The notes below the pieces were generated by a model. It saw only the letters and a program-made list of their open reading frames with translations. It was not told where the DNA came from and made no database searches. A stretch of DNA of 38,303 bases from Anaerolineales bacterium (lineage in GTDB: Bacteria; Chloroflexota; Anaerolineae; B4-G1; SLSP01). This document shows, one piece after another, positions 1-38,303 of this stretch; positions within the stretch are counted from its first letter, which is position 1; each line of letters starts with the position of its first letter. The position numbers and the translations under genes are program-made. Location of the stretch: contig JBKHCQ010000001.1 in NCBI GenBank assembly GCA_046541755.1, positions 1 through 38,303 of the forward strand, given 5' to 3'.

Positions 1-929
1 TGCACGGGCGGCGGCCCCGATGGCGCGGCTCCTTCTGGCGCGGACGGGGACATCTCGCCGCCGAAGACCTCCATCCACTGCGCGACTTCATCATAAGAGA
101 GCTGCGCTTCAGTCTCCTTTTTGATGGTGAGCGGCTGCTGTGGCTTGGCCTGGGGCCGACGCGGCGGCTTCTTCTTGAGATCCGGCGGCGGTGGGCCGGC
201 GCTCTTGGCCTCCCCGAAAATCTCCAACCAGGCGGCCACCTCGGTGTCGGAGACTGCGTCGGGCTTTTCCTTGGATTGCGATGCGGTGGGTTTGGGGGAT
301 GGCGGCGCCAGATCGCGGGTTTTCTCCCCCTCGGATTTGCCCATCTGCGCGCCGATAGTGCTCGAAATGCCTGGTCGTCGCCTTCCTCGCCGGCGTCGCG
401 TGCGCCCCGAGAGCGGGCGCGGTTCTGGATATTCGGGAAAGCCATCCTCCTCTGTTTCCGGCGCCTCTGACAGAGATTCAAAGACATCTAACCAATAGGA
501 GACATCATCGGCGGAGATTTTTTGCGGCTTCTCCGATCTCTGCTCGGCCGGCGGCGCGTTCAACGCCTCGGCGAACTCCTGGGAAGTCATCGCGCGGGCG
601 TCGACCCTCGCGGCGGCATTCAGCACCTCGTGATCCGAGGAGACCACCGTCCAATTGCCCGGATCGGGCAGGCGTTGGAGCCGCTCGCGGATGATGCTAT
701 CGGCGTTGGTGTAGCCGCGCGCGGCGAAGACCACCTCCAACCCGCCGCGCGAAAGCTCGCGCGATGGCCCGCCGGGAATCCCGCCATCGAAGACGACCAC
801 CGCCTGCCGATCCTCGCGCCACGCCCAGAGACGCAGTCGCATCAGCAACTTGACCTCGTCGTGGGGATCGGCCAGATCGATATCCGGCAACATCGCGATC
901 ACATTATGGCCATCGATCAAAAAAGGCAT
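1..929 (-). CDS. YacP/Rae1-like NYN-domain (PIN-like) protein, partial (C-terminus runs off the left edge), with a repeat-containing acidic/Pro-rich tail
   Basis: Hand translation of the minus strand from ATG (cat at 927-929) gives an open frame to position 1. It reads MPFLIDGHNVIAMLPDIDLADPHDEVKLLMRLRLWAWREDRQAVVVFDGGIPGG...EVVFAARGYTNADSIIRERL...WTVVSSDHEVLNAAARVDA. The pattern LIDGxN...VVFDG...TADxxI...V(V/T)SD matches the YacP-like NYN family. An in-frame TAA lies at 960-962 upstream. The + strand track ORFs at 121-498 and 522-950 are shadows of this frame. Confidence 0.7.
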   Translation of the reverse strand, partial: MPFLIDGHNVIAMLPDIDLADPHDEVKLLMRLRLWAWREDRQAVVVFDGGIPGGPSRELSRGGLEVVFAARGYTNADSIIRERLQRLPDPGNWTVVSSDHEVLNAAARVDARAMTSQEFAEALNAPPAEQRSEKPQKISADDVSYWLDVFESLSEAPETEEDGFPEYPEPRPLSGRTRRRRGRRRPGISSTIGAQMGKSEGEKTRDLAPPSPKPTASQSKEKPDAVSDTEVAAWLEIFGEAKSAGPPPPDLKKKPPRRPQAKPQQPLTIKKETEAQLSYDEVAQWMEVFGGEMSPSAPEGAAPSGPPPV

Positions 930-1063
930 ACGCGCCCTACATCCATCTAATCCACTCCTTTAACTTTGGGGCCGCGTCCTATTGTCGCCGCTAATATCGC
1001 TGCCCCTAGCGCTCTTCGATATGGTAACAGCCTTGATTGGAAAAGCAAGGCTGCGCCATAAAC

Positions 1064-1077
1064 TAGATTATAATCTA
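1064..1077. repeat. 14-bp perfect palindrome TAGATTATAATCTA in the divergent yacP-like/rpoB intergenic region (possible operator, or a -10 element on either strand)
   Basis: Read directly; the sequence is its own reverse complement and contains TATAAT in both orientations. Confidence 0.4.
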
Positions 1078-1092
1078 ACTTTTTGCGTTTGG

Positions 1093-1120
1093 TTGACGTA
1101 ATTATGGCCCATGTTATAAT
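1093..1120 (+). promoter_or_regulatory. Sigma-70-type promoter candidate for rpoB: TTGACG-N16-(TGt)TATAAT
   Basis: TTGACG at 1093-1098, TATAAT at 1115-1120, and a TGn extended -10 at 1112-1114. It sits in an AT-rich 650-bp intergenic region and would give a leader of about 460 nt. Confidence 0.5.
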
Positions 1121-1585
1121 GTTAAATCGTTTAGATCGGATTAAGTAAACTCTCGATCTTAACTTTTACGCTATTAATTACTGTGTATATCATTTGTCGT
1201 ACAGATCATCTCTTGCGCGTCGATCCTCTCATGCCCACGTGGTATTATTTGTATTCTGCTGATGTGTTTTTATTAGAAAAAAAGCTGAAAAAAAGGAATG
1301 TCTGAGGATCTATTTGTCTGTAGGCGTGGGGATAACGTTGGTTAGAGGCTGTCATCGTGGGTTTTCGAAGCAGAACGATAGGGAAAAACGCCTTAGATGC
1401 CCCAGAGCGTGCTTATCCAAGTTCAAGGCAAACGAAGTGGGGTTGATGCGCGTGTTAAAGGGCCTACCCCACAACCTTGTGCATCTCAGACATCTTGGAA
1501 CTGCTTCGTTTGCCCATCGTCGACGACATTTTAAGGTCGATACTATAAAGAGATAGAATGGTCGCCCAGGAGGGAAGGGAACAGG

Positions 1586-4500
1586 ATGTCAGTAGCTGAT
1601 CTTGGAGTCAAATCGTATGCGCGTATTCCGAGTGCTTTGCCGCTCCCGGGACTGGTGGAAGTACAAGTCCAGTCCTATAATTGGTTGCTTAAGGAGGGGA
1701 TTAAGCAGCTTTTTGATGAGGTGTCGCCCATCGAAAGCTTCAATGGGACCTTAAGTCTTTACTTACCCGGCCACAAAGCAGAGGAGGCCGGGTTTGATCT
1801 GAATTACCGCTTTGACGAGCCAAAATACACGCGCCAGGAGTGTGTGGATCGAGATCTCACCTACTCTATTCCATTGCACGTAGATGTCGCGCTGGTCAAT
1901 CGTAAGACCAGCGAGATCATTCAACAGGAAATTTTCATGGGGGATTTTCCTCTTATGACCCAAGACGCTACCTTTGTCATCAACGGCACCGAGCGCGTCG
2001 TGGTCAGTCAGCTTATTCGCTCCCCCAGCGTCTATTTCGATTTGGAAATGGATAAGGGCCGTCGTCTGGCCAGCGCCAAGATGATCCCCGACCGGGGGGC
2101 GTGGATGCAATTTGAGACCCGGAAGTCGGGCTATTTGGTGCTGCGCTTCAATCGGAAGCGTACTATCCCGGTGACGATCTTCCTCCGCGCGTTGGCGGCG
2201 GTGGAGGATGAGTTGCACAGCGATGTTCTTTCAGAGGGCACCGATGAAGAGCTGTTGGAGCTTTTTGGGGAAGCTGACAACGATCCTGATAACCCCTGGA
2301 TCCCCAACACGATTCGGCAAGAGCCAACGTGGGAGATGAAGGCAAATCGGCCCATCGCCGAAGAGGCGCTCATCGAGTTTTACCGCCGGATGCGGCCTGG
2401 TGATCCGCCCACGTTGGATAATGCGCAGGAATACCTGGTCTCGCAGCTCTTCGACCCTCAACGCTACAACTTGCAGCGGGTTGGGCGCTATAAGCTCAAC
2501 CAACGGATGCAGCTCAATATCCCAATGTCGGTGCGCACGCTCACCAAAGAAGATGTGGTAGCGATTGTTCGTCGTATGATCCACATCAATAACGGCGTCG
2601 CCGGCCCGGATGATATGGATCATCTGGGTAATCGGCGCGTCAAGACGATGGGGGAGTTGGTGCAAGCCAAGATCCGCGTCGGCATCGTACGGATGGTCCG
2701 CGTCGTCAAAGAGCGAATGAGCATCCGCGATCAATCGCCGACGCCCGTGAACCTGATCAACATTCGCCCCGTCGTCGCCGTCGTGCGGCAATTCTTTGGG
2801 TCGAGTCAACTCTCCCAATTTATGGAACAGACCAACCCCCTTTCGAGCCTCACGCACAAGCGAACCCTGTCGGCGCTGGGGCCAGGCGGGTTGCGCCGTG
2901 AGCGCGCCGGCTTCGATGTCCGGGACGTGCATCACAGCCACTATGGGCGCATCTGCCCCATCGAGACGCCGGAGGGGCCGAACATCGGTCTGATCGGGCG
3001 CTTGGCCGCGTTCGCGCGCGTCAATGATCTGGGATTTGTGGAGACGCCCTACCGGCGCGTCATCCGCGTAGTACAGAACTCGGCGCCGCAACTGGAGGGC
3101 GAAGTTCTGCGCGACGATGTGCGTGATCCCGACTCCGACGAAGTGGTGGCCGCGGCGGGCGTCAAGATCACAGCGGAATTAGCTGAGGAGATTGCGGCGT
3201 TGCCGTTGAAAGATCCAATCAAAGTGGCGCCGCGCGTCACGGATGAGGTCGTTTATCTCTCGGCGGATCGCGAGGAACCGTATGTCATCGCCCAAGCAAA
3301 CGCTATCTTGGATGATGCGGGATACTTTGTTGAGGGGCGTGTTCCGGCGCGCTATGGCGATCAATTTATGTTCGCTGCCCCGACGCGCATCGACTACATT
3401 GACGTCGCCCCGATCCAGATCGTGGGCATTGCGGCGGCGTTGATCCCCTTCTTGGAGCATGATGACGCGAACCGCGCCCTGATGGGATCCAACATGCAGC
3501 GGCAGGCCGTGCCATTGGTGCGTCCGGATGCGCCCATTGTCGGGACGGGCATTGAGCGCCCGGCGGCGGAAAACTCCGGTCTGGTCTTCTTGGCGGAGAG
3601 GGATGGTGTCGTCATCAGCTCCACCGGCGAGCGCGTCATTGTCCGCTACGATGATGGCGAGGTCGGCGCCTACGAGCTGTACAAATACGCGCGCTCGAAT
3701 CAGAGCACGTGCATCGATCAGCGTGCGGTCGTAACCAAGGGGCAGCGGGTCAAGAAAGGCGATGTGCTCGTCGATAGTTCCTCTACCGAGGGCGGCAATC
3801 TGGCTCTGGGGCAGAACGTGTTGGTCGCTTTTATGTCGTGGGAGGGCGGCAACTACGAGGACGCGATTCTTCTAAGTGAGAATATGGTGCGCGAAGATCG
3901 CTTCTCCTCGGTTCACATCGACGAGTATGAACTGGTCGCTCGCGATACCAAATTAGGGCCGGAAGAGGTAACCCGCGAGATCCCCAACGTCTCGGATGAT
4001 GTCTTGCGAGAGTTGGACGAGGAGGGCGTCATTCGCGTCGGCGCGGAAGTCGGGCCGCTGGACATTCTGGTTGGCAAGATCACGCCAAAGGGCGAGAAGG
4101 AGTTGACTCCCGAAGAGAAACTCTTGCGGGCGATCTTTGGCGAAAAGCTTCGCGATGTGAAGGATACCAGTTTACGAATGCCGCACGGCGCGTATGGTAA
4201 AGTTGTGGATGTCAAGGTCTTTGATCGCGAGGAGTATCGCGATCTGCCCGCCGGCGTAGAAGAGGTCGTGCGCATCAACGTCGCGCAGCGTCGTAAGATC
4301 ACGGCGGGCGATAAGATGGCCGGCCGGCACGGCAATAAGGGTGTCATCTCTAAAATCGTGCCGATCGAGGATATGCCTTATTTGGAAGATGGCACGCCGG
4401 TCGATGTCATCCTCAACCCCTTGGGGGTGCCGGGGCGGATGAACATCGGGCAGGTACTGGAGACCCACCTGGGCTGGGCGGCGGCTCGTCTGGGCTTCCG

Positions 4501-5488
4501 AACCATTTCGCCCGTCTTCGACGGCGCCAATGAGGAGGAAATTGCCGCCGAGTTGGCCCGCGCTTGGCTTATTGATCGCGCGTGGGCGGATGTTGGCGAG
4601 CGGGCCTGGACGTGGCTCCGAGCGCAGGATTATGATCTGGAAACGTTGCGCGATGACGAGGAAGCGCGCTTGCTCTACATCATGTCGTGGCTGGCGCCGG
4701 AAGGCTATAACATCAATCGCCTGCGATATGACCGCATTTATGCGCGGCGCTCTGTATTGCGCGAGTGGCTGCGGGATCGCGGCTACGATCCGGATGAAAT
4801 TCTCTGCTTCGAGGATGATGACCGGCCTCATCGCGAGCGTCAGCGTGTGGATGAGAAGGCGCAGGTTGTCTGTCTGCGATTATGGCTAGAGGAACACGGT
4901 CAAGAGGTCGCGGATCTTTCTGATGAAGAGGCCGCCTACGAGGCCACGACCTACGGTCTCGAGCACGACGCGCCCCTCCCGACGTTGGGCAAGATGCGTC
5001 TCTACGATGGGAAGACAGGAAAACCCTTTGATCTTCCGGTCACCGTGGGGATCATTTATATGCTCAAGTTAGCCCATATGGTGGAGGACAAGGTCCATAC
5101 CCGATCCACGGGGCCTTACTCCTTGGTTACCCAACAACCGTTGGGCGGCAAGGCGCAATTTGGGGGTCAGCGTTTTGGCGAGATGGAGGTCTGGGCCTTA
5201 GAAGCTTATGGCGCGGCTTACATCCTTCAGGAAATGCTGACGATCAAATCGGATGATGTGCAAGGGCGGGTTAAGGCTTACGAATCGATTGTTAAGGGCC
5301 TGCCCATTGAAGAGCCGGGTATTCCCGCTTCTTTCAAGGTGTTGGTCAAGGAATTGCAAAGCCTGGCTCTGTCTGTTGAGGCCGTGACCGACTCTGGAGA
5401 AATCTTGCGCTTTGGCCGCGAAGAGCGTCAAGCCAAAATCCCCAAGCTGGGGATGGGATTATTGGGACTGGCTCCCGAAGAGCAATGA
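1586..5488 (+). CDS. rpoB: DNA-directed RNA polymerase subunit beta
   Basis: 1300-aa ORF with hallmark RpoB motifs ([89 protein letters not shown]). AGGAGGGAAGGGA SD precedes the ATG. Confidence 0.98.
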
Positions 5489-5530
5489 ATTGTTCTGGAA
5501 GGCGCTTGGGTGAATAAGATTCCCATTAGG

Positions 5531-5558
5531 TTGACCTTTTACAGTTCCATGGTAGAAT
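5531..5558 (+). promoter_or_regulatory. Sigma-70-type promoter candidate for the str operon: TTGACC-N16-(TGg)TAGAAT
   Basis: TTGACC at 5531-5536, TAGAAT at 5553-5558, and TG at 5550-5551. It lies in the 206-nt rpoB-rpsL spacer. Confidence 0.45.
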
Positions 5559-5630
5559 TTACTTTCGCATGAGGGATGGCGGCTACTAACCCCGCCATCG
5601 ACAGGTGAAGAGATTTTGGTCGACAAGCAA

Positions 5631-5661
5631 GGAGGCCATCATGGTTAGATGGCCTCCTTTT
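5631..5661 (+). terminator. Intrinsic-terminator-like hairpin (GGAGGCCATC / loop atggtta / GATGGCCTCC + TTTT). Either the rpoB terminator or an rpsL leader attenuator
   Basis: Perfect 10-bp stem at 5631-5640 / 5648-5657 followed by TTTT at 5658-5661. An upstream hairpin at 5575-5582 / 5592-5599 shares the GCCATC / GATGGC elements, which would allow alternative pairing. Confidence 0.5.
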
Positions 5662-5667
5662 GAGTAA
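5641..5667 (+). promoter_or_regulatory. Candidate 8-codon leader uORF (MVRWPPFE) embedded in the terminator hairpin
   Basis: AAGGAGG at 5629-5635, a 5-nt spacer, then ATG GTT AGA TGG CCT CCT TTT GAG TAA. The SD and the ORF body form the two arms of the hairpin. Confidence 0.3.
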
Positions 5668-5694
5668 AACGACTCTTTTAGTAGGAGGAGAAAG

Positions 5695-6111
5695 TTGCCC
5701 ACCATTAATCAATTGGTTCGTAAGGGACGTAAGCCGAAAGAGAAGAAGTCTAAGGCGCCGGCGTTACTCTACAACTACAACACACTTAAGGGAAAGCGCG
5801 TGCGCGTTCAAGAGGGAAACCCTCAAAAGCGGGGTGTTTGTACCGTGGTTCGGACCATGACGCCGAAGAAGCCGAATTCTGCGCTGCGTAAAATCGCGCG
5901 GGTTCGACTCTCCAATCGTATCGAGGTGACTGCCTATATCCCCGGCGAGGGGCATAATTTGCAGGAACACTCGGTTGTATTGGTTCGCGGCGGACGTGTG
6001 AAGGATCTTCCGGGCGTGCGTTACCACATCGTCCGGGGTGCATTGGATGCGACCGGTGTTGATGGTCGTAGTCAGCGTCGTTCTAAGTATGGGACCAAGA
6101 AGCCCAAGTAA
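5695..6111 (+). CDS. rpsL: 30S ribosomal protein S12 (TTG start)
   Basis: [12 protein letters not shown]...[22 protein letters not shown]...[42 protein letters not shown] at 5682-5689. Confidence 0.97.
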
Positions 6112-6134
6112 GACTGATAGGATAGAGTGAGATT

Positions 6135-6605
6135 ATGCCAAGGCGTTATCGTCCACCCAAACGAGAAATTCCACCTGATATTCGTTATCATAGCGTTTTA
6201 ATCGAACGTTTTATCAACCGTATGATGTACGGTGGTAAGAAGAATGTAGCGCGTCGTGTGATGTATGATGCGATGGACATCATGGAAGCGCGCGCGGGGA
6301 AACCCCCGCTAGAGGTCTTCGAGGCCGCCGTACAAAATGTAATGCCCCCGGTCGAGGTTAAGCCGCGCCGGGTCGGCGGAGCCACCTACCAGATTCCGGT
6401 TGAGGTGCCGCGTTACCGCCAAGTTTCGCTGGCGATCCGCTGGTTGTTAGCGGCGGCGCGTAGTCGTGGCGGGCATGACATGGTTGATAAGCTGGCGGCA
6501 GAATTGCTAGATGCCTCTGAGGAGCGCGGCGCGGCTGTGCGACGTCGTGAGGAAACTCTGCGGATGGCAGAAGCAAACCGCGCATTTGCTCATTTGCGTT
6601 GGTAA
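6135..6605 (+). CDS. rpsG: 30S ribosomal protein S7
   Basis: 156 aa: MPRR...GGKKNVARRVMYDAM...VEVKPRRVGGATYQIPVEV...EANRAFAHLRW. Confidence 0.97.
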   Translation: MPRRYRPPKREIPPDIRYHSVLIERFINRMMYGGKKNVARRVMYDAMDIMEARAGKPPLEVFEAAVQNVMPPVEVKPRRVGGATYQIPVEVPRYRQVSLAIRWLLAAARSRGGHDMVDKLAAELLDASEERGAAVRRREETLRMAEANRAFAHLRW

Positions 6606-6659
6606 GTTGTTAGAATTGCTATCGCTGGATGAGATTGAATTCTATCGAGGTCGCTAGCG

Positions 6660-8735
6660 ATGGCTGAAGTTGTACATTCACTTGAGAATATTCGTAATAT
6701 TGGGATTATTGCCCACATTGATGCGGGCAAGACGACCACCACGGAGCGCATCCTATATTACACGGGACGCACCTACCGCTTAGGCAGCGTTGATGAGGGG
6801 ACGACCGTCACCGATTGGATGAAGCAGGAACGCGAACGGGGGATTACGATTACATCGGCCGCCGTGACCTGTTTTTGGCGTGATTGTCAGATCAACATCG
6901 TGGACACGCCGGGCCACATCGATTTTACCGCCGAAGTGCAGCGTAGTCTGCGAGTATTGGATGGCGGCGTGGTGGTTTTTGACGGCACGGCTGGCGTCGA
7001 GCCGCAGTCGGAGACGGTATGGCGGCAGGCGCAGGCATTTAAGGTGCCCCTCGTTGCGTTCGTGAATAAGATGGACAAGCTGGGGGCGGATTTTGCCCAC
7101 GCGGTGAGTACCATCCGCGAGCGCCTGAAGGCGAACCCCGTGCCGATCCAATGGCCCATCGGCGCCGAGTCTAGTTTTCGAGGGATCGTGGACTTGCTGG
7201 CCTGGGAGGCTGTTATCTGGGATGACGATTTGGGACAGAACCCACGGAAGGTGGAGGTTCCCGAATCTGTGGCTGAAGAAGCGCAACAAGCGCGTGAAGC
7301 TGCTCTAGAAGCGATCGTCGAGACTGATGATGACCTGATGTTGCGTTATCTGGAGGGGGAAGATATTCCCGCTGAGGATTTACGCCGTGCGTTGCGCGGC
7401 GCCACAATTATCGGGCGAATTCAGCCTGTTTTGTGCGGGTCAGCATTACGCAACAAAGGAATTCAGCCGTTGCTGGATGCGGTGGTGGATTTTTTGCCCT
7501 CGCCGTTGGAGGTTCCTCCGATCAAGGGGCGAAATCCTAAGAAAGATTGCATCGAGGAACGGGAAGCGGATCCTGATGGGCCGCTGGCAGCTCTGGTCTT
7601 TAAAATTACGACGGATGCGTATGCGGGACGATTAGGGTACTTTCGTGTGTACTCGGGTAAGATACAACGCGGCAACGTCTACATAAACCCGGTCAAGAAT
7701 GTCCGAGAGCGCATTCCGCGGTTACTGCGGATGTTCGCCGATCACCGCGAGGAAGTCGATGTGCTACGCGCGGGCGATATCGGGGCCACGGTAGGGCTGA
7801 AAGAGACCTTTACCGGGGATACTTTGAGCGCGATGCACGCGCCGATTGTGTTGGAATCCATCCGCTTCCCAGATCCGGTGATCTCCGTAGCGGTCGAGCC
7901 GAAGACGCTCGCCGATCAGGATCGTCTAAACGAGGCGCTAGGGCGGTTGTCGGAGGAAGATCCCACGTTCCGCGTCCAACAAGATGAGGCCACAGGCCAG
8001 ACAATCATCTCTGGGATGGGCGAATTACATCTGGACATCTTGGTGGATCGGATGTTGCGCGAGTTCAACGTCCAGGCCAACGTGGGGAAGCGCCGCGTGG
8101 CTTATAAAGAGACTGTCACTAAAACTGAGTGGGCCGACATCGAATTTAACCGGATGCTGGGCGGCAAAATCCAGTATGCGCGAGTTGTACTGGAGGTTCG
8201 ACCGGCAGATGATGAGAGTGAAAATCACTTTGTGAATGCGCTGCAACCGGATACATTGCCGGAAGAATATATCGCGGCCATCGAAAATGGGGTGATGGAC
8301 TCTCTGGAAAGTGGCTTTCTGGCCGGTTACCCTTTAGTGGGTTTAGTGATCCGCTTAGTTGATGCCAAGATGGATCCTAACAGCTCATCACCCATCGCCT
8401 TCGAGGCCGCGGCAGTTCAAGCCCTACGCATAGCTGTGGAATCGGCGTCTCCGGTGTTGTTAGAGCCGGTGATGGATCTGGAGGTTGTCGTTCCGGAAGG
8501 ATTTGTGGGTGAGGTGATGGGCGATTTGAATGCTCGCGGCGCGGATATTCAAAAGATGGAAATGCGTCCGAGCGGGGGGCAAGCTGTGCGAGCTTATGCT
8601 CCTTTGTCCCAATTATTCGGGTACGCCACCGACTTGCGAAGTGCGACGCAGGGACGGGGTACATTTACGATGGAATTCCACCACTATGCACCGGTGGATT
8701 CTCGACAGATGGATGCCATTTTATATGGCGCATAA
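6660..8735 (+). CDS. fusA: Elongation factor G
   Basis: 691 aa with G motifs [31 protein letters not shown] and NKMDK. Confidence 0.97.
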
Positions 8736-8790
8736 CTCATAAGATAAGTGATAATCAGCTTTACTTAAAATTCAAAAGGAGAAGTGGAGA

Positions 8791-10008
8791 ATGGCTAAGG
8801 AGACTTTTGAGCGCACGAAGCCCCATGTCAATGTTGGCACCATTGGACACATTGATCACGGCAAAACGACGCTGACCGCTGCAATTACCCGCACGTTGGC
8901 CCTCAAAGGATGGGCGGACTTCCGGGGATATGATGATGTCGCAAAAGCTGACGCGAAGATGTTCCGTCGGGATGCGACCAAGATCTTGACCGTGGCGATT
9001 TCCCACGTCGAGTACGAGACGGAAAACCGTCACTACGCGCACGTGGATTGCCCCGGACACCGCGACTACATCAAAAACATGATCACCGGTGCGGCGCAGA
9101 TGGACGGCGCGATCCTGGTTGTGTCCGCGGTCGACGGGCCGATGCCTCAGACTCGCGAACACATCTTGTTGGCGCGTCAGGTTGAGGTCCCCGCAATTGT
9201 GGTCTTCTTGAACAAGGTCGATTTGATGGATGACCCAGAGCTATTGGAGCTGGTCGACCTGGAGATTCGCGAGCTGTTGAGCAGCTATCAGTTCCCCGGC
9301 GACGAGACCCCCATTGTGCAAGGGTCAGCGTTAAAAGCACTGAATTGCGAGGATGATGACCCCGACGCCGAACCCTATCAGCCGATTTGGGAGCTGATGC
9401 GGGTGGTGGATGAGTACATCCCCACGCCCGAACGCGACGAGGACAAGCCCTTCTTAATGCCCATCGAGGACGTCTTCTCGATCAAGGGACGTGGTACGGT
9501 GGTCACCGGGCGCGTTACCCGTGGTACGATGCGACCCAATACACCAGTTGAGATCGTGGGCTTGAACGAGGACCCCATCTCGACCGTGGTGACATCCATG
9601 GAGATGTTCCACAAAATCTTGGAAGAAGTGCGCGCAGGCGATAATGCCGGCTTGCTCTTGCGAGGTGTTGGTAAGGATGAAGTGGGCCGTGGTATGGTGG
9701 TTGCTAAACCTGGGTCCATCCATGCGAAGCGGAAGTTTGAGGCCGAGGTCTACGTCCTGCAGAAGGACGAGGGCGGACGGCACAAACCCTTCTTCACGGG
9801 ATACAAGCCGCAGTTCTACATCGGTACAATGGATGTGACCGGTGAGGTAACCTTGTCAGAGGATGTGAAGATGGTGATGCCTGGGGATAACACGATGATG
9901 AAGGTCGAGTTAATCACCCCGGTGGCGCTTGAGGCTGGTTCCCGATTCGCGATCCGTGAAGGTGGCCTGACCGTTGGCGCTGGCGTTATCACCAGAGTAA
10001 TCGAGTAG
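8791..10008 (+). CDS. tuf: Elongation factor Tu (with a non-canonical switch-I segment)
   Basis: 405 aa: [48 protein letters not shown] and a canonical C-terminal domain. The usual D-x-APEE-x-x-RGITI block is replaced by [24 protein letters not shown]. Confidence 0.93.
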
Positions 10009-10030
10009 CCCGTTCTAAATCAGGTGGTTT

Positions 10031-10339
10031 ATGACAAAACAACGGATTCGTATTCGGCTCAAAGCCTATGATCATCGGATTCTAGATGAATCCGCTCGGC
10101 GTATCGTCGAGGCGGCGGAGCGCACTGGCGCACGGGTTGCTGGCCCAGTTCCACTGCCGACCAAGATTGAGCGCTTTACGGTGCGACGTTCTCCATTTAT
10201 CGATAAGGACAGTCACGAGCACTTCGAAATCCGCACGCATAAGCGTTTAATCGATATTCAAGAGCCGGATTCGAAAACTATTGATACCCTGATGCGGCTG
10301 AACATGCCCGCCGGGGTTGACATCGAGATTAAGCTGTAA
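10031..10339 (+). CDS. rpsJ: 30S ribosomal protein S10
   Basis: 102 aa: [24 protein letters not shown]...GPVPLPT...[28 protein letters not shown]. Confidence 0.97.
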
Positions 10340-10469
10340 ACGCTTAGGGCTAAGGAGAAGCTAACTTTCCCATTTGGAAATCTGCATGTAGTCGTAAAAC
10401 CGGGTAAGTTATTTACTGCGCACTCCTTAGCTACGAGAAAATCAATACCGCTTTTAGGTTGCTTGATCT

Positions 10470-10520
10470 TACCCCCCTGGTCTTGAACTTGCCGTTATTG
10501 GGGTTTGGGCCAGGGGGGTA
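10470..10520 (+). other. Stem-loop (11-bp perfect stem TACCCCCCTGG / CCAGGGGGGTA, 29-nt loop) inside the unusual rpsJ-rplC spacer
   Basis: Read directly: 10470-10480 pairs with 10510-10520. Confidence 0.4.
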
Positions 10521-10680
10521 GTGTGAGCGGTAAACTTAGGCCTAACCAGGTGAATTCTTTGTACAATAAACAGGCCAGGATTTGATGTTCAAGCCTGTTA
10601 GTTGTAGCTCTATCACGATAGGGATGATGCGACGTTAATCAATAAACGGTCGTTGGCAGTCCCTCGGAGGTAAATGATTT

Positions 10681-11334
10681 ATGAGAGGTATTTTAGGTAA
10701 GAAGGTCGGAATGACCCAGGTTTTCCAGGAAGACGGCTCGGCCGTGCCGGTCACCGTAATCGAAGCCGGGCCGTGTTATGTGACCCAGGTTCGTACCGAA
10801 GAGCGTGATGGTTATCGCGCGGTTCAACTCGGATACGAGTTGGCTAAAGAGAAGCACCTCACGAAGGGGCAACTGGGCCACTTGGATCAAGCTGGCGTTT
10901 CCCCGCTGCGCTATCTGCGCGAAATACGAATTCGCGAGGATGAGGCTTTCGAGTTAGGGCAGGAGGTGCTGGTAGATATTTTCGAACCGGGTGAGCGAGT
11001 AGATGTAGTAGGTAAATCGAAGGGGCGTGGTTTTGCAGGCGTTGTGAAGCGTTATGGCTTCGCTGGCGGCCCTAAAACCCATGGCCAATCTGATCGTCAT
11101 CGTGCGCCAGGCTCCATCGGCGCGTGCGCGTCACCGGGCCGGGTTTGGAAGGGACAGCGCATGCCGGGCCGGATGGGCGGCAAGCGTGTGACCTCGCAGA
11201 ATATCGAGGTTGTCTTGGTGGACCCGGATCGCAACCTTCTGGCCGTCAAGGGCAGTGTGCCCGGCCCGAAGGGGGGCTTCGTGATCGTCAAAGAAGCTCG
11301 AAAGCAACGGGTTCGAAAGGGAGGTATTAAGTAG
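10681..11334 (+). CDS. rplC: 50S ribosomal protein L3
   Basis: [15 protein letters not shown]... 217 aa. Confidence 0.97.
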
Positions 11335-11336
11335 CC

Positions 11337-11969
11337 ATGCGGGTAGCAGTAATGAATATGCAAGGCGAACAAGTAGACGAGATTGAACTGCACGCTGATA
11401 TCTTTGAGGCGACCGTCAATGTGCCCTTAATGCATCAAGCTATGGTTCGTCAATTGGCGAATCAGCGCGCCGGTACCCACAAGACGAAGACGCGAAGCGA
11501 GAACAACCGTTCCAAGTCCAAGTGGTATCGGCAGAAGGGAACAGGGCGCGCCCGGCACGGCAGCCGGAATGCTCCTATCTTCGTAGGCGGCGGTATCGCC
11601 CATGGGCCGATGCCGCGCAGCTACGATAAGAAGATGCCGCGCAAGATGCGACGCGCTGCGTTACGTTCAGCGTTGTCCGTCAAAGCTGCGGAGCAAGAAA
11701 TGATCGTGGTGGATAATCTGACAATGCCGGCGCCTAAGACCAAGGAAATGGTTCGGGTGTTGAAGAACTTAGCGGCATCTGACAAGAAAGTCCTCATCCT
11801 GTTGCCAGATGCCAACGAGTCGGTTGAGTTATCGGGGCGGAACTTGCCCAATGTGAATATATTGCGCGCTCAATACTTGAATATTCGAGACCTGTTGGTC
11901 GCTGATTTGGTCATCGTGCCGTTGAGTGCCTTAGAAGTCATTGAATCGTTCTTGGGCCGGGCGGCCTAA
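11337..11969 (+). CDS. rplD: 50S ribosomal protein L4
   Basis: 210 aa: ...[12 protein letters not shown]...[13 protein letters not shown]... Confidence 0.96.
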
Positions 11970-12000
11970 TGAGGTTGACGATTTATTGAGAGGAAGCGCT

Positions 12001-12270
12001 ATGGATATTTATGACGTGATTATACGACCAATAGTGTCGGAGAAGATATATAGACAACTGGAGCTGGGAAAGTACAGCTTTGAGGTCCATCATCGGGCGA
12101 ACAAGCGAAAGGTTAAGCAGGCAGTGGAGCAGATCTACGACGTACACGTCGAGTCTGTGAATGTGATGAATATGCCTGCGAAGACCAGCCGCTCGCGATA
12201 TCGCTCGCCATGGAAGAAAGCGATTGTGACCCTGGCCCCAGGTGATCGGATTGAGGAGTTGGAGGCGTAA
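12001..12270 (+). CDS. rplW: 50S ribosomal protein L23 (start trimmed to ATG 12001)
   Basis: [15 protein letters not shown]...; GAGAGGAAG SD at 11988-11996. The track ORF start at 11941 overlaps the rplD end. Confidence 0.93.
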
Positions 12271-12272
12271 CA

Positions 12273-13115
12273 ATGGGGATTAAGAAGTATCGGCCCACGT
12301 CTCCTGGTCGTCGTTGGATGACCGGGCAGACATTTGATGAGATTACGCGCACCAAGCCAGAGAAGAGCCTGCTACGACCGCTGAAAAAGAAAGCTGGACG
12401 CAACGCCTATGGACGGATTACGGTTCGGCACCGAGGCGGCGGTCACGCGCGCCAATATCGACTGATCGATTTCAAACGTGATAAGTTGGATGTGCCGGGG
12501 ACGGTTAAATCGATAGAATACGATCCCAACCGCTCCGCCCGTATCGCCTTGATAGCCTACGCGGATGGCGAAAAGCGCTACATCTTGGCCCCGTTAGGTT
12601 TGAAGGTGAGCGACACCATCATTAGCTCGAAAAATGACATCGAATCGCATGTCGGTAATGCGATGCCTTTGATGAGAATTCCCACGGGCACGATGGTCCA
12701 CAACGTAGAGCTACATCCCGGTCAGGGTGGACAGTTGGTGCGTGCGGCGGGGACGGCAGCTCAAATCTCTGCGAAAGAGGGAGATTATGTGACCCTCCGG
12801 CTACCTAGCACGGAACTGCGATTGGTGCGCAAAGAGTGTATGGCGACGATTGGTCAGGTAGGCAATGTTGATCACGCTAACGTGAAGTTGGGCAAGGCCG
12901 GACGCAAACGTTGGTTGGGTTGGCGACCTACAGTCCGTGGTTCGGCTATGTCGCCTCGCGACCATCCACATGGTGGTGGGGAGGGCCGTTCTCCGATTGG
13001 CATGCCTGGTCCTAAATCGCCGTGGGGTTGGCGCACGCTTGGTCGCAAAACGCGCCATAACCGCGCGACGGATAAATATATTGTCCGCCGGCGACGAACT
13101 GGTCGTCGTAGGTAG
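12273..13115 (+). CDS. rplB: 50S ribosomal protein L2
   Basis: 280 aa: [14 protein letters not shown]...RHRGGGH...[14 protein letters not shown]... Confidence 0.98.
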
Positions 13116-13136
13116 ACATTAGGGAGGATAAAATAT

Positions 13137-13427
13137 ATGTCGCGTTCGTTGAAAAAAGGCCCGTTTATAGAGCCTAGGCTATTGGAAAAGGTCGAGGAAA
13201 TGAATCGAACCGGCCACAAGCGTGTAATTCGCACCTGGTCGCGAGCGTCGGTGATCTTTCCTCAGATGGTAGGCCATACGATCGCGGTCCATGATGGCCG
13301 TCGCCATGTGCCCATCTACATTACAGAGAACATGGTAGGACATCGCCTGGGGGAGTTTGCCCCAACGCGGACCTTTCGTGGGCATACCGTCAAAGAGAAA
13401 AAAGGCAAAGTGAGAAGGATAGAGTGA
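13137..13427 (+). CDS. rpsS: 30S ribosomal protein S19
   Basis: [12 protein letters not shown]...[51 protein letters not shown]. Confidence 0.97.
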
Positions 13428-13445
13428 GGGTATGAGTGAGGGTAT
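13422..13445 (+). repeat. Perfect 12-bp tandem duplication GAGTGAGGGTAT x2 spanning the rpsS stop and rplV SD/start region
   Basis: Read directly (13422-13433 and 13434-13445). Confidence 0.8.
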
Positions 13446-13446
13446 C

Positions 13447-13806
13447 ATGAAGGAAACAGTTCGTGCTAAGGCTAAATATGTGCCGATGACGCCGCAGAAA
13501 GTTCGGCGCATCATCGATCCCCTGCGGGGGATGCGCGCACAGGACGCCCTGGATGCATTGCGGATTTTACCTCACGCTGCGGCTGAACCCGTTTACAAGT
13601 TGATTCACTCTGCGATGGCGAATGGTGAAGAACAAGGATTGGACGTGGATCGCTTGTACATTCATATCCTGACAGCGGATGATGGGCCGGGCGTCATGCC
13701 GGGAAAAGGCCGGCGTGCTCGTTGGGGCGGTCGCGGACGTTATCGACCAATCCGGAAGCGCTCATCTCATATTACAGTCGTTCTAGAAGAACGACTCGAA
13801 GAGTAA
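13447..13806 (+). CDS. rplV: 50S ribosomal protein L22 (start ATG 13447 preferred; ATG 13432 possible)
   Basis: [39 protein letters not shown]... The GAGGG SD spacing favours 13447. Confidence 0.9.
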
Positions 13807-13820
13807 GAAGGAGGAGAGTC

Positions 13821-14504
13821 TTGGGGCGTAAAGTACATCCTTATGGGTTCCGATTAAAGGTCATTCGTGATTGGAAGTCGCGATGGTTTGCCGAAGGACG
13901 TGAATACGCGGACTTATTAGAAGAAGATCGGAAAATTCGTAACTTGATTGCTAAAACAATGCGTGAACAGTCTCGAGATGGTCAAACCGGTGTCTCTAGC
14001 ATCGAAATCGAACGATTCCCGCCTAATCAAGTTTCCATCATCATCCACACGGCTCGTCCAGGCATGGTCATTGGCCGGAAAGGGGCTAACGTAAAGACCC
14101 TGCGCGGAGATGTGGAAGAATTAACCGGGGGTAAGCGAGTTCACATTGACGTACAAGAAGTCGAACAGCCTGACCTGGATGCTAAGCTTGTCGCGGAGAA
14201 CATCGTGGCGCAGTTGGAGAAGCGAATTTACCATAACCGCGCGATGAAACGTGCGGTTCGCCAGAGCATGCGCGCGGGAGCAAAGGGCATCAAGGTGATG
14301 TGCAGTGGCCGGCTTTCCGGTTCGGAAATGGCCCGTCGCGAGTGGAGTCGTGAAGGCCGCGTGCCACTTCAAACCCTACGAGCGGATATTTCGTACGCTC
14401 AAGAGGAAGCTGCGACGGCCTACGGGAACATCGGAGTCAAGGTCTGGATTTACCGAGGCGAGATTCTGCCTGGGCAATCCTCCCCCTTGGATCAAGCGTC
14501 CTAG
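13821..14504 (+). CDS. rpsC: 30S ribosomal protein S3 (TTG start at 13821)
   Basis: (M)[23 protein letters not shown]..., the canonical S3 N-terminus, behind GAAGGAGGAG at 13807-13816. The track ORF start at 13722 overlaps rplV. Confidence 0.94.
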
Positions 14505-14557
14505 TCAATTAACTCAGGACAGATAAGGATAGATTCCCTAGGTAAGGAGTTAAAATT

Positions 14558-14989
14558 ATGTTGATGCCGAAACGCGTGAAATATCGCAAACAACATCGCG
14601 GACGGATGAAAGGGAAGGCCTCCCGAGGCGTGGATGTCAGCTTCGGTGATGTGGGGCTTCAGGCCCTGGAGCCATCCTGGATCACCGCCCGTCAGATTGA
14701 GGCCGCGCGGCGTGCGATTGTGCGTCATATGCGGCGTCGTGGTAAGTATTGGGTTCGGATCTTCCCCGATAAACCGGTGACATCGAAGCCCGCCGAAACC
14801 CGGATGGGTAAGGGGAAGGGGGTGGTCGAACAATGGGTAGCCGTGGTCCGACCAGGACGAGTTATGTTTGAGGTGGGCGGTGTGGAAGAAGATGTGGCCC
14901 GTGAGGCCCTCCGTCTGGCCGCGCACAAGTTACCGATTAAGACCCAGGTCATTAAACGCTTGGAGTCTGGAGAAACAGGAGCAGAGTGA
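14558..14989 (+). CDS. rplP: 50S ribosomal protein L16
   Basis: [19 protein letters not shown]... Confidence 0.97.
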
Positions 14990-15210
14990 TGCGTGCACAA
15001 GAACTTCGCGAATTTACATCAGATGAATTGCGGCATCGCTTGCAAGAGTCTCGGCGCGAGCTTTTTAATCTGCGTCAGCAATGGAACGTTGGAAGTTTAG
15101 AGGATCCTAGTCGGATGCGAGCGGTCCGCAAGGACATCGCCCGGATGCTGACGATCCTCCGCGAACGTGAACTGGCGGAAGAGTGGATGGATAAAGGAGC
15201 AACGGCATGA
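14989..15210 (+). CDS. rpmC: 50S ribosomal protein L29
   Basis: [29 protein letters not shown]... The ATG overlaps the rplP TGA (TGATG). Confidence 0.93.
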
Positions 15211-15458
15211 GGGAACGACGGCGACAGCTAACTGGGGTTGTAACCAGTGATAAGATGGATAAGACAGTGGTCGTGGAAGTTGAGCGCCGGTATCAACATC
15301 CGCGCTACAAGAAAGTCGTGCGGGGTGTGAAAAAATACATGGCACACGACGAGGGAAATACTTGTCGCATGGGTGATACGGTGCGTATCATTGAGTCTCG
15401 TCCCTACAGTCGGCATAAGCGCTGGGCCGTGGAAGAAATCTTGGAGCGAGCCGCGTAA
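15207..15458 (+). CDS. rpsQ: 30S ribosomal protein S17
   Basis: ...[31 protein letters not shown]... ATGA overlap with rpmC. Confidence 0.95.
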
Positions 15459-15468
15459 GGGGTGAATT

Positions 15469-15840
15469 ATGATTCAACAAGAGACGCGGTTAAGGGTAGC
15501 AGATAATACCGGTGCTCAGGAATTGTTGTGTATCAGCGTGGTGGGCGGTTCTCGCCGGCAATATGGCTCGGTGGGCGATACCATTACGGCTACTGTCAAG
15601 TCCGCGACACCGACCTCATCCGTCAAGAAGGGCGAGATTGTGAAAGCGGTTGTCGTGCGGGTCGCTAAGGAGTATCGACGTGATGATGGCTCCTACATCC
15701 GCTTCGATGATAATGCAGCGGTGGTCCTGGACAAGGATGGCTTCAATCCCCGGGGCACCCGGATCTTTGGGCCGGTCGCGCGCGAATTACGTGAGAAAGG
15801 CTTTATGAAGATTGTGTCCTTGGCAGCAGAAGTCCTGTGA
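15469..15840 (+). CDS. rplN: 50S ribosomal protein L14
   Basis: [22 protein letters not shown]... Confidence 0.97.
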
Positions 15841-15859
15841 TCGGATGGTGAGGTGGTAA

Positions 15860-16180
15860 ATGAATCGAATTAAGAAAGGTGATATTGTACAGGTAATTTG
15901 CGGCGAGGATCGGGGCCTGCGCGGTGAGGTCTTGCGGGTGTTGCCCAAGGAAAATCGAGCCGTTGTCTCGAAGGTCAACTTGGTAGTCAAGCACCAGCCG
16001 GCCCAGCGGGCGGGACGCTCACAGATGCAAGGTGGGCGGATTCAATTCGAGGCTCCTATCCACATCTCAAATATCATGCCTGTATGCCCTGTTTGTGATC
16101 AAGCCACCCGGGTAGGATACGACGTCGTCGATGGCGAAAAGGTGCGTATCTGCCGGAAATGTGGCGAGGTAATGGACTAA
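15860..16180 (+). CDS. rplX: 50S ribosomal protein L24 (CxxC...CxxC zinc-ribbon form)
   Basis: [24 protein letters not shown]...; C-terminal CPVCDQ...CRKCGE, as I recall from Thermus-type L24. Confidence 0.95.
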
Positions 16181-16190
16181 CGAGGGAATT

Positions 16191-16730
16191 ATGCAACGAT
16201 TAAAGAAACGTTATCGTGATGATATCGTCCCGGCAATGATGGATGAGTTCGGCTATGATAATGTCATGGAGGCCCCTCGCATTCGAAAAGTCGTGATTAA
16301 CATTGGTGTGGGTGAAGCATTAGATAATCCCAAAGCGATTGAATTCGCGGTCAATGACTTGCGGACGATCACCGGACAACAGCCGATTGTGATCAAGGCG
16401 CGGAAATCTATTGCGAACTTCAAGTTGCGAGTAGGGCGTTCTATTGGCGTCAAAGTGACGTTGCGGGGCGATCAGATGTGGGCGTTCATTGATCGGCTGA
16501 TCAATGTGGCGCTCCCCCGAACCCGTGACTTCCGAGGAACCTCGGATAAACTGGACGGGCGGGGGAATTACACCCTGGGGTTACAAGAGCAGTTAATCTT
16601 CCCCGAAATTAATTACGACAAAGTGGATAAGGCCCGCGGCATGGAAGTGAGTTTCAATACGACGGCTGAAACAGATGAAGAAGGACGTCGTTTGTTGGAA
16701 CTGATCGGGATGCCGTTCCGAAGGAGTTAG
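16191..16730 (+). CDS. rplE: 50S ribosomal protein L5
   Basis: 179 aa: [43 protein letters not shown]... Confidence 0.97.
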
Positions 16731-16766
16731 GAATCGAAATGACAGCGTTAGGCAGAAGGAGTTATG

Positions 16767-16949
16767 ATGGCTAAGAAATCAATGCCGATTCGCGAAACTC
16801 GACGCAAGTATGACGTACAAGTTCGGAACCGCTGTTCGCGATGCGGCCGTCCCCGTGGGTACTATCGTCGTTTCGGCCTCTGCCGAATTTGTGTTCGCGA
16901 ATTGGCCTTACAGGGGAAAATCCCCGGTTTGGTTAAGTCCAGTTGGTAA
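16767..16949 (+). CDS. rpsN: 30S ribosomal protein S14, short zinc-binding type Z
   Basis: [10 protein letters not shown]...[20 protein letters not shown]...; about 60 aa. GAAGGAG SD. A second ATG at 16764 is also possible. Confidence 0.95.
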
Positions 16950-16962
16950 TGGAGTAGGATTT

Positions 16963-17370
16963 ATGGTGATGTCAGATCCAATTGCTGATATGTTGGCGCG
17001 TATACGCAATGCTTTGATGCGTAAGCATGCGACGGTTACGATCCCTGCATCCAAATTAAAGGTCTCGATTGCGAAGATCTTAAAGGATGAGGGATATATC
17101 GAAGATTATAAGGTCCAGAAGAACGGGCAATTTGAAGAAATATTGCTTCAGCTCAAATATGTTGGGGATCTAAAGCATCAGCGCCCTGTGATTGACGGCC
17201 TCGAGCGAGTGAGTAAGCCAGGATGCCGAGTTTACACCTCGGTGCAGGATATCCCCTGGGTGCGGAGCGGGATGGGTATTGCCGTCCTCTCTACCCCTAA
17301 AGGCGTGATCACTGGTCAACAGGCGCGACGATTACACGTGGGCGGTGAGATCCTCTGCTACGTCTGGTAA
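16963..17370 (+). CDS. rpsH: 30S ribosomal protein S8 (start trimmed to ATG 16963)
   Basis: [17 protein letters not shown]..., the canonical S8 N-terminus. The track start at 16810 overlaps rpsN. Confidence 0.95.
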
Positions 17371-17386
17371 CAATTAGGAGGTAGGT

Positions 17387-17935
17387 GTGTCTAGAATAGG
17401 CAGATTACCTGTGCCTGTGCCAGAAAAGGTTCAAGTTACAATTGATGGTCCCGAAGTGACCATCGAGGGGCCTAAAGGGATGTTGACCCGTAGGTTCGAT
17501 ACTCGGATGGAGATTTCACTGGAGGATAAGGCAATCCACGTGAAGCGCCTCAGCAATGAGCGCCAAGCCCGCGCCTTGCATGGCTTGACCCGCGCGTTGA
17601 TCAATAATATGGTCATCGGCGTGACGGAAGGCTATAGCAAGACACTGGAAATTCACGGGACAGGGTATCGAGCGGAACTGCAGGGCCAAAACTTGGTCAT
17701 GCACCTGGGATATTCACATCCTGTGGTGATGGAACCGCCAGAGAACCTGGAATTTGAGGTCAATCCTCGAGCTGGTACGGTCAGGGTGAATGGAATCGAT
17801 AAGGAAGTTGTAGGACAGATTGCGGCGCAGATCCGCGATGCGCGTCCGGTGGAGCCTTACCAAGGTAAGGGCATCCGCTATCAAGGTGAACGAGTCCGGC
17901 GTAAGGCCGGCAAGGCCGGTAAGACGGCTCTGTAG
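17387..17935 (+). CDS. rplF: 50S ribosomal protein L6 (GTG start)
   Basis: MSRIGRLPVPVPEKVQVTIDG... Confidence 0.96.
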   Translation: MSRIGRLPVPVPEKVQVTIDGPEVTIEGPKGMLTRRFDTRMEISLEDKAIHVKRLSNERQARALHGLTRALINNMVIGVTEGYSKTLEIHGTGYRAELQGQNLVMHLGYSHPVVMEPPENLEFEVNPRAGTVRVNGIDKEVVGQIAAQIRDARPVEPYQGKGIRYQGERVRRKAGKAGKTAL

Positions 17936-17980
17936 TCTATAAAGTCTGCGTGGAACTGAGGGTAAAAAGGTAAAGATAAT

Positions 17981-18349
17981 ATGAAACCAGAAGTTAATCG
18001 TAATGCAGCCCGTAAACGGCGTCATATCCATGTCCGTAAGCATGTGGCAGGAACGCCTGAACGTCCACGTCTGAATGTCTTTCGTAGTTTAAATCATATT
18101 TATGCTCAGATTATTGATGATAGTGTGGGGTATACTCTAGTTTCTGCCTCCACCGTTGATCGCGAAATCCGAGAGCAGCTTGAAGGAATGACGAAGACGG
18201 AACAGGCGCAAGTGGTTGGGCGTGTCTTAGGTAAGCGGGCCTTGGATAAAGGTGTCAAAAAAGTAGTATTCGATCGGGGTGGTTATCAATACCACGGTCG
18301 GGTCGCGGTATTGGCCGACGCCGCCCGCGAGGCGGGTCTGGATTTCTAA
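17981..18349 (+). CDS. rplR: 50S ribosomal protein L18
   Basis: ...[37 protein letters not shown]... Confidence 0.96.
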
Positions 18350-18372
18350 TCCTGTGGAGGAGAAGTTAGTCT

Positions 18373-18900
18373 ATGCAAGCACGACGTGACTTTCGAGAAC
18401 AAGAAGAACTAGACGAGCGCGTAATTGACATTACGCGAGTCTCGACGGTGGTCAAGGGTGGACGCACGTTCCACTTCCGCGTTGTCGCCGTGGTGGGCGA
18501 TAATCAAGGTAAGGTGGGGATTGGTATTGGCAAAGCCCGGGGTGTCCCGGATGCGATTGGTAAGGCCACGACGCGCGCCCGCCGCAATATGCACGAAGTC
18601 CCCTTAGAAGGGACATCGATTCCCCATGAAATAGTGGGATCCTGTAGCGGCGCTCGCGTACTCCTTCGCCCTGCAACCAAAGGCACCGGCGTGATTGCCG
18701 GCGGCGCAGTTCGCCCCATCCTGGAAGCGGCCGGTGTTGAAGATGTGCTTTCTAAGTCATTGGGAAGCTCCACCGCCGTGAATGTAGTTCAGGCGACGAT
18801 GGATGCCCTGGATCGATTGCGCTGGGTGGAAGAGGTCGCCGAAGAGCGTGGGAAGCCCGTCGCTGAGGTGATGCCGTTCTGGCAGAGGCGGAGGGCGTGA
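18373..18900 (+). CDS. rpsE: 30S ribosomal protein S5
   Basis: ...[40 protein letters not shown]... Confidence 0.96.
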
Positions 18901-19091
18901 TGGAGCAAGGGAAATTGCGTATCACCTTGGTTCGCAGCACGATCGGTGCACCAAAACGGCAAAAGAGGACGGTCGCGGCGTTAGGCCTGCGGAAGTTGAG
19001 CCAAACGGTCGAACGTCCTGATAATCCTGCTGTCCGCGGGATGTTAGAAAAGATTGCCCACTTGGTCGAGCTTGAAGAAATCGAAGCCTAG
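18900..19091 (+). CDS. rpmD: 50S ribosomal protein L30
   Basis: [32 protein letters not shown]... The ATG overlaps the rpsE TGA. Confidence 0.93.
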
Positions 19092-19110
19092 TGGGATCGG
19101 AGGCAAGAAT

Positions 19111-19593
19111 ATGAAGTTACATGAACTACATCCTGCCAAGGGAGCTAAAAAGTCGCGGAGGCGAGTAGGGCGTGGGATCTCTGCCGGTCAGGGAAAGACT
19201 GCCGGTCGAGGGACTAAAGGCCAGAACGCGCGCACCGGCGGCGGCGTCTCCCCCTATTTCGAGGGGGGCCAATTGCCATTAGTTCGTAGATTACCCTTTG
19301 TGCGGGGTCAGGGATTTTCTAATCCTTATCATTTAGAGTTTGAACCGATAAATATTGATGAGTTAGTCCGGCGATTCGAAGCGGGGGCGGAGATTTCTCC
19401 TCAGTCCCTAGTCGAAGTTGGCATGATTAAACACGAGGATGATCTGATCGTTGTGTTGGGGCGCGGGGAAATTGATATCCCTCTGAAGATTAAGACCCAT
19501 CGCATATCTGATTCGGCGCGAGCCAAGATTGAAGCCGCCGGCGGCGAAGTGGAATTGTTGCCCTGGCAACGTGGCGGCTATCGAACCCGCTAA
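19111..19593 (+). CDS. rplO: 50S ribosomal protein L15 (start trimmed to ATG 19111)
   Basis: MKLHELHPAKGAKKSRRRVGRGISAGQGKTAGRGTKGQ... Confidence 0.95.
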   Translation: MKLHELHPAKGAKKSRRRVGRGISAGQGKTAGRGTKGQNARTGGGVSPYFEGGQLPLVRRLPFVRGQGFSNPYHLEFEPINIDELVRRFEAGAEISPQSLVEVGMIKHEDDLIVVLGRGEIDIPLKIKTHRISDSARAKIEAAGGEVELLPWQRGGYRTR

Positions 19594-19618
19594 TCAGTGA
19601 GATAAACGGAGGAAAGTG

Positions 19619-20926
19619 ATGATCGAAGCCCTGCGCAACGCATTGAAGCTTCCTGATCTGCGACGGCGCATTCTGTATACCGTCTTGATTCTGGTAATTT
19701 TCCGATTAGCATCCAATATCCCTGTGCCTGGCGTGGATCGTGCTGCATTAGCCGCGTTCTTTAACTCAGCATCGGCCACCAGCCAGTTGGCCGGACTGTT
19801 GGATTTGCTTTCCGGAGGCGCTGTATCGAACTTCTCGGTGTTGGCGGCCGGCGTTTATCCTTACGTGACCGCGTCCATCGTCTTGCAATTGCTTCTCCCG
19901 ATCTTCCCGCAACTTGAGCAGCGGATTCGAGAGGAAGGGGAGGAAGGACAGCGCAAGATGAATCAATGGACCTTCTATCTGACGGTGCCGTTGGCGGTCT
20001 TGCAGGCGTACGGGCAGGCCCAGTTGTTCAGCGTTGGATCGGCACAGCCCATCCTCCCGAACTTTGGATGGGGGGCGGGTAATATCCTGCCGACTATTAC
20101 CGTATTGTTGACGATGACGGCGGGCACGATGTTCGCTGTGTGGCTGGGTGAGTTGATCTCTGAACAGGGGATTGGCAATGGTCTTTCATTGATCATTTTG
20201 GGCGGTATCGTCGCCCGCATTCCTGCCAACCTGCGCAGCATTGCAGATAGCGACGGCGTGTTCGGCGTCTTGATCTTTGCCGTCATCACCGTGTTGATCG
20301 TTCTCTTTATCGTCTTTGTGCAAGAGGGCGAACGACGGATTCGCGTACAATACGGGAAGCGTGTCCGAGGTCGAAAGGTTTATGGCGGCGGCAGCACCTA
20401 TATTCCTTTGAAAGTCAACACCGCCGGTATGATCCCCATGATCTTCGCCCAATCGATCTTGGCGTTCCCGGCAGTTATCGCCCAATTTTTTGTCGGATCG
20501 ACCAATCCGGCGGTGCAGAACTTCTCTCAAAATATGGTGCAATTCTTCAGCGGTAGCAGTCCGTGGTATGCCCCCCTCTACTTCTTGGCCGTCTTTGGAT
20601 TCACCTTTTTCTACACCTTTGTGATGATCGAACAGCAGAACCTCCCGGAGACCCTGCAAAAACAGGGAGGATTTATCCCCGGTGTGCGTCCTGGCCGCAG
20701 GACTGAAGAGTTTATTTTAGGGATCTATAAACGAATCACGTTAGCCGGCGCGCTCTTCTTGGGCATCATCGCGACGTTGCCCTTCATCATTGGGTTGTTC
20801 ATGAACACTCAACAGATGTTAATCAATAGCGCTGGTTTACTCATTGTCGTCGGTACAATTGTGGATACAATGCGACAGCTAGAGGCTCAACTGTTGATGC
20901 GCCACTACGAAGGCTTCCTCCGGTAA
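19619..20926 (+). CDS. secY: Preprotein translocase subunit SecY
   Basis: About 435 aa, polytopic: MIEALRNALKLPDLRRRILYTVLILVIFRL...GIGNGLSLIILGGIV... GGAGGA SD at 19608-19613. Confidence 0.96.
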   Translation: MIEALRNALKLPDLRRRILYTVLILVIFRLASNIPVPGVDRAALAAFFNSASATSQLAGLLDLLSGGAVSNFSVLAAGVYPYVTASIVLQLLLPIFPQLEQRIREEGEEGQRKMNQWTFYLTVPLAVLQAYGQAQLFSVGSAQPILPNFGWGAGNILPTITVLLTMTAGTMFAVWLGELISEQGIGNGLSLIILGGIVARIPANLRSIADSDGVFGVLIFAVITVLIVLFIVFVQEGERRIRVQYGKRVRGRKVYGGGSTYIPLKVNTAGMIPMIFAQSILAFPAVIAQFFVGSTNPAVQNFSQNMVQFFSGSSPWYAPLYFLAVFGFTFFYTFVMIEQQNLPETLQKQGGFIPGVRPGRRTEEFILGIYKRITLAGALFLGIIATLPFIIGLFMNTQQMLINSAGLLIVVGTIVDTMRQLEAQLLMRHYEGFLR

Positions 20927-20940
20927 GATTTGAAGAAGTG

Positions 20941-20949
20941 TGGTATAAT
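20941..20949 (+). promoter_or_regulatory. Extended -10 promoter candidate (TGgTATAAT) ahead of rpmJ; no good -35
   Basis: TG at 20941-20942 and TATAAT at 20944-20949, in the 181-nt secY-rpmJ spacer. Confidence 0.3.
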
Positions 20950-21107
20950 AAAACGTCGCATGCCCATCGGGCGTGGGTTCGTTAACTTAAAAAATAATCG
21001 CATTGTAGCGTGCAAAACCTTTTCTGGGATAAGTTGGAAAGTGGTGGGAAGTATTCTGTATCTGAGCCGGATGTCTTATCCCCGGCTTAAAAGACAGGAG
21101 GATACAA

Positions 21108-21221
21108 ATGAAAGTATCATCATCTGTGAAGAAACGTTGTCCAAAGTGTAAGATCGTTCGTCGTCGAGGTGTCGTGCGAGTGATCTGCGAAAATCCTAAG
21201 CATAAGCAGCGCCAGGGATAG
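21108..21221 (+). CDS. rpmJ: 50S ribosomal protein L36 (zinc-binding C+ form); not in the supplied ORF track
   Basis: Hand translation gives [45 protein letters not shown] at 21095-21100. Confidence 0.93.
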
Positions 21222-21255
21222 CCGGCGCTCATTTTAAGGAATTTGGGGAGGAAGT

Positions 21256-21645
21256 ATGGCACGTATAGCAGGTATTGACCTTCCGCGGGATAAGCGCGTT
21301 GAAATTGGATTGACCTATATCTACGGCGTCGGGCGCAAGACCAGTAATGATATCCTGGCGCAGGCGGGCATCAGCCCCGATAAGCGCGTGAACGAATTAA
21401 ATGAGCGCGAAGTAGCTCGCATTCGTGATATCATTGACCGCAATTACGTCGTCGAGGGCGACCTCCGACGCGAAGTGCAGCGCAATATTAAGCGCCTGAT
21501 CGAGATTGGTTCCTATCGGGGGCTACGTCACCGGCGCAATTTGCCCGCGCATGGTCAACGAACACGCACGAACGCTCGCACTAAGCGCGGCCCGCGTAAG
21601 ACCGTCGCTGGTCGTGGGCGTCGTCGCGGTGCTAAGAAGAAGTAA
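21256..21645 (+). CDS. rpsM: 30S ribosomal protein S13
   Basis: [27 protein letters not shown]... Confidence 0.97.
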
Positions 21646-21770
21646 ATTGGAACCCTGGGATTGGGGGGCGATGGTTGAGAGGCTATTTTGATCATTGGCT
21701 CCCCATCTCAAATCCGCTGAATCATCAGCGACGTTAAATTTTGTTAGGATGGGGTTTTTAGGAGGATTGA

Positions 21771-22178
21771 ATGGCTAAACGTTCATCTCGACGTAGTAGC
21801 AAGAAAAAAACACGTCGTATGAAGCGGAGTGTCTCGCATGGACATGTCTATGTGCACACGACGTTTAACAATACGATTGTAACCTTCGCCGACACACAAG
21901 GGAATGTATTGCGTTGGGCTAGCGCTGGCTCGGTCGGGTTCAAAGGAACGCGCAAGAGCACGCCCTTTGCCGCGCGATTAGCGGCGGAAAAGGTGGCCCA
22001 AGAGGCGATGGATAACGAGGGAATGCGGGAAGTGGATGTCTTTGTGAAAGGGGCCGGCCCAGGACGCGAAGCTTCGTTGCGTGCTATCGCGGGAAAGGGT
22101 TTGCGAGTCCTTTCCATCGTTGACACGACCCCCATTCCTCACAATGGATGCCGCCCGCCCAAAAAGCGGCGCATATAG
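21771..22178 (+). CDS. rpsK: 30S ribosomal protein S11
   Basis: ...[45 protein letters not shown]... Confidence 0.97.
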
Positions 22179-22198
22179 ATAGGCAGACAGGAGGCAAT

Positions 22199-23161
22199 GT
22201 GTTAGTTGCACCAGTGCTGCCCAAAATAGAAATAGACGTTAATACTCAGCATTATGGCCGATATATCATTGGCCCGCTGGAAAGTGGTTATGGCACGACG
22301 CTGGGTAATTCCCTGCGTCGGGTATTACTCTCCTCACTAGAAGGGGCGGCGATCACGGCGATGCGAATCACGGATATCCCTCATGAGTTCACCGCCATTC
22401 CAGGCGTGCAAGAGGACGTGATTCAAGTGATGCTGCGTCTCAAGCAAGTGCGGCTTACAATGAATGGTGAAGGGCCGCAGTACATGGCTCTCCGTGTGGA
22501 AGGGGAAGGCGTCGTCACGGCCGGGGATATTATCGCCCCGCCGGAGATTGAATTGCTGAATCCGGAGTTGTATCTTTTCTATGTTGATGACGAGGAATCT
22601 CATTTGGATTTCGAGTTCACCGTAGAGAAGGGCCGTGGCTATCAACCTGCGGAGCGGCGCGAGCGGGCGCCCATCGGCGTCCTGCCCGTGGATGCAATCT
22701 TCAGCCCGATCCGCAGAGTGACATTCCATGTGGATCAGGCCCGTGTCGGGCAGTTGACCAACTATGACCGGCTTACGATGGATATCTGGACGGACGGTCG
22801 TGTGGAGCCGTTGGATGCGTTGAAACAATCGGCCCGCGTGCTGGTAAAGCACCTGCGACTTGTCGCCGGCGCGGAGGTCGAAGAAGAGATCGAATCGGAA
22901 GAAGAAACTGAAGAAGAGGAAATTCCACATCAGGCCTATGCTACACCTATCGAGGATTTGGGATTGAGTGTGCGCGTCTATAATGCGTTGAAGCGCACAG
23001 GCATCTCCAATGTGGGCGAGGTCCTGGAAATGTTGGCGCGCGGTACGGATGCACTGTTGGCCGTACGTAACTTCGGTGAAAAATCGCTGGAAGAGGTCAT
23101 TGAGCTACTGGAAGACAGGGATTTCTTGACTGAGGGAGAAGTGGAAGAAGTGACGTTGTAG
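22199..23161 (+). CDS. rpoA: DNA-directed RNA polymerase subunit alpha (GTG start at 22199)
   Basis: ...GRYIIGPLESGYGTTLGNSLRRVLLSSLEGAAI...; C-terminal domain LGLSVRVYNALKRTGISNVGEVL. CAGGAGG SD at 22188-22194. The track start at 22148 overlaps rpsK. Confidence 0.95.
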   Translation: MLVAPVLPKIEIDVNTQHYGRYIIGPLESGYGTTLGNSLRRVLLSSLEGAAITAMRITDIPHEFTAIPGVQEDVIQVMLRLKQVRLTMNGEGPQYMALRVEGEGVVTAGDIIAPPEIELLNPELYLFYVDDEESHLDFEFTVEKGRGYQPAERRERAPIGVLPVDAIFSPIRRVTFHVDQARVGQLTNYDRLTMDIWTDGRVEPLDALKQSARVLVKHLRLVAGAEVEEEIESEEETEEEEIPHQAYATPIEDLGLSVRVYNALKRTGISNVGEVLEMLARGTDALLAVRNFGEKSLEEVIELLEDRDFLTEGEVEEVTL

Positions 23162-23331
23162 CCAGGGCGGAGGTTGTCTTTTTGGCGCTTCGTGCTATGA
23201 TACCGCGCTGTTGAAGGCTCTGAGGTTAAAGCCGTTCCAAGAAATAAAATTCCCAAAAACGGGCGGTTTTCTGAGAAAAATATCAGGTTTGGGAGGCTTA
23301 AATCCTGGAACTTCTTATAGGGAGGTGAAAA

Positions 23332-23718
23332 ATGCGACATCGAGTCGCGGGTAAAAAACTAAATCGATCATCGAGCCATCGGACCGCTCTGCGACGTAAT
23401 TTGATCAAGGAATTGTTCCGTCACGGGCAAATTCGCACCACGCGAGCTAAGGCCGAGGCGGTTCAAGGACAATCCGAGAAGATGATTACCATCGCCAAGC
23501 GCGGGATTGCGTCTGGCGATCCAGTGAAGGAACTCAATGCGCGACGCCGGGTGGCTTCGCAACTTAATGATCCAGAGGTTGTGCAAAAGTTGTTTGATGA
23601 ACTTGCTCCTCGCTATATGGATCGTCCGGGTGGTTACACGCGGAGACTAAGGTTAGGATGGCGCAAGGGAGATGCGGCAGAATTAGTTCTGTTGGCATTG
23701 GTTAAGGAAGAACTTTAA
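23332..23718 (+). CDS. rplQ: 50S ribosomal protein L17
   Basis: MRHRVAGKKLNRSSSHRTALRRNLIKELFRHGQIRTT... Confidence 0.96.
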   Translation: MRHRVAGKKLNRSSSHRTALRRNLIKELFRHGQIRTTRAKAEAVQGQSEKMITIAKRGIASGDPVKELNARRRVASQLNDPEVVQKLFDELAPRYMDRPGGYTRRLRLGWRKGDAAELVLLALVKEEL

Positions 23719-23744
23719 CACACGACGTTAGACGGATGTAAACG

Positions 23745-24515
23745 ATGCGATACAAGGCCATCATCGCCTACGACGGAACGGCGTATGCAGGCTTTCAGCG
23801 TCAGAAAAACGCCTTCACCATTCAAGAGGAGATTGAGGACGTTTTAGGGACGTTGATGTGCGCATCCATCCGCGTGACGGCCGCCGGACGTACCGACGCG
23901 GGCGTCCACGCCGAAGGCCAAGTGATCGCCTTCGAGGGGGTGTGGCGACATTCCACCGCCGACTTACATCGCGGGATGAACGCCCTGCTCTCCGATCACA
24001 TCGCTATCGTTCATCTGTCTGAAGTCGAGGCGGATTTTCACCCCCGTTTCGACGCGGTGCGTCGTCAGTATCGGTACACAATTTACCAGGCCCCGATTCC
24101 CAACCCATTGGTTCAGCGCACCAGCTTGCACATCTCACAGGCGTTGGATCGCGAAGCGATGCAGGCCGCGGCGGGAACTTTGGTGGGGCGGCACGATTTC
24201 GCTGCGTTTGGTTCACCGCCTCAAGGACATAATGCTGTTCGGGAGGTCTATCGCGCAGCGTGGTCGTGGGCCGAAGGGACAGCTTATGGCCGCTTGGGTG
24301 ATCGAAGCGCACACACGTGGTTGTACTTTGATATCGAAGCCAACGCATTTTTATATCGAATGGTAAGAATGTTGGTCGGGACGATGTTGCGGGTTGGCTC
24401 CGGCGCGTTGACGCCGGAGGAATTCGCCGCCATCTTGGATACACAAGATCGCAATCGCGCCGGCCCGGCTATCGCAGCGTGTGGCCTTTCTTTGCAGGCT
24501 GTCCTGTATGAGTAA
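23745..24515 (+). CDS. truA: tRNA pseudouridine(38-40) synthase TruA
   Basis: MRYKAIIAYDGTAYAGFQRQ...AAGRTDAGVHAEGQV...F..NAFLYRMVRMLVGT. Confidence 0.93.
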   Translation: MRYKAIIAYDGTAYAGFQRQKNAFTIQEEIEDVLGTLMCASIRVTAAGRTDAGVHAEGQVIAFEGVWRHSTADLHRGMNALLSDHIAIVHLSEVEADFHPRFDAVRRQYRYTIYQAPIPNPLVQRTSLHISQALDREAMQAAAGTLVGRHDFAAFGSPPQGHNAVREVYRAAWSWAEGTAYGRLGDRSAHTWLYFDIEANAFLYRMVRMLVGTMLRVGSGALTPEEFAAILDTQDRNRAGPAIAACGLSLQAVLYE

Positions 24516-24560
24516 AAAACATAAGGTTATTTGGATCTTATATCAGGGAGTATAGCAAAA

Positions 24561-25007
24561 GTGAAACGAGCAATCTTACACAAGACCTACATGGCCAAGC
24601 CAGGTGAGGTCGAACGAAAATGGTATGTTGTTGATGCAAATGGTCAAACATTAGGGCGATTGGCGACGCAGGTTGCCAGCGTCCTGCGGGGCAAGGGCAA
24701 GCCGAGCTACACGCCCTACACCGATATGGGCGACTATGTCATCGTGGTCAATGCGGAGAAGGTGAATGTTACCGGCCGCAAACTTGATCAGAAATTCTAT
24801 TATCGGCACTCCGGCTATCCCGGTTCATTGAAGGCGGTTTCATTGCGTCGGATGTTGGAATTGCATCCTGAGCGCGTCATCGAGCACGCCGTTAAGGGGA
24901 TGTTGCCGCGTGGCCCATTGGGGCGTCGTATTTACAAGAAGCTCAAGGTGTATCCGGGTGGAGAGCACCCGCATCAGGCGCAGCAGCCTGAGGTTTTAGA
25001 GCTGTAA
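24561..25007 (+). CDS. rplM: 50S ribosomal protein L13 (start uncertain: GTG 24561 preferred, ATG 24591 possible)
   Basis: ...[38 protein letters not shown]... Confidence 0.92.
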
Positions 25008-25019
25008 GGAGGCGGATGA

Positions 25020-25406
25020 ATGTATTATGAGGGTTTAGGTCGCCGCAAGACATCGACGGCGCGAGTTCGTCTTTATCCAGATGGAGATGGTCAGATTCTA
25101 GTCAATGGTAAGCCCTATCGCGAGTATTTCTCTCGCGAAATGGATTGGCAGGCTGTTATAGATGCTCTCGAAGCCACCGACACATTGGGAGATTTCAATG
25201 TCACAGTCCAGGCGCGTGGCGGCGGCGTGATGGGGCAGTCCGAAGCTGTGCGGATGGGCGTGGCCCGAGCGCTGCTCAAGGTCAACCCCGAACATCGTCC
25301 TGTGCTACGGCATGCCGGCTTTTTGACCCGCGATCCTCGCATGAAGGAGCGCAAGAAGCCAGGTCTCAAGCGCGCACGCAAGGCGCCGCAATACACCAAG
25401 CGTTAA
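25020..25406 (+). CDS. rpsI: 30S ribosomal protein S9
   Basis: ...GLGRRKTSTARVRLYP...GGGVMGQSEAVRMGVARAL...RDPRMKERKKPGLKRARKAPQYTKR. Confidence 0.97.
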   Translation: MYYEGLGRRKTSTARVRLYPDGDGQILVNGKPYREYFSREMDWQAVIDALEATDTLGDFNVTVQARGGGVMGQSEAVRMGVARALLKVNPEHRPVLRHAGFLTRDPRMKERKKPGLKRARKAPQYTKR

Positions 25407-25461
25407 CGAGTGTCTGGAGGCCCGTCAGCGGGCTGCTATATTCCCGTTAAAACAAAATGCT

Positions 25462-25493
25462 AACAGGTAGGCAGCAATCGCTGCCTACCTGTT
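25462..25493 (+). terminator. Rho-independent terminator after rpsI
   Basis: 14-bp perfect stem AACAGGTAGGCAGC / GCTGCCTACCTGTT, loop AATC, followed by TGTTGTG. Confidence 0.75.
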
Positions 25494-25524
25494 TGTTGTG
25501 TCGCGTGTGAGGAGGGAGTGCTTT

Positions 25525-27000
25525 ATGGGACATTTGACCATCATTGGATTAGGGCCGGGATCGCCCAAAGATCTGACGCGCGAGGCCTGGGAAGTTCTCT
25601 CGCAGCTTGATGAGGTATGGTTGCGCACCACCCATCATCCGGTGGTGCGCAGTTTGCCCGCCGGATTGGACGTGCGCTCCTTCGATCATCTCTATGAAGC
25701 GGCGGAGACCTTCGAGGATGTCTATGTTCAGATCACGGCGCAGATCTTGTCGCTGGCGGCGCGAGCGCAGGGGGTGACCTATGCCGTCCCCGGCCATCCG
25801 CTGATGGGCGAATCGACTGTCACCCGCATTTTATCTGCGACGATGGATCGGGACCTTCCTATTCGGATCGTGGCGGGCCTGAGCTTTTTGGAGCCATCAT
25901 TGACCGCGTTGGCCTATGATGCACTAGATGGCCTGCAAATCATCGATGCGTTGGAGATGCTGGCTCTCCATCATCCGCCGCTTAACTCCGATTTCCCGGC
26001 GTTGATTGGGCAGGTGTATAGTCGTGCCATCGCCTCCGAATTGAAGTTGGTCCTGATGAATCAGTATCCCGATACCCACGAGACCGTGCTCATCGACGCG
26101 GCGGGGACCCCCGCCCAAACGGTGCGCCGCCTCCCGCTCTATGAAATCGACCGTCACCCCGTTTCCCCGCTGACCTCGCTGTACATCGCGCCGTATCTGC
26201 CCCCGGCTTACGCCGATTGCTCGGCGCCGGTGTATGGTAGCTTTCAGGGCTTCCAGAATACCATCGCGCAGCTCCGCGCGCCTGATGGCTGCCCATGGGA
26301 TCGCAAGCAGACTCATGCCTCGCTTCGCCCTAATCTCTTGGAAGAGACTTACGAGGTGTTGGCCGCGATTGATGAAGATGACACGGATGCGCTCCGCGAG
26401 GAGTTGGGCGATTTGTTGTTGCAGGTGGTGTTGCAGACCCAAATCGCCATCGAAAGTGGAGAGTTTGATATGGCGGAGGTCATCGCCGGCATCGACGCGA
26501 AGCTCAAGCATCGCCACCCGCACGTCTGGGGTCAGGTCGAGGTGGACGGCGCAGAAACCGTGACCAAGAATTGGGAGGCGCTCAAACGCGAGGAGCGCGT
26601 TGCCAATGGGAAGGCAAAGCGCTCAGCACTGGATAGCATTCCCACGGCGCTGCCGGCTTTGGCGCAGGCAATGGCCTACATTGGACGCGCGGCGCGTGTG
26701 GGCGGCGGCTTGAAATCCATCACCGAGGTAGAAACCTACGTCGAGAATACGCTGGCTGCATGGAAGGCGGCGGAATCTCAGCGAGAGCAACATCGCGCGA
26801 TAGGAGAATTGCTCCTGGCCCTCGTGGCCTGGGCGCAATGGCGCGAGGTGGACCCCGAAAGCGCCCTCCGTGAAGCGAACCTCCGTTTTGTCCGCCACTT
26901 CCGGCAGCTTGAATCTCTGGCCAGAGAACGCGGCGTCTCGATAGCGGATCTCGCGCCGGAAAAGCGCGCGCAGCTTTGGGCGCGGACAATGGAATTGTAG
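25525..27000 (+). CDS. YabN-like fusion: tetrapyrrole (corrin/porphyrin)-type SAM methylase domain + MazG nucleoside-triphosphate pyrophosphohydrolase domain
   Basis: N-terminus LTIIGLGPGSPKDLT (TP-methylase GxGPG motif). C-terminal half has CPWDRKQTHASLRPNLLEETYEVLAAIDEDD...LREELGDLLLQV (MazG EExxE/D signature). GAGGAGGGAG SD precedes ATG 25525. Confidence 0.85.
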   Translation: MGHLTIIGLGPGSPKDLTREAWEVLSQLDEVWLRTTHHPVVRSLPAGLDVRSFDHLYEAAETFEDVYVQITAQILSLAARAQGVTYAVPGHPLMGESTVTRILSATMDRDLPIRIVAGLSFLEPSLTALAYDALDGLQIIDALEMLALHHPPLNSDFPALIGQVYSRAIASELKLVLMNQYPDTHETVLIDAAGTPAQTVRRLPLYEIDRHPVSPLTSLYIAPYLPPAYADCSAPVYGSFQGFQNTIAQLRAPDGCPWDRKQTHASLRPNLLEETYEVLAAIDEDDTDALREELGDLLLQVVLQTQIAIESGEFDMAEVIAGIDAKLKHRHPHVWGQVEVDGAETVTKNWEALKREERVANGKAKRSALDSIPTALPALAQAMAYIGRAARVGGGLKSITEVETYVENTLAAWKAAESQREQHRAIGELLLALVAWAQWREVDPESALREANLRFVRHFRQLESLARERGVSIADLAPEKRAQLWARTMEL

Positions 27001-27044
27001 AAACATCACGGGACACGGATCGGCGTCCTCTCTATTTTTACAAA

Positions 27045-27079
27045 AAACGCCTCCTGACAAAAACTGTCAGGAGGCGTTT
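27045..27079. terminator. Bidirectional intrinsic terminator between the convergent mazG-fusion and trxA genes
   Basis: 15-bp perfect stem AAACGCCTCCTGACA / TGTCAGGAGGCGTTT with a 5-nt loop. An A-run lies on the left (a T-run for the minus-strand transcript) and TTTC on the right. Confidence 0.8.
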
Positions 27080-27101
27080 CTCGTTCAAAGTCTGGAGTTT
27101 C

Positions 27102-27422
27102 TTACAGATGAGGTTTCAGGGCCTTCTCCAGTTGCTCCTCCGTCTTATTCCCCACCATACGATGGACTTCCTCCCCGTCCTTGAAGAGGATCATCGTGGG
27201 AATGTTCATCACGCTGTACTCAGTCGCCAGCTTGGACTCTTCGACATTGGCCTTGACGACCTTGAGCTTTCCCGCCATCTTTGGAGCAAATTTTTCCAGC
27301 GTGGGGCCGAGCGCGCGACAGGGTGGACACCACTCTGCCCAGAAATCGACCAGCACCGGCAATGAAGCGTTAACAACCTCTTCCTCAAAGTTTTCTTTTG
27401 TGATTGCCGTCAATTCTCCCAT
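27102..27422 (-). CDS. trxA: Thioredoxin with a WCPPC active site
   Basis: 106 aa: ...LPVLVDFWAEWCPPCRALGPTLEKFA...NIPTMILFKDGE... Confidence 0.93.
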   Translation of the reverse strand: MGELTAITKENFEEEVVNASLPVLVDFWAEWCPPCRALGPTLEKFAPKMAGKLKVVKANVEESKLATEYSVMNIPTMILFKDGEEVHRMVGNKTEEQLEKALKPHL

Positions 27423-27500
27423 AGATTTATCTCCCCTTTTGGATAGTCTTAATGGTTGCTACAACAGATTTCGTCAAGTATGGCATAGCCGAGTTGATTG

Positions 27501-28235
27501 TCAAGTCAGATGTTTTGTGGCAGTGATCAAAAAGAATGGCAGATGTACCACCTGCGACCACGACCCTGTAAGCGTCTTGGCTTGGCGCTCGATGTGATCG
27601 AGTTGGGCGCGCTCTTCTGGGGTGAGGGGCAGCCCGCGCAATAGATCAAAGCGCTGGGTGGCCGGCGGGCGCAGCGAGTCGAAGAGATCGACCCGCACCT
27701 CGAAGCCCTGCTCGGCGCACAGGCCGGGGAACTTGCGCCCCACCTGTGGATCGGCGCCCGCGCGCTGTAGCCCCGCGATCCACAACTCGCGGGTGGCGAT
27801 CTCTGACGGATGTTCCATCATCCCGCCGTAGTCCGGCGCCAGTGCGATCCACACGCCGTCGGCCATCAGAACGCGCCAGACCTCCCGCACAGCAGCCGCG
27901 ACGTCGTCGATCCAGAGCGTGGTCAGTTGGGAGAAGACGAGATCGAAGTGGGCCGCTCGAAAGGGCAACCGCCGGGCGTCGCCGCCGACTAAAAGCGTGC
28001 CCTCGGTCTGGATTTCGCCCAGAGCCGCGACCGCGCGATCTAAGGCGATGACCGCGCCCTCGGCGCGGCGCACCAACTCGGCGGTGACGGCGCCGCGCCC
28101 CGCGCCCAGATCCAGAACGCGCCGCCGGCGTGCGATGTGGATGCGCCGCAGAAGGCGCGCGCGGGCCGGCGCCAACCACTCGGCCTGATGCGCCAACAGC
28201 GCCGCCGAGGGCGCGGCGGAAGTCGAGGACATCAT
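27501..28235 (-). CDS. Class I SAM-dependent methyltransferase (start trimmed to ATG 28235, 7 nt after the upstream stop)
   Basis: VLDLGAGRGAVTAEL (motif I GxGxG), ...VIALD..., ...FDLVFSQLTTLWIDD..., ...VLMADGVWIA. The track start at 28313 overlaps the upstream gene. Confidence 0.85.
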   Translation of the reverse strand: MMSSTSAAPSAALLAHQAEWLAPARARLLRRIHIARRRRVLDLGAGRGAVTAELVRRAEGAVIALDRAVAALGEIQTEGTLLVGGDARRLPFRAAHFDLVFSQLTTLWIDDVAAAVREVWRVLMADGVWIALAPDYGGMMEHPSEIATRELWIAGLQRAGADPQVGRKFPGLCAEQGFEVRVDLFDSLRPPATQRFDLLRGLPLTPEERAQLDHIERQAKTLTGSWSQVVHLPFFLITATKHLT

Positions 28236-28242
28236 CGTGTCG

Positions 28243-30135
28243 CTATCTGCCGCCGCCCGCGCAGGCGCACGCGCAAGCACACCCGGCGCACGCGCACGCG
28301 CATCCACTCCCACCGCCGCTGTCGCCGCTCTTCGAGGATTCCATCAGCGCGGTGAAGACATCGCCCGTGACCTTATCCACGCCGCTGAGATCGACGACGC
28401 CGCCCTTGACTTGGGGCGCTTGCAAGGAGCCAGGCAGGATCGCGGCGGCCATGCCGCCCATCGTGCTCTCGGCCCAGCCGGCAAATGAGGCGCCCACGTC
28501 GCCAAAGGTCGTGCGCCCGCCGCCGCTGCTGCTCTTGCCGCCGCCTATCGAAGGGCCGCCGCTGCTTGTCGCGGGGCGCATGGCGTGGCGCGCCCAGATC
28601 GGCCAATAGTGATGGCCGTGGTGGGTCATGACGGTGGGGTACTCCTCGTTCATCATCACCCACGGCAGGTACTTATCCAGATATTTCTCCCGCTGCTCGA
28701 TCTCGCCGATGGACGACGCCTGTTTCATCGCCCGGTCCATCACCCGGCGATAATAATCCTGCGTGTCGGAGAGATCAAAGCCCTTCATCTTGGCGGCCGC
28801 GATCTTGATCAGCCACTCCATCGGCTTACTGAAATCGATCTCCTGCACCGGCTTGTCCGAGTGCTGCTCGATGAGATCTAAGAAGCGATCCTCATAGCTG
28901 TGGACGACGGTCCCCTTGCGTTGCGCGACGTTTTGGCGATAGGCGCGGCGTTCCTTGATGGTGTCCAAGTCCGATTGGTCCATTACCTTGAAATCCTCGG
29001 CGACCTTGACCTGGAGCGGATCGGCCTGCTCTTGCTCTAAAAGGCCCTTCTCCAAGAGGCCGAAGATCACCAGGGTGAGCACTTTGTTGAGCGGCATCTC
29101 CAGAATGATCGCCGCCTCGGGCGCTGTCAGCCCGCGCTTGATGCCGCCGCCCTCGACCTCGGCAATCGCCGGCAGGTAAGTGCGCTTCTTGCGCTTGCCC
29201 TTGTGTTTCCGCAGGGTGGTTTCATTGAAGAGGGTGAGCGCGATTAGAATTGGGATGCTGAAGAGTACCATCAGCGGGCCGATGAAAAAGAGGAAAACCG
29301 CGCCGCCCAGCAGCAGGACGTAGACGGTGCAGCCGGTGCCGCCCGTGAATCGGAAGAAGAGGAAGCTAAGGAGGGCGATGTTGAACGCGCCCAGCATCAG
29401 ATAGACCATCGGGTTGTCGGTGAGCCATTTGTTAGTCAGTTGGAAGATGTTCATCGTGATGACGTTCTGCATCACGCGCTTGGGGAAGGAAACGCCGACC
29501 AGATGCTCCCGCGTGATTTTGGTCTCCGGCCATTCCCAGAGCGCGACGACGCGGTCGTTAAAGAGGGCCTTGTTGGTAAATTCCTCTTTCTGATAGACGA
29601 CCTCATCCGGCTCGACGCCTTCGGGGATGTGGATGGCCAGTTGGAGATGGGTCGTGCCCCGCACCAAGTCGCTATCGAACCACGTGGGCGTGATCTGGAG
29701 CGAGGCTTTCTCTTTGTCCGTGGTATCTTGATAGACCATATCGGGCATCGTGAACTCGAAGTGAAGTGTGCCCTGCTCGCCACGCCCGATCTCCTGGCCG
29801 TCGAGATGTACCTCCACGCCGGTATCGATGTATTCGGATGTGCGAATATCCGTCAGCGGTTCCCCATCGATGGAGGCGCTCATATTGCCGATGTCGTAAT
29901 TATCGTGTGGCGTCCCGATGTCCACCACGTCGATGGGGTCGCCGTGATTTTCGAAGGTGATGTCATAGACGATGCGGACGGAGGCGTCGGGCTGGACGTA
30001 GACCTGCATCTGCATTTGGGGGACGGCGAAGCTGTAGCTTTGCGCCAGTATGGGATTCCCAACCAGCGTGAGCAGTAGCACAATCACCGGGATGAGCGCG
30101 AGATGTCGTAAGCTTCTCTTCATGTTCATTTTCAT
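28243..30135 (-). CDS. DUF2207-like polytopic membrane protein with a Gly/Ser-rich region and a C-terminal alternating Cys-Ala tail (GCACACAGCACACACAGGGR)
   Basis: 630 aa. It has an N-terminal signal/anchor (LALIPVIVLLLTLVGNPILA) and a beta-rich ectodomain with a DUF2207-like opening (YSFAVPQMQMQVYVQPDASVRIVYDITFEN...). Three hydrophobic helices span about aa 245-310 and are followed by KHKGKRKKR. A soluble domain of about 300 aa follows, then GGPSIGGGKSSSGGG...SGDSGGGSG and the Cys-Ala tail. ATGA overlap with the upstream gene. Confidence 0.75.
   Translation of the reverse strand: MKMNMKRSLRHLALIPVIVLLLTLVGNPILAQSYSFAVPQMQMQVYVQPDASVRIVYDITFENHGDPIDVVDIGTPHDNYDIGNMSASIDGEPLTDIRTSEYIDTGVEVHLDGQEIGRGEQGTLHFEFTMPDMVYQDTTDKEKASLQITPTWFDSDLVRGTTHLQLAIHIPEGVEPDEVVYQKEEFTNKALFNDRVVALWEWPETKITREHLVGVSFPKRVMQNVITMNIFQLTNKWLTDNPMVYLMLGAFNIALLSFLFFRFTGGTGCTVYVLLLGGAVFLFFIGPLMVLFSIPILIALTLFNETTLRKHKGKRKKRTYLPAIAEVEGGGIKRGLTAPEAAIILEMPLNKVLTLVIFGLLEKGLLEQEQADPLQVKVAEDFKVMDQSDLDTIKERRAYRQNVAQRKGTVVHSYEDRFLDLIEQHSDKPVQEIDFSKPMEWLIKIAAAKMKGFDLSDTQDYYRRVMDRAMKQASSIGEIEQREKYLDKYLPWVMMNEEYPTVMTHHGHHYWPIWARHAMRPATSSGGPSIGGGKSSSGGGRTTFGDVGASFAGWAESTMGGMAAAILPGSLQAPQVKGGVVDLSGVDKVTGDVFTALMESSKSGDSGGGSGCACACAGCACACACAGGGR
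28258..28303 (-). repeat. Coding microrepeat (TGC-GCN)n that specifies 7 Cys alternating with Ala/Gly; includes an 18-nt perfectly alternating purine/pyrimidine tract (28286-28303)
   Basis: Codon-by-codon read: Cys codons at 28261, 28267, 28273, 28279, 28288, 28294 and 28300 (plus-strand 'gca'/'aca'). Confidence 0.85.
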
Positions 30136-31499
30136 TCGATACCTCCTGTCTGCGCGTCAGATTCATCTTCTGTATGCTCCGTATCCATCACCGGAATTTG
30201 AAGATCGGCCGGATCCGGATACTCGAACTGTTCATTGTACGTCAGGGGCGGCTCGACCTTCTCGCGATAGATGCGGAAGGCGTCGTGCTGCCAGATAGTC
30301 TCCCAATCGTCTTTTAGAATGTTGCCGACGCTCTGAATCGGGCCGCGCGAGGGGATGACCTCGCCGTTGGGTTCGACGCGCACCGCCGTATCCTCGGTAC
30401 AGCGCGGCCCCTGCCGGACCTGTGCAGCCAGCGGAATCTCGGGGCGGCGCGGCATCGGAGGCGCCCAGAGGAAGCGCATCTGCGTCTGCGTCGCGGCCTC
30501 CTCCACCTGCGCCTCGAGCTGCGGCAGCGCCGCCACCGCGAGCGCATCATCTTTCTCCTCTGACTTCTCTGACCACTTCTCTGACGTCGGCTCCTCAGTA
30601 AGAACATAGGCCACGAAGGCGATGTTGTCCACGCCCAATTCAGCCATCTCCTCGACGGTCGCCTCCAACTCCTGCGCGGTGCGTTGCGTGAGGGGCATCT
30701 CGGCGATGGCACAGATTTCGTTGGCCTCCAGCCAGTCGAAGAGGGCGGTGGCCGCTGCGTGATCTCCCGCGCCACAGAGCGCATCATGCAGCGCGGGATC
30801 GGTGGCCGCGTAGAGCACGGTCACGTGATCCACACCCGCCATCATCACATCCTGGAGCAGTTCCTCGTCCCAGAGATCGGTCGCGCGACCTCGCACGCCG
30901 GCGATCATTCCCAGATCCTCCGCCAATTCGATGGCGCGGATCAAATCGCTGCGCTCGAATTCCTCCGGCGCCAGGACGGTGACGTTGGGGATGCCCACCT
31001 CCCAGAGTCGACGTAGCAGTGGCGTCATCCGGGTCGGATCGGCGAGCGGCACGCTGGCCTGGAGCGGCGCGATCAACTGCGCTTCGTAGGGCGAGAAGGC
31101 GGCGTCATTGAGCGTGAAGAGCGGGTAGGCGTCGCGAGGGTTGGTGATCTGCCGGATGAGGCCGGTGACTTGCGCAATGTCCGTGCGCATCTGTTCCTCA
31201 GCGCCGCCCTCGAAATGGGCTTGCAGGCGATGGAGGATCTCGTTTTCATCTTGGCCGTCCAACAGCCCCTTGGCGATCACGGCGCCGCTGGGGGAGAGTT
31301 GGGCGGCCGCCGCCGCGTTGGCGATCAACAGGCCGCTGCCGTCGCGCTCGACCCGCAGATGGAAGCGCGTGTACATCCCATCGGCCTCCTCCAGGGCGTG
31401 ATAGAGGCCCGGCTCGACGGGCGGCCCGCTCTCCGGCTCGTCGCGCTCGATGCTGAAGATGCGCTCCCAAAAATCCTTGATTAGTTCTTGAATGTTCAT
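30132..31499 (-). CDS. Pseudo-radical-SAM paralog: PqqD/RRE-like N-domain + rSAM-like barrel without CxxxCxxC + degenerate SPASM-like C-terminus (start trimmed to ATG 31499)
   Basis: 455 aa starting MNIQELIKDFW, behind AGGAGGGAG. The N-domain (PGLYHALEEADGMYTRFHLRVERDGSGLLIANAAAAAQLSPSGAVIAKGLLDG) aligns by eye with the N-domain of the upstream rSAM enzyme. The protein has only 3 Cys, none in a cluster motif. The tail VRVEPNGEVIPSRGPIQSVGNILKDDWETIW mirrors the SPASM segment IEPNGDVLPCQSYYVTAGNLLTDPWDEIW but lacks its Cys. Confidence 0.75.
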   Translation of the reverse strand: MNIQELIKDFWERIFSIERDEPESGPPVEPGLYHALEEADGMYTRFHLRVERDGSGLLIANAAAAAQLSPSGAVIAKGLLDGQDENEILHRLQAHFEGGAEEQMRTDIAQVTGLIRQITNPRDAYPLFTLNDAAFSPYEAQLIAPLQASVPLADPTRMTPLLRRLWEVGIPNVTVLAPEEFERSDLIRAIELAEDLGMIAGVRGRATDLWDEELLQDVMMAGVDHVTVLYAATDPALHDALCGAGDHAAATALFDWLEANEICAIAEMPLTQRTAQELEATVEEMAELGVDNIAFVAYVLTEEPTSEKWSEKSEEKDDALAVAALPQLEAQVEEAATQTQMRFLWAPPMPRRPEIPLAAQVRQGPRCTEDTAVRVEPNGEVIPSRGPIQSVGNILKDDWETIWQHDAFRIYREKVEPPLTYNEQFEYPDPADLQIPVMDTEHTEDESDAQTGGIE

Positions 31500-31518
31500 G
31501 TAAAACTCCCTCCTGAAT

Positions 31519-32988
31519 TTATGATTGGACGGCCTGCGTTGCTTGCGGAACGCGCGCGCCGGCTCGACCGCAACCCCGTTCGGGCGCGCCGATCTGTTGC
31601 GCCTCGCGCTCCAGCCGGCAGCCGCCGCCGCACATCGGTAGATCGGGGCAATCCCAGCATTTGCGGGGCAATCCCGCCGCCTCCGGGTTCTCCTCGCGAT
31701 CCCGGAAGCTGCGGAAAAGCGCGCTGTTCCAAATCTCATCCCACGGATCGGTGAGGAGGTTGCCCGCTGTGACGTAATAGGATTGGCAAGGGAGGACATC
31801 GCCATTTGGCTCGATGCACATCGAATACTCGGCGGCGTTGCAGCGCTTGGGATCCAGCCCCAGCGCGACCGGCGAGAAGCGACAGTACTCCGTCACCGTG
31901 TACCAGAGGAAGCGCATTCCCAGCGCCTCGGCGCGCTTGCGTACCTGGATCAGCAGCGGCGCCATCTCCTCGGCGGGGATCGCGTCCGGCGTCGCGAGGC
32001 CGCCGCCGGCGTAGATCATCCCGTTCATCGCGAAGGTCCGCACCCCCAGATCGTACAGAAAATCGACGATCTCCACAGCGTGCGCTTGATTCTGGCGGGT
32101 CAGCGTGGTGTTGGTGATGGTGTGGATGCCGCTCGCAAGCGCGTTCTCGATTCCCTGGACGGTCTCCGCGAAGGCCTGCGATCCCGGCAGGCCGACCATC
32201 GCGTTGTGCTCCGCCGCCCGGCACGACTCCAGCGTGATCTGCACGTGATTGAGGCCCGCCTCGGCCAGCGAGGACGCCAGCGCGGGGCGCGCCAGCCGTC
32301 GCCCGTTGGTGTTCATCCCCACGATGTGCCCCTGCGCGTCGGCGTGGCGGATGATCTCCTCCAGGTCGGGATGCAGCGTCGGCTCGCCGCCGGTGAGAAT
32401 CACGTGCGGGACGCCGATCTCGTTCAGCTTATCGAAGACGCGGCGCCAATCCGCCAGGGAGAGCGTGGACATCGCGAAGCGTTCGCCGGGGTTGTAGCAA
32501 TGAGGGCAGGCATTGTTGCAGGCGTAGGTGAGCGCCACATCAACCTTGTAGGGGGCGTTCGCGGGCGCGCTGAAGAGCGGGCGAAAGTCCACCCGGTCGG
32601 CAATTGCGCAGATGCGACATCCGCCCTCCGGCGCGCGCAACGTCGCCACCATCTCGTAGATCTTGGTCACGTCGCGCGCCAACTGCGCATCGGCCACATC
32701 CACATCGGTGAAGCGCCGGGCCATCCGGGCGCGCGCCTCCGCCGCCGGGATTTCATCCAGGGCCAGCTTGGCGATCTCCGTTGCTGTGGCGTTGAGGTGG
32801 ATGACGTCGGTGACGTCGATGAAGAGCGCGCTGTGACCCTCCGGCTGGACGCGCAGGTGGATGCGCCGCTCCCCGTCCTCCGGGGCAATCCGGTAGGTGT
32901 AGAGGCCTGGCGCCGGCGGGGACGGCGCGGGCTTGAGCCACGATTGCATCGCCGCCCGCAGGCGCGCCCACCAAGGTTGCGTGGTCAT
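31519..32988 (-). CDS. Radical SAM / SPASM-domain enzyme with an N-terminal PqqD-like RiPP-recognition element
   Basis: 489 aa. CNNACPHCYN (CxxxCxxC) is encoded at 32497-32520. The GGEPTL SAM-binding motif is present. SPASM signature: C-x-AEYSMCIEPNGDVLPC...GN...C-WDC-x5-CGGGC. N-terminal about 110 aa: GLYTYRIAPEDGERRIHLRVQPEGHSALFIDVTDVIHLNATATEIAKLALDE. Confidence 0.9.
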   Translation of the reverse strand: MTTQPWWARLRAAMQSWLKPAPSPPAPGLYTYRIAPEDGERRIHLRVQPEGHSALFIDVTDVIHLNATATEIAKLALDEIPAAEARARMARRFTDVDVADAQLARDVTKIYEMVATLRAPEGGCRICAIADRVDFRPLFSAPANAPYKVDVALTYACNNACPHCYNPGERFAMSTLSLADWRRVFDKLNEIGVPHVILTGGEPTLHPDLEEIIRHADAQGHIVGMNTNGRRLARPALASSLAEAGLNHVQITLESCRAAEHNAMVGLPGSQAFAETVQGIENALASGIHTITNTTLTRQNQAHAVEIVDFLYDLGVRTFAMNGMIYAGGGLATPDAIPAEEMAPLLIQVRKRAEALGMRFLWYTVTEYCRFSPVALGLDPKRCNAAEYSMCIEPNGDVLPCQSYYVTAGNLLTDPWDEIWNSALFRSFRDREENPEAAGLPRKCWDCPDLPMCGGGCRLEREAQQIGAPERGCGRAGARVPQATQAVQS

Positions 32989-33015
32989 TCTATCCTGACG
33001 AAGTCGGTTCTGATA

Positions 33016-33357
33016 CTACCACTTAGGCGCTTCTTCGATCTGGTACGTGGAGCCGCAGTAGGGGCAATGGACAAAAATCGCGCCGGCCTTGACCTCCAGC
33101 GCGTCCCGATCCAACGTGCCGCCGCAACTGCGGCATTTCATCTGCTCTAAATTGACATCACCGGAGAGATCGATCTTCTGGATCATCGTCGTCTCCGTCT
33201 TCTGCGGGCGCACCTGCGTGAGGTAGATCAACATGCCGGCGCTGGCTATCAAGATTACGCCCACGATGATCCATCCTATGCCTCCCGTTCCACCAACGAC
33301 GAACATCACGCCAAAGAAACCCAGCACCGCCGCGATCAGATAGGTCACAAGTTTCAT
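33016..33357 (-). CDS. Small membrane-anchored zinc-ribbon protein (two N-terminal TM helices + CxxC...CxxC)
   Basis: 113 aa: MKLVTYLIAAVLGFFGVMFVVGG...IIVGVILIASAGMLIYL...CRSCGGTLD...VHCPYCGSTY. Confidence 0.7.
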   Translation of the reverse strand: MKLVTYLIAAVLGFFGVMFVVGGTGGIGWIIVGVILIASAGMLIYLTQVRPQKTETTMIQKIDLSGDVNLEQMKCRSCGGTLDRDALEVKAGAIFVHCPYCGSTYQIEEAPKW

Positions 33358-33691
33358 ATTCGCACTCCTGGTTGTTTGAGAGTTATATTATGTACTACGT
33401 CATAAGGCATAGGAGGTTGCTCAGGGGAGAATAATGCGCTAACTGTAAGACATACTACAATAGCTTCGATAAAAAATCAAACCTGATGGGCGGTGGGAGC
33501 CTCGTGGTTGCTCTTAGAAGTGCCCGCGCTTTGGTGACTTTCGTAAGGTGTTGTACAATGAGGGTAGTATAGGTGCTCAATCTTATGTCGATTTTATCCG
33601 AATCCCCAGATCGGGGCAACGTGGTTCGCGTGTCCAAATACCTAAAATATCCGATAGACGTTCGAGGAAATCTATATAAACGGGAGATAAG

Positions 33692-34006
33692 ATGGCACTT
33701 AAGATTAAAGCGTATGAGGATAAACTTGCCGAGTTGTGTGTTGCCTATGGCGTCCAGCGATTAGAGGTGTTTGGCTCGGCAACCAGAGATGATTTTGATC
33801 CTCAGCAAAGCGACATGGATTTTCTGGTCGTCTTTGAAGATGCTCGCCCCCATGGCGCATTTGATCGTTATTTTGGCTTGAAAGAGGCCTTGGAGCGGCT
33901 TTTTGAACGTTCTGTTGACTTGGTTGAAGAAAAAGCGATCAAGAACCCGTATTTTCGACAGGCGATCTTGCGAGATAGGATGGTAATCTATGGAACTGGC
34001 GGCTAA
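33692..34006 (+). CDS. mntA: MNT-type nucleotidyltransferase antitoxin (type VII TA)
   Basis: 104 aa with FGSATRDDFDPQQSDMDFLV (GSx10-11 D-x-D NTase motif). It overlaps the HepT gene by 17 nt. Confidence 0.85.
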   Translation: MALKIKAYEDKLAELCVAYGVQRLEVFGSATRDDFDPQQSDMDFLVVFEDARPHGAFDRYFGLKEALERLFERSVDLVEEKAIKNPYFRQAILRDRMVIYGTGG

Positions 34007-34343
34007 AAAGCTGGTCTATGATGTGGATCAGGCTGTCAATTTGATCACTGAATTTACAGCGGACAAAGAGTTTGAGGATTACGCAACGGATGTTATGTTG
34101 CGTTCCGCCGTTGAACGGCAATTTGAGATTGTTGGCGAAGCCCTCAACCGTTTGAAGCAGGTTGATATGCAATTGCTCTCGAGGATCAGTGATTACCATC
34201 GCATCATTGGCTTTCGAAACGTGCTTGCTCATGGGTATGATGTCGTCTCGGATGAGATTGTATGGGACATTATCCAGAACCGGCTGCCGCTGTTGCGTCA
34301 AGAGATCGATGAGATCAAGTGGGAAGCGGGTATAGCGGATTGA
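33990..34343 (+). CDS. hepT: HepT (DUF86/HEPN) RNase toxin
   Basis: 117 aa with FRNVLAHGYD (Rx4HxY HEPN motif). Confidence 0.85.
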   Translation: MELAAKKLVYDVDQAVNLITEFTADKEFEDYATDVMLRSAVERQFEIVGEALNRLKQVDMQLLSRISDYHRIIGFRNVLAHGYDVVSDEIVWDIIQNRLPLLRQEIDEIKWEAGIAD

Positions 34344-34452
34344 TAGTATAAATTGCTTCTTCACTTCGTTCTTGACGCTTGACTGCCAGAAGATAACCCC
34401 CGAAGTTTCCCCGCTGATTCCCCAGTATCTTCCATAAATAACCAGATAATCA

Positions 34453-34480
34453 TTGAACAAGCCCTCTTTTAAGGTATAAT
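34453..34480 (+). promoter_or_regulatory. Sigma-70-type promoter candidate TTGAAC-N16-TATAAT, ending 8 nt before ATG 34489 (implies a leaderless or near-leaderless mRNA)
   Basis: TTGAAC at 34453-34458 and TATAAT at 34475-34480. There is no SD between the -10 and the ATG. Confidence 0.45.
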
Positions 34481-34488
34481 TCCTCTGT

Positions 34489-36048
34489 ATGGAGACGAAG
34501 AAATGGTCACGGGCTTGGGCCGATATACTCACCGAGGAACTTGACCGGCCGGTGCGGCTGCGTGTGCGCGGGGCGAGCATGGCCCCCACGCTTCGACCTG
34601 GCGATGTGGTGATGGTCGAGCCGATCACCGACGCGGCGCTCCGCCTGGGCGATTGGGTGCTCGTGCGCGGCGAGCGCGAGAATTACCTCCATCGCTACGT
34701 GGGGCGGCGCGCGGATCGCGTGCTCACCAAGGGCGACGCTCATCGGCGGCTCGATCCCCCCTGGTCGCCCGCTGCGATCCGAGGCCGCGTAACCGCCGCC
34801 TATCGCGACGACGCCTGCTACTATCGCCGGACGCCCCGCCGGCAACGTCGCGAGCGCGTGCGCGCCGTCGGTCATCGCGTCGGCGGCGAGGTGTGGAGCG
34901 CGCTCGCCCGCCTCAAAAGCTGGCTTCTGCTCCTCTTGCTGTTGGCTGTCACTATCACCGGCGTCTATGCCGCCGTCACCGTGACCGAGTTCACCGCCCA
35001 ATGGGACGGCGACCAAGTCCATCTCCATTGGGAGACGGCCAGTGAGACTGGAAATCTGGGTTTTATGCTCTGGCGTCGTGAGGAAGGTGAAGGCGACTTC
35101 GAGACGATTTTTGTCGAAATTCCCAGTGAAGAAGGCCTCACGGATTTTGTGCCGGGGATCGGGGACATCGTCGGCGCCAGCTATGATGCCTACGACGTGA
35201 ACGTGACGCCCGGCATCGCCTACGAGTACCAGCTTCAGGATGCGCCGGACGACGGCAGCGAGGGGGAGATGTTCGGGCCGGTGACGCCGATGGCTAACGA
35301 TACGCCGACGCCAACCTCCACGCCTACGCCGCAGCCGGCGGCCACGGCCACCCCCACGATCCGCCCAACGCGGACGCCAACGGCCAACCCTTCGCCCTCT
35401 CCCACGCCGACCCCGCGCGTGCAGTTTTGGGCCGATCAGGAGAACCTCGCCGCCGGGACGTGCACGACGCTGCATTGGACAACCGAGAACATTCAAGCCG
35501 CCCACTTGAATGGCGAGGGCGTCGACGGCAGCAGCTCGAAGACCGTGTGCCCGTGTGAGGATGTGACCTACACGCTCCGGGTGATCTACAAGGATGACAC
35601 CGAGGAGGATTTTGACATCGCCTTGAGCGTCACCGGCACGTGCGACGACGCCTCGGACGCCACGGCCACAGCGACCCCCTTCCGTGTCACGACGGCGACC
35701 CCCGGCGCGACGCCGACCGCCTCCCCGACCCCCACAACCTCCGCCGCCGATGCCCCGACCGCCACGCCCACGTCATCGCCGACCGCCGCGTCAGCCTCCG
35801 GCGCCGAGACCGATTCGCCTCTCCCGACGCCCGCCGCGCTGACGCCCACGCTCGCCGCGCCCGATCCCGCCGATTCGACGGTGACGCCATCTACCACTGC
35901 TAGCCCGACCCGTCCCGCCGTCGCCGGCGAACAGCCGGCCTTCGCCTCCCAGGAGCGTCCCTCTAACTTGCTCCTGCTAGGCGGCGGCATCGGATTTGGC
36001 CTGCTGCTCATCGGCGTGGGCGTCTGGCTGTGGGGCCGTCATCGGTGA
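34489..36048 (+). CDS. Fusion protein: N-terminal S24/S26-type (signal-peptidase/LexA-like) serine peptidase domain, TM helix, two beta-rich ectodomains separated by Pro/Thr/Ala-rich linkers, C-terminal TM anchor with a basic tail
   Basis: 519 aa. RVRGASMAPTLRPGDVVMV (GxSMxPTL box) and TKGDAHRRLDP. TM WLLLLLLLAVTITGVYAAV. Linkers TPTPTSTPTPQPAATATPTIRPTRTPTANPSPSPTPTP and a long A/T/P tract. C-terminus PSNLLLLGGGIGFGLLLIGVGVWLWGRHR. Confidence 0.7.
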   Translation: METKKWSRAWADILTEELDRPVRLRVRGASMAPTLRPGDVVMVEPITDAALRLGDWVLVRGERENYLHRYVGRRADRVLTKGDAHRRLDPPWSPAAIRGRVTAAYRDDACYYRRTPRRQRRERVRAVGHRVGGEVWSALARLKSWLLLLLLLAVTITGVYAAVTVTEFTAQWDGDQVHLHWETASETGNLGFMLWRREEGEGDFETIFVEIPSEEGLTDFVPGIGDIVGASYDAYDVNVTPGIAYEYQLQDAPDDGSEGEMFGPVTPMANDTPTPTSTPTPQPAATATPTIRPTRTPTANPSPSPTPTPRVQFWADQENLAAGTCTTLHWTTENIQAAHLNGEGVDGSSSKTVCPCEDVTYTLRVIYKDDTEEDFDIALSVTGTCDDASDATATATPFRVTTATPGATPTASPTPTTSAADAPTATPTSSPTAASASGAETDSPLPTPAALTPTLAAPDPADSTVTPSTTASPTRPAVAGEQPAFASQERPSNLLLLGGGIGFGLLLIGVGVWLWGRHR

Positions 36049-38156
36049 GACGCTCACGTCGCACGCTTCTGCTGATGGGCGGCCTTTTGCTGATCGGCTG
36101 CGTCTTTGTCGGATGTAGCGCGCGTCCCGCGTCCCCACCTGCGATCCCGGCCACGTCGCCCTCGCCTCCTTCTCAATGGACGCTCGCCGTCCGCACCGAT
36201 GGCCCGCGCTGGTTGGGCGCTGCTTGGTGGCGCGCCCAGGGCCTCGATCCCGCGACGCTGAGCCACGAAAACGTGCGCCTCCAACAGGCCGGACGCGACA
36301 TCCCGCTCCGGTGGATCGATGCGCCGGACGGCCCCGGTCTTCTCTTCTACGGCCACACAACGGTTGATCTGGAGGATCTGGGCTTGGCAGGCGCTTATAC
36401 CCTGACCTTGGGCGCGCCGGGGACGCCGATGACCTCCGCGCCGTTGCCCTCGTTGCAATCGCCCTTCCAAGTGACGACGACTGCTGTGCTGCGCCGCGCC
36501 CCCGATCTCGTCTATCGCGCCGCCGCCCCGATGACGCGCCCGTGGTTCTGGCGCTCGCTCTTCGCGCCCGACGCGCTGACCCTCACGCTGCCCCTGACCG
36601 ACGCCGTCCCCGGCCCCGTCGCCTTGGGGCTGCGCGTCTGGGGCCAGAGCCGCGCGCCCCAAGCGCCGGATCATCACCTGCGCGTCCTCTGGGACGGCGT
36701 GGAGGTGAGCGATCACTTCTGGGATGGCTCTGAAATGGAGGCGTGGACGGTCGCAGGCGCGGATCTGACGACGGACGGCAGCGAATCGCACACCTTAGTG
36801 CTGGATGCGCCTGGCGACACCGGCGCGCCCGTCGATGTGACGTGGATCGACGCGATTACGGTCACCTGGACGCGCGATTTGCGCTTCGCCGATCATACTG
36901 GATGGGCGCAGTGGCGCGCAACCGCCGCCTCGGCGGCCTGTTGGGATGCGTTGCCCGACGACGCGCATCTCCTGATGGTGCCATCGCAATCGGAGGGCGC
37001 GGTCTGGCACGCGGAAGTAGGTGACATCGCCACCGCAGAGGCCGGGCGGCGCTGTCTTCCTCAGGAACCGCTTGGGCAGGGCTGGATTGGGCGGCCAGAG
37101 GCGGCCCCGCCTCCGGATCTCATCCGCCCGCGCGAGACGCTCAGCGTGCCCGCGCTGTTGGCGACCTCCTACTTGATCATCGCGCCCCGCGAGTTCCACG
37201 CGCCGCTGGCCCCGTTGCAGGCCGCGCGCGAGGCCGAGGGTCTGACGGTGACCCTCGTCACGCCCGCGCAGGTGTACGATACATTTAGCGAGGGCTTGCC
37301 GACCGCTCAAGGCATTCAAAAGGCCGTCGGGGTGCTGCACGACCGAGGCCAATTGCGCTACCTCCTGCTGGTGGGCGACGCTGTGGCCGATCCGCCGGCG
37401 CTCTGGCAAGCGGATCAACCGCAAGTCCCCACCCGTTGGGTGCGGACGGCGGTGATGGGCCGCACGCCCTCCGATCACGCGCTGGTTCAGGGCCTAGACG
37501 GCGAACGCGAGGGCGAGCCGTTGGTCGCCGTGGGCCGCTTCCCGGCGACAACAGCGACCGAGGTCGCGGCGATGGTGGAGAAAACGTTAGCGTGGGCGCC
37601 CCCGCCGCGTCCCTTGCTGCTTGTGGATAACGAACCCTCCTTCGCCGCGCTGGCCGACGATCTGGCGGACGTAGTGCCGGCCGATGCGCGCTTCTCCGCG
37701 TCGGAATCCGATGCGCGCACCGAGTTGTTACGCTGGCTGCGCGCAGAATCGGATAGATCGGTTATAATAACCTATTCGGGGCATGGGAGCCTGCCGATGC
37801 TGGGCGATGAGAAGTTGTTGACTCGCGAGGATGCTGGCGCGTGGCGCGCGCCGACCGTCGTCGTCGCCTGGACGTGCCTCTGCGCTAACATCACCCATCC
37901 GACGCACGCGGGGCTGGGCGAGGCGTGGCTCCGCGCGCCGGAGGGCGTGGTGGCGCTCGTCGGGCCCACGGGCGAGACGACGACCGCCGAGCAGCGCCCG
38001 ATGGCCTTAGCGTTCCGCCACGCCTGGATCGACGGCGCGCGCTTGGGCGATGCGTTGCTCCAGGGCTGGCGCGCCACCCCCTCGCGAGACGCCGAGACGA
38101 GCTTTATTTTATTGGGCGATCCCGCCCTACCGATGCAGGGACATCAAAACGAATGA
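36030..38156 (+). CDS. Peptidase C25 (gingipain/PorU-like) family cysteine peptidase, predicted lipoprotein (start GTG 36030 or GTG 36045)
   Basis: 708 aa. N-terminus RRSRRTLLLMGGLLLIGCVFVGC (lipobox-like). C-terminal half YLIIAPREF...LQAAREAEGLTVTLV...VYDTFSEG...YLLLVGDA...SDHALV...VGRFPATTATEVAAMVEKTL...IITYSGHGS...VVVAWTCLCANI follows the C25 layout, including the His (GHG) and Cys positions. Confidence 0.65.
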   Translation: MGPSSVRRSRRTLLLMGGLLLIGCVFVGCSARPASPPAIPATSPSPPSQWTLAVRTDGPRWLGAAWWRAQGLDPATLSHENVRLQQAGRDIPLRWIDAPDGPGLLFYGHTTVDLEDLGLAGAYTLTLGAPGTPMTSAPLPSLQSPFQVTTTAVLRRAPDLVYRAAAPMTRPWFWRSLFAPDALTLTLPLTDAVPGPVALGLRVWGQSRAPQAPDHHLRVLWDGVEVSDHFWDGSEMEAWTVAGADLTTDGSESHTLVLDAPGDTGAPVDVTWIDAITVTWTRDLRFADHTGWAQWRATAASAACWDALPDDAHLLMVPSQSEGAVWHAEVGDIATAEAGRRCLPQEPLGQGWIGRPEAAPPPDLIRPRETLSVPALLATSYLIIAPREFHAPLAPLQAAREAEGLTVTLVTPAQVYDTFSEGLPTAQGIQKAVGVLHDRGQLRYLLLVGDAVADPPALWQADQPQVPTRWVRTAVMGRTPSDHALVQGLDGEREGEPLVAVGRFPATTATEVAAMVEKTLAWAPPPRPLLLVDNEPSFAALADDLADVVPADARFSASESDARTELLRWLRAESDRSVIITYSGHGSLPMLGDEKLLTREDAGAWRAPTVVVAWTCLCANITHPTHAGLGEAWLRAPEGVVALVGPTGETTTAEQRPMALAFRHAWIDGARLGDALLQGWRATPSRDAETSFILLGDPALPMQGHQNE

Positions 38157-38202
38157 ACTTTTATTACACATTACGAAGTACGCAATACTTAGCGCCTCAG
38201 AT

Positions 38203-38303
38203 ATGATAAAAAAACGTTACTCCTACATAATACCCATCGCGGGTCTGGGGCTGATCGTGATCGGTGCGATCTTGATCGCTCTCTCGACGCTGCCGGATGG
38301 CGC
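38203..38303 (+). CDS. 5' fragment of an ORF with an N-terminal TM/signal anchor (MIKKRYSYIIPIAGLGLIVIGAILIALSTLPDG...); function unknown
   Basis: Hand translation from ATG 38203; open to the window end. No clear SD. Confidence 0.3.
   Translation, partial: MIKKRYSYIIPIAGLGLIVIGAILIALSTLPDG

Follow-up and report, generated by a model that had tools for sequence, protein, structure and literature searches.

To our knowledge, enzymes that combine an RRE, a radical-SAM (rSAM) core and a SPASM domain are known almost only for small secreted peptides or diffusible cofactors. The enzyme described here resembles CteB, SkfB, AlbA, PapB and SuiB, with an RRE-like N-terminal fold, a radical-SAM core and a SPASM domain with two auxiliary clusters, and, as with the substrates of sacti- and ranthipeptide maturases, a Cys-containing putative core is preceded by a putative recognition segment. 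Recognition is RRE-dependent in PqqE/PqqD and MftC/MftB, and the residues that MftC alters are the last ones of its peptide. Among rSAM/SPASM enzymes that act on whole proteins, anSME converts a sulfatase Cys or Ser to formylglycine and QhpD makes thioether links in the QhpC subunit, which is precedent for SPASM enzymes altering Cys in a protein that retains the change. The in-silico targets of NCBIfam/TIGRFAMs (ACGX repeat, CXXX repeat, SCIFF, FibroRumin) are likewise short, Cys-periodic and paired with an rSAM/SPASM enzyme, and the TIGR04347 and GG-Bacteroidales pseudo-rSAMs are dead rSAM paralogs encoded beside live ones.

The window analysed here, 38,303 nt of contig JBKHCQ010000001.1 (assembly GCA_046541755.1) from an Anaerolineales bacterium, contains five tightly packed minus-strand genes, as read from the sequence and its ORFs. 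They encode a Zn-ribbon membrane protein, an RRE-rSAM-SPASM enzyme, a pseudo-rSAM paralog, a membrane protein that ends in a Cys-Ala tail, and a methyltransferase, and they are separated in that order by 27 nt, 19 nt, a 4-nt ATGA overlap and 7 nt; the ORF coordinates bear out both the unit and the spacings claimed in the initial annotation. The gene set is confirmed as a real observation. In contrast to sacti- and ranthipeptide systems, the part of the "precursor" falls here to the C-terminal end of a membrane protein of ~600 aa, protease and exporter are absent, and a Zn-ribbon membrane protein and a pseudo-rSAM are added; the short stand-alone precursor gene of classical RiPP clusters, usually with a protease or exporter, is not seen. 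Unlike the Glu/Tyr and Val-Tyr targets of the PqqE and MftC systems, the Cys/Ala repeat is fused to a large protein and has no pqq or mft gene context. It also differs from anSME and QhpD substrates in lacking a CxAxR/CxPxR sulfatase motif, in having no amine-dehydrogenase or sulfatase genes beside it, and in being a membrane-protein tail. The ACGX, CXXX, SCIFF and FibroRumin targets are stand-alone small peptides, whereas here the unit is CA with a GGGR end and scores are below cutoffs; the FibroRumin-target model TIGR04135 matches the tail weakly in 2/26 members (E=0.06). No NCBIfam or Pfam model describes the gene set, and our literature search found neither the tail motif nor a link between DUF2207 and radical SAM, with broader keywords returning nothing relevant, in agreement with the original statement that no described system matches.

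The radical-SAM enzyme and its paralog

The rSAM enzyme (489 aa, 31519..32988), analysed by Pfam, NCBIfam, an AF2 model and Foldseek, is a bona fide rSAM/SPASM protein, as first proposed. It has the motifs CNNACPHCYN, GGEPTL and CGGGC, and Pfam detects Radical_SAM (PF04055, E=8e-27, 94.9 bits vs 29.5) and SPASM (PF13186, E=1e-12, 48.2 bits vs 21.5). The CX3CX2C cysteines (C157-X3-C161-X2-C164; aa 157-164, 32497-32520) are invariant in 31/31 homologs. We took as the SPASM signature the seven-Cys motif CX9-15GX4C ... CX2CX5CX3C ... C, and it is complete within aa 369-473 (C383-X12-G396-X4-C401, C444-X2-C447-X5-C453-X3-C457, C473). Across 28-31 homologs the rSAM motifs and the complete SPASM Cys set are unchanged.

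The N-terminal PqqD-like domain of the initial annotation is consistent with the modelled fold but only marginal by HMM. In the AF2 model, strands 28-65 are followed by helices 67-118, a strand-plus-three-helix arrangement that agrees with a predicted RRE (~aa 28-118, 32635-32907). The top Foldseek matches of the model are SkfB, SuiB and CteB over 426-486 columns, nearly the whole length, with alignments of 449-486 columns to the RRE-bearing SuiB and CteB; anSME structures are also among the matches. The PqqD HMM (PF05402), on the other hand, is marginal on the window enzyme (21.0 bits, below the cutoff of 23.4) and at E<=0.01 detects only 4/28 rSAM members, compared with 13/28 pseudo-rSAM members. 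The RRE-like domain together with the SkfB/SuiB/CteB-like whole-protein architecture points to a peptide substrate.

Could this simply be an ordinary ortholog of AhbD, NirJ, PqqE, MftC or anSME, with a low-complexity tail and a coincidental gene order? Its best NCBIfam scores are indeed to AhbD (120.9 bits), PqqE (116.4) and NirJ2 (110), and the closest solved sequence is PqqE (E=3e-19), but these scores are 3-5-fold under the curated cutoffs of 381-500 (500 for AhbD, 381 for PqqE). MftC (92.6 vs 265), StsB (91 vs 625), AlbA (68 vs 850) and rSAM_ACGX (63) follow, and all 65 matches to characterised equivalogs (AhbD, PqqE, NirJ, MftC, MoaA, AlbA, StsB, WgkB, ACGX, GeoRSP) are below cutoff. Heme, PQQ and mycofactocin genes are missing nearby, synteny with the tail protein spans ~10 phyla, and the tail is under purifying selection at the amino-acid level. 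We reject this explanation, which has next to no chance of being right, because it is contradicted by NCBIfam scores that are all far under cutoff; these comparisons place the enzyme outside every characterised ortholog family. Such an orthology had been named beforehand as the outcome that would count against a new system, and it came out negative, the best score being 121 bits against 500.

The pseudo-rSAM (455 aa, 30132..31499) starts at the ATG after GGAGGGAG, where an SD is found, and was placed by alignment with the rSAM family. It retains the RRE-like N-domain, as had been claimed, and the barrel, and in the joint alignment it lacks CX3CX2C, GGE and every SPASM cysteine. The stronger claim that the paralog has lost every cluster-binding Cys is true for the window's lineage but not elsewhere: CxxCx5Cx3C is kept in 28/31 pseudo-rSAMs, most of those in other genomes retain 4-5 SPASM cysteines, and Pfam finds SPASM in 25 and PqqD in 13 of 28 members. 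It differs from the TIGR04347 and GG-Bacteroidales pseudo-rSAMs in keeping the RRE-like domain, and it scores 16.5 bits on TIGR04347, where the cutoff is 525.

The membrane protein and its Cys-Ala tail

The membrane protein (630 aa, 28243..30135; ~520-640 aa across the family) was described from its AF2 model and homologs. From the N-terminus it consists of a signal/TM segment (3-25), a beta-sandwich ectodomain (36-218) and three TM helices (242-318), followed by winged-helix and helical domains (338-502, predicted to be cytoplasmic), Gly/Ser linkers and the Cys-Ala tail. The protein has a signal peptide, its ectodomain is followed by an odd number of TM helices, and Lys/Arg residues cluster past the last of these; on these grounds the tail is probably cytoplasmic, and the same location had been predicted in the initial annotation.

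Proteins of the DUF2207/TIGR04222 type have a signal peptide, a beta-sandwich ectodomain, TM helices, a cytoplasmic winged helix and a Gly-rich C-terminal tail, a layout that resembles this one, and the protein had been called DUF2207/TIGR04222-like. That assignment did not survive HMM searches with DUF2207 (PF09972/PF20990) and TIGR04222, which gave no match in 26 members (E<=10) or in 10 distant members (E<=0.01), and we reject membership on the basis of zero matches in these 36, although one distant member is named DUF2207 in UniRef. Nor are those families known for an invariant Cys-Ala tail or for linkage to an rSAM gene. The window protein has no Pfam or NCBIfam match and no solved homolog at E<=1 by profile search, and in Foldseek only M1 aminopeptidases and OST subunits match, through a generic beta-sandwich. 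Clustered at 50% identity, the family comprises at least 932 clusters, and members occur in at least 426 species genomes that carry the labels of ~10 phyla.

The tail, GCACACAGCACACACAGGGR / CACACAGCACACACAGGGR-COOH (28246..28302), forms the extreme C-terminus and was delimited by homologs, a codon table and a metagenome pattern scan. It has 6-8 Cys in CxC spacing, and almost all full-length members end in (CA)2-3-G-(CA)4-GGGR or (CA)4-G-(CA)3-GGGR. The last 17 residues are invariant in 120/120 homologs at 53-100% identity, and also in alignment A1 (26 sequences, a subset of the 120 plus the window protein), where mean column identity is 62%. A set of 86 tails taken from 82 loci and the window shows no change either, and the tail is found in 106 of the best 150 cluster representatives, the remainder being mostly fragments. 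Upstream of the Gly/Ser linker is a leader-like segment (aa 546-600, 28336..28500), seen as invariant columns D546-A596 in A1 and in C-terminal alignments of both clades, with the motifs DV..SFAGW.E.TMG...P and GG.VDLSGVDKVTGD.F.

On the evidence of these alignments, conservation of the tail far beyond chance is confirmed. Every synonymous codon is used in the tail, so selection acts on the protein; given this, the occurrence of all three stop codons and the lack of any Rfam match in 26900-33800, we reject the idea that it is a DNA or RNA element. Generic low complexity is also rejected, in that invariant residues adjoin variable Gly/Ser linkers. When metagenomes were scanned with the tail DNA pattern alone, 85 tails were recovered in 80 analysed loci (L085-L164); an upstream match is detectable for 73 of them, in every case to this membrane-protein family, and the other 12 are at contig edges. 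In this blind scan the tail is restricted to the family. No short ORF carries the tail in the loci examined: the first 84 loci contain 88 tails, every one on a long ORF (median 632 aa) apart from one frameshifted case. Together with gaps of <=27 nt and no conserved short ORF, this bears out the earlier observation that there is no short precursor ORF.

Gene linkage and a proposed modification of the tail

Linkage between the rSAM and tail genes, which the initial annotation had proposed to check by neighbourhood analysis, held across genomes. Of the 42 species-genome loci with enough flank, the true rSAM adjoins the tail gene in 33, or 35 if two split genes are counted, and in metagenome loci it is adjacent in 42/43 type-2 and 4/6 type-1 cases. 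Two clades only ~32% identical differ in gene order, yet the linkage persists. Type-2 loci have the tail gene between the Zn-ribbon and rSAM genes, the latter directly following the tail gene in 42/43, and have no pseudo-rSAM (species-genome scan sample, L063-L082). In about one in five type-1 loci, the pseudo-rSAM, membrane protein and methyltransferase are present with no true rSAM within 5-10 kb, and the tails are unchanged. ORF clustering of 83 loci found no other conserved partner gene and no hidden short precursor, and no protease, exporter/transporter or small-molecule pathway gene is conserved in the loci.

We put a probability of roughly 0.6 on a conserved, unnamed post-translational maturation system in which the rSAM enzyme modifies the tethered Cys-Ala tail of the membrane protein, and we regard this as its most likely function. 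Tail invariance, linkage and family restriction strongly support the candidate maturation system and tail substrate first proposed, and from them we infer the pairing of enzyme and substrate; gene linkage does not by itself identify a substrate. The type-1 loci without a nearby rSAM, the weak PqqD HMM, and a core like that of AhbD, PqqE and NirJ and not of a sactisynthase count against it.

Those same loci, where the tail is invariant without a nearby true rSAM, and the closeness of the core to the cofactor enzymes AhbD, PqqE and NirJ would also fit a tail that acts unmodified within a membrane sensor or transporter, either as a redox module or, in the manner of metallothionein, by binding metal through its thiolates or an Fe-S cluster, with the rSAM acting on a small molecule or cofactor for the same machine. 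Cys/Ala alternation would line up all the thiols along a single face of a strand. We think this unlikely. In metallothioneins the non-Cys positions vary, whereas in this tail the invariance extends to Ala, Gly and the terminal Arg; the RRE-like domain and whole-protein architecture favor a peptide, conserved small-molecule pathway genes are absent nearby, and the rSAM gene comes directly after nearly every type-2 tail.

The Zn-ribbon protein (113 aa, 33016..33357, an ORF) offers another possible substrate. It has two N-terminal TM helices, CxxC...CxxC and a C-terminal YQxEExPKW, with the Cys pairs and C-terminus conserved in a 55-sequence alignment. If it were the true substrate, for example for a streptide-like Lys-Trp crosslink, the role of the Cys-Ala tail would be a separate one. 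The motif is invariant in the 55 sequences, the Lys-Trp crosslinker SuiB ranks among the top structural matches, and the Zn-ribbon gene adjoins the rSAM gene and nearly always accompanies it: the gene is in 34/42 full-flank loci, and 32 of these 34 also have the rSAM, counting two split genes. However, in type-2 loci the tail gene sits between the two, wherever the Zn-ribbon protein was seen in the examined loci the tail family was present as well, L060 and L062 have the rSAM and tail protein with no detectable Zn-ribbon gene, and two TM helices with a Zn-ribbon look rather like an anchor or adaptor. We consider a Zn-ribbon substrate quite improbable.

Returning to the tail as substrate, we propose that the membrane protein's C-terminus is a RiPP-like module made of the leader-like segment, the Gly/Ser linker and a core, (CA)nG(CA)mGGGR-COOH. 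The rSAM RRE would dock onto the leader-like segment, as may the RRE of the catalytically dead paralog in type-1 systems. Using 5'-deoxyadenosyl radical chemistry and its two auxiliary clusters, the enzyme would modify the Cys/Ala core while it is still attached to the membrane protein. The likeliest product would be S-C thioether staples across a two-strand hairpin, with epimerisation or a metal-binding site as alternatives. The Zn-ribbon protein probably keeps the enzyme at the membrane, and the methyltransferase, where present, may add further methylation. With neither a protease nor an exporter present, the product probably remains attached to the protein. More tentatively, at somewhat less than even odds, the tail would become a protein-tethered prosthetic structure, cytoplasmic and essential to function: a hairpin that is stapled by thioethers or alternates D and L residues, or else an unusual metal-sulfur site.

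If true, this kind of protein-derived cofactor, or "tethered RiPP", would be a new class, present in ~10 bacterial phyla and hundreds of species. The same logic of recognition segment, linker and invariant core would here form part of a membrane protein of ~600 aa, at its C-terminus, and a product retained there would extend RiPP-type chemistry to permanent membrane-protein modification. It would also define a widespread protein family, with at least 932 clusters and at least 426 species, mostly uncultured anaerobes; no cultured host turned up among 10 diverse members checked by name. Because its 17-19-residue core is near-identical across full-length members, the tail is a clean testable substrate, and for reconstitution the type-2 clusters offer a minimal set of three genes.

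Accessory and neighboring genes

The conserved core of the system is the Zn-ribbon protein, the rSAM and the tail protein, and the pseudo-rSAM and methyltransferase are accessory. The class-I SAM methyltransferase (244 aa, 27501..28235) had been listed as a member of the set; its identity stands (Methyltransf_11, E=2e-15), but with 28/42 full-flank loci it is frequent, not universal. A defence system is rejected, since PADLOC gave no specific model match, only generic likeness of the rSAM core to pVip and of the methyltransferase, and left the Zn-ribbon protein, pseudo-rSAM and membrane protein unmatched.

A CPPC thioredoxin gene (27102..27422, minus strand), 78 nt past the methyltransferase, had also been included. 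It is a bona fide TrxA (TIGR01068, 110.8 bits vs a cutoff of 96.8) but an unrelated neighbor, and we reject it as a component because 0/82 related loci have a Trx homolog within their flanks and it has its own sigma-70-like promoter-like site (27477-27504). The terminator annotated after it is visible in the sequence as an intrinsic-terminator-like minus-strand hairpin (27042..27076) with a 12-bp stem, a 5-nt loop and T6, although the terminator scan did not list it. The hairpin faces a convergent MazG-fusion gene.

Gene content of the window

On re-reading the 38.3-kb contig, which comes from an Anaerolineales MAG, we found the same six minus-strand ORFs, with the same gaps, that the initial annotation had described. 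They encode a Zn-ribbon protein (33016-33357), an rSAM-SPASM enzyme with an RRE-like domain (rSAM; 31519-32988), its paralog without the cluster motif (pseudo-rSAM; 30132-31499), a membrane protein (28243-30135; hypothetical protein ACLFTI_00200 in its NCBI record), a class I methyltransferase (27501-28235; Methyltransf_11, E=2e-15) and a thioredoxin (27102-27422). The junctions, in that order, are 27 nt, 19 nt, an ATGA overlap, 7 nt and 78 nt. The true start of the pseudo-rSAM is the ATG at 31499, which is preceded by GGAGGGAG. On the 3' side of the thioredoxin gene, direct reading of the sequence gives a hairpin with a perfect 12-bp stem and a T6 run (27042-27076) that is absent from the terminator-scan output.

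The thioredoxin had been proposed as a member of the system, and we no longer count it as one. It is a bona fide TrxA that scores over the NCBIfam cutoff, and tblastn with the window proteins found no thioredoxin homolog in any of 82 related loci. In the window, a sigma-70-like promoter at 27477-27504 on the minus strand (TTGACA, 16 nt, TG-CATACT, 10/12 matches) begins at the methyltransferase stop codon, and judging from this site the thioredoxin gene is probably transcribed on its own.

The membrane protein and its C-terminal tail

A search of 5.8 billion proteins returned 120 homologs of the membrane protein at 53-100% identity, and every one ends in CACAGCACACACAGGGR, with a variable Gly/Ser linker before it. 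The last 17 columns of a 26-sequence alignment are invariant, against a mean column identity of 62%. In a profile search over 1.84 billion cluster representatives, the family comprised at least 932 clusters at E<=1e-3 (332 at E<=1e-30), and 106 of the best 150 clusters carry the canonical tail, the remainder being mostly fragments and a few with one or two substitutions. The tail takes two forms, (CA)2-3-G-(CA)4-GGGR in type 1 and (CA)4-G-(CA)3-GGGR in type 2, two clades with different gene order; type 2 proteins are only ~32% identical to the window protein.

We considered that the tail might be conserved as a DNA or RNA element. Among 86 tails, all synonymous Cys, Ala, Gly and Arg codons and all three stop codons occur, so the constraint acts on the peptide and not on the nucleic acid, and nothing in Rfam matched the region at 26900-33800; we therefore rejected this explanation. 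The invariant C-terminal peptide is under selection at the amino-acid level. As an independent test, a degenerate DNA pattern that encodes nothing beyond (CA)3GGGR-stop was run against 241 million metagenome records; this yielded at least 120 stretches, and 80 loci with 85 tails were analysed. For 73 tails an upstream match was detectable, and all of these belong to this membrane family; the other 12 are all at contig edges, ten with 40 or fewer upstream residues and the remaining two with 103 and 150. Among the 85 we saw no stand-alone tail peptide.

The membrane protein has no match in Pfam or NCBIfam, and since it fails both the DUF2207 and the TIGR04222 HMM tests, its earlier assignment as similar to these families is withdrawn. 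A distant family member from an Eisenbacteria MAG (P0382) is named 'DUF2207 domain-containing protein' in UniRef and had no match at E<=0.01 in a Pfam hmmscan; any relationship of this protein to DUF2207 would be remote. The AlphaFold model (pLDDT 76) predicts a signal or TM helix (aa 3-25), a confident beta-sandwich (aa 36-218), three TM helices (aa 242-318), a winged helix with an invariant EGGGIKRGLxAPE (aa 338-378), a helical domain (aa 393-502), two short helices (aa 544-571 and 589-600) and, C-terminal to these, a disordered tail. Its only Foldseek matches are M1 aminopeptidases and OST subunits, through their generic beta-sandwich. A Sec-type signal (ILA-QS) and an odd number of TM helices C-terminal to the ectodomain (three in the window protein, one in tandem paralogs and type 2), together with a cluster of Lys/Arg residues that follows the last of these helices, would place the C-terminal half and the tail in the cytoplasm. 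Upstream of the linker, type 1 proteins conserve DVxxSFAGWxExT...P and GGxVDLSGVDKVTGD, and type 2 proteins conserve LPGxxFA ... FTxxVTxxTNPxP. Given these clade-specific segments, the C-terminal ~90 residues are organised like a RiPP precursor, with a recognition segment, a linker and a core.

The rSAM enzyme, its partners and the proposed modification

The rSAM is a true rSAM/SPASM enzyme with an RRE-like N-domain. It matches Radical_SAM (E=8e-27) and SPASM (E=1e-12) in Pfam, and these domains and that of the methyltransferase are as the initial annotation expected, while its PqqD-like N-domain is marginal against the PqqD HMM (21 bits vs 23.4 in the window protein; 4/28 members match). The AlphaFold model of the enzyme (28-sequence input, pLDDT 78, pTM 0.78) places strands at 28-65 and then three helices at 67-118 in this N-domain, and its top Foldseek matches are the RRE-bearing RiPP maturases SkfB, SuiB and CteB over 426-486 aligned columns, compared with ~350 columns for core-only enzymes, PqqE and anSME among them. 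The nearest solved sequence is PqqE (E=3e-19). We rejected orthology to a characterised enzyme, which would have implied a different substrate, because all 65 NCBIfam matches are far under their curated cutoffs (AhbD 121/500, PqqE 116/381, MftC 93/265 and AlbA 68/850 bits). In 31 rSAM homologs, the CX3CX2C cysteines, the SPASM cysteines C383, C401, C444, C447, C453 and C457, and C369 and C391 are invariant, and C473 is nearly so (94%). An extra CxxC (C124/C127, GGCRIC; window 32608-32619) between the RRE-like domain and the rSAM core is also invariant in 31/31.

The pseudo-rSAM had been described as having lost every cluster-binding Cys. In an alignment with the rSAM family, the CX3CX2C segment is deleted in all 31 pseudo-rSAMs, which also lack the GGE motif and the first four SPASM cysteines; 28 of them keep CxxCx5Cx3C, and 29 keep one further Cys. 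Loss of these remaining cysteines too is confined to the window lineage (3/31), so the description holds for the window protein and not for its family. The shared N-domain (PGLY...HLRV..DG.G.L) matches PqqD in 13/28 members.

Relatives occur in at least 426 species when one genome per GTDB species is scanned, in MAGs labelled Chloroflexota, Planctomycetota, Armatimonadota, Zipacnadia, Myxococcota, other 'delta-proteobacterial', Nitrospirota, Hydrogenedentota, Elusimicrobiota, Acidobacteriota/Aminicenantes and Cloacimonadota. By tblastn of the window proteins against 82 loci, the gene set around the tail protein is conserved in three layouts: Zn-ribbon, rSAM, pseudo-rSAM, membrane protein, methyltransferase (type 1); Zn-ribbon, rSAM, membrane protein, methyltransferase (an intermediate group); and Zn-ribbon, membrane protein, rSAM (type 2). 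The linkage of rSAM to tail protein suggested earlier is borne out: among 42 full-flank loci, 33 have a true rSAM and two more have a split rSAM gene. An rSAM or pseudo-rSAM is present in 40, a pseudo-rSAM in 34, a Zn-ribbon gene in 34 and a methyltransferase in 28. In the metagenome loci, a true rSAM follows 42/43 type 2 tails with at least 1.7 kb of downstream sequence and accompanies 4/6 type 1 tails with at least 5.5 kb of upstream sequence. The type 2 rSAMs of species-genome loci are true enzymes (CQNDCPHC, 7-10 C-terminal Cys). Several type 1 loci have the pseudo-rSAM, membrane protein and methyltransferase with no true rSAM within 5-10 kb. Clustering of ORFs of at least 70 aa from 83 loci gave no further conserved partner.

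We consider it probable, at roughly 60%, that the tail is the substrate of the rSAM. Modification by the rSAM would take place in the cytoplasm, perhaps with help from the pseudo-rSAM and Zn-ribbon protein in binding and localisation, and the methyltransferase may add a second modification. With neither a protease nor an exporter present, the product would remain on the protein. The Zn-ribbon protein is a possible alternative substrate: its C-terminal YQxEExPKW (window 33016-33045) is invariant in 55 homologs from several phyla, and of the 34 full-flank loci with its gene, 32 also have the rSAM if the two split rSAM genes are included. We read this protein, with two TM helices and CxxC...CxxC common to all 55 sequences, as a membrane anchor or adaptor; its C-terminus is the second strictly conserved one in the same system. 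Thioether stapling is the commonest SPASM chemistry on Cys-rich cores, and the swap of block lengths between the clades (3+4 vs 4+3) fits a two-strand hairpin with interchangeable strands. Epimerisation or a metal-binding product is possible instead, and we hold any specific chemistry, stapling included, to be much less probable than modification of the tail itself.

The system, which appears to operate in the manner of RRE-dependent rSAM/SPASM RiPP maturases, belongs to no named family by the tests applied: it falls below all rSAM equivalog cutoffs, fails the DUF2207, TIGR04222 and TIGR04347 models and the classical small-precursor criterion, and has no specific model match in PADLOC. Consistent with the initial annotation, which could not match it to a described system, the literature we searched contained neither the tail motif nor any link between these families. 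The SPASM enzymes anSME and QhpD act on whole proteins, and borosins have a C-terminal core fused to a large protein; given these precedents, the system is not categorically new. It is notable for its breadth, the extreme conservation of its core and its direct testability.

Variant loci and flanking genes

Close Anaerolineae relatives (L001, 5641-9956 and 12645-14890; L083, 13500-17872; both related loci) have an enlarged cluster that adds a LiaF-like TM protein, a Met_synt_B12-activation-like protein with CxxCPxxxCPGR, and a second, tandem tail-bearing paralog without the DLSGVDKVTGD segment. L001 also has a HemN-like rSAM and a small rSAM after the methyltransferase. A mixed locus (L084, 9152-17454) combines a type 2 Zn-ribbon and tail protein with an adjoining rSAM-like gene that lacks CX3CX2C and the SPASM Cys; beside this degenerate gene is a true type-1-like rSAM, followed by a 298-aa copy of the cytoplasmic domain without tail or ectodomain.

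In the window, the plus-strand run of many short ORFs at 5695-25406 has, judged from ORF layout, the arrangement of a ribosomal-protein super-operon, and finishes just before the system with L13-like and S9-like ORFs, the only two read as sequence. A tetrapyrrole-methylase-like domain fused to MazG (25498-27000, plus strand) converges with the thioredoxin gene on the same hairpin terminator. On the other side, an MNT nucleotidyltransferase (NTP_transf_2) and a HepT-like RNase (33692-34343, plus strand, 17-nt overlap) resemble a type VII toxin-antitoxin pair, directly upstream of the operon's putative promoter region. At 34489-38156 on the plus strand are two overlapping genes. The first encodes a 519-aa protein in which a TM segment and a long region rich in Pro, Thr and Ala accompany an S24-like peptidase N-domain; it runs into the start of the second, which encodes a 708-aa C25 (gingipain-like) peptidase.

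Follow-up and report, generated by a model that had tools for sequence, protein, structure and literature searches.

An invariant Cys-Ala tail on a bacterial membrane protein and its radical SAM/SPASM neighbour point to an undescribed protein modification system

The window (the whole stretch of 38,303 nucleotides of Anaerolineales DNA that was analysed) carries on its reverse strand a gene cassette that starts with a small zinc-ribbon protein (ZnR) and ends with a methyltransferase. Between them lie an authentic radical SAM (rSAM)/SPASM enzyme, a degenerate paralogue of that enzyme, and a membrane protein with an unusual C-terminal tail. The features are as follows, in order of coordinate.

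27501..28235 (-), class I SAM-dependent methyltransferase, 244 aa; closes the cassette
28243..30135 (-), membrane protein that carries the tail, 630 aa; AF2 mean pLDDT 77.6
28243..28245 (-), stop codon of the tail protein
28246..28302 (-), C-terminal tail CACACAGCACACACAGGGR, residues 612-630, 19 codons; proposed core/substrate peptide
28303..28335 (-), Gly/Ser linker SKSGDSGGGSG, residues 601-611; length and sequence vary among homologues
28336..28395 (-), segment VDLSGVDKVTGDVFTALMES, residues 581-600; conserved, specific to subfamily 1
30132..31499 (-), pseudo-rSAM, a degenerate paralogue of the radical SAM/SPASM enzyme; N-domain PqqD-like
31519..32988 (-), true radical SAM/SPASM enzyme, 489 aa; RRE/PqqD-like domain at the N-terminus; motif CNNACPHC
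33016..33357 (-), small membrane-anchored zinc-ribbon protein, ZnR, 113 aa; first gene of the cassette

The genes are closely packed: the stop codon of the pseudo-rSAM overlaps the start of the membrane protein (ATGA), and the methyltransferase begins with an ATG at 28235, 8 nt past the stop of the tail protein. The start of the pseudo-rSAM at 31499 is taken from homology; the mechanical open reading frame extends to 31805. A scan for promoters and terminators returned counts not above those of shuffled sequence.

Translation of 28243..30135 on the reverse strand yields a 630-aa membrane protein ending ...SKSGDSGGGSGCACACAGCACACACAGGGR*, with the C-terminus ...GSG-CACACAGCACACACA-GGGR-stop. 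The preliminary description of this DNA had reported seven cysteines in 15 residues behind a Gly/Ser linker, and this is what the translation gives: CACACAGCACACACA holds the seven cysteines and the linker is N-terminal to it. The range then assigned, 28246..28326, comprises the tail and eight residues of the linker.

The tail protein opens with a signal peptide or anchor, followed by an extracytoplasmic beta-sandwich (approximately residues 35-220), transmembrane (TM) helices at about 242-313, the basic stretch RKHKGKRKKR, and, at about 338-519, a winged-helix-like module and a helical domain; the C-terminal region beyond is disordered, linker and tail having a pLDDT of about 30 in the AF2 model. 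In related proteins of a second subfamily (below) a single TM helix is followed by RRRRR. The Lys/Arg-rich stretch after the last TM helix places the tail in the cytoplasm, and hence on the same side of the membrane as the enzyme. In a fold search the beta-sandwich matched the N-domain of M1 aminopeptidases and OST1; these matches concern the N-terminal beta-sandwich only and are uninformative on the tail.

No Pfam or NCBIfam family matched the window's tail protein even at E<=10, and PDB sequence searches with this protein and with the pseudo-rSAM returned no matches. This bears on the suggestion that the protein belongs with DUF2207/TIGR04222-type membrane proteins, which the family searches do not uphold. 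One member of the second subfamily gave a faint match to DUF2207_C (E=0.046, 13.9 bits; cut-off 33), and NCBIfam searches with the window protein and with three subfamily-2 proteins gave no family at E<=0.01, TIGR04222 included. Likenesses to DUF2207 (PF09972/PF20990) and TIGR04222 do exist: a signal, an extracytoplasmic beta-rich domain, a TM segment, a cytoplasmic "GLTAPEAA..." winged-helix-like segment and a Gly-rich low-complexity C-terminus. An invariant Cys-Ala tail and linkage to a radical SAM enzyme are, by contrast, described features of neither family. The UniRef label of one subfamily-2 member is DUF2207.

The conservation of the tail is extreme and far exceeds what chance would give. 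Its last 17 residues are identical in 120 of 120 nearest homologues, proteins whose overall identity is only 53-88%, and form the longest invariant block of an alignment with a mean column identity of 60%. At each position the full synonymous set of codons is used (53 and 100 distinct DNA versions were compared), and all three stop codons occur after the tail; the protein sequence of the tail is thus under extreme purifying selection. Were the tail idiosyncratic, its homologues would lack any Cys-rich terminus; the opposite was found, the Cys-Ala terminus being kept throughout.

These data also dispose of two doubts about the DNA itself, namely that the DNA of the tail is a (TGC GCN)n microrepeat prone to slippage, perhaps a contingency locus, or that the tail is an artefact of assembly or frameshift in GC-rich sequence, with the real frame ending earlier. 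An imperfect period-6 (hexamer) repeat is indeed detectable at 28254..28302, and discrete repeat-number variants do separate lineages. Yet the repeat is only 71% matched, codons differ between copies, and repeat numbers are fixed per lineage or paralogue; of 437 tails 424 are canonical, and the forms taken are few and discrete. In tandem paralogues the upstream copy carries a 19-mer and the downstream copy a 17-mer. The same frame and the same peptide recur in hundreds of independent assemblies, and because this peptide ends all 120 of the closest homologues the tail is no artefact. Comparison of homologues refutes both readings, and we give them practically no credence.

Beyond the nearest homologues (subfamily 1) lies a second, divergent subfamily (31-42% identity), the hosts of which belong to other phyla and include Zixibacteria and a "Deltaproteobacteria" MAG, among others. 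Here the tail is permuted, CACACACAG-CACACA-GGGR, and all forms conform to the formula (CA)n-G-(CA)m-GGGR-COOH, with n=2-5 and m=3-4. Hundreds of distant bacteria carry the Cys-Ala comb letter for letter. Across the superfamily, which comprises at least 759 clusters at 50% identity and is unannotated, the proteins are 520-770 aa long and the tail makes up their last 17-21 residues. A hairpin about the central Gly, pairing each Cys with an Ala, was considered and rejected; it is an arithmetic result of (CA)n-G-(CA)m and not evidence.

A family-blind scan of metagenomic DNA for the tail motif gave 86 matches, 85 of which end ...GGGR-stop at the extreme C-terminus, and each host ORF of testable length belongs to this one protein superfamily. 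The tail is exclusive to that superfamily, and we accordingly rejected the notion of a portable sorting tag on unrelated proteins.

Upstream of the linker, VDLSGVDKVTGDVFTALMES has invariant residues in the alignment (L583, G585, D587, T590, F594 and A596) and resembles the IDL(S/T/P)GDV motif of the zinc-ribbon protein. It is a possible recognition or docking element. It is missing from subfamily 2 and from the upstream tandem paralogues, and no leader-like recognition motif common to subfamilies 1 and 2 was found.

The neighbourhood of the tail protein is conserved as well. In subfamily 2 a true rSAM/SPASM gene lies directly downstream in 51 of 54 loci (median gap about 70 bp) and ZnR directly upstream in 29 of 31. 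Among 11 metagenomic loci of subfamily 1, ten have the pseudo-rSAM upstream of the tail protein and nine have the true rSAM upstream. The methyltransferase follows the tail protein immediately in 24 of the 25 genome loci with sequence at that position, and in 12 of 16 subfamily-1 metagenome loci. Starting from the enzyme instead, tail proteins were found within about 6 kb on three of three long contigs. Adjacency of tail protein and rSAM/SPASM is common to two divergent subfamilies and several phyla, while the dead paralogue belongs to Anaerolineae cassettes, that of the window included. There are exceptions: at eight of 28 genome loci (L010, L012-L018) the tail protein has no cassette gene near it but those for pseudo-rSAM and methyltransferase, so that the true enzyme either acts in trans there or is dispensable, and one subfamily-2 copy of the tail protein (L083) is an orphan. 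Genes for a Ser/Thr kinase, a GNAT protein and a MetH-activation-like protein stand between rSAM and pseudo-rSAM at some loci; they are not conserved and were set aside as lying outside the system. No peptidase, protease, exporter or transporter is conserved in the cassette among the loci compared.

The preliminary description spoke of an rSAM pair. One member, at 31519..32988, is a true radical SAM/SPASM enzyme (Pfam Radical_SAM, 7.8e-27; SPASM, 1.3e-12). Its CxxxCxxC motif, CNNACPHC at residues 157-164 (C157/C161/C164), is invariant in 40 of 40 aligned orthologues, as are an additional CxxC (C124/C127) and the C-terminal cysteines C369, C383, C401, C444, C447, C453 and C457; with C391 and C473, which are at least 90% conserved, there are about nine conserved C-terminal cysteines altogether. 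The other member, at 30132..31499, is degenerate. CxxxCxxC is absent from it and from all of its orthologues (0 of 27), the GGE SAM motif is replaced by APEE, and of the SPASM cysteines, four at the C-terminus are retained in 22 of 27 orthologues and lost in the clade of the window. The pseudo-rSAM is, by its sequence, catalytically dead.

The N-domain of the true enzyme falls just short of the Pfam PqqD model (E=4.4e-4, 21 bits, below the cut-off of 23.4). In the AF2 model (pTM 0.81) it is formed of beta-strands (28-65) followed by three helices (67-118). The top full-length structural neighbours are SkfB, SuiB (second) and CteB, which are RRE-containing, and HMM alignments to the SkfB, AlbA and StsB models are full-length with the N-domain included; structures of anSME are also among the fold-search matches. 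In its architecture it resembles RRE-containing peptide maturases, with the RRE-like N-domain as the putative recognition element. We scored curated NCBIfam maturase families (SkfB, AlbA, StsB, SCIFF/CteB, PqqE, MftC, HxsB/C, ACGX, GeoRSP and ScmE/F), none of which reached its cut-off for the window or subfamily-2 enzyme; the best scores were for AhbD (121 bits, cut-off 500) and PqqE (116 bits, cut-off 381). Scores so far below every curated cut-off mean that the chemistry is not assignable by homology.

Of the remaining proteins, the methyltransferase matches Pfam Methyltransf_11 (2.3e-15) and, as its best NCBIfam family, DVU_1556 (59 bits, cut-off 155). PADLOC-DB 2.0.0 (of 2023, which may lack HXS) holds no specific model for the cassette proteins; it gave generic matches only, for the rSAM core (pVip) and the methyltransferase (mad2), and nothing for the tail protein, pseudo-rSAM or ZnR. 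ZnR has two TM helices, four invariant cysteines and the invariant C-terminus Y-Q-x2-E-x-P-K-W; six of its last nine positions are 97-100% conserved among 75 unique sequences, and the homologues directly upstream of subfamily-2 tail proteins share 42-52% identity.

A terminus conserved to this degree raises the question of which protein the enzyme acts upon. Were the C-terminus of ZnR the real substrate, receiving a Lys/Trp/Tyr cross-link, another part would fall to the Cys-Ala tail, for instance in docking, in redox sensing or in regulating the complex. ZnR is linked to the tail protein as tightly as is the rSAM gene (the 29 of 31 loci above), its end is near-invariant, and SuiB, the second-best structural neighbour, makes Lys-Trp cross-links. 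The arrangement in subfamily 2, where the rSAM gene directly follows the tail protein and not ZnR, speaks against this, as does the adjacency of the Lys and Trp; we know of no precedent for an rSAM Lys-Trp cross-link between neighbouring residues. The tail, moreover, is conserved even more strictly and hangs on a flexible linker, as core peptides do. We consider ZnR an improbable substrate.

A second alternative takes the tail for a metallothionein-like comb that binds metal or Fe-S clusters and senses, stores or hands them over at the membrane, perhaps to or from the clusters of the rSAM enzyme, with no covalent modification. Cys-x-Cys is the dominant motif of metallothioneins, and CxCxC is a classic metal-thiolate motif; the tail offers six to eight closely spaced cysteines on a flexible cytoplasmic tether, its partner carries three Fe-S clusters, and the hosts, to judge from record titles and metagenome sources, all appear to be anaerobes rich in Fe-S enzymes. 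Metal combs normally tolerate changes in the x positions and in repeat number, whereas here the Ala residues, the single Gly and GGGR are invariant across phyla. The alanines equal the cysteines in invariance, which fits a repeat recognised by an enzyme better than a loose metal comb. This alternative also leaves the near-obligate neighbour, an RRE-containing enzyme of peptide-maturase type, without explanation, and the cassette has neither a conserved metallochaperone nor a conserved transporter. Metallothioneins share the dense Cys-x-Cys spacing but have no sequence relationship to the tail, in which x positions and repeat number are invariant and which is the tethered terminus of a membrane protein. 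Metal binding by the tail is a candidate only, with some limited chance of being correct.

Clustered as they are at the end of a membrane protein, the cysteines might also be multiply S-acylated or otherwise lipidated, so that the C-terminus is pinned to the membrane. This would account neither for the invariance of Ala, Gly and GGGR nor for the linkage to rSAM, and no acyltransferase is conserved in the cassette; to our knowledge, bacterial cytoplasmic S-palmitoylation is essentially without example. It is a very improbable explanation.

Comparative genomics strongly backs the view, first put forward from the sequence of this one locus, that among candidate substrates of the neighbouring rSAM enzyme the tail comes first. 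On the evidence of sequence, synteny and predicted structure we infer the substrate status of the tail, its chemistry and the roles of the accessory proteins; on balance it is probable, though not by a wide measure, that the Cys-Ala tail is a core peptide embedded in a protein and exposed to the cytoplasm, and that the co-encoded enzyme modifies it. The (CA)n-G-(CA)m-GGGR end of this type-I-like membrane protein, hanging from its disordered Gly/Ser linker, would be modified post-translationally by the radical SAM/SPASM enzyme, which would dock through its RRE-like N-domain. An auxiliary Fe-S cluster may receive the tail cysteines, and 5'-deoxyadenosyl radical chemistry would then produce repeated Cys-centred modifications along the Cys-Ala repeat. 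The most likely product, and our leading guess, is sulfur-to-carbon thioether cross-links of the kind that sacti- and ranthipeptide synthases form; formylglycine formed from Cys, or another Cys-derived product, is a conceivable alternative. Tailoring by methylation is the probable task of the class I methyltransferase, and ZnR, together with the dead rSAM paralogue in Anaerolineae, may act as scaffold or adaptor. There is precedent for elements of this scheme: in PapB and Tte1186, which form thioethers, the substrate Cys or Sec is bound by an auxiliary cluster (PMC10177961), and in the HXS system a repeat-bearing protein effector is matured by rSAM enzymes (PMC13128918).

The systems for sacti- and ranthipeptides (AlbA/SboA, SkfB/SkfA, CteB/SCIFF, PapB) are alike in their N-terminal RRE or RRE-like domain, CxxxCxxC core and SPASM/twitch region, and in a Cys-rich target encoded beside the enzyme; for the mechanism, the obvious model is thioether formation from a Cys bound to an auxiliary cluster (PMC10177961). 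They differ in that their targets are leader-core peptides of 40-60 aa, whereas the present target is no short, cleaved precursor: its core would be the last 17-21 residues of a membrane protein of 520-770 aa. The strict alternation of Cys and Ala is unlike any known sacti- or ranthipeptide core, the curated maturase models score far below cut-off, and the cassette is without protease or exporter, which makes it no conventional RiPP system.

HXS is a further parallel. There HxsA, a His-Xaa-Ser repeat protein, is matured by the rSAM proteins HxsB and HxsC with the small protein HxsD, and the system was found by comparative genomics first, its function following later (PMC13128918). Common to both are a repeat of short period carried by a full protein and not by a small peptide, two proteins of the rSAM family, and a small accessory protein. 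The repeat is HxS in the one and CA in the other; HxsA is a secreted periplasmic effector and not a cytoplasmic tail on an integral membrane protein; and here one of the two rSAM paralogues is catalytically dead. HxsC-type models give the enzyme 58-83 bits against cut-offs of 268-500.

Modification of cysteines in a functional protein by an rSAM/SPASM enzyme, as distinct from the making of a natural product, is known from anSME, which converts Cys or Ser of sulfatases to formylglycine, and from QhpD, which introduces thioether cross-links into QhpC. Neither has a repeat target or a membrane-protein substrate; anSME, which has no RRE, targets a single Cys within C-x-P-x-R, and QhpC is a small soluble subunit. 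An authentic rSAM/SPASM with a paralogue lacking the SAM-cluster cysteines is also seen in TIGR04347 pseudo-SAM/SPASM proteins and their TIGR04053-type partners. The NCBIfam scores here, 16.5 bits (TIGR04347) and 110.8 bits against a cut-off of 525, are so low that the same evolutionary pattern has occurred independently here, in a different family. It is a further case in which an active rSAM has a dead paralogue as its partner.

We found no description in the literature of the tail peptide, of Cys-Ala repeats or of a system combining DUF2207 with radical SAM, and no Pfam, NCBIfam or PADLOC model describes the system; the analysis defines the tail-protein superfamily and three accessory families currently without a Pfam, NCBIfam or PADLOC model. 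The invariance of the tail, taken with its rSAM neighbour, points to an undescribed protein modification system. More specifically, and tentatively, the cassette may give a membrane protein of signal-transducing or structural function a new kind of post-translational structure at its cytoplasmic end. An RRE-guided, processive rSAM, assisted by the dead paralogue and the zinc-ribbon adaptor, would be followed by methylation, and the product would be a ladder of sulfur-to-carbon cross-links or a scaffold for a Cys-derived cofactor or metallocluster.

New peptide chemistry comes mainly from radical SAM/SPASM enzymes, and nearly all of their known targets are small secreted precursor peptides, whereas the apparent target here, the last 17-21 residues of a large membrane protein, is conserved letter for letter across phyla and encoded together with all its partners. 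The tail is likely to prove either a Cys-Ala repeat on which an rSAM enzyme performs new chemistry or an appendage that binds metal or clusters in a new way. The system is widespread among anaerobic Chloroflexota, Zixibacteria and other phyla, and since Anaerolineae are abundant in digesters and sediments it is common in the environment. Should the tail indeed bear a novel post-translational structure, chemistry of the RiPP type would be extended from secreted peptides to an integral membrane protein.

Translation of window 28243..30135 (-) yields a 630-aa membrane protein, hereafter the tail protein, ending ...SKSGDSGGGSG-CACACAGCACACACA-GGGR-stop. As the preliminary description had it, this terminus (the tail) places 7 Cys in 15 residues behind a Gly/Ser linker; the cysteines alternate strictly with Ala, with a single Gly interruption. 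The range proposed for it, 28246-28326, includes the 19 tail codons (28246..28302, minus strand), but also takes in eight linker residues.

The C-terminal CACAGCACACACAGGGR is present in 120/120 nearest homologues (53-88% overall identity), an extra N-terminal CA being optional, and the linker ahead of it differs among them in length and sequence. The C-x-C pattern is kept: in an alignment of 39 sequences with a mean column identity of 60%, the final 17 columns form the longest invariant block. The tail DNA is an imperfect hexamer repeat (71% matches); across 28 genome and 80 metagenome loci all synonymous codons are used at every tail codon, and all three stop codons follow it. Such free use of synonymous and stop codons shows that the peptide itself, rather than a DNA or RNA element, is what is selected; the tail is under extreme protein-level selection. 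Invariance of the peptide combined with synonymous variation also rules out two origins raised earlier, a (TGC GCN)n microrepeat varying by slippage and a frameshift or assembly error.

When 1.84 billion representatives were searched exhaustively, 759 tail-protein clusters emerged at E<=1e-3. Window-type proteins constitute subfamily 1; subfamily 2 comprises distant homologues (31-42% identity, about 520-770 aa, single TM helix) from Zixibacteria, a 'Deltaproteobacteria' MAG, Chloroflexota and others, whose tail has the permuted form CACACACAG-CACACA-GGGR; 3+3 and 5+3 versions also occur, and in rare cases G is replaced by S or AG by VS. The form (CA)n-G-(CA)m-GGGR describes 424 of the 437 tails collected, with (n,m) of (2,4), (3,4), (3,3), (4,3), (5,3) or (2,3); tail-less sequences look like contig-end fragments or frameshifts. 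Some members exceed the usual length by 150-300 residues (P0132, 948 aa; P0177, P0185, P0192 and P0203, 766-774 aa; P0221, 838 aa) through extra N-terminal or internal regions that lack Pfam matches, and retain the canonical tail.

A metagenome collection was also queried with the back-translated common core, CACAGCACACA, with no reference to protein family. There were 86 matches in 80 loci, 85 of them at ...GGGR-stop and the other an internal chance match; all host ORFs with enough sequence fall in subfamily 1 (19) or subfamily 2 (66). With hosts confined to one family, a portable tag is rejected: the tail is a family-specific terminus.

Tandem tail-protein paralogues are common, occurring in many Anaerolineae (L003, L005, L007, L008, L009, L011, L028, L065, L096, L112 and L154 among the loci compared). 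In genome loci the upstream copy always bears a 19-mer tail (3+4 Cys) and lacks a VDLSG...GDxF segment, which the downstream copy, with its 17-mer (2+4), keeps; in L154 both copies bear the 19-mer.

In the window, an Anaerolineales MAG contig, the tail protein belongs to five co-directional genes with gaps of at most 27 nt (33357 to 27501, minus strand), an apparent operon:

33016..33357 (-): ZnR, 113-aa zinc-ribbon (4-Cys) membrane protein, two TM helices
31519..32988 (-): true radical SAM (rSAM)/SPASM enzyme (Radical_SAM 7.8e-27, SPASM 1.3e-12, weak PqqD match)
30132..31499 (-): pseudo-rSAM paralogue without CxxxCxxC (weak SPASM and PqqD matches only)
28243..30135 (-): tail protein, 630 aa (translation)
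27501..28235 (-): class I methyltransferase (MTase; profile match), ATG 8 nt past the tail-protein stop

The other genes are core chromosomal and on the opposite strand, including truA, yabN and an adjoining transcription/translation cluster at 1..27000 (+) (rpoB, fusA, tuf, ribosomal protein operons, secY, rpoA). At L032 (14841..17662) the cassette adjoins tuf-secE-nusG-rplK and fragmented EF-G/LepA-like ORFs. Both settings probably reflect no more than a conserved chromosomal neighbourhood. Upstream, 33939..38156 holds two overlapping ORFs without Pfam match (33939..34628 (-) and 34489..36048 (+)) and a 708-aa Peptidase_C25 (gingipain-like) protein (36030..38156); conservation of all three stops at the closest relatives (L001, L019).

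Linkage extends across lineages. Subfamily-1 loci run ZnR, rSAM, variable inserts, pseudo-rSAM, an optional second tail paralogue, tail protein, MTase, with pseudo-rSAM upstream in 10/11, true rSAM upstream in 9/11 and MTase downstream in 12/16; in eight genome loci the available flanks hold only pseudo-rSAM and MTase near the tail protein. Subfamily-2 loci begin with ZnR, followed by the tail protein, the true rSAM/SPASM and sometimes MTase. Of 54 loci with at least 600 bp of flank, 51 have rSAM immediately after the tail protein (median gap ~70 bp). ZnR immediately precedes the tail protein in 29/31, MTase is within 6.5 kb in 11/26, and one tail-protein copy is an orphan. Identity to the window proteins is 42-43% for this rSAM and 42-52% for ZnR. 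Searching in reverse from the rSAM, tail proteins lie within ~6 kb in all three orthologues on long contigs. L013-type loci, with no nearby true rSAM, have MoaA and MoaC just upstream of pseudo-rSAM (L013 5665..7410), and the best NCBIfam match of the cassette MTase, sub-threshold, is the DVU_1556 family; both may be coincidental.

The true rSAM family retains CxxxCxxC, a GGE motif and seven invariant plus two near-invariant C-terminal cysteines. Beyond the canonical cluster cysteines, an invariant CxxC (C124/C127, 32608..32619 (-)) lies between an RRE-like domain and the radical SAM core. In the AF2 model (pTM 0.81) N-terminal strands and a three-helix module precede the barrel; full-length structure comparison ranks SkfB, SuiB and CteB closest, all of them solved RRE-containing peptide maturases, then anSME and PqqE. 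HMM alignments to SkfB, AlbA and StsB cover the N-domain, and all scores fall far below curated family cut-offs.

Pseudo-rSAM is non-catalytic and plausibly an adaptor. CxxxCxxC occurs in 0/27 orthologues; four SPASM-region cysteines are kept in 22/27 and lost, together with CxxxCxxC, in the window clade (now Y, P, P, T), a pattern suggestive of stepwise decay of cluster sites. Homology places its start at 31499 (MNIQELIKDF...); the mechanical ORF runs 102 codons further upstream (31500..31805 (-)), overlapping the true rSAM 3' end in a different frame, and this Arg/Ala-rich extension is probably not translated. Some subfamily-2 loci also have an rSAM-like gene without CxxxCxxC (L055 3493..4725; L153 14179..15375 (-)), so the pairing of active and dead rSAM recurs outside subfamily 1; at L153 this pseudo-rSAM follows the tail protein, with the true rSAM ~2.5 kb off on the opposite strand, adjoining a methyltransferase.

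The tail protein matches nothing in Pfam, NCBIfam or the PDB by sequence, and the suggested DUF2207/TIGR04222 membership finds no HMM support. Its AF2 model (pLDDT 77.6) comprises:

residues 35-220: beta-sandwich, confident, similar to the M1-aminopeptidase N-domain and OST1
residues 242-313: TM helices
until about residue 519: winged-helix-like module and helical domain
C-terminal region, tail included: disordered

Since a K/R-rich stretch follows the last TM helix, the positive-inside rule would put the C-terminal half, tail included, on the cytoplasmic side of the membrane, which is also the side of the rSAM enzyme.

Together these data best fit a tail that is a protein-embedded core peptide modified by the adjacent rSAM/SPASM enzyme. 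By analogy with PapB, Tte1186 and CteB (PMC10177961), tail cysteines would bind an auxiliary cluster and then be joined to a carbon radical; the repeat suggests that the enzyme would act iteratively along it. We infer this chemistry, as we do the MTase target and accessory roles. The cysteines could instead form a metal or Fe-S comb, or be lipidated; invariance of Ala, Gly and GGGR is more in keeping with recognition by an enzyme than with a loose metal-binding role. A further rival has ZnR as the rSAM substrate: its C-terminus, C-P-Y-C-x3-Y-Q-x2-E-x-P-K-W-COOH, is near-invariant in 75 unique sequences from both subfamilies, six positions of Y-Q-x2-E-x-P-K-W being 97-100% conserved. ZnR also has a motif, (I/V)DL(P/S/T)G(D/N)V, resembling VDLSGVDKVTGDV of the tail protein, and could supply a second substrate or a docking motif.

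Modification of the tail as an embedded core peptide would share with RRE-dependent rSAM maturase systems an adjacent Cys-rich target and the same working logic; unlike theirs, the target is not a short, cleaved, exported precursor. The HXS system, in which rSAM enzymes mature a repeat-bearing functional protein, is a recent precedent (PMC13128918). PADLOC has no specific model for the cassette, and the literature searched nowhere mentions it. The system is unannotated and common in anaerobic environments, and its candidate modification can be tested directly by mass spectrometry after co-expression.

Follow-up and report, generated by a model that had tools for sequence, protein, structure and literature searches.

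Introduction

Several described systems use peptide-modifying enzymes that join an RRE, a radical-SAM (rSAM) domain and a SPASM domain. SuiB (5v1q), SkfB (6efn) and PqqE (6c8v) have this three-part architecture and work alone or with the small protein PqqD on short precursor peptides; CteB is a further RiPP maturase of the same build with a solved structure. In the PqqD/PqqE and MftB/MftC pairs, a non-catalytic RRE protein binds the substrate and passes it to the catalyst, PqqD and MftB being RRE-only proteins of ~90 aa. Similarly, the partners of YcaO cyclodehydratases are E1-like or Ocin-ThiF-like, non-catalytic, RRE-bearing dead enzyme homologs. Full-length proteins are also matured by rSAM/SPASM enzymes, as with QhpD/QhpC and anSME.

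Pseudo-rSAM proteins have been annotated in several systems, to our knowledge in none with an assigned role; we take one such family, GG-Bacteroidales pseudo-rSAM (IPR026418), to be TIGR04150. IPR026418 and TIGR04347 comprise rSAM/SPASM homologs that lack the cluster cysteines and are encoded beside a true rSAM enzyme and a presumed target, with no function shown (PMC10352776). Pseudo-rSAM partners, which the first-pass annotation of the locus studied here mentions for a few other RiPP-type systems, do exist, as curated and functionally uncharacterised families. In the HXS system, HxsB, HxsC and HxsD act on HxsA, and both rSAM enzymes need their clusters (PMC13128918).

We analyzed a 38,303-nt stretch of DNA from an Anaerolineales bacterium (GCA_046541755.1 JBKHCQ010000001.1:1-38303; the window), in which a putatively RRE-bearing rSAM/SPASM enzyme is encoded next to a paralog without the radical-SAM cluster motif. 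Both proteins appear to share the architecture of SuiB, SkfB and PqqE. In contrast to those systems, one full-length copy of the pair is predicted to be inert, and the substrate is presumably a large membrane protein's tail. The division of labor that we propose for the paralog is that of PqqD/PqqE, MftB/MftC and the YcaO partners; unlike PqqD and MftB, however, the paralog retains a whole ~450-aa enzyme scaffold, and both window partners carry a putative RRE. As in HXS, rSAM genes come in a pair together with small accessory proteins, and the repeat motif that they would mature belongs to a real protein and not to an exported peptide; the target motif, phylum and domain content differ, and one rSAM copy is predicted to lack its clusters. 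The curated pseudo-rSAM families share with the paralog the missing cluster cysteines and the position beside a bona fide rSAM enzyme and a presumed target; the paralog differs from them in its putative N-terminal RRE, its occurrence in Chloroflexota and the presence of a 600-aa membrane protein instead of a short GG-leader peptide. It scored 16.5 bits against TIGR04347 (pseudo-SAM/SPASM, Haloarchaea; cut-off 525) and thus lies outside that family; no GG-Bacteroidales pseudo-rSAM model matched it among NCBIfam at E ≤ 0.01, and its operon has no short precursor gene.

Results

A five-gene operon around a Cys-Ala-tailed membrane protein

Positions 30132-32988 hold exactly two genes, the active rSAM enzyme and its pseudo-rSAM paralog, both on the (-) strand and part of the following operon.

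33016..33357, (-): Zn-ribbon protein, membrane-anchored, 113 aa, first gene of the operon; two N-terminal TM helices, then CxxC...CxxC
31519..32988, (-): predicted active RRE + radical-SAM + SPASM enzyme, 489 aa (from Pfam/NCBIfam and the cysteine map)
32629-32910, (-): putative RRE of the active rSAM, residues ~27-120
32608-32619, (-): extra CxxC of the active rSAM, invariant in its family, residues 124-127
32497-32520, (-): CxxxCxxC of the active rSAM, residues 157-164
residues 200-202, (-): GGE of the active rSAM
31570-31842, (-): 7-Cys SPASM of the active rSAM, residues 383-473
30132..31499, (-): pseudo-radical-SAM paralog, 455 aa (from BLASTP, profiles and the AF2 model); its C-terminus is acidic and disordered
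31140-31418, (-): putative RRE of the paralog, residues ~28-120
30465-31064, (-): partial TIM barrel of the paralog, residues ~146-345
30252-30410, (-): SPASM remnant of the paralog, residues 364-416
28243..30135, (-): membrane protein, 630 aa, without Pfam, NCBIfam or PADLOC family
28426-28506, (-): conserved helix 1 in its disordered region, residues 544-570
28336-28392, (-): conserved helix 2 in its disordered region, residues 582-600
28246..28302, (-): its C-terminal tail CACACAGCACACACAGGGR, directly before the stop codon; presumed modification site
27501..28235, (-): class I SAM-dependent methyltransferase, 244 aa (Methyltransf_11, 2.3e-15)

The genes are separated by 27, 19, -4 and 7 nt, which leaves no room for a separate precursor gene, and the sole substrate candidate in the operon is the 630-aa membrane protein. 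The mechanical ORF of the pseudo-rSAM gene extends to 31805 (557 aa) and overlaps the rSAM gene; its true start is the ATG at 31499, 8 nt past AGGAGGGAG and 19 nt past the rSAM stop, and the resulting 455-aa frame, with its own RBS, is full length and open as had been annotated. In the window, the pseudo-rSAM stop and the membrane-protein ATG overlap as ATGA, with GGAGG inside the 3' end of the pseudo-rSAM gene, and the true ATG of the methyltransferase lies 7 nt past the membrane-protein stop codon. The Zn-ribbon protein gave only weak matches to zinc-ribbon families in Pfam and NCBIfam. A thioredoxin gene at 27102-27422 was rejected as a member of the system, since its adjacency is confined to L001 and L003, the closest relatives; a 60-aa ORF at 33455-33637, outside the operon and without a conservation signal, was rejected as a precursor.

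The conserved block contains no short leader/core precursor, protease or transporter of the kind that marks a RiPP cluster. PADLOC returned only generic viperin-like rSAM matches and a weak methyltransferase match, so a defence system is without support. Literature searches on pseudo-rSAM proteins, Anaerolineae rSAM/SPASM proteins, Cys-Ala repeats and Chloroflexi Cys-rich RiPPs yielded nothing on the five-gene system, and none of the curated families describes it. This system, built round a Cys-Ala-tailed membrane protein and found across Chloroflexota, is previously undescribed.

The predicted active enzyme matched Pfam Radical_SAM (7.8e-27) and SPASM (1.3e-12), with a sub-threshold PqqD match at residues 59-110. 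It carries 15 Cys overall, including those in CNNACPHC at 157-164 and CWDCPDLPMCGGGC at 444-457. Among solved structures, PqqE (6c8v) is its best sequence match (E = 3e-19). Against the 25 listed NCBIfam families, among them PqqE, MftC, AhbD, NirJ, ScmE/F, the ACGX system, GeoRSP and AlbA, every score fell far under the curated cut-off; the top scores were 120.9 bits for AhbD (cut-off 500) and 116.4 bits for PqqE (cut-off 381), and TIGR04347 gave 110.8 bits (cut-off 525).

The two rSAM-like proteins are paralogs

The first-pass annotation had aligned the N-terminal domains and the SPASM segments of the two proteins by eye and proposed a tandem duplication. BLASTP recovered both alignments (98.6 bits, E = 3e-26, 25% identity; rSAM residues 6-435 against paralog residues 10-418 in the 455-aa numbering), and comparison of the family profiles gave a probability of 100% and E = 2e-51 over 408 colinear columns. 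Each segment was also significant alone (RRE, z = 11.8; SPASM, z = 22.2), with 0 of 2000 shuffles matching the observed scores. No other well-characterised enzyme family fits the paralog, the best curated family reaching only 27 bits against 98.6 bits for the active rSAM; judged by sequence, neither of the two has a closer relative than its partner. The tandem arrangement applies to the window but not to every locus: up to 3.4 kb can separate the two genes, and in 11 of 49 loci an rSAM gene is missing from the neighboring 7 kb.

While the similarity of the N-terminal segments stands, their identity as PqqD-like domains is sub-threshold by sequence. PF05402 scored 21.0 bits in the rSAM and 17.5 bits in the paralog, both under the gathering threshold of 23.4, and was found at E ≤ 0.01 in 4/17 active-family and 30/63 paralog-family members; NCBIfam lasso_PqqD gave 21.5 bits (cut-off 70). 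The assignment therefore leans partly on the predicted topology of the paralog model (strands at 31-68 and helices at 70-119, a b-strand/three-helix arrangement) and on its full-length structural match to the RRE-containing SuiB.

In the type II architecture, all five components are found in reshuffled order and on different strands. The pseudo proteins of these loci have a full-length but cysteine-free loop and are the only ones to keep GGE. In profile comparison they match the active family (E = 2.7e-64) better than the pseudo family of type I (E = 3.1e-42), and the dead state may have arisen twice.

The paralog has lost the cluster motif and is under purifying selection

As had been annotated, CxxxCxxC is gone from the paralog: BLASTP and profile alignment agree on the deletion of a loop of ~20 residues that holds the motif, which is absent in 119/119 full-length homologs. 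The rSAM TGGEPT aligned to LAPEEF, with APE in the GGE position. Only three Cys are left (242, 263 and 367). Of the seven in the SPASM motif CX9-15GX4C...CX2CX5CX3C...C, the ligands of two auxiliary clusters, just one (C367) is kept; the Pfam SPASM score was 19.2 bits against a gathering threshold of 21.5. Without the motif, the paralog cannot bind the radical-SAM cluster. Of the hallmarks of the Radical SAM superfamily, it lacks CxxxCxxC and GGE and keeps a partial (beta/alpha)6 TIM-barrel fold in the AF2 model.

That model (pLDDT 82, and >90 across residues 146-300) retains the putative RRE, the barrel and the SPASM hairpin. Its top PDB match was SuiB, over the full length (E = 6.5e-11), and the Foldseek matches SuiB, SkfB, PqqE, viperin and MoaA ranged from 1e-4 to 6.5e-11. 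The pseudo family profile had no sequence match among all PDB chains at E ≤ 0.01, and fold comparison alone gave matches. Pfam Radical_SAM detected 14/63 family members at E ≤ 0.01.

Purifying selection on the paralog had been set beforehand as a test. The dN/dS was 0.16-0.18, like that of the neighbor genes and compared with 0.13-0.18 for the active enzyme. Homologs number >300 in Chloroflexota, and those of 50-60% identity and conserved length >370; 147 cluster representatives were found at E < 1e-30. The strands of the putative RRE were the best-conserved part of the paralog, and conservation peaked at residues 46-75 (mean column conservation 0.8-0.9).

The membrane protein ends in an invariant tail

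The membrane protein begins with a signal peptide, a beta-sandwich ectodomain (~34-216) and three TM helices (~228-313), and continues with a cytosolic helical domain containing an invariant EGGGIKRGLxxPE, a disordered region, a G/S linker and the tail. It matched no Pfam, NCBIfam or PADLOC family, even with 52 members scanned at E ≤ 1. The C-terminal peptide CACAGCACACACAGGGR does not vary: across 93 copies from 80 loci, a second, shorter paralog included, the final 17 residues are the same. Its codons vary freely (TGC/TGT, GCN, GGN, CGN/AGR), so the invariance is at the protein level only. Type II tails read (CA)3-4 G (CA)3 GGGR.

The link between the pseudo-rSAM and this protein, noted from the window, is real and very tight, as a membrane protein of ~600 aa is encoded directly downstream in 65/65 loci. 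In one lineage (two assemblies), paralog residues 1-334 are fused to the membrane protein, and the fusion gene is flanked by an rSAM and a methyltransferase gene. The methyltransferase was present in 44/55 loci with enough downstream sequence, as well as in type II loci.

Discussion

Paralogy, motif loss, selection, gene linkage, tail invariance and a natural fusion are established by the data themselves. As an account of them, we lean towards a scenario in which a peptide-modifying enzyme of the RRE + radical-SAM + SPASM type was duplicated long ago, after which one copy became a non-catalytic docking subunit dedicated to the substrate in tail modification. The upstream copy, which keeps all cofactor motifs, would be the catalyst. 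The dead copy would form a complex with it in a maturation machine associated with the membrane, dock on the C-terminal, cytosolic part of the co-translated membrane protein, and present or hold the invariant (CA)nG(CA)mGGGR tail as the substrate of its active partner. As to chemistry, a radical modification of the Cys/Ala repeat, e.g., thioether cross-links, would be most likely; the adjacent methyltransferase may afterwards act on the modified product, and the Zn-ribbon membrane protein may hold the active enzyme at the membrane. A chaperone, scaffold or heterodimer role of the paralog, as first suggested, is consistent with the genomic context and the one natural fusion. More speculatively, and with some doubt on our part, this could be a Chloroflexota-wide housekeeping maturation system in which the cluster-free pseudo-enzyme stays with its own membrane substrate and feeds the tail to the active paralog. 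If so, the cytosolic end of the membrane protein would bear a so-far unseen modification, such as a Cys-Ala thioether ladder or a templated metal-sulfur site.

The SPASM cysteines of the wider family bear on a different role. The auxiliary-cluster cysteines had been annotated as lost, which is true of the window clade, P0075 and type II; 111/119 paralog relatives (93%), and most 50%-identity cluster representatives, retain CX2CX5CX3C and the first SPASM Cys, and most relatives keep 5/7 SPASM Cys, so that total loss is restricted to some lineages. Together with the SPASM Pfam model, which matches 60/63 family members, this retention would fit a redox or electron-transfer partner, or an Fe-S scaffold, that uses an auxiliary [4Fe-4S] cluster and takes no part in substrate handling. 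We consider this unlikely. The family as a whole lacks the seventh SPASM Cys as well as the Gx4C Cys, so neither auxiliary site has a complete ligand set. The ligands are also dispensable: the window clade, P0075, the natural fusion, all 13 proteins of type II and at least 7 further cluster representatives lack them and are still conserved with the same neighbors.

It is equally improbable, in our judgment, that the paralog is a new non-radical enzyme (a SAM-binding, metal-dependent or lyase-type barrel) with its own step on the tail. Its barrel is conserved about as well as its RRE (mean column conservation 0.66 and 0.70), with invariant polar residues E191, D224, H238 and D246, type II proteins have GGE and the full-length loop, and 28 loci carry a MetH-activation-domain-like (SAM-binding) gene immediately upstream. 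The conserved His/Asp (D224-H225, H238-D239 and D246), however, are inherited from a PqqE-like ancestor: the rSAM and PqqE carry NH/DH at the same place, so the DH/HD of the paralog is no sign of a new active site. Moreover, no family or structure match indicates another chemistry.

Less probable still is that two independent modules adjoin by history, with the Zn-ribbon protein and the rSAM acting on another substrate and the pseudo-rSAM, membrane protein and methyltransferase working without radical chemistry. Linkage within the modules (Zn-ribbon protein with the rSAM in 51/57 loci; pseudo-rSAM with the membrane protein in 65/65) is far tighter than between them (38/49 loci with the full 7 kb upstream), and unrelated genes are often inserted between the two. 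The 11 loci without a nearby rSAM, and locus L105, where the 10 kb around an rSAM gene contain neither a pseudo-rSAM nor the membrane protein, indicate that the modules can be unlinked. Against independence, the two enzymes are direct paralogs with a shared N-terminal domain, all components, the Zn-ribbon protein included, come together again in type II despite the changed order and strands, and the fusion gene has a start that overlaps the rSAM stop. Finally, a decaying pseudogene or annotation artefact, which the missing catalytic motifs and the overlapping 557-aa ORF might suggest, is already refuted by the dN/dS, the many homologs of conserved length, the confident model and the proper RBS and start.

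Working out this system would show why a catalytically dead radical-SAM scaffold is retained, and would probably reveal a new modification on a membrane protein common in Anaerolineae and their relatives within Chloroflexota, groups for which we know of almost no experimental biochemistry. The system makes an unusually clean test case, as the live and dead proteins are direct paralogs sharing a putative recognition domain, the dead copy always lies beside one defined protein (translationally coupled to it in the window, and once fused), natural variants with and without residual Fe-S ligands exist, and the presumed target is a never-varying 17-residue peptide. The public labels of these genes, "radical SAM protein" or "SPASM domain-containing protein," are misleading.

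Separately, we note that, as most relatives still have CX2CX5CX3C, the role of the paralog may depend on Fe-S in the majority of lineages, and that the conserved barrel His/Asp and the type II GGE leave room for a non-radical catalytic activity of the paralog.

Organization of the operon

The genes under study lie in the window as a compact minus-strand operon of five:

33357-33016 (-), Zn-ribbon protein, 113 aa, two TM helices and a CxxC...CxxC zinc ribbon
32988-31519 (-), radical-SAM (rSAM)/SPASM enzyme, 489 aa
31499-30132 (-), pseudo-rSAM paralog, 455 aa
30135-28243 (-), membrane protein, 630 aa
28235-27501 (-), class I methyltransferase

From the Zn-ribbon gene to the methyltransferase gene, the intergenic spacing is 27, 19, -4 (an ATGA overlap), and 7 nt, which leaves no room for a small precursor gene between the operon genes. 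The paralog begins at the ATG at 31499, preceded by AGGAGGGAG; the mechanical ORF of 557 aa overruns into the rSAM gene. The flanking genes belong to the chromosomal core (rpoB, fusA, tuf, the S10-spc-alpha ribosomal operons, secY, rpoA, and a MazG fusion), and the nearest relatives are Anaerolineales/Chloroflexota MAGs. A thioredoxin gene (27102-27422, minus strand) sits just 3′ of the methyltransferase gene, but because this adjacency is limited to the two closest relatives (loci L001 and L003), thioredoxin is probably outside the system.

The second rSAM copy is dead

All of the rSAM cofactor motifs are present in the 489-aa enzyme, namely CNNACPHC at residues 157-164, GGE at residues 200-202, and a complete seven-Cys SPASM region containing CWDCPDLPMCGGGC. 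The enzyme does not qualify as a member of any named SPASM family. Between the predicted PqqD-like N-terminal recognition domain (RRE) and the radical-SAM core, 17/17 aligned rSAM orthologs share an invariant extra CxxC (residues 124-127; window 32608-32619, minus strand), which is lacking in the paralog.

The first-pass annotation had aligned the two proteins by eye and proposed a tandem duplication in which the second copy lost both the CxxxCxxC motif and the auxiliary-cluster cysteines. The similarity is real: BLASTP gave a colinear alignment spanning the N-terminal domain through the SPASM hairpin (98.6 bits, E=3e-26, 25% identity), and comparison of the two family profiles gave a probability of 100% (E=2e-51, 408 columns). 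The by-eye alignments of the RRE and SPASM segments are each significant by themselves (z=11.8 and z=22.2, respectively, vs 2000 shuffles). The PqqD assignment falls under the Pfam threshold in both proteins and recurs in 30/63 paralog and 4/17 rSAM family members. An AlphaFold2 model of the paralog (mean pLDDT 81.9; barrel >90) predicts four N-terminal strands and three helices, a partial TIM barrel, and a SPASM-type hairpin, and its top PDB matches were SuiB (E=6.5e-11, a whole-length alignment including the RRE), SkfB, and PqqE.

In the paralog, the ∼20 residues bearing CxxxCxxC are deleted, GGE is replaced by APE, and three cysteines are present in the whole protein. CxxxCxxC was found in 0/119 full-length homologs. 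In a less likely reading, the paralog has a residual Fe-S or electron-transfer role, and the auxiliary-cluster ligands bear on this in both directions. They are lost in the window clade (7 sequences), the homologous protein P0075, and several other lineages, as the first-pass annotation had it for the window protein, but CX2CX5CX3C at the C terminus and the first SPASM cysteine are kept in 111/119 homologs. Full loss of these ligands is therefore lineage-specific and not family-wide.

The dead copy is maintained

A protein search recovered >370 paralog homologs of constant length at 50 to 60% identity, all from Chloroflexota-type MAGs or metagenomes and annotated generically, for example as "SPASM domain-containing protein"; an exhaustive profile search gave 147 cluster representatives at E<1e-30. 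Purifying selection on the pseudo-enzyme, a check that the first-pass annotation had named, is evident against the three closest orthologous loci, with a dN/dS of 0.16-0.18 for the paralog, like those of its neighbors (0.13-0.18 for the active rSAM and 0.14-0.15 for the membrane protein). The dead copy is thus maintained, and simple gene decay is excluded by this ratio and by the constant length of the homologs. Its highest conservation lies in the RRE strand region (residues 46-75). A new non-radical activity of the paralog is a less likely alternative to the reading proposed below.

An invariant Cys-Ala tail on the membrane protein

We found no Pfam, NCBIfam, or PADLOC family for the membrane protein. 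In its model, a signal peptide precedes a beta-sandwich ectodomain that is similar to the N-domain of M1 aminopeptidases and to ribophorin-type OST subunits, and three TM helices and a cytosolic helical domain come next; the C-terminal region is modeled as disordered, with two conserved helices preceding the tail, a Cys-Ala peptide. The C-terminal end CACAGCACACACAGGGR is common to all homologs, whose bodies are only ∼50% identical; one extra CA usually precedes it, along with a variable Gly/Ser linker. The last 17 residues (window 28246-28302, minus strand) show no variation among 93 copies drawn from 80 loci (L001-L080). In these 93 instances, the codons vary freely at synonymous positions (TGC/TGT, GCN, GGN, and CGN/AGR), which places the constraint on the peptide and not on the DNA. 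Given the divergence of the rest of the protein, the tail is among the most extreme peptide-level constraints visible. By the positive-inside rule, the basic residues clustered behind the last TM helix suggest that the tail is cytoplasmic, where it would be reachable by soluble enzymes.

Conservation of gene context

We counted neighboring genes in 80 genome loci centered on the paralog. The membrane-protein gene lies 3′ of the paralog in 65/65 loci with enough sequence, the methyltransferase gene is downstream in 44/55, the active rSAM gene is upstream in the same orientation in 38/49 loci with the full 7 kb, and the Zn-ribbon gene is beside the rSAM gene in 51/57. The rSAM and paralog genes are separated by 24 nt to 3.4 kb, often with unrelated genes inserted, among them a MetH-activation-domain-like gene in 28 loci.

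No rSAM gene was found within 7 kb of the paralog at 11 loci, and no other system genes were found within 10 kb of one rSAM and Zn-ribbon locus, so the rSAM and paralog modules are usually but not always adjacent; that they are independent of each other is a less likely reading. Their partnership has two independent confirmations, a reshuffled architecture (type II) and a natural fusion. Type II was seen in 13 metagenome loci centered on the rSAM (L111, L112, L116, L122, L123, L125, L126, L130, L132, L133, L137, L150, and L159; for example, L150:9157-16273). One strand carries the rSAM gene followed by a short, tail-less membrane-protein paralog; the other carries the Zn-ribbon gene, a membrane protein with the tail (CA)3-4 G (CA)3 GGGR, and another type of dead paralog, with the methyltransferase gene 5′ of the rSAM gene on the opposite strand. 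All five components are thus retained despite complete reordering. The type II dead paralog (380-415 aa, 0-3 Cys, without CxxxCxxC) is less decayed, keeping GGE and a full-length loop; its SPASM region is shortened. It lies nearer to the active family (E=2.7e-64) than to the dead family of the window-like gene order (type I; E=3.1e-42), and it represents either a less derived state or a loss that happened independently.

The fusion is a 948-aa protein in two assemblies (P0291, also P0391; gene at L161:486-3332), in which paralog residues 1-334 (RRE and barrel, with no SPASM remnant) are joined to the membrane-protein signal-anchor and the tail is intact. On its contig, the start of the gene overlaps the 3′ end of an upstream active rSAM gene, and a methyltransferase gene lies downstream. 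This is consistent with a topology of cytosolic pseudo-enzyme, TM helix, ectodomain, three TM helices, and cytosolic tail.

A second, shorter membrane-protein copy is present in 24 of the 80 loci, as in the tandem pair L005:8353-9972 and 10008-11879; it lacks the LSGVDKVTGD helix but has the FGDV..SFAGW helix, and its tail is identical. At L007:8431-10101, the tail of the first copy is read through in a shifted frame, the result of either a frameshift or a misassembly. A gene of ∼230 aa that weakly matches the methionine-synthase activation (SAM-binding, MetH) domain lies directly 5′ of the pseudo-rSAM gene in 28/80 loci (L016:6132-6818, L005:6219-6917, L033:5069-5770, and 25 others), often accompanied by a LiaF-like membrane protein; the window has no such gene. 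Three further bins, two labeled Candidatus Sumerlaeota and one labeled Patescibacteria (L055, L057, and L068), contain the complete system as well, so either it has spread beyond Chloroflexota or the binning is in error.

Proposed mechanism and comparison with known systems

The best-supported reading is that the active rSAM acts on the tail and the dead paralog serves as a docking subunit. The active enzyme would carry out radical chemistry on the Cys/Ala tail, and the paralog would be a dedicated noncatalytic subunit that binds the membrane protein through its RRE, possibly also with its barrel cavity, and either holds the tail or presents it. The Zn-ribbon protein may anchor the active enzyme at the membrane, and the methyltransferase would add a further step. 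RRE-bearing SPASM enzymes acting on Cys-rich repeats typically form thioethers, and by this analogy we would guess at thioether formation here. Read from the sequence, the repeat would, if folded back at its central Gly, set each Cys of one arm opposite an Ala of the other, a geometry consistent with thioether chemistry.

A similar division of labor is seen in PqqD/PqqE and MftB/MftC and between YcaO enzymes and their RRE-bearing dead E1-like partners. The pseudo-enzyme idea itself is not new, as dead rSAM partners are already curated, with no function assigned to them, as TIGR04347 and IPR026418; the paralog family qualifies for neither. A precedent for paired rSAM enzymes that mature a repeat motif within a full-length protein is the HXS system, both of whose enzymes are active (PMC13128918). 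A search of the available literature library found nothing on the paralog family, the membrane protein, or the tail. What is new is that both copies retain the predicted RRE, that a pseudo-rSAM is obligately paired with a large membrane protein, and that this protein ends in an invariant Cys-Ala tail; the natural fusion and the natural series of paralogs from Fe-S-containing to Fe-S-free forms are new as well.

Neighboring genes in the window

Directly adjoining the promoter region of the operon are overlapping genes for an MNT-type nucleotidyltransferase and a HepT-like RNase (33692-34343, plus strand), an arrangement typical of a toxin-antitoxin pair. Beyond them (34489-38156, plus strand) lies a protein of 519 aa that has a TM segment and long stretches rich in Pro/Thr and for which no Pfam family was found; it is followed by one of 708 aa carrying a C25 (gingipain-type) peptidase domain.
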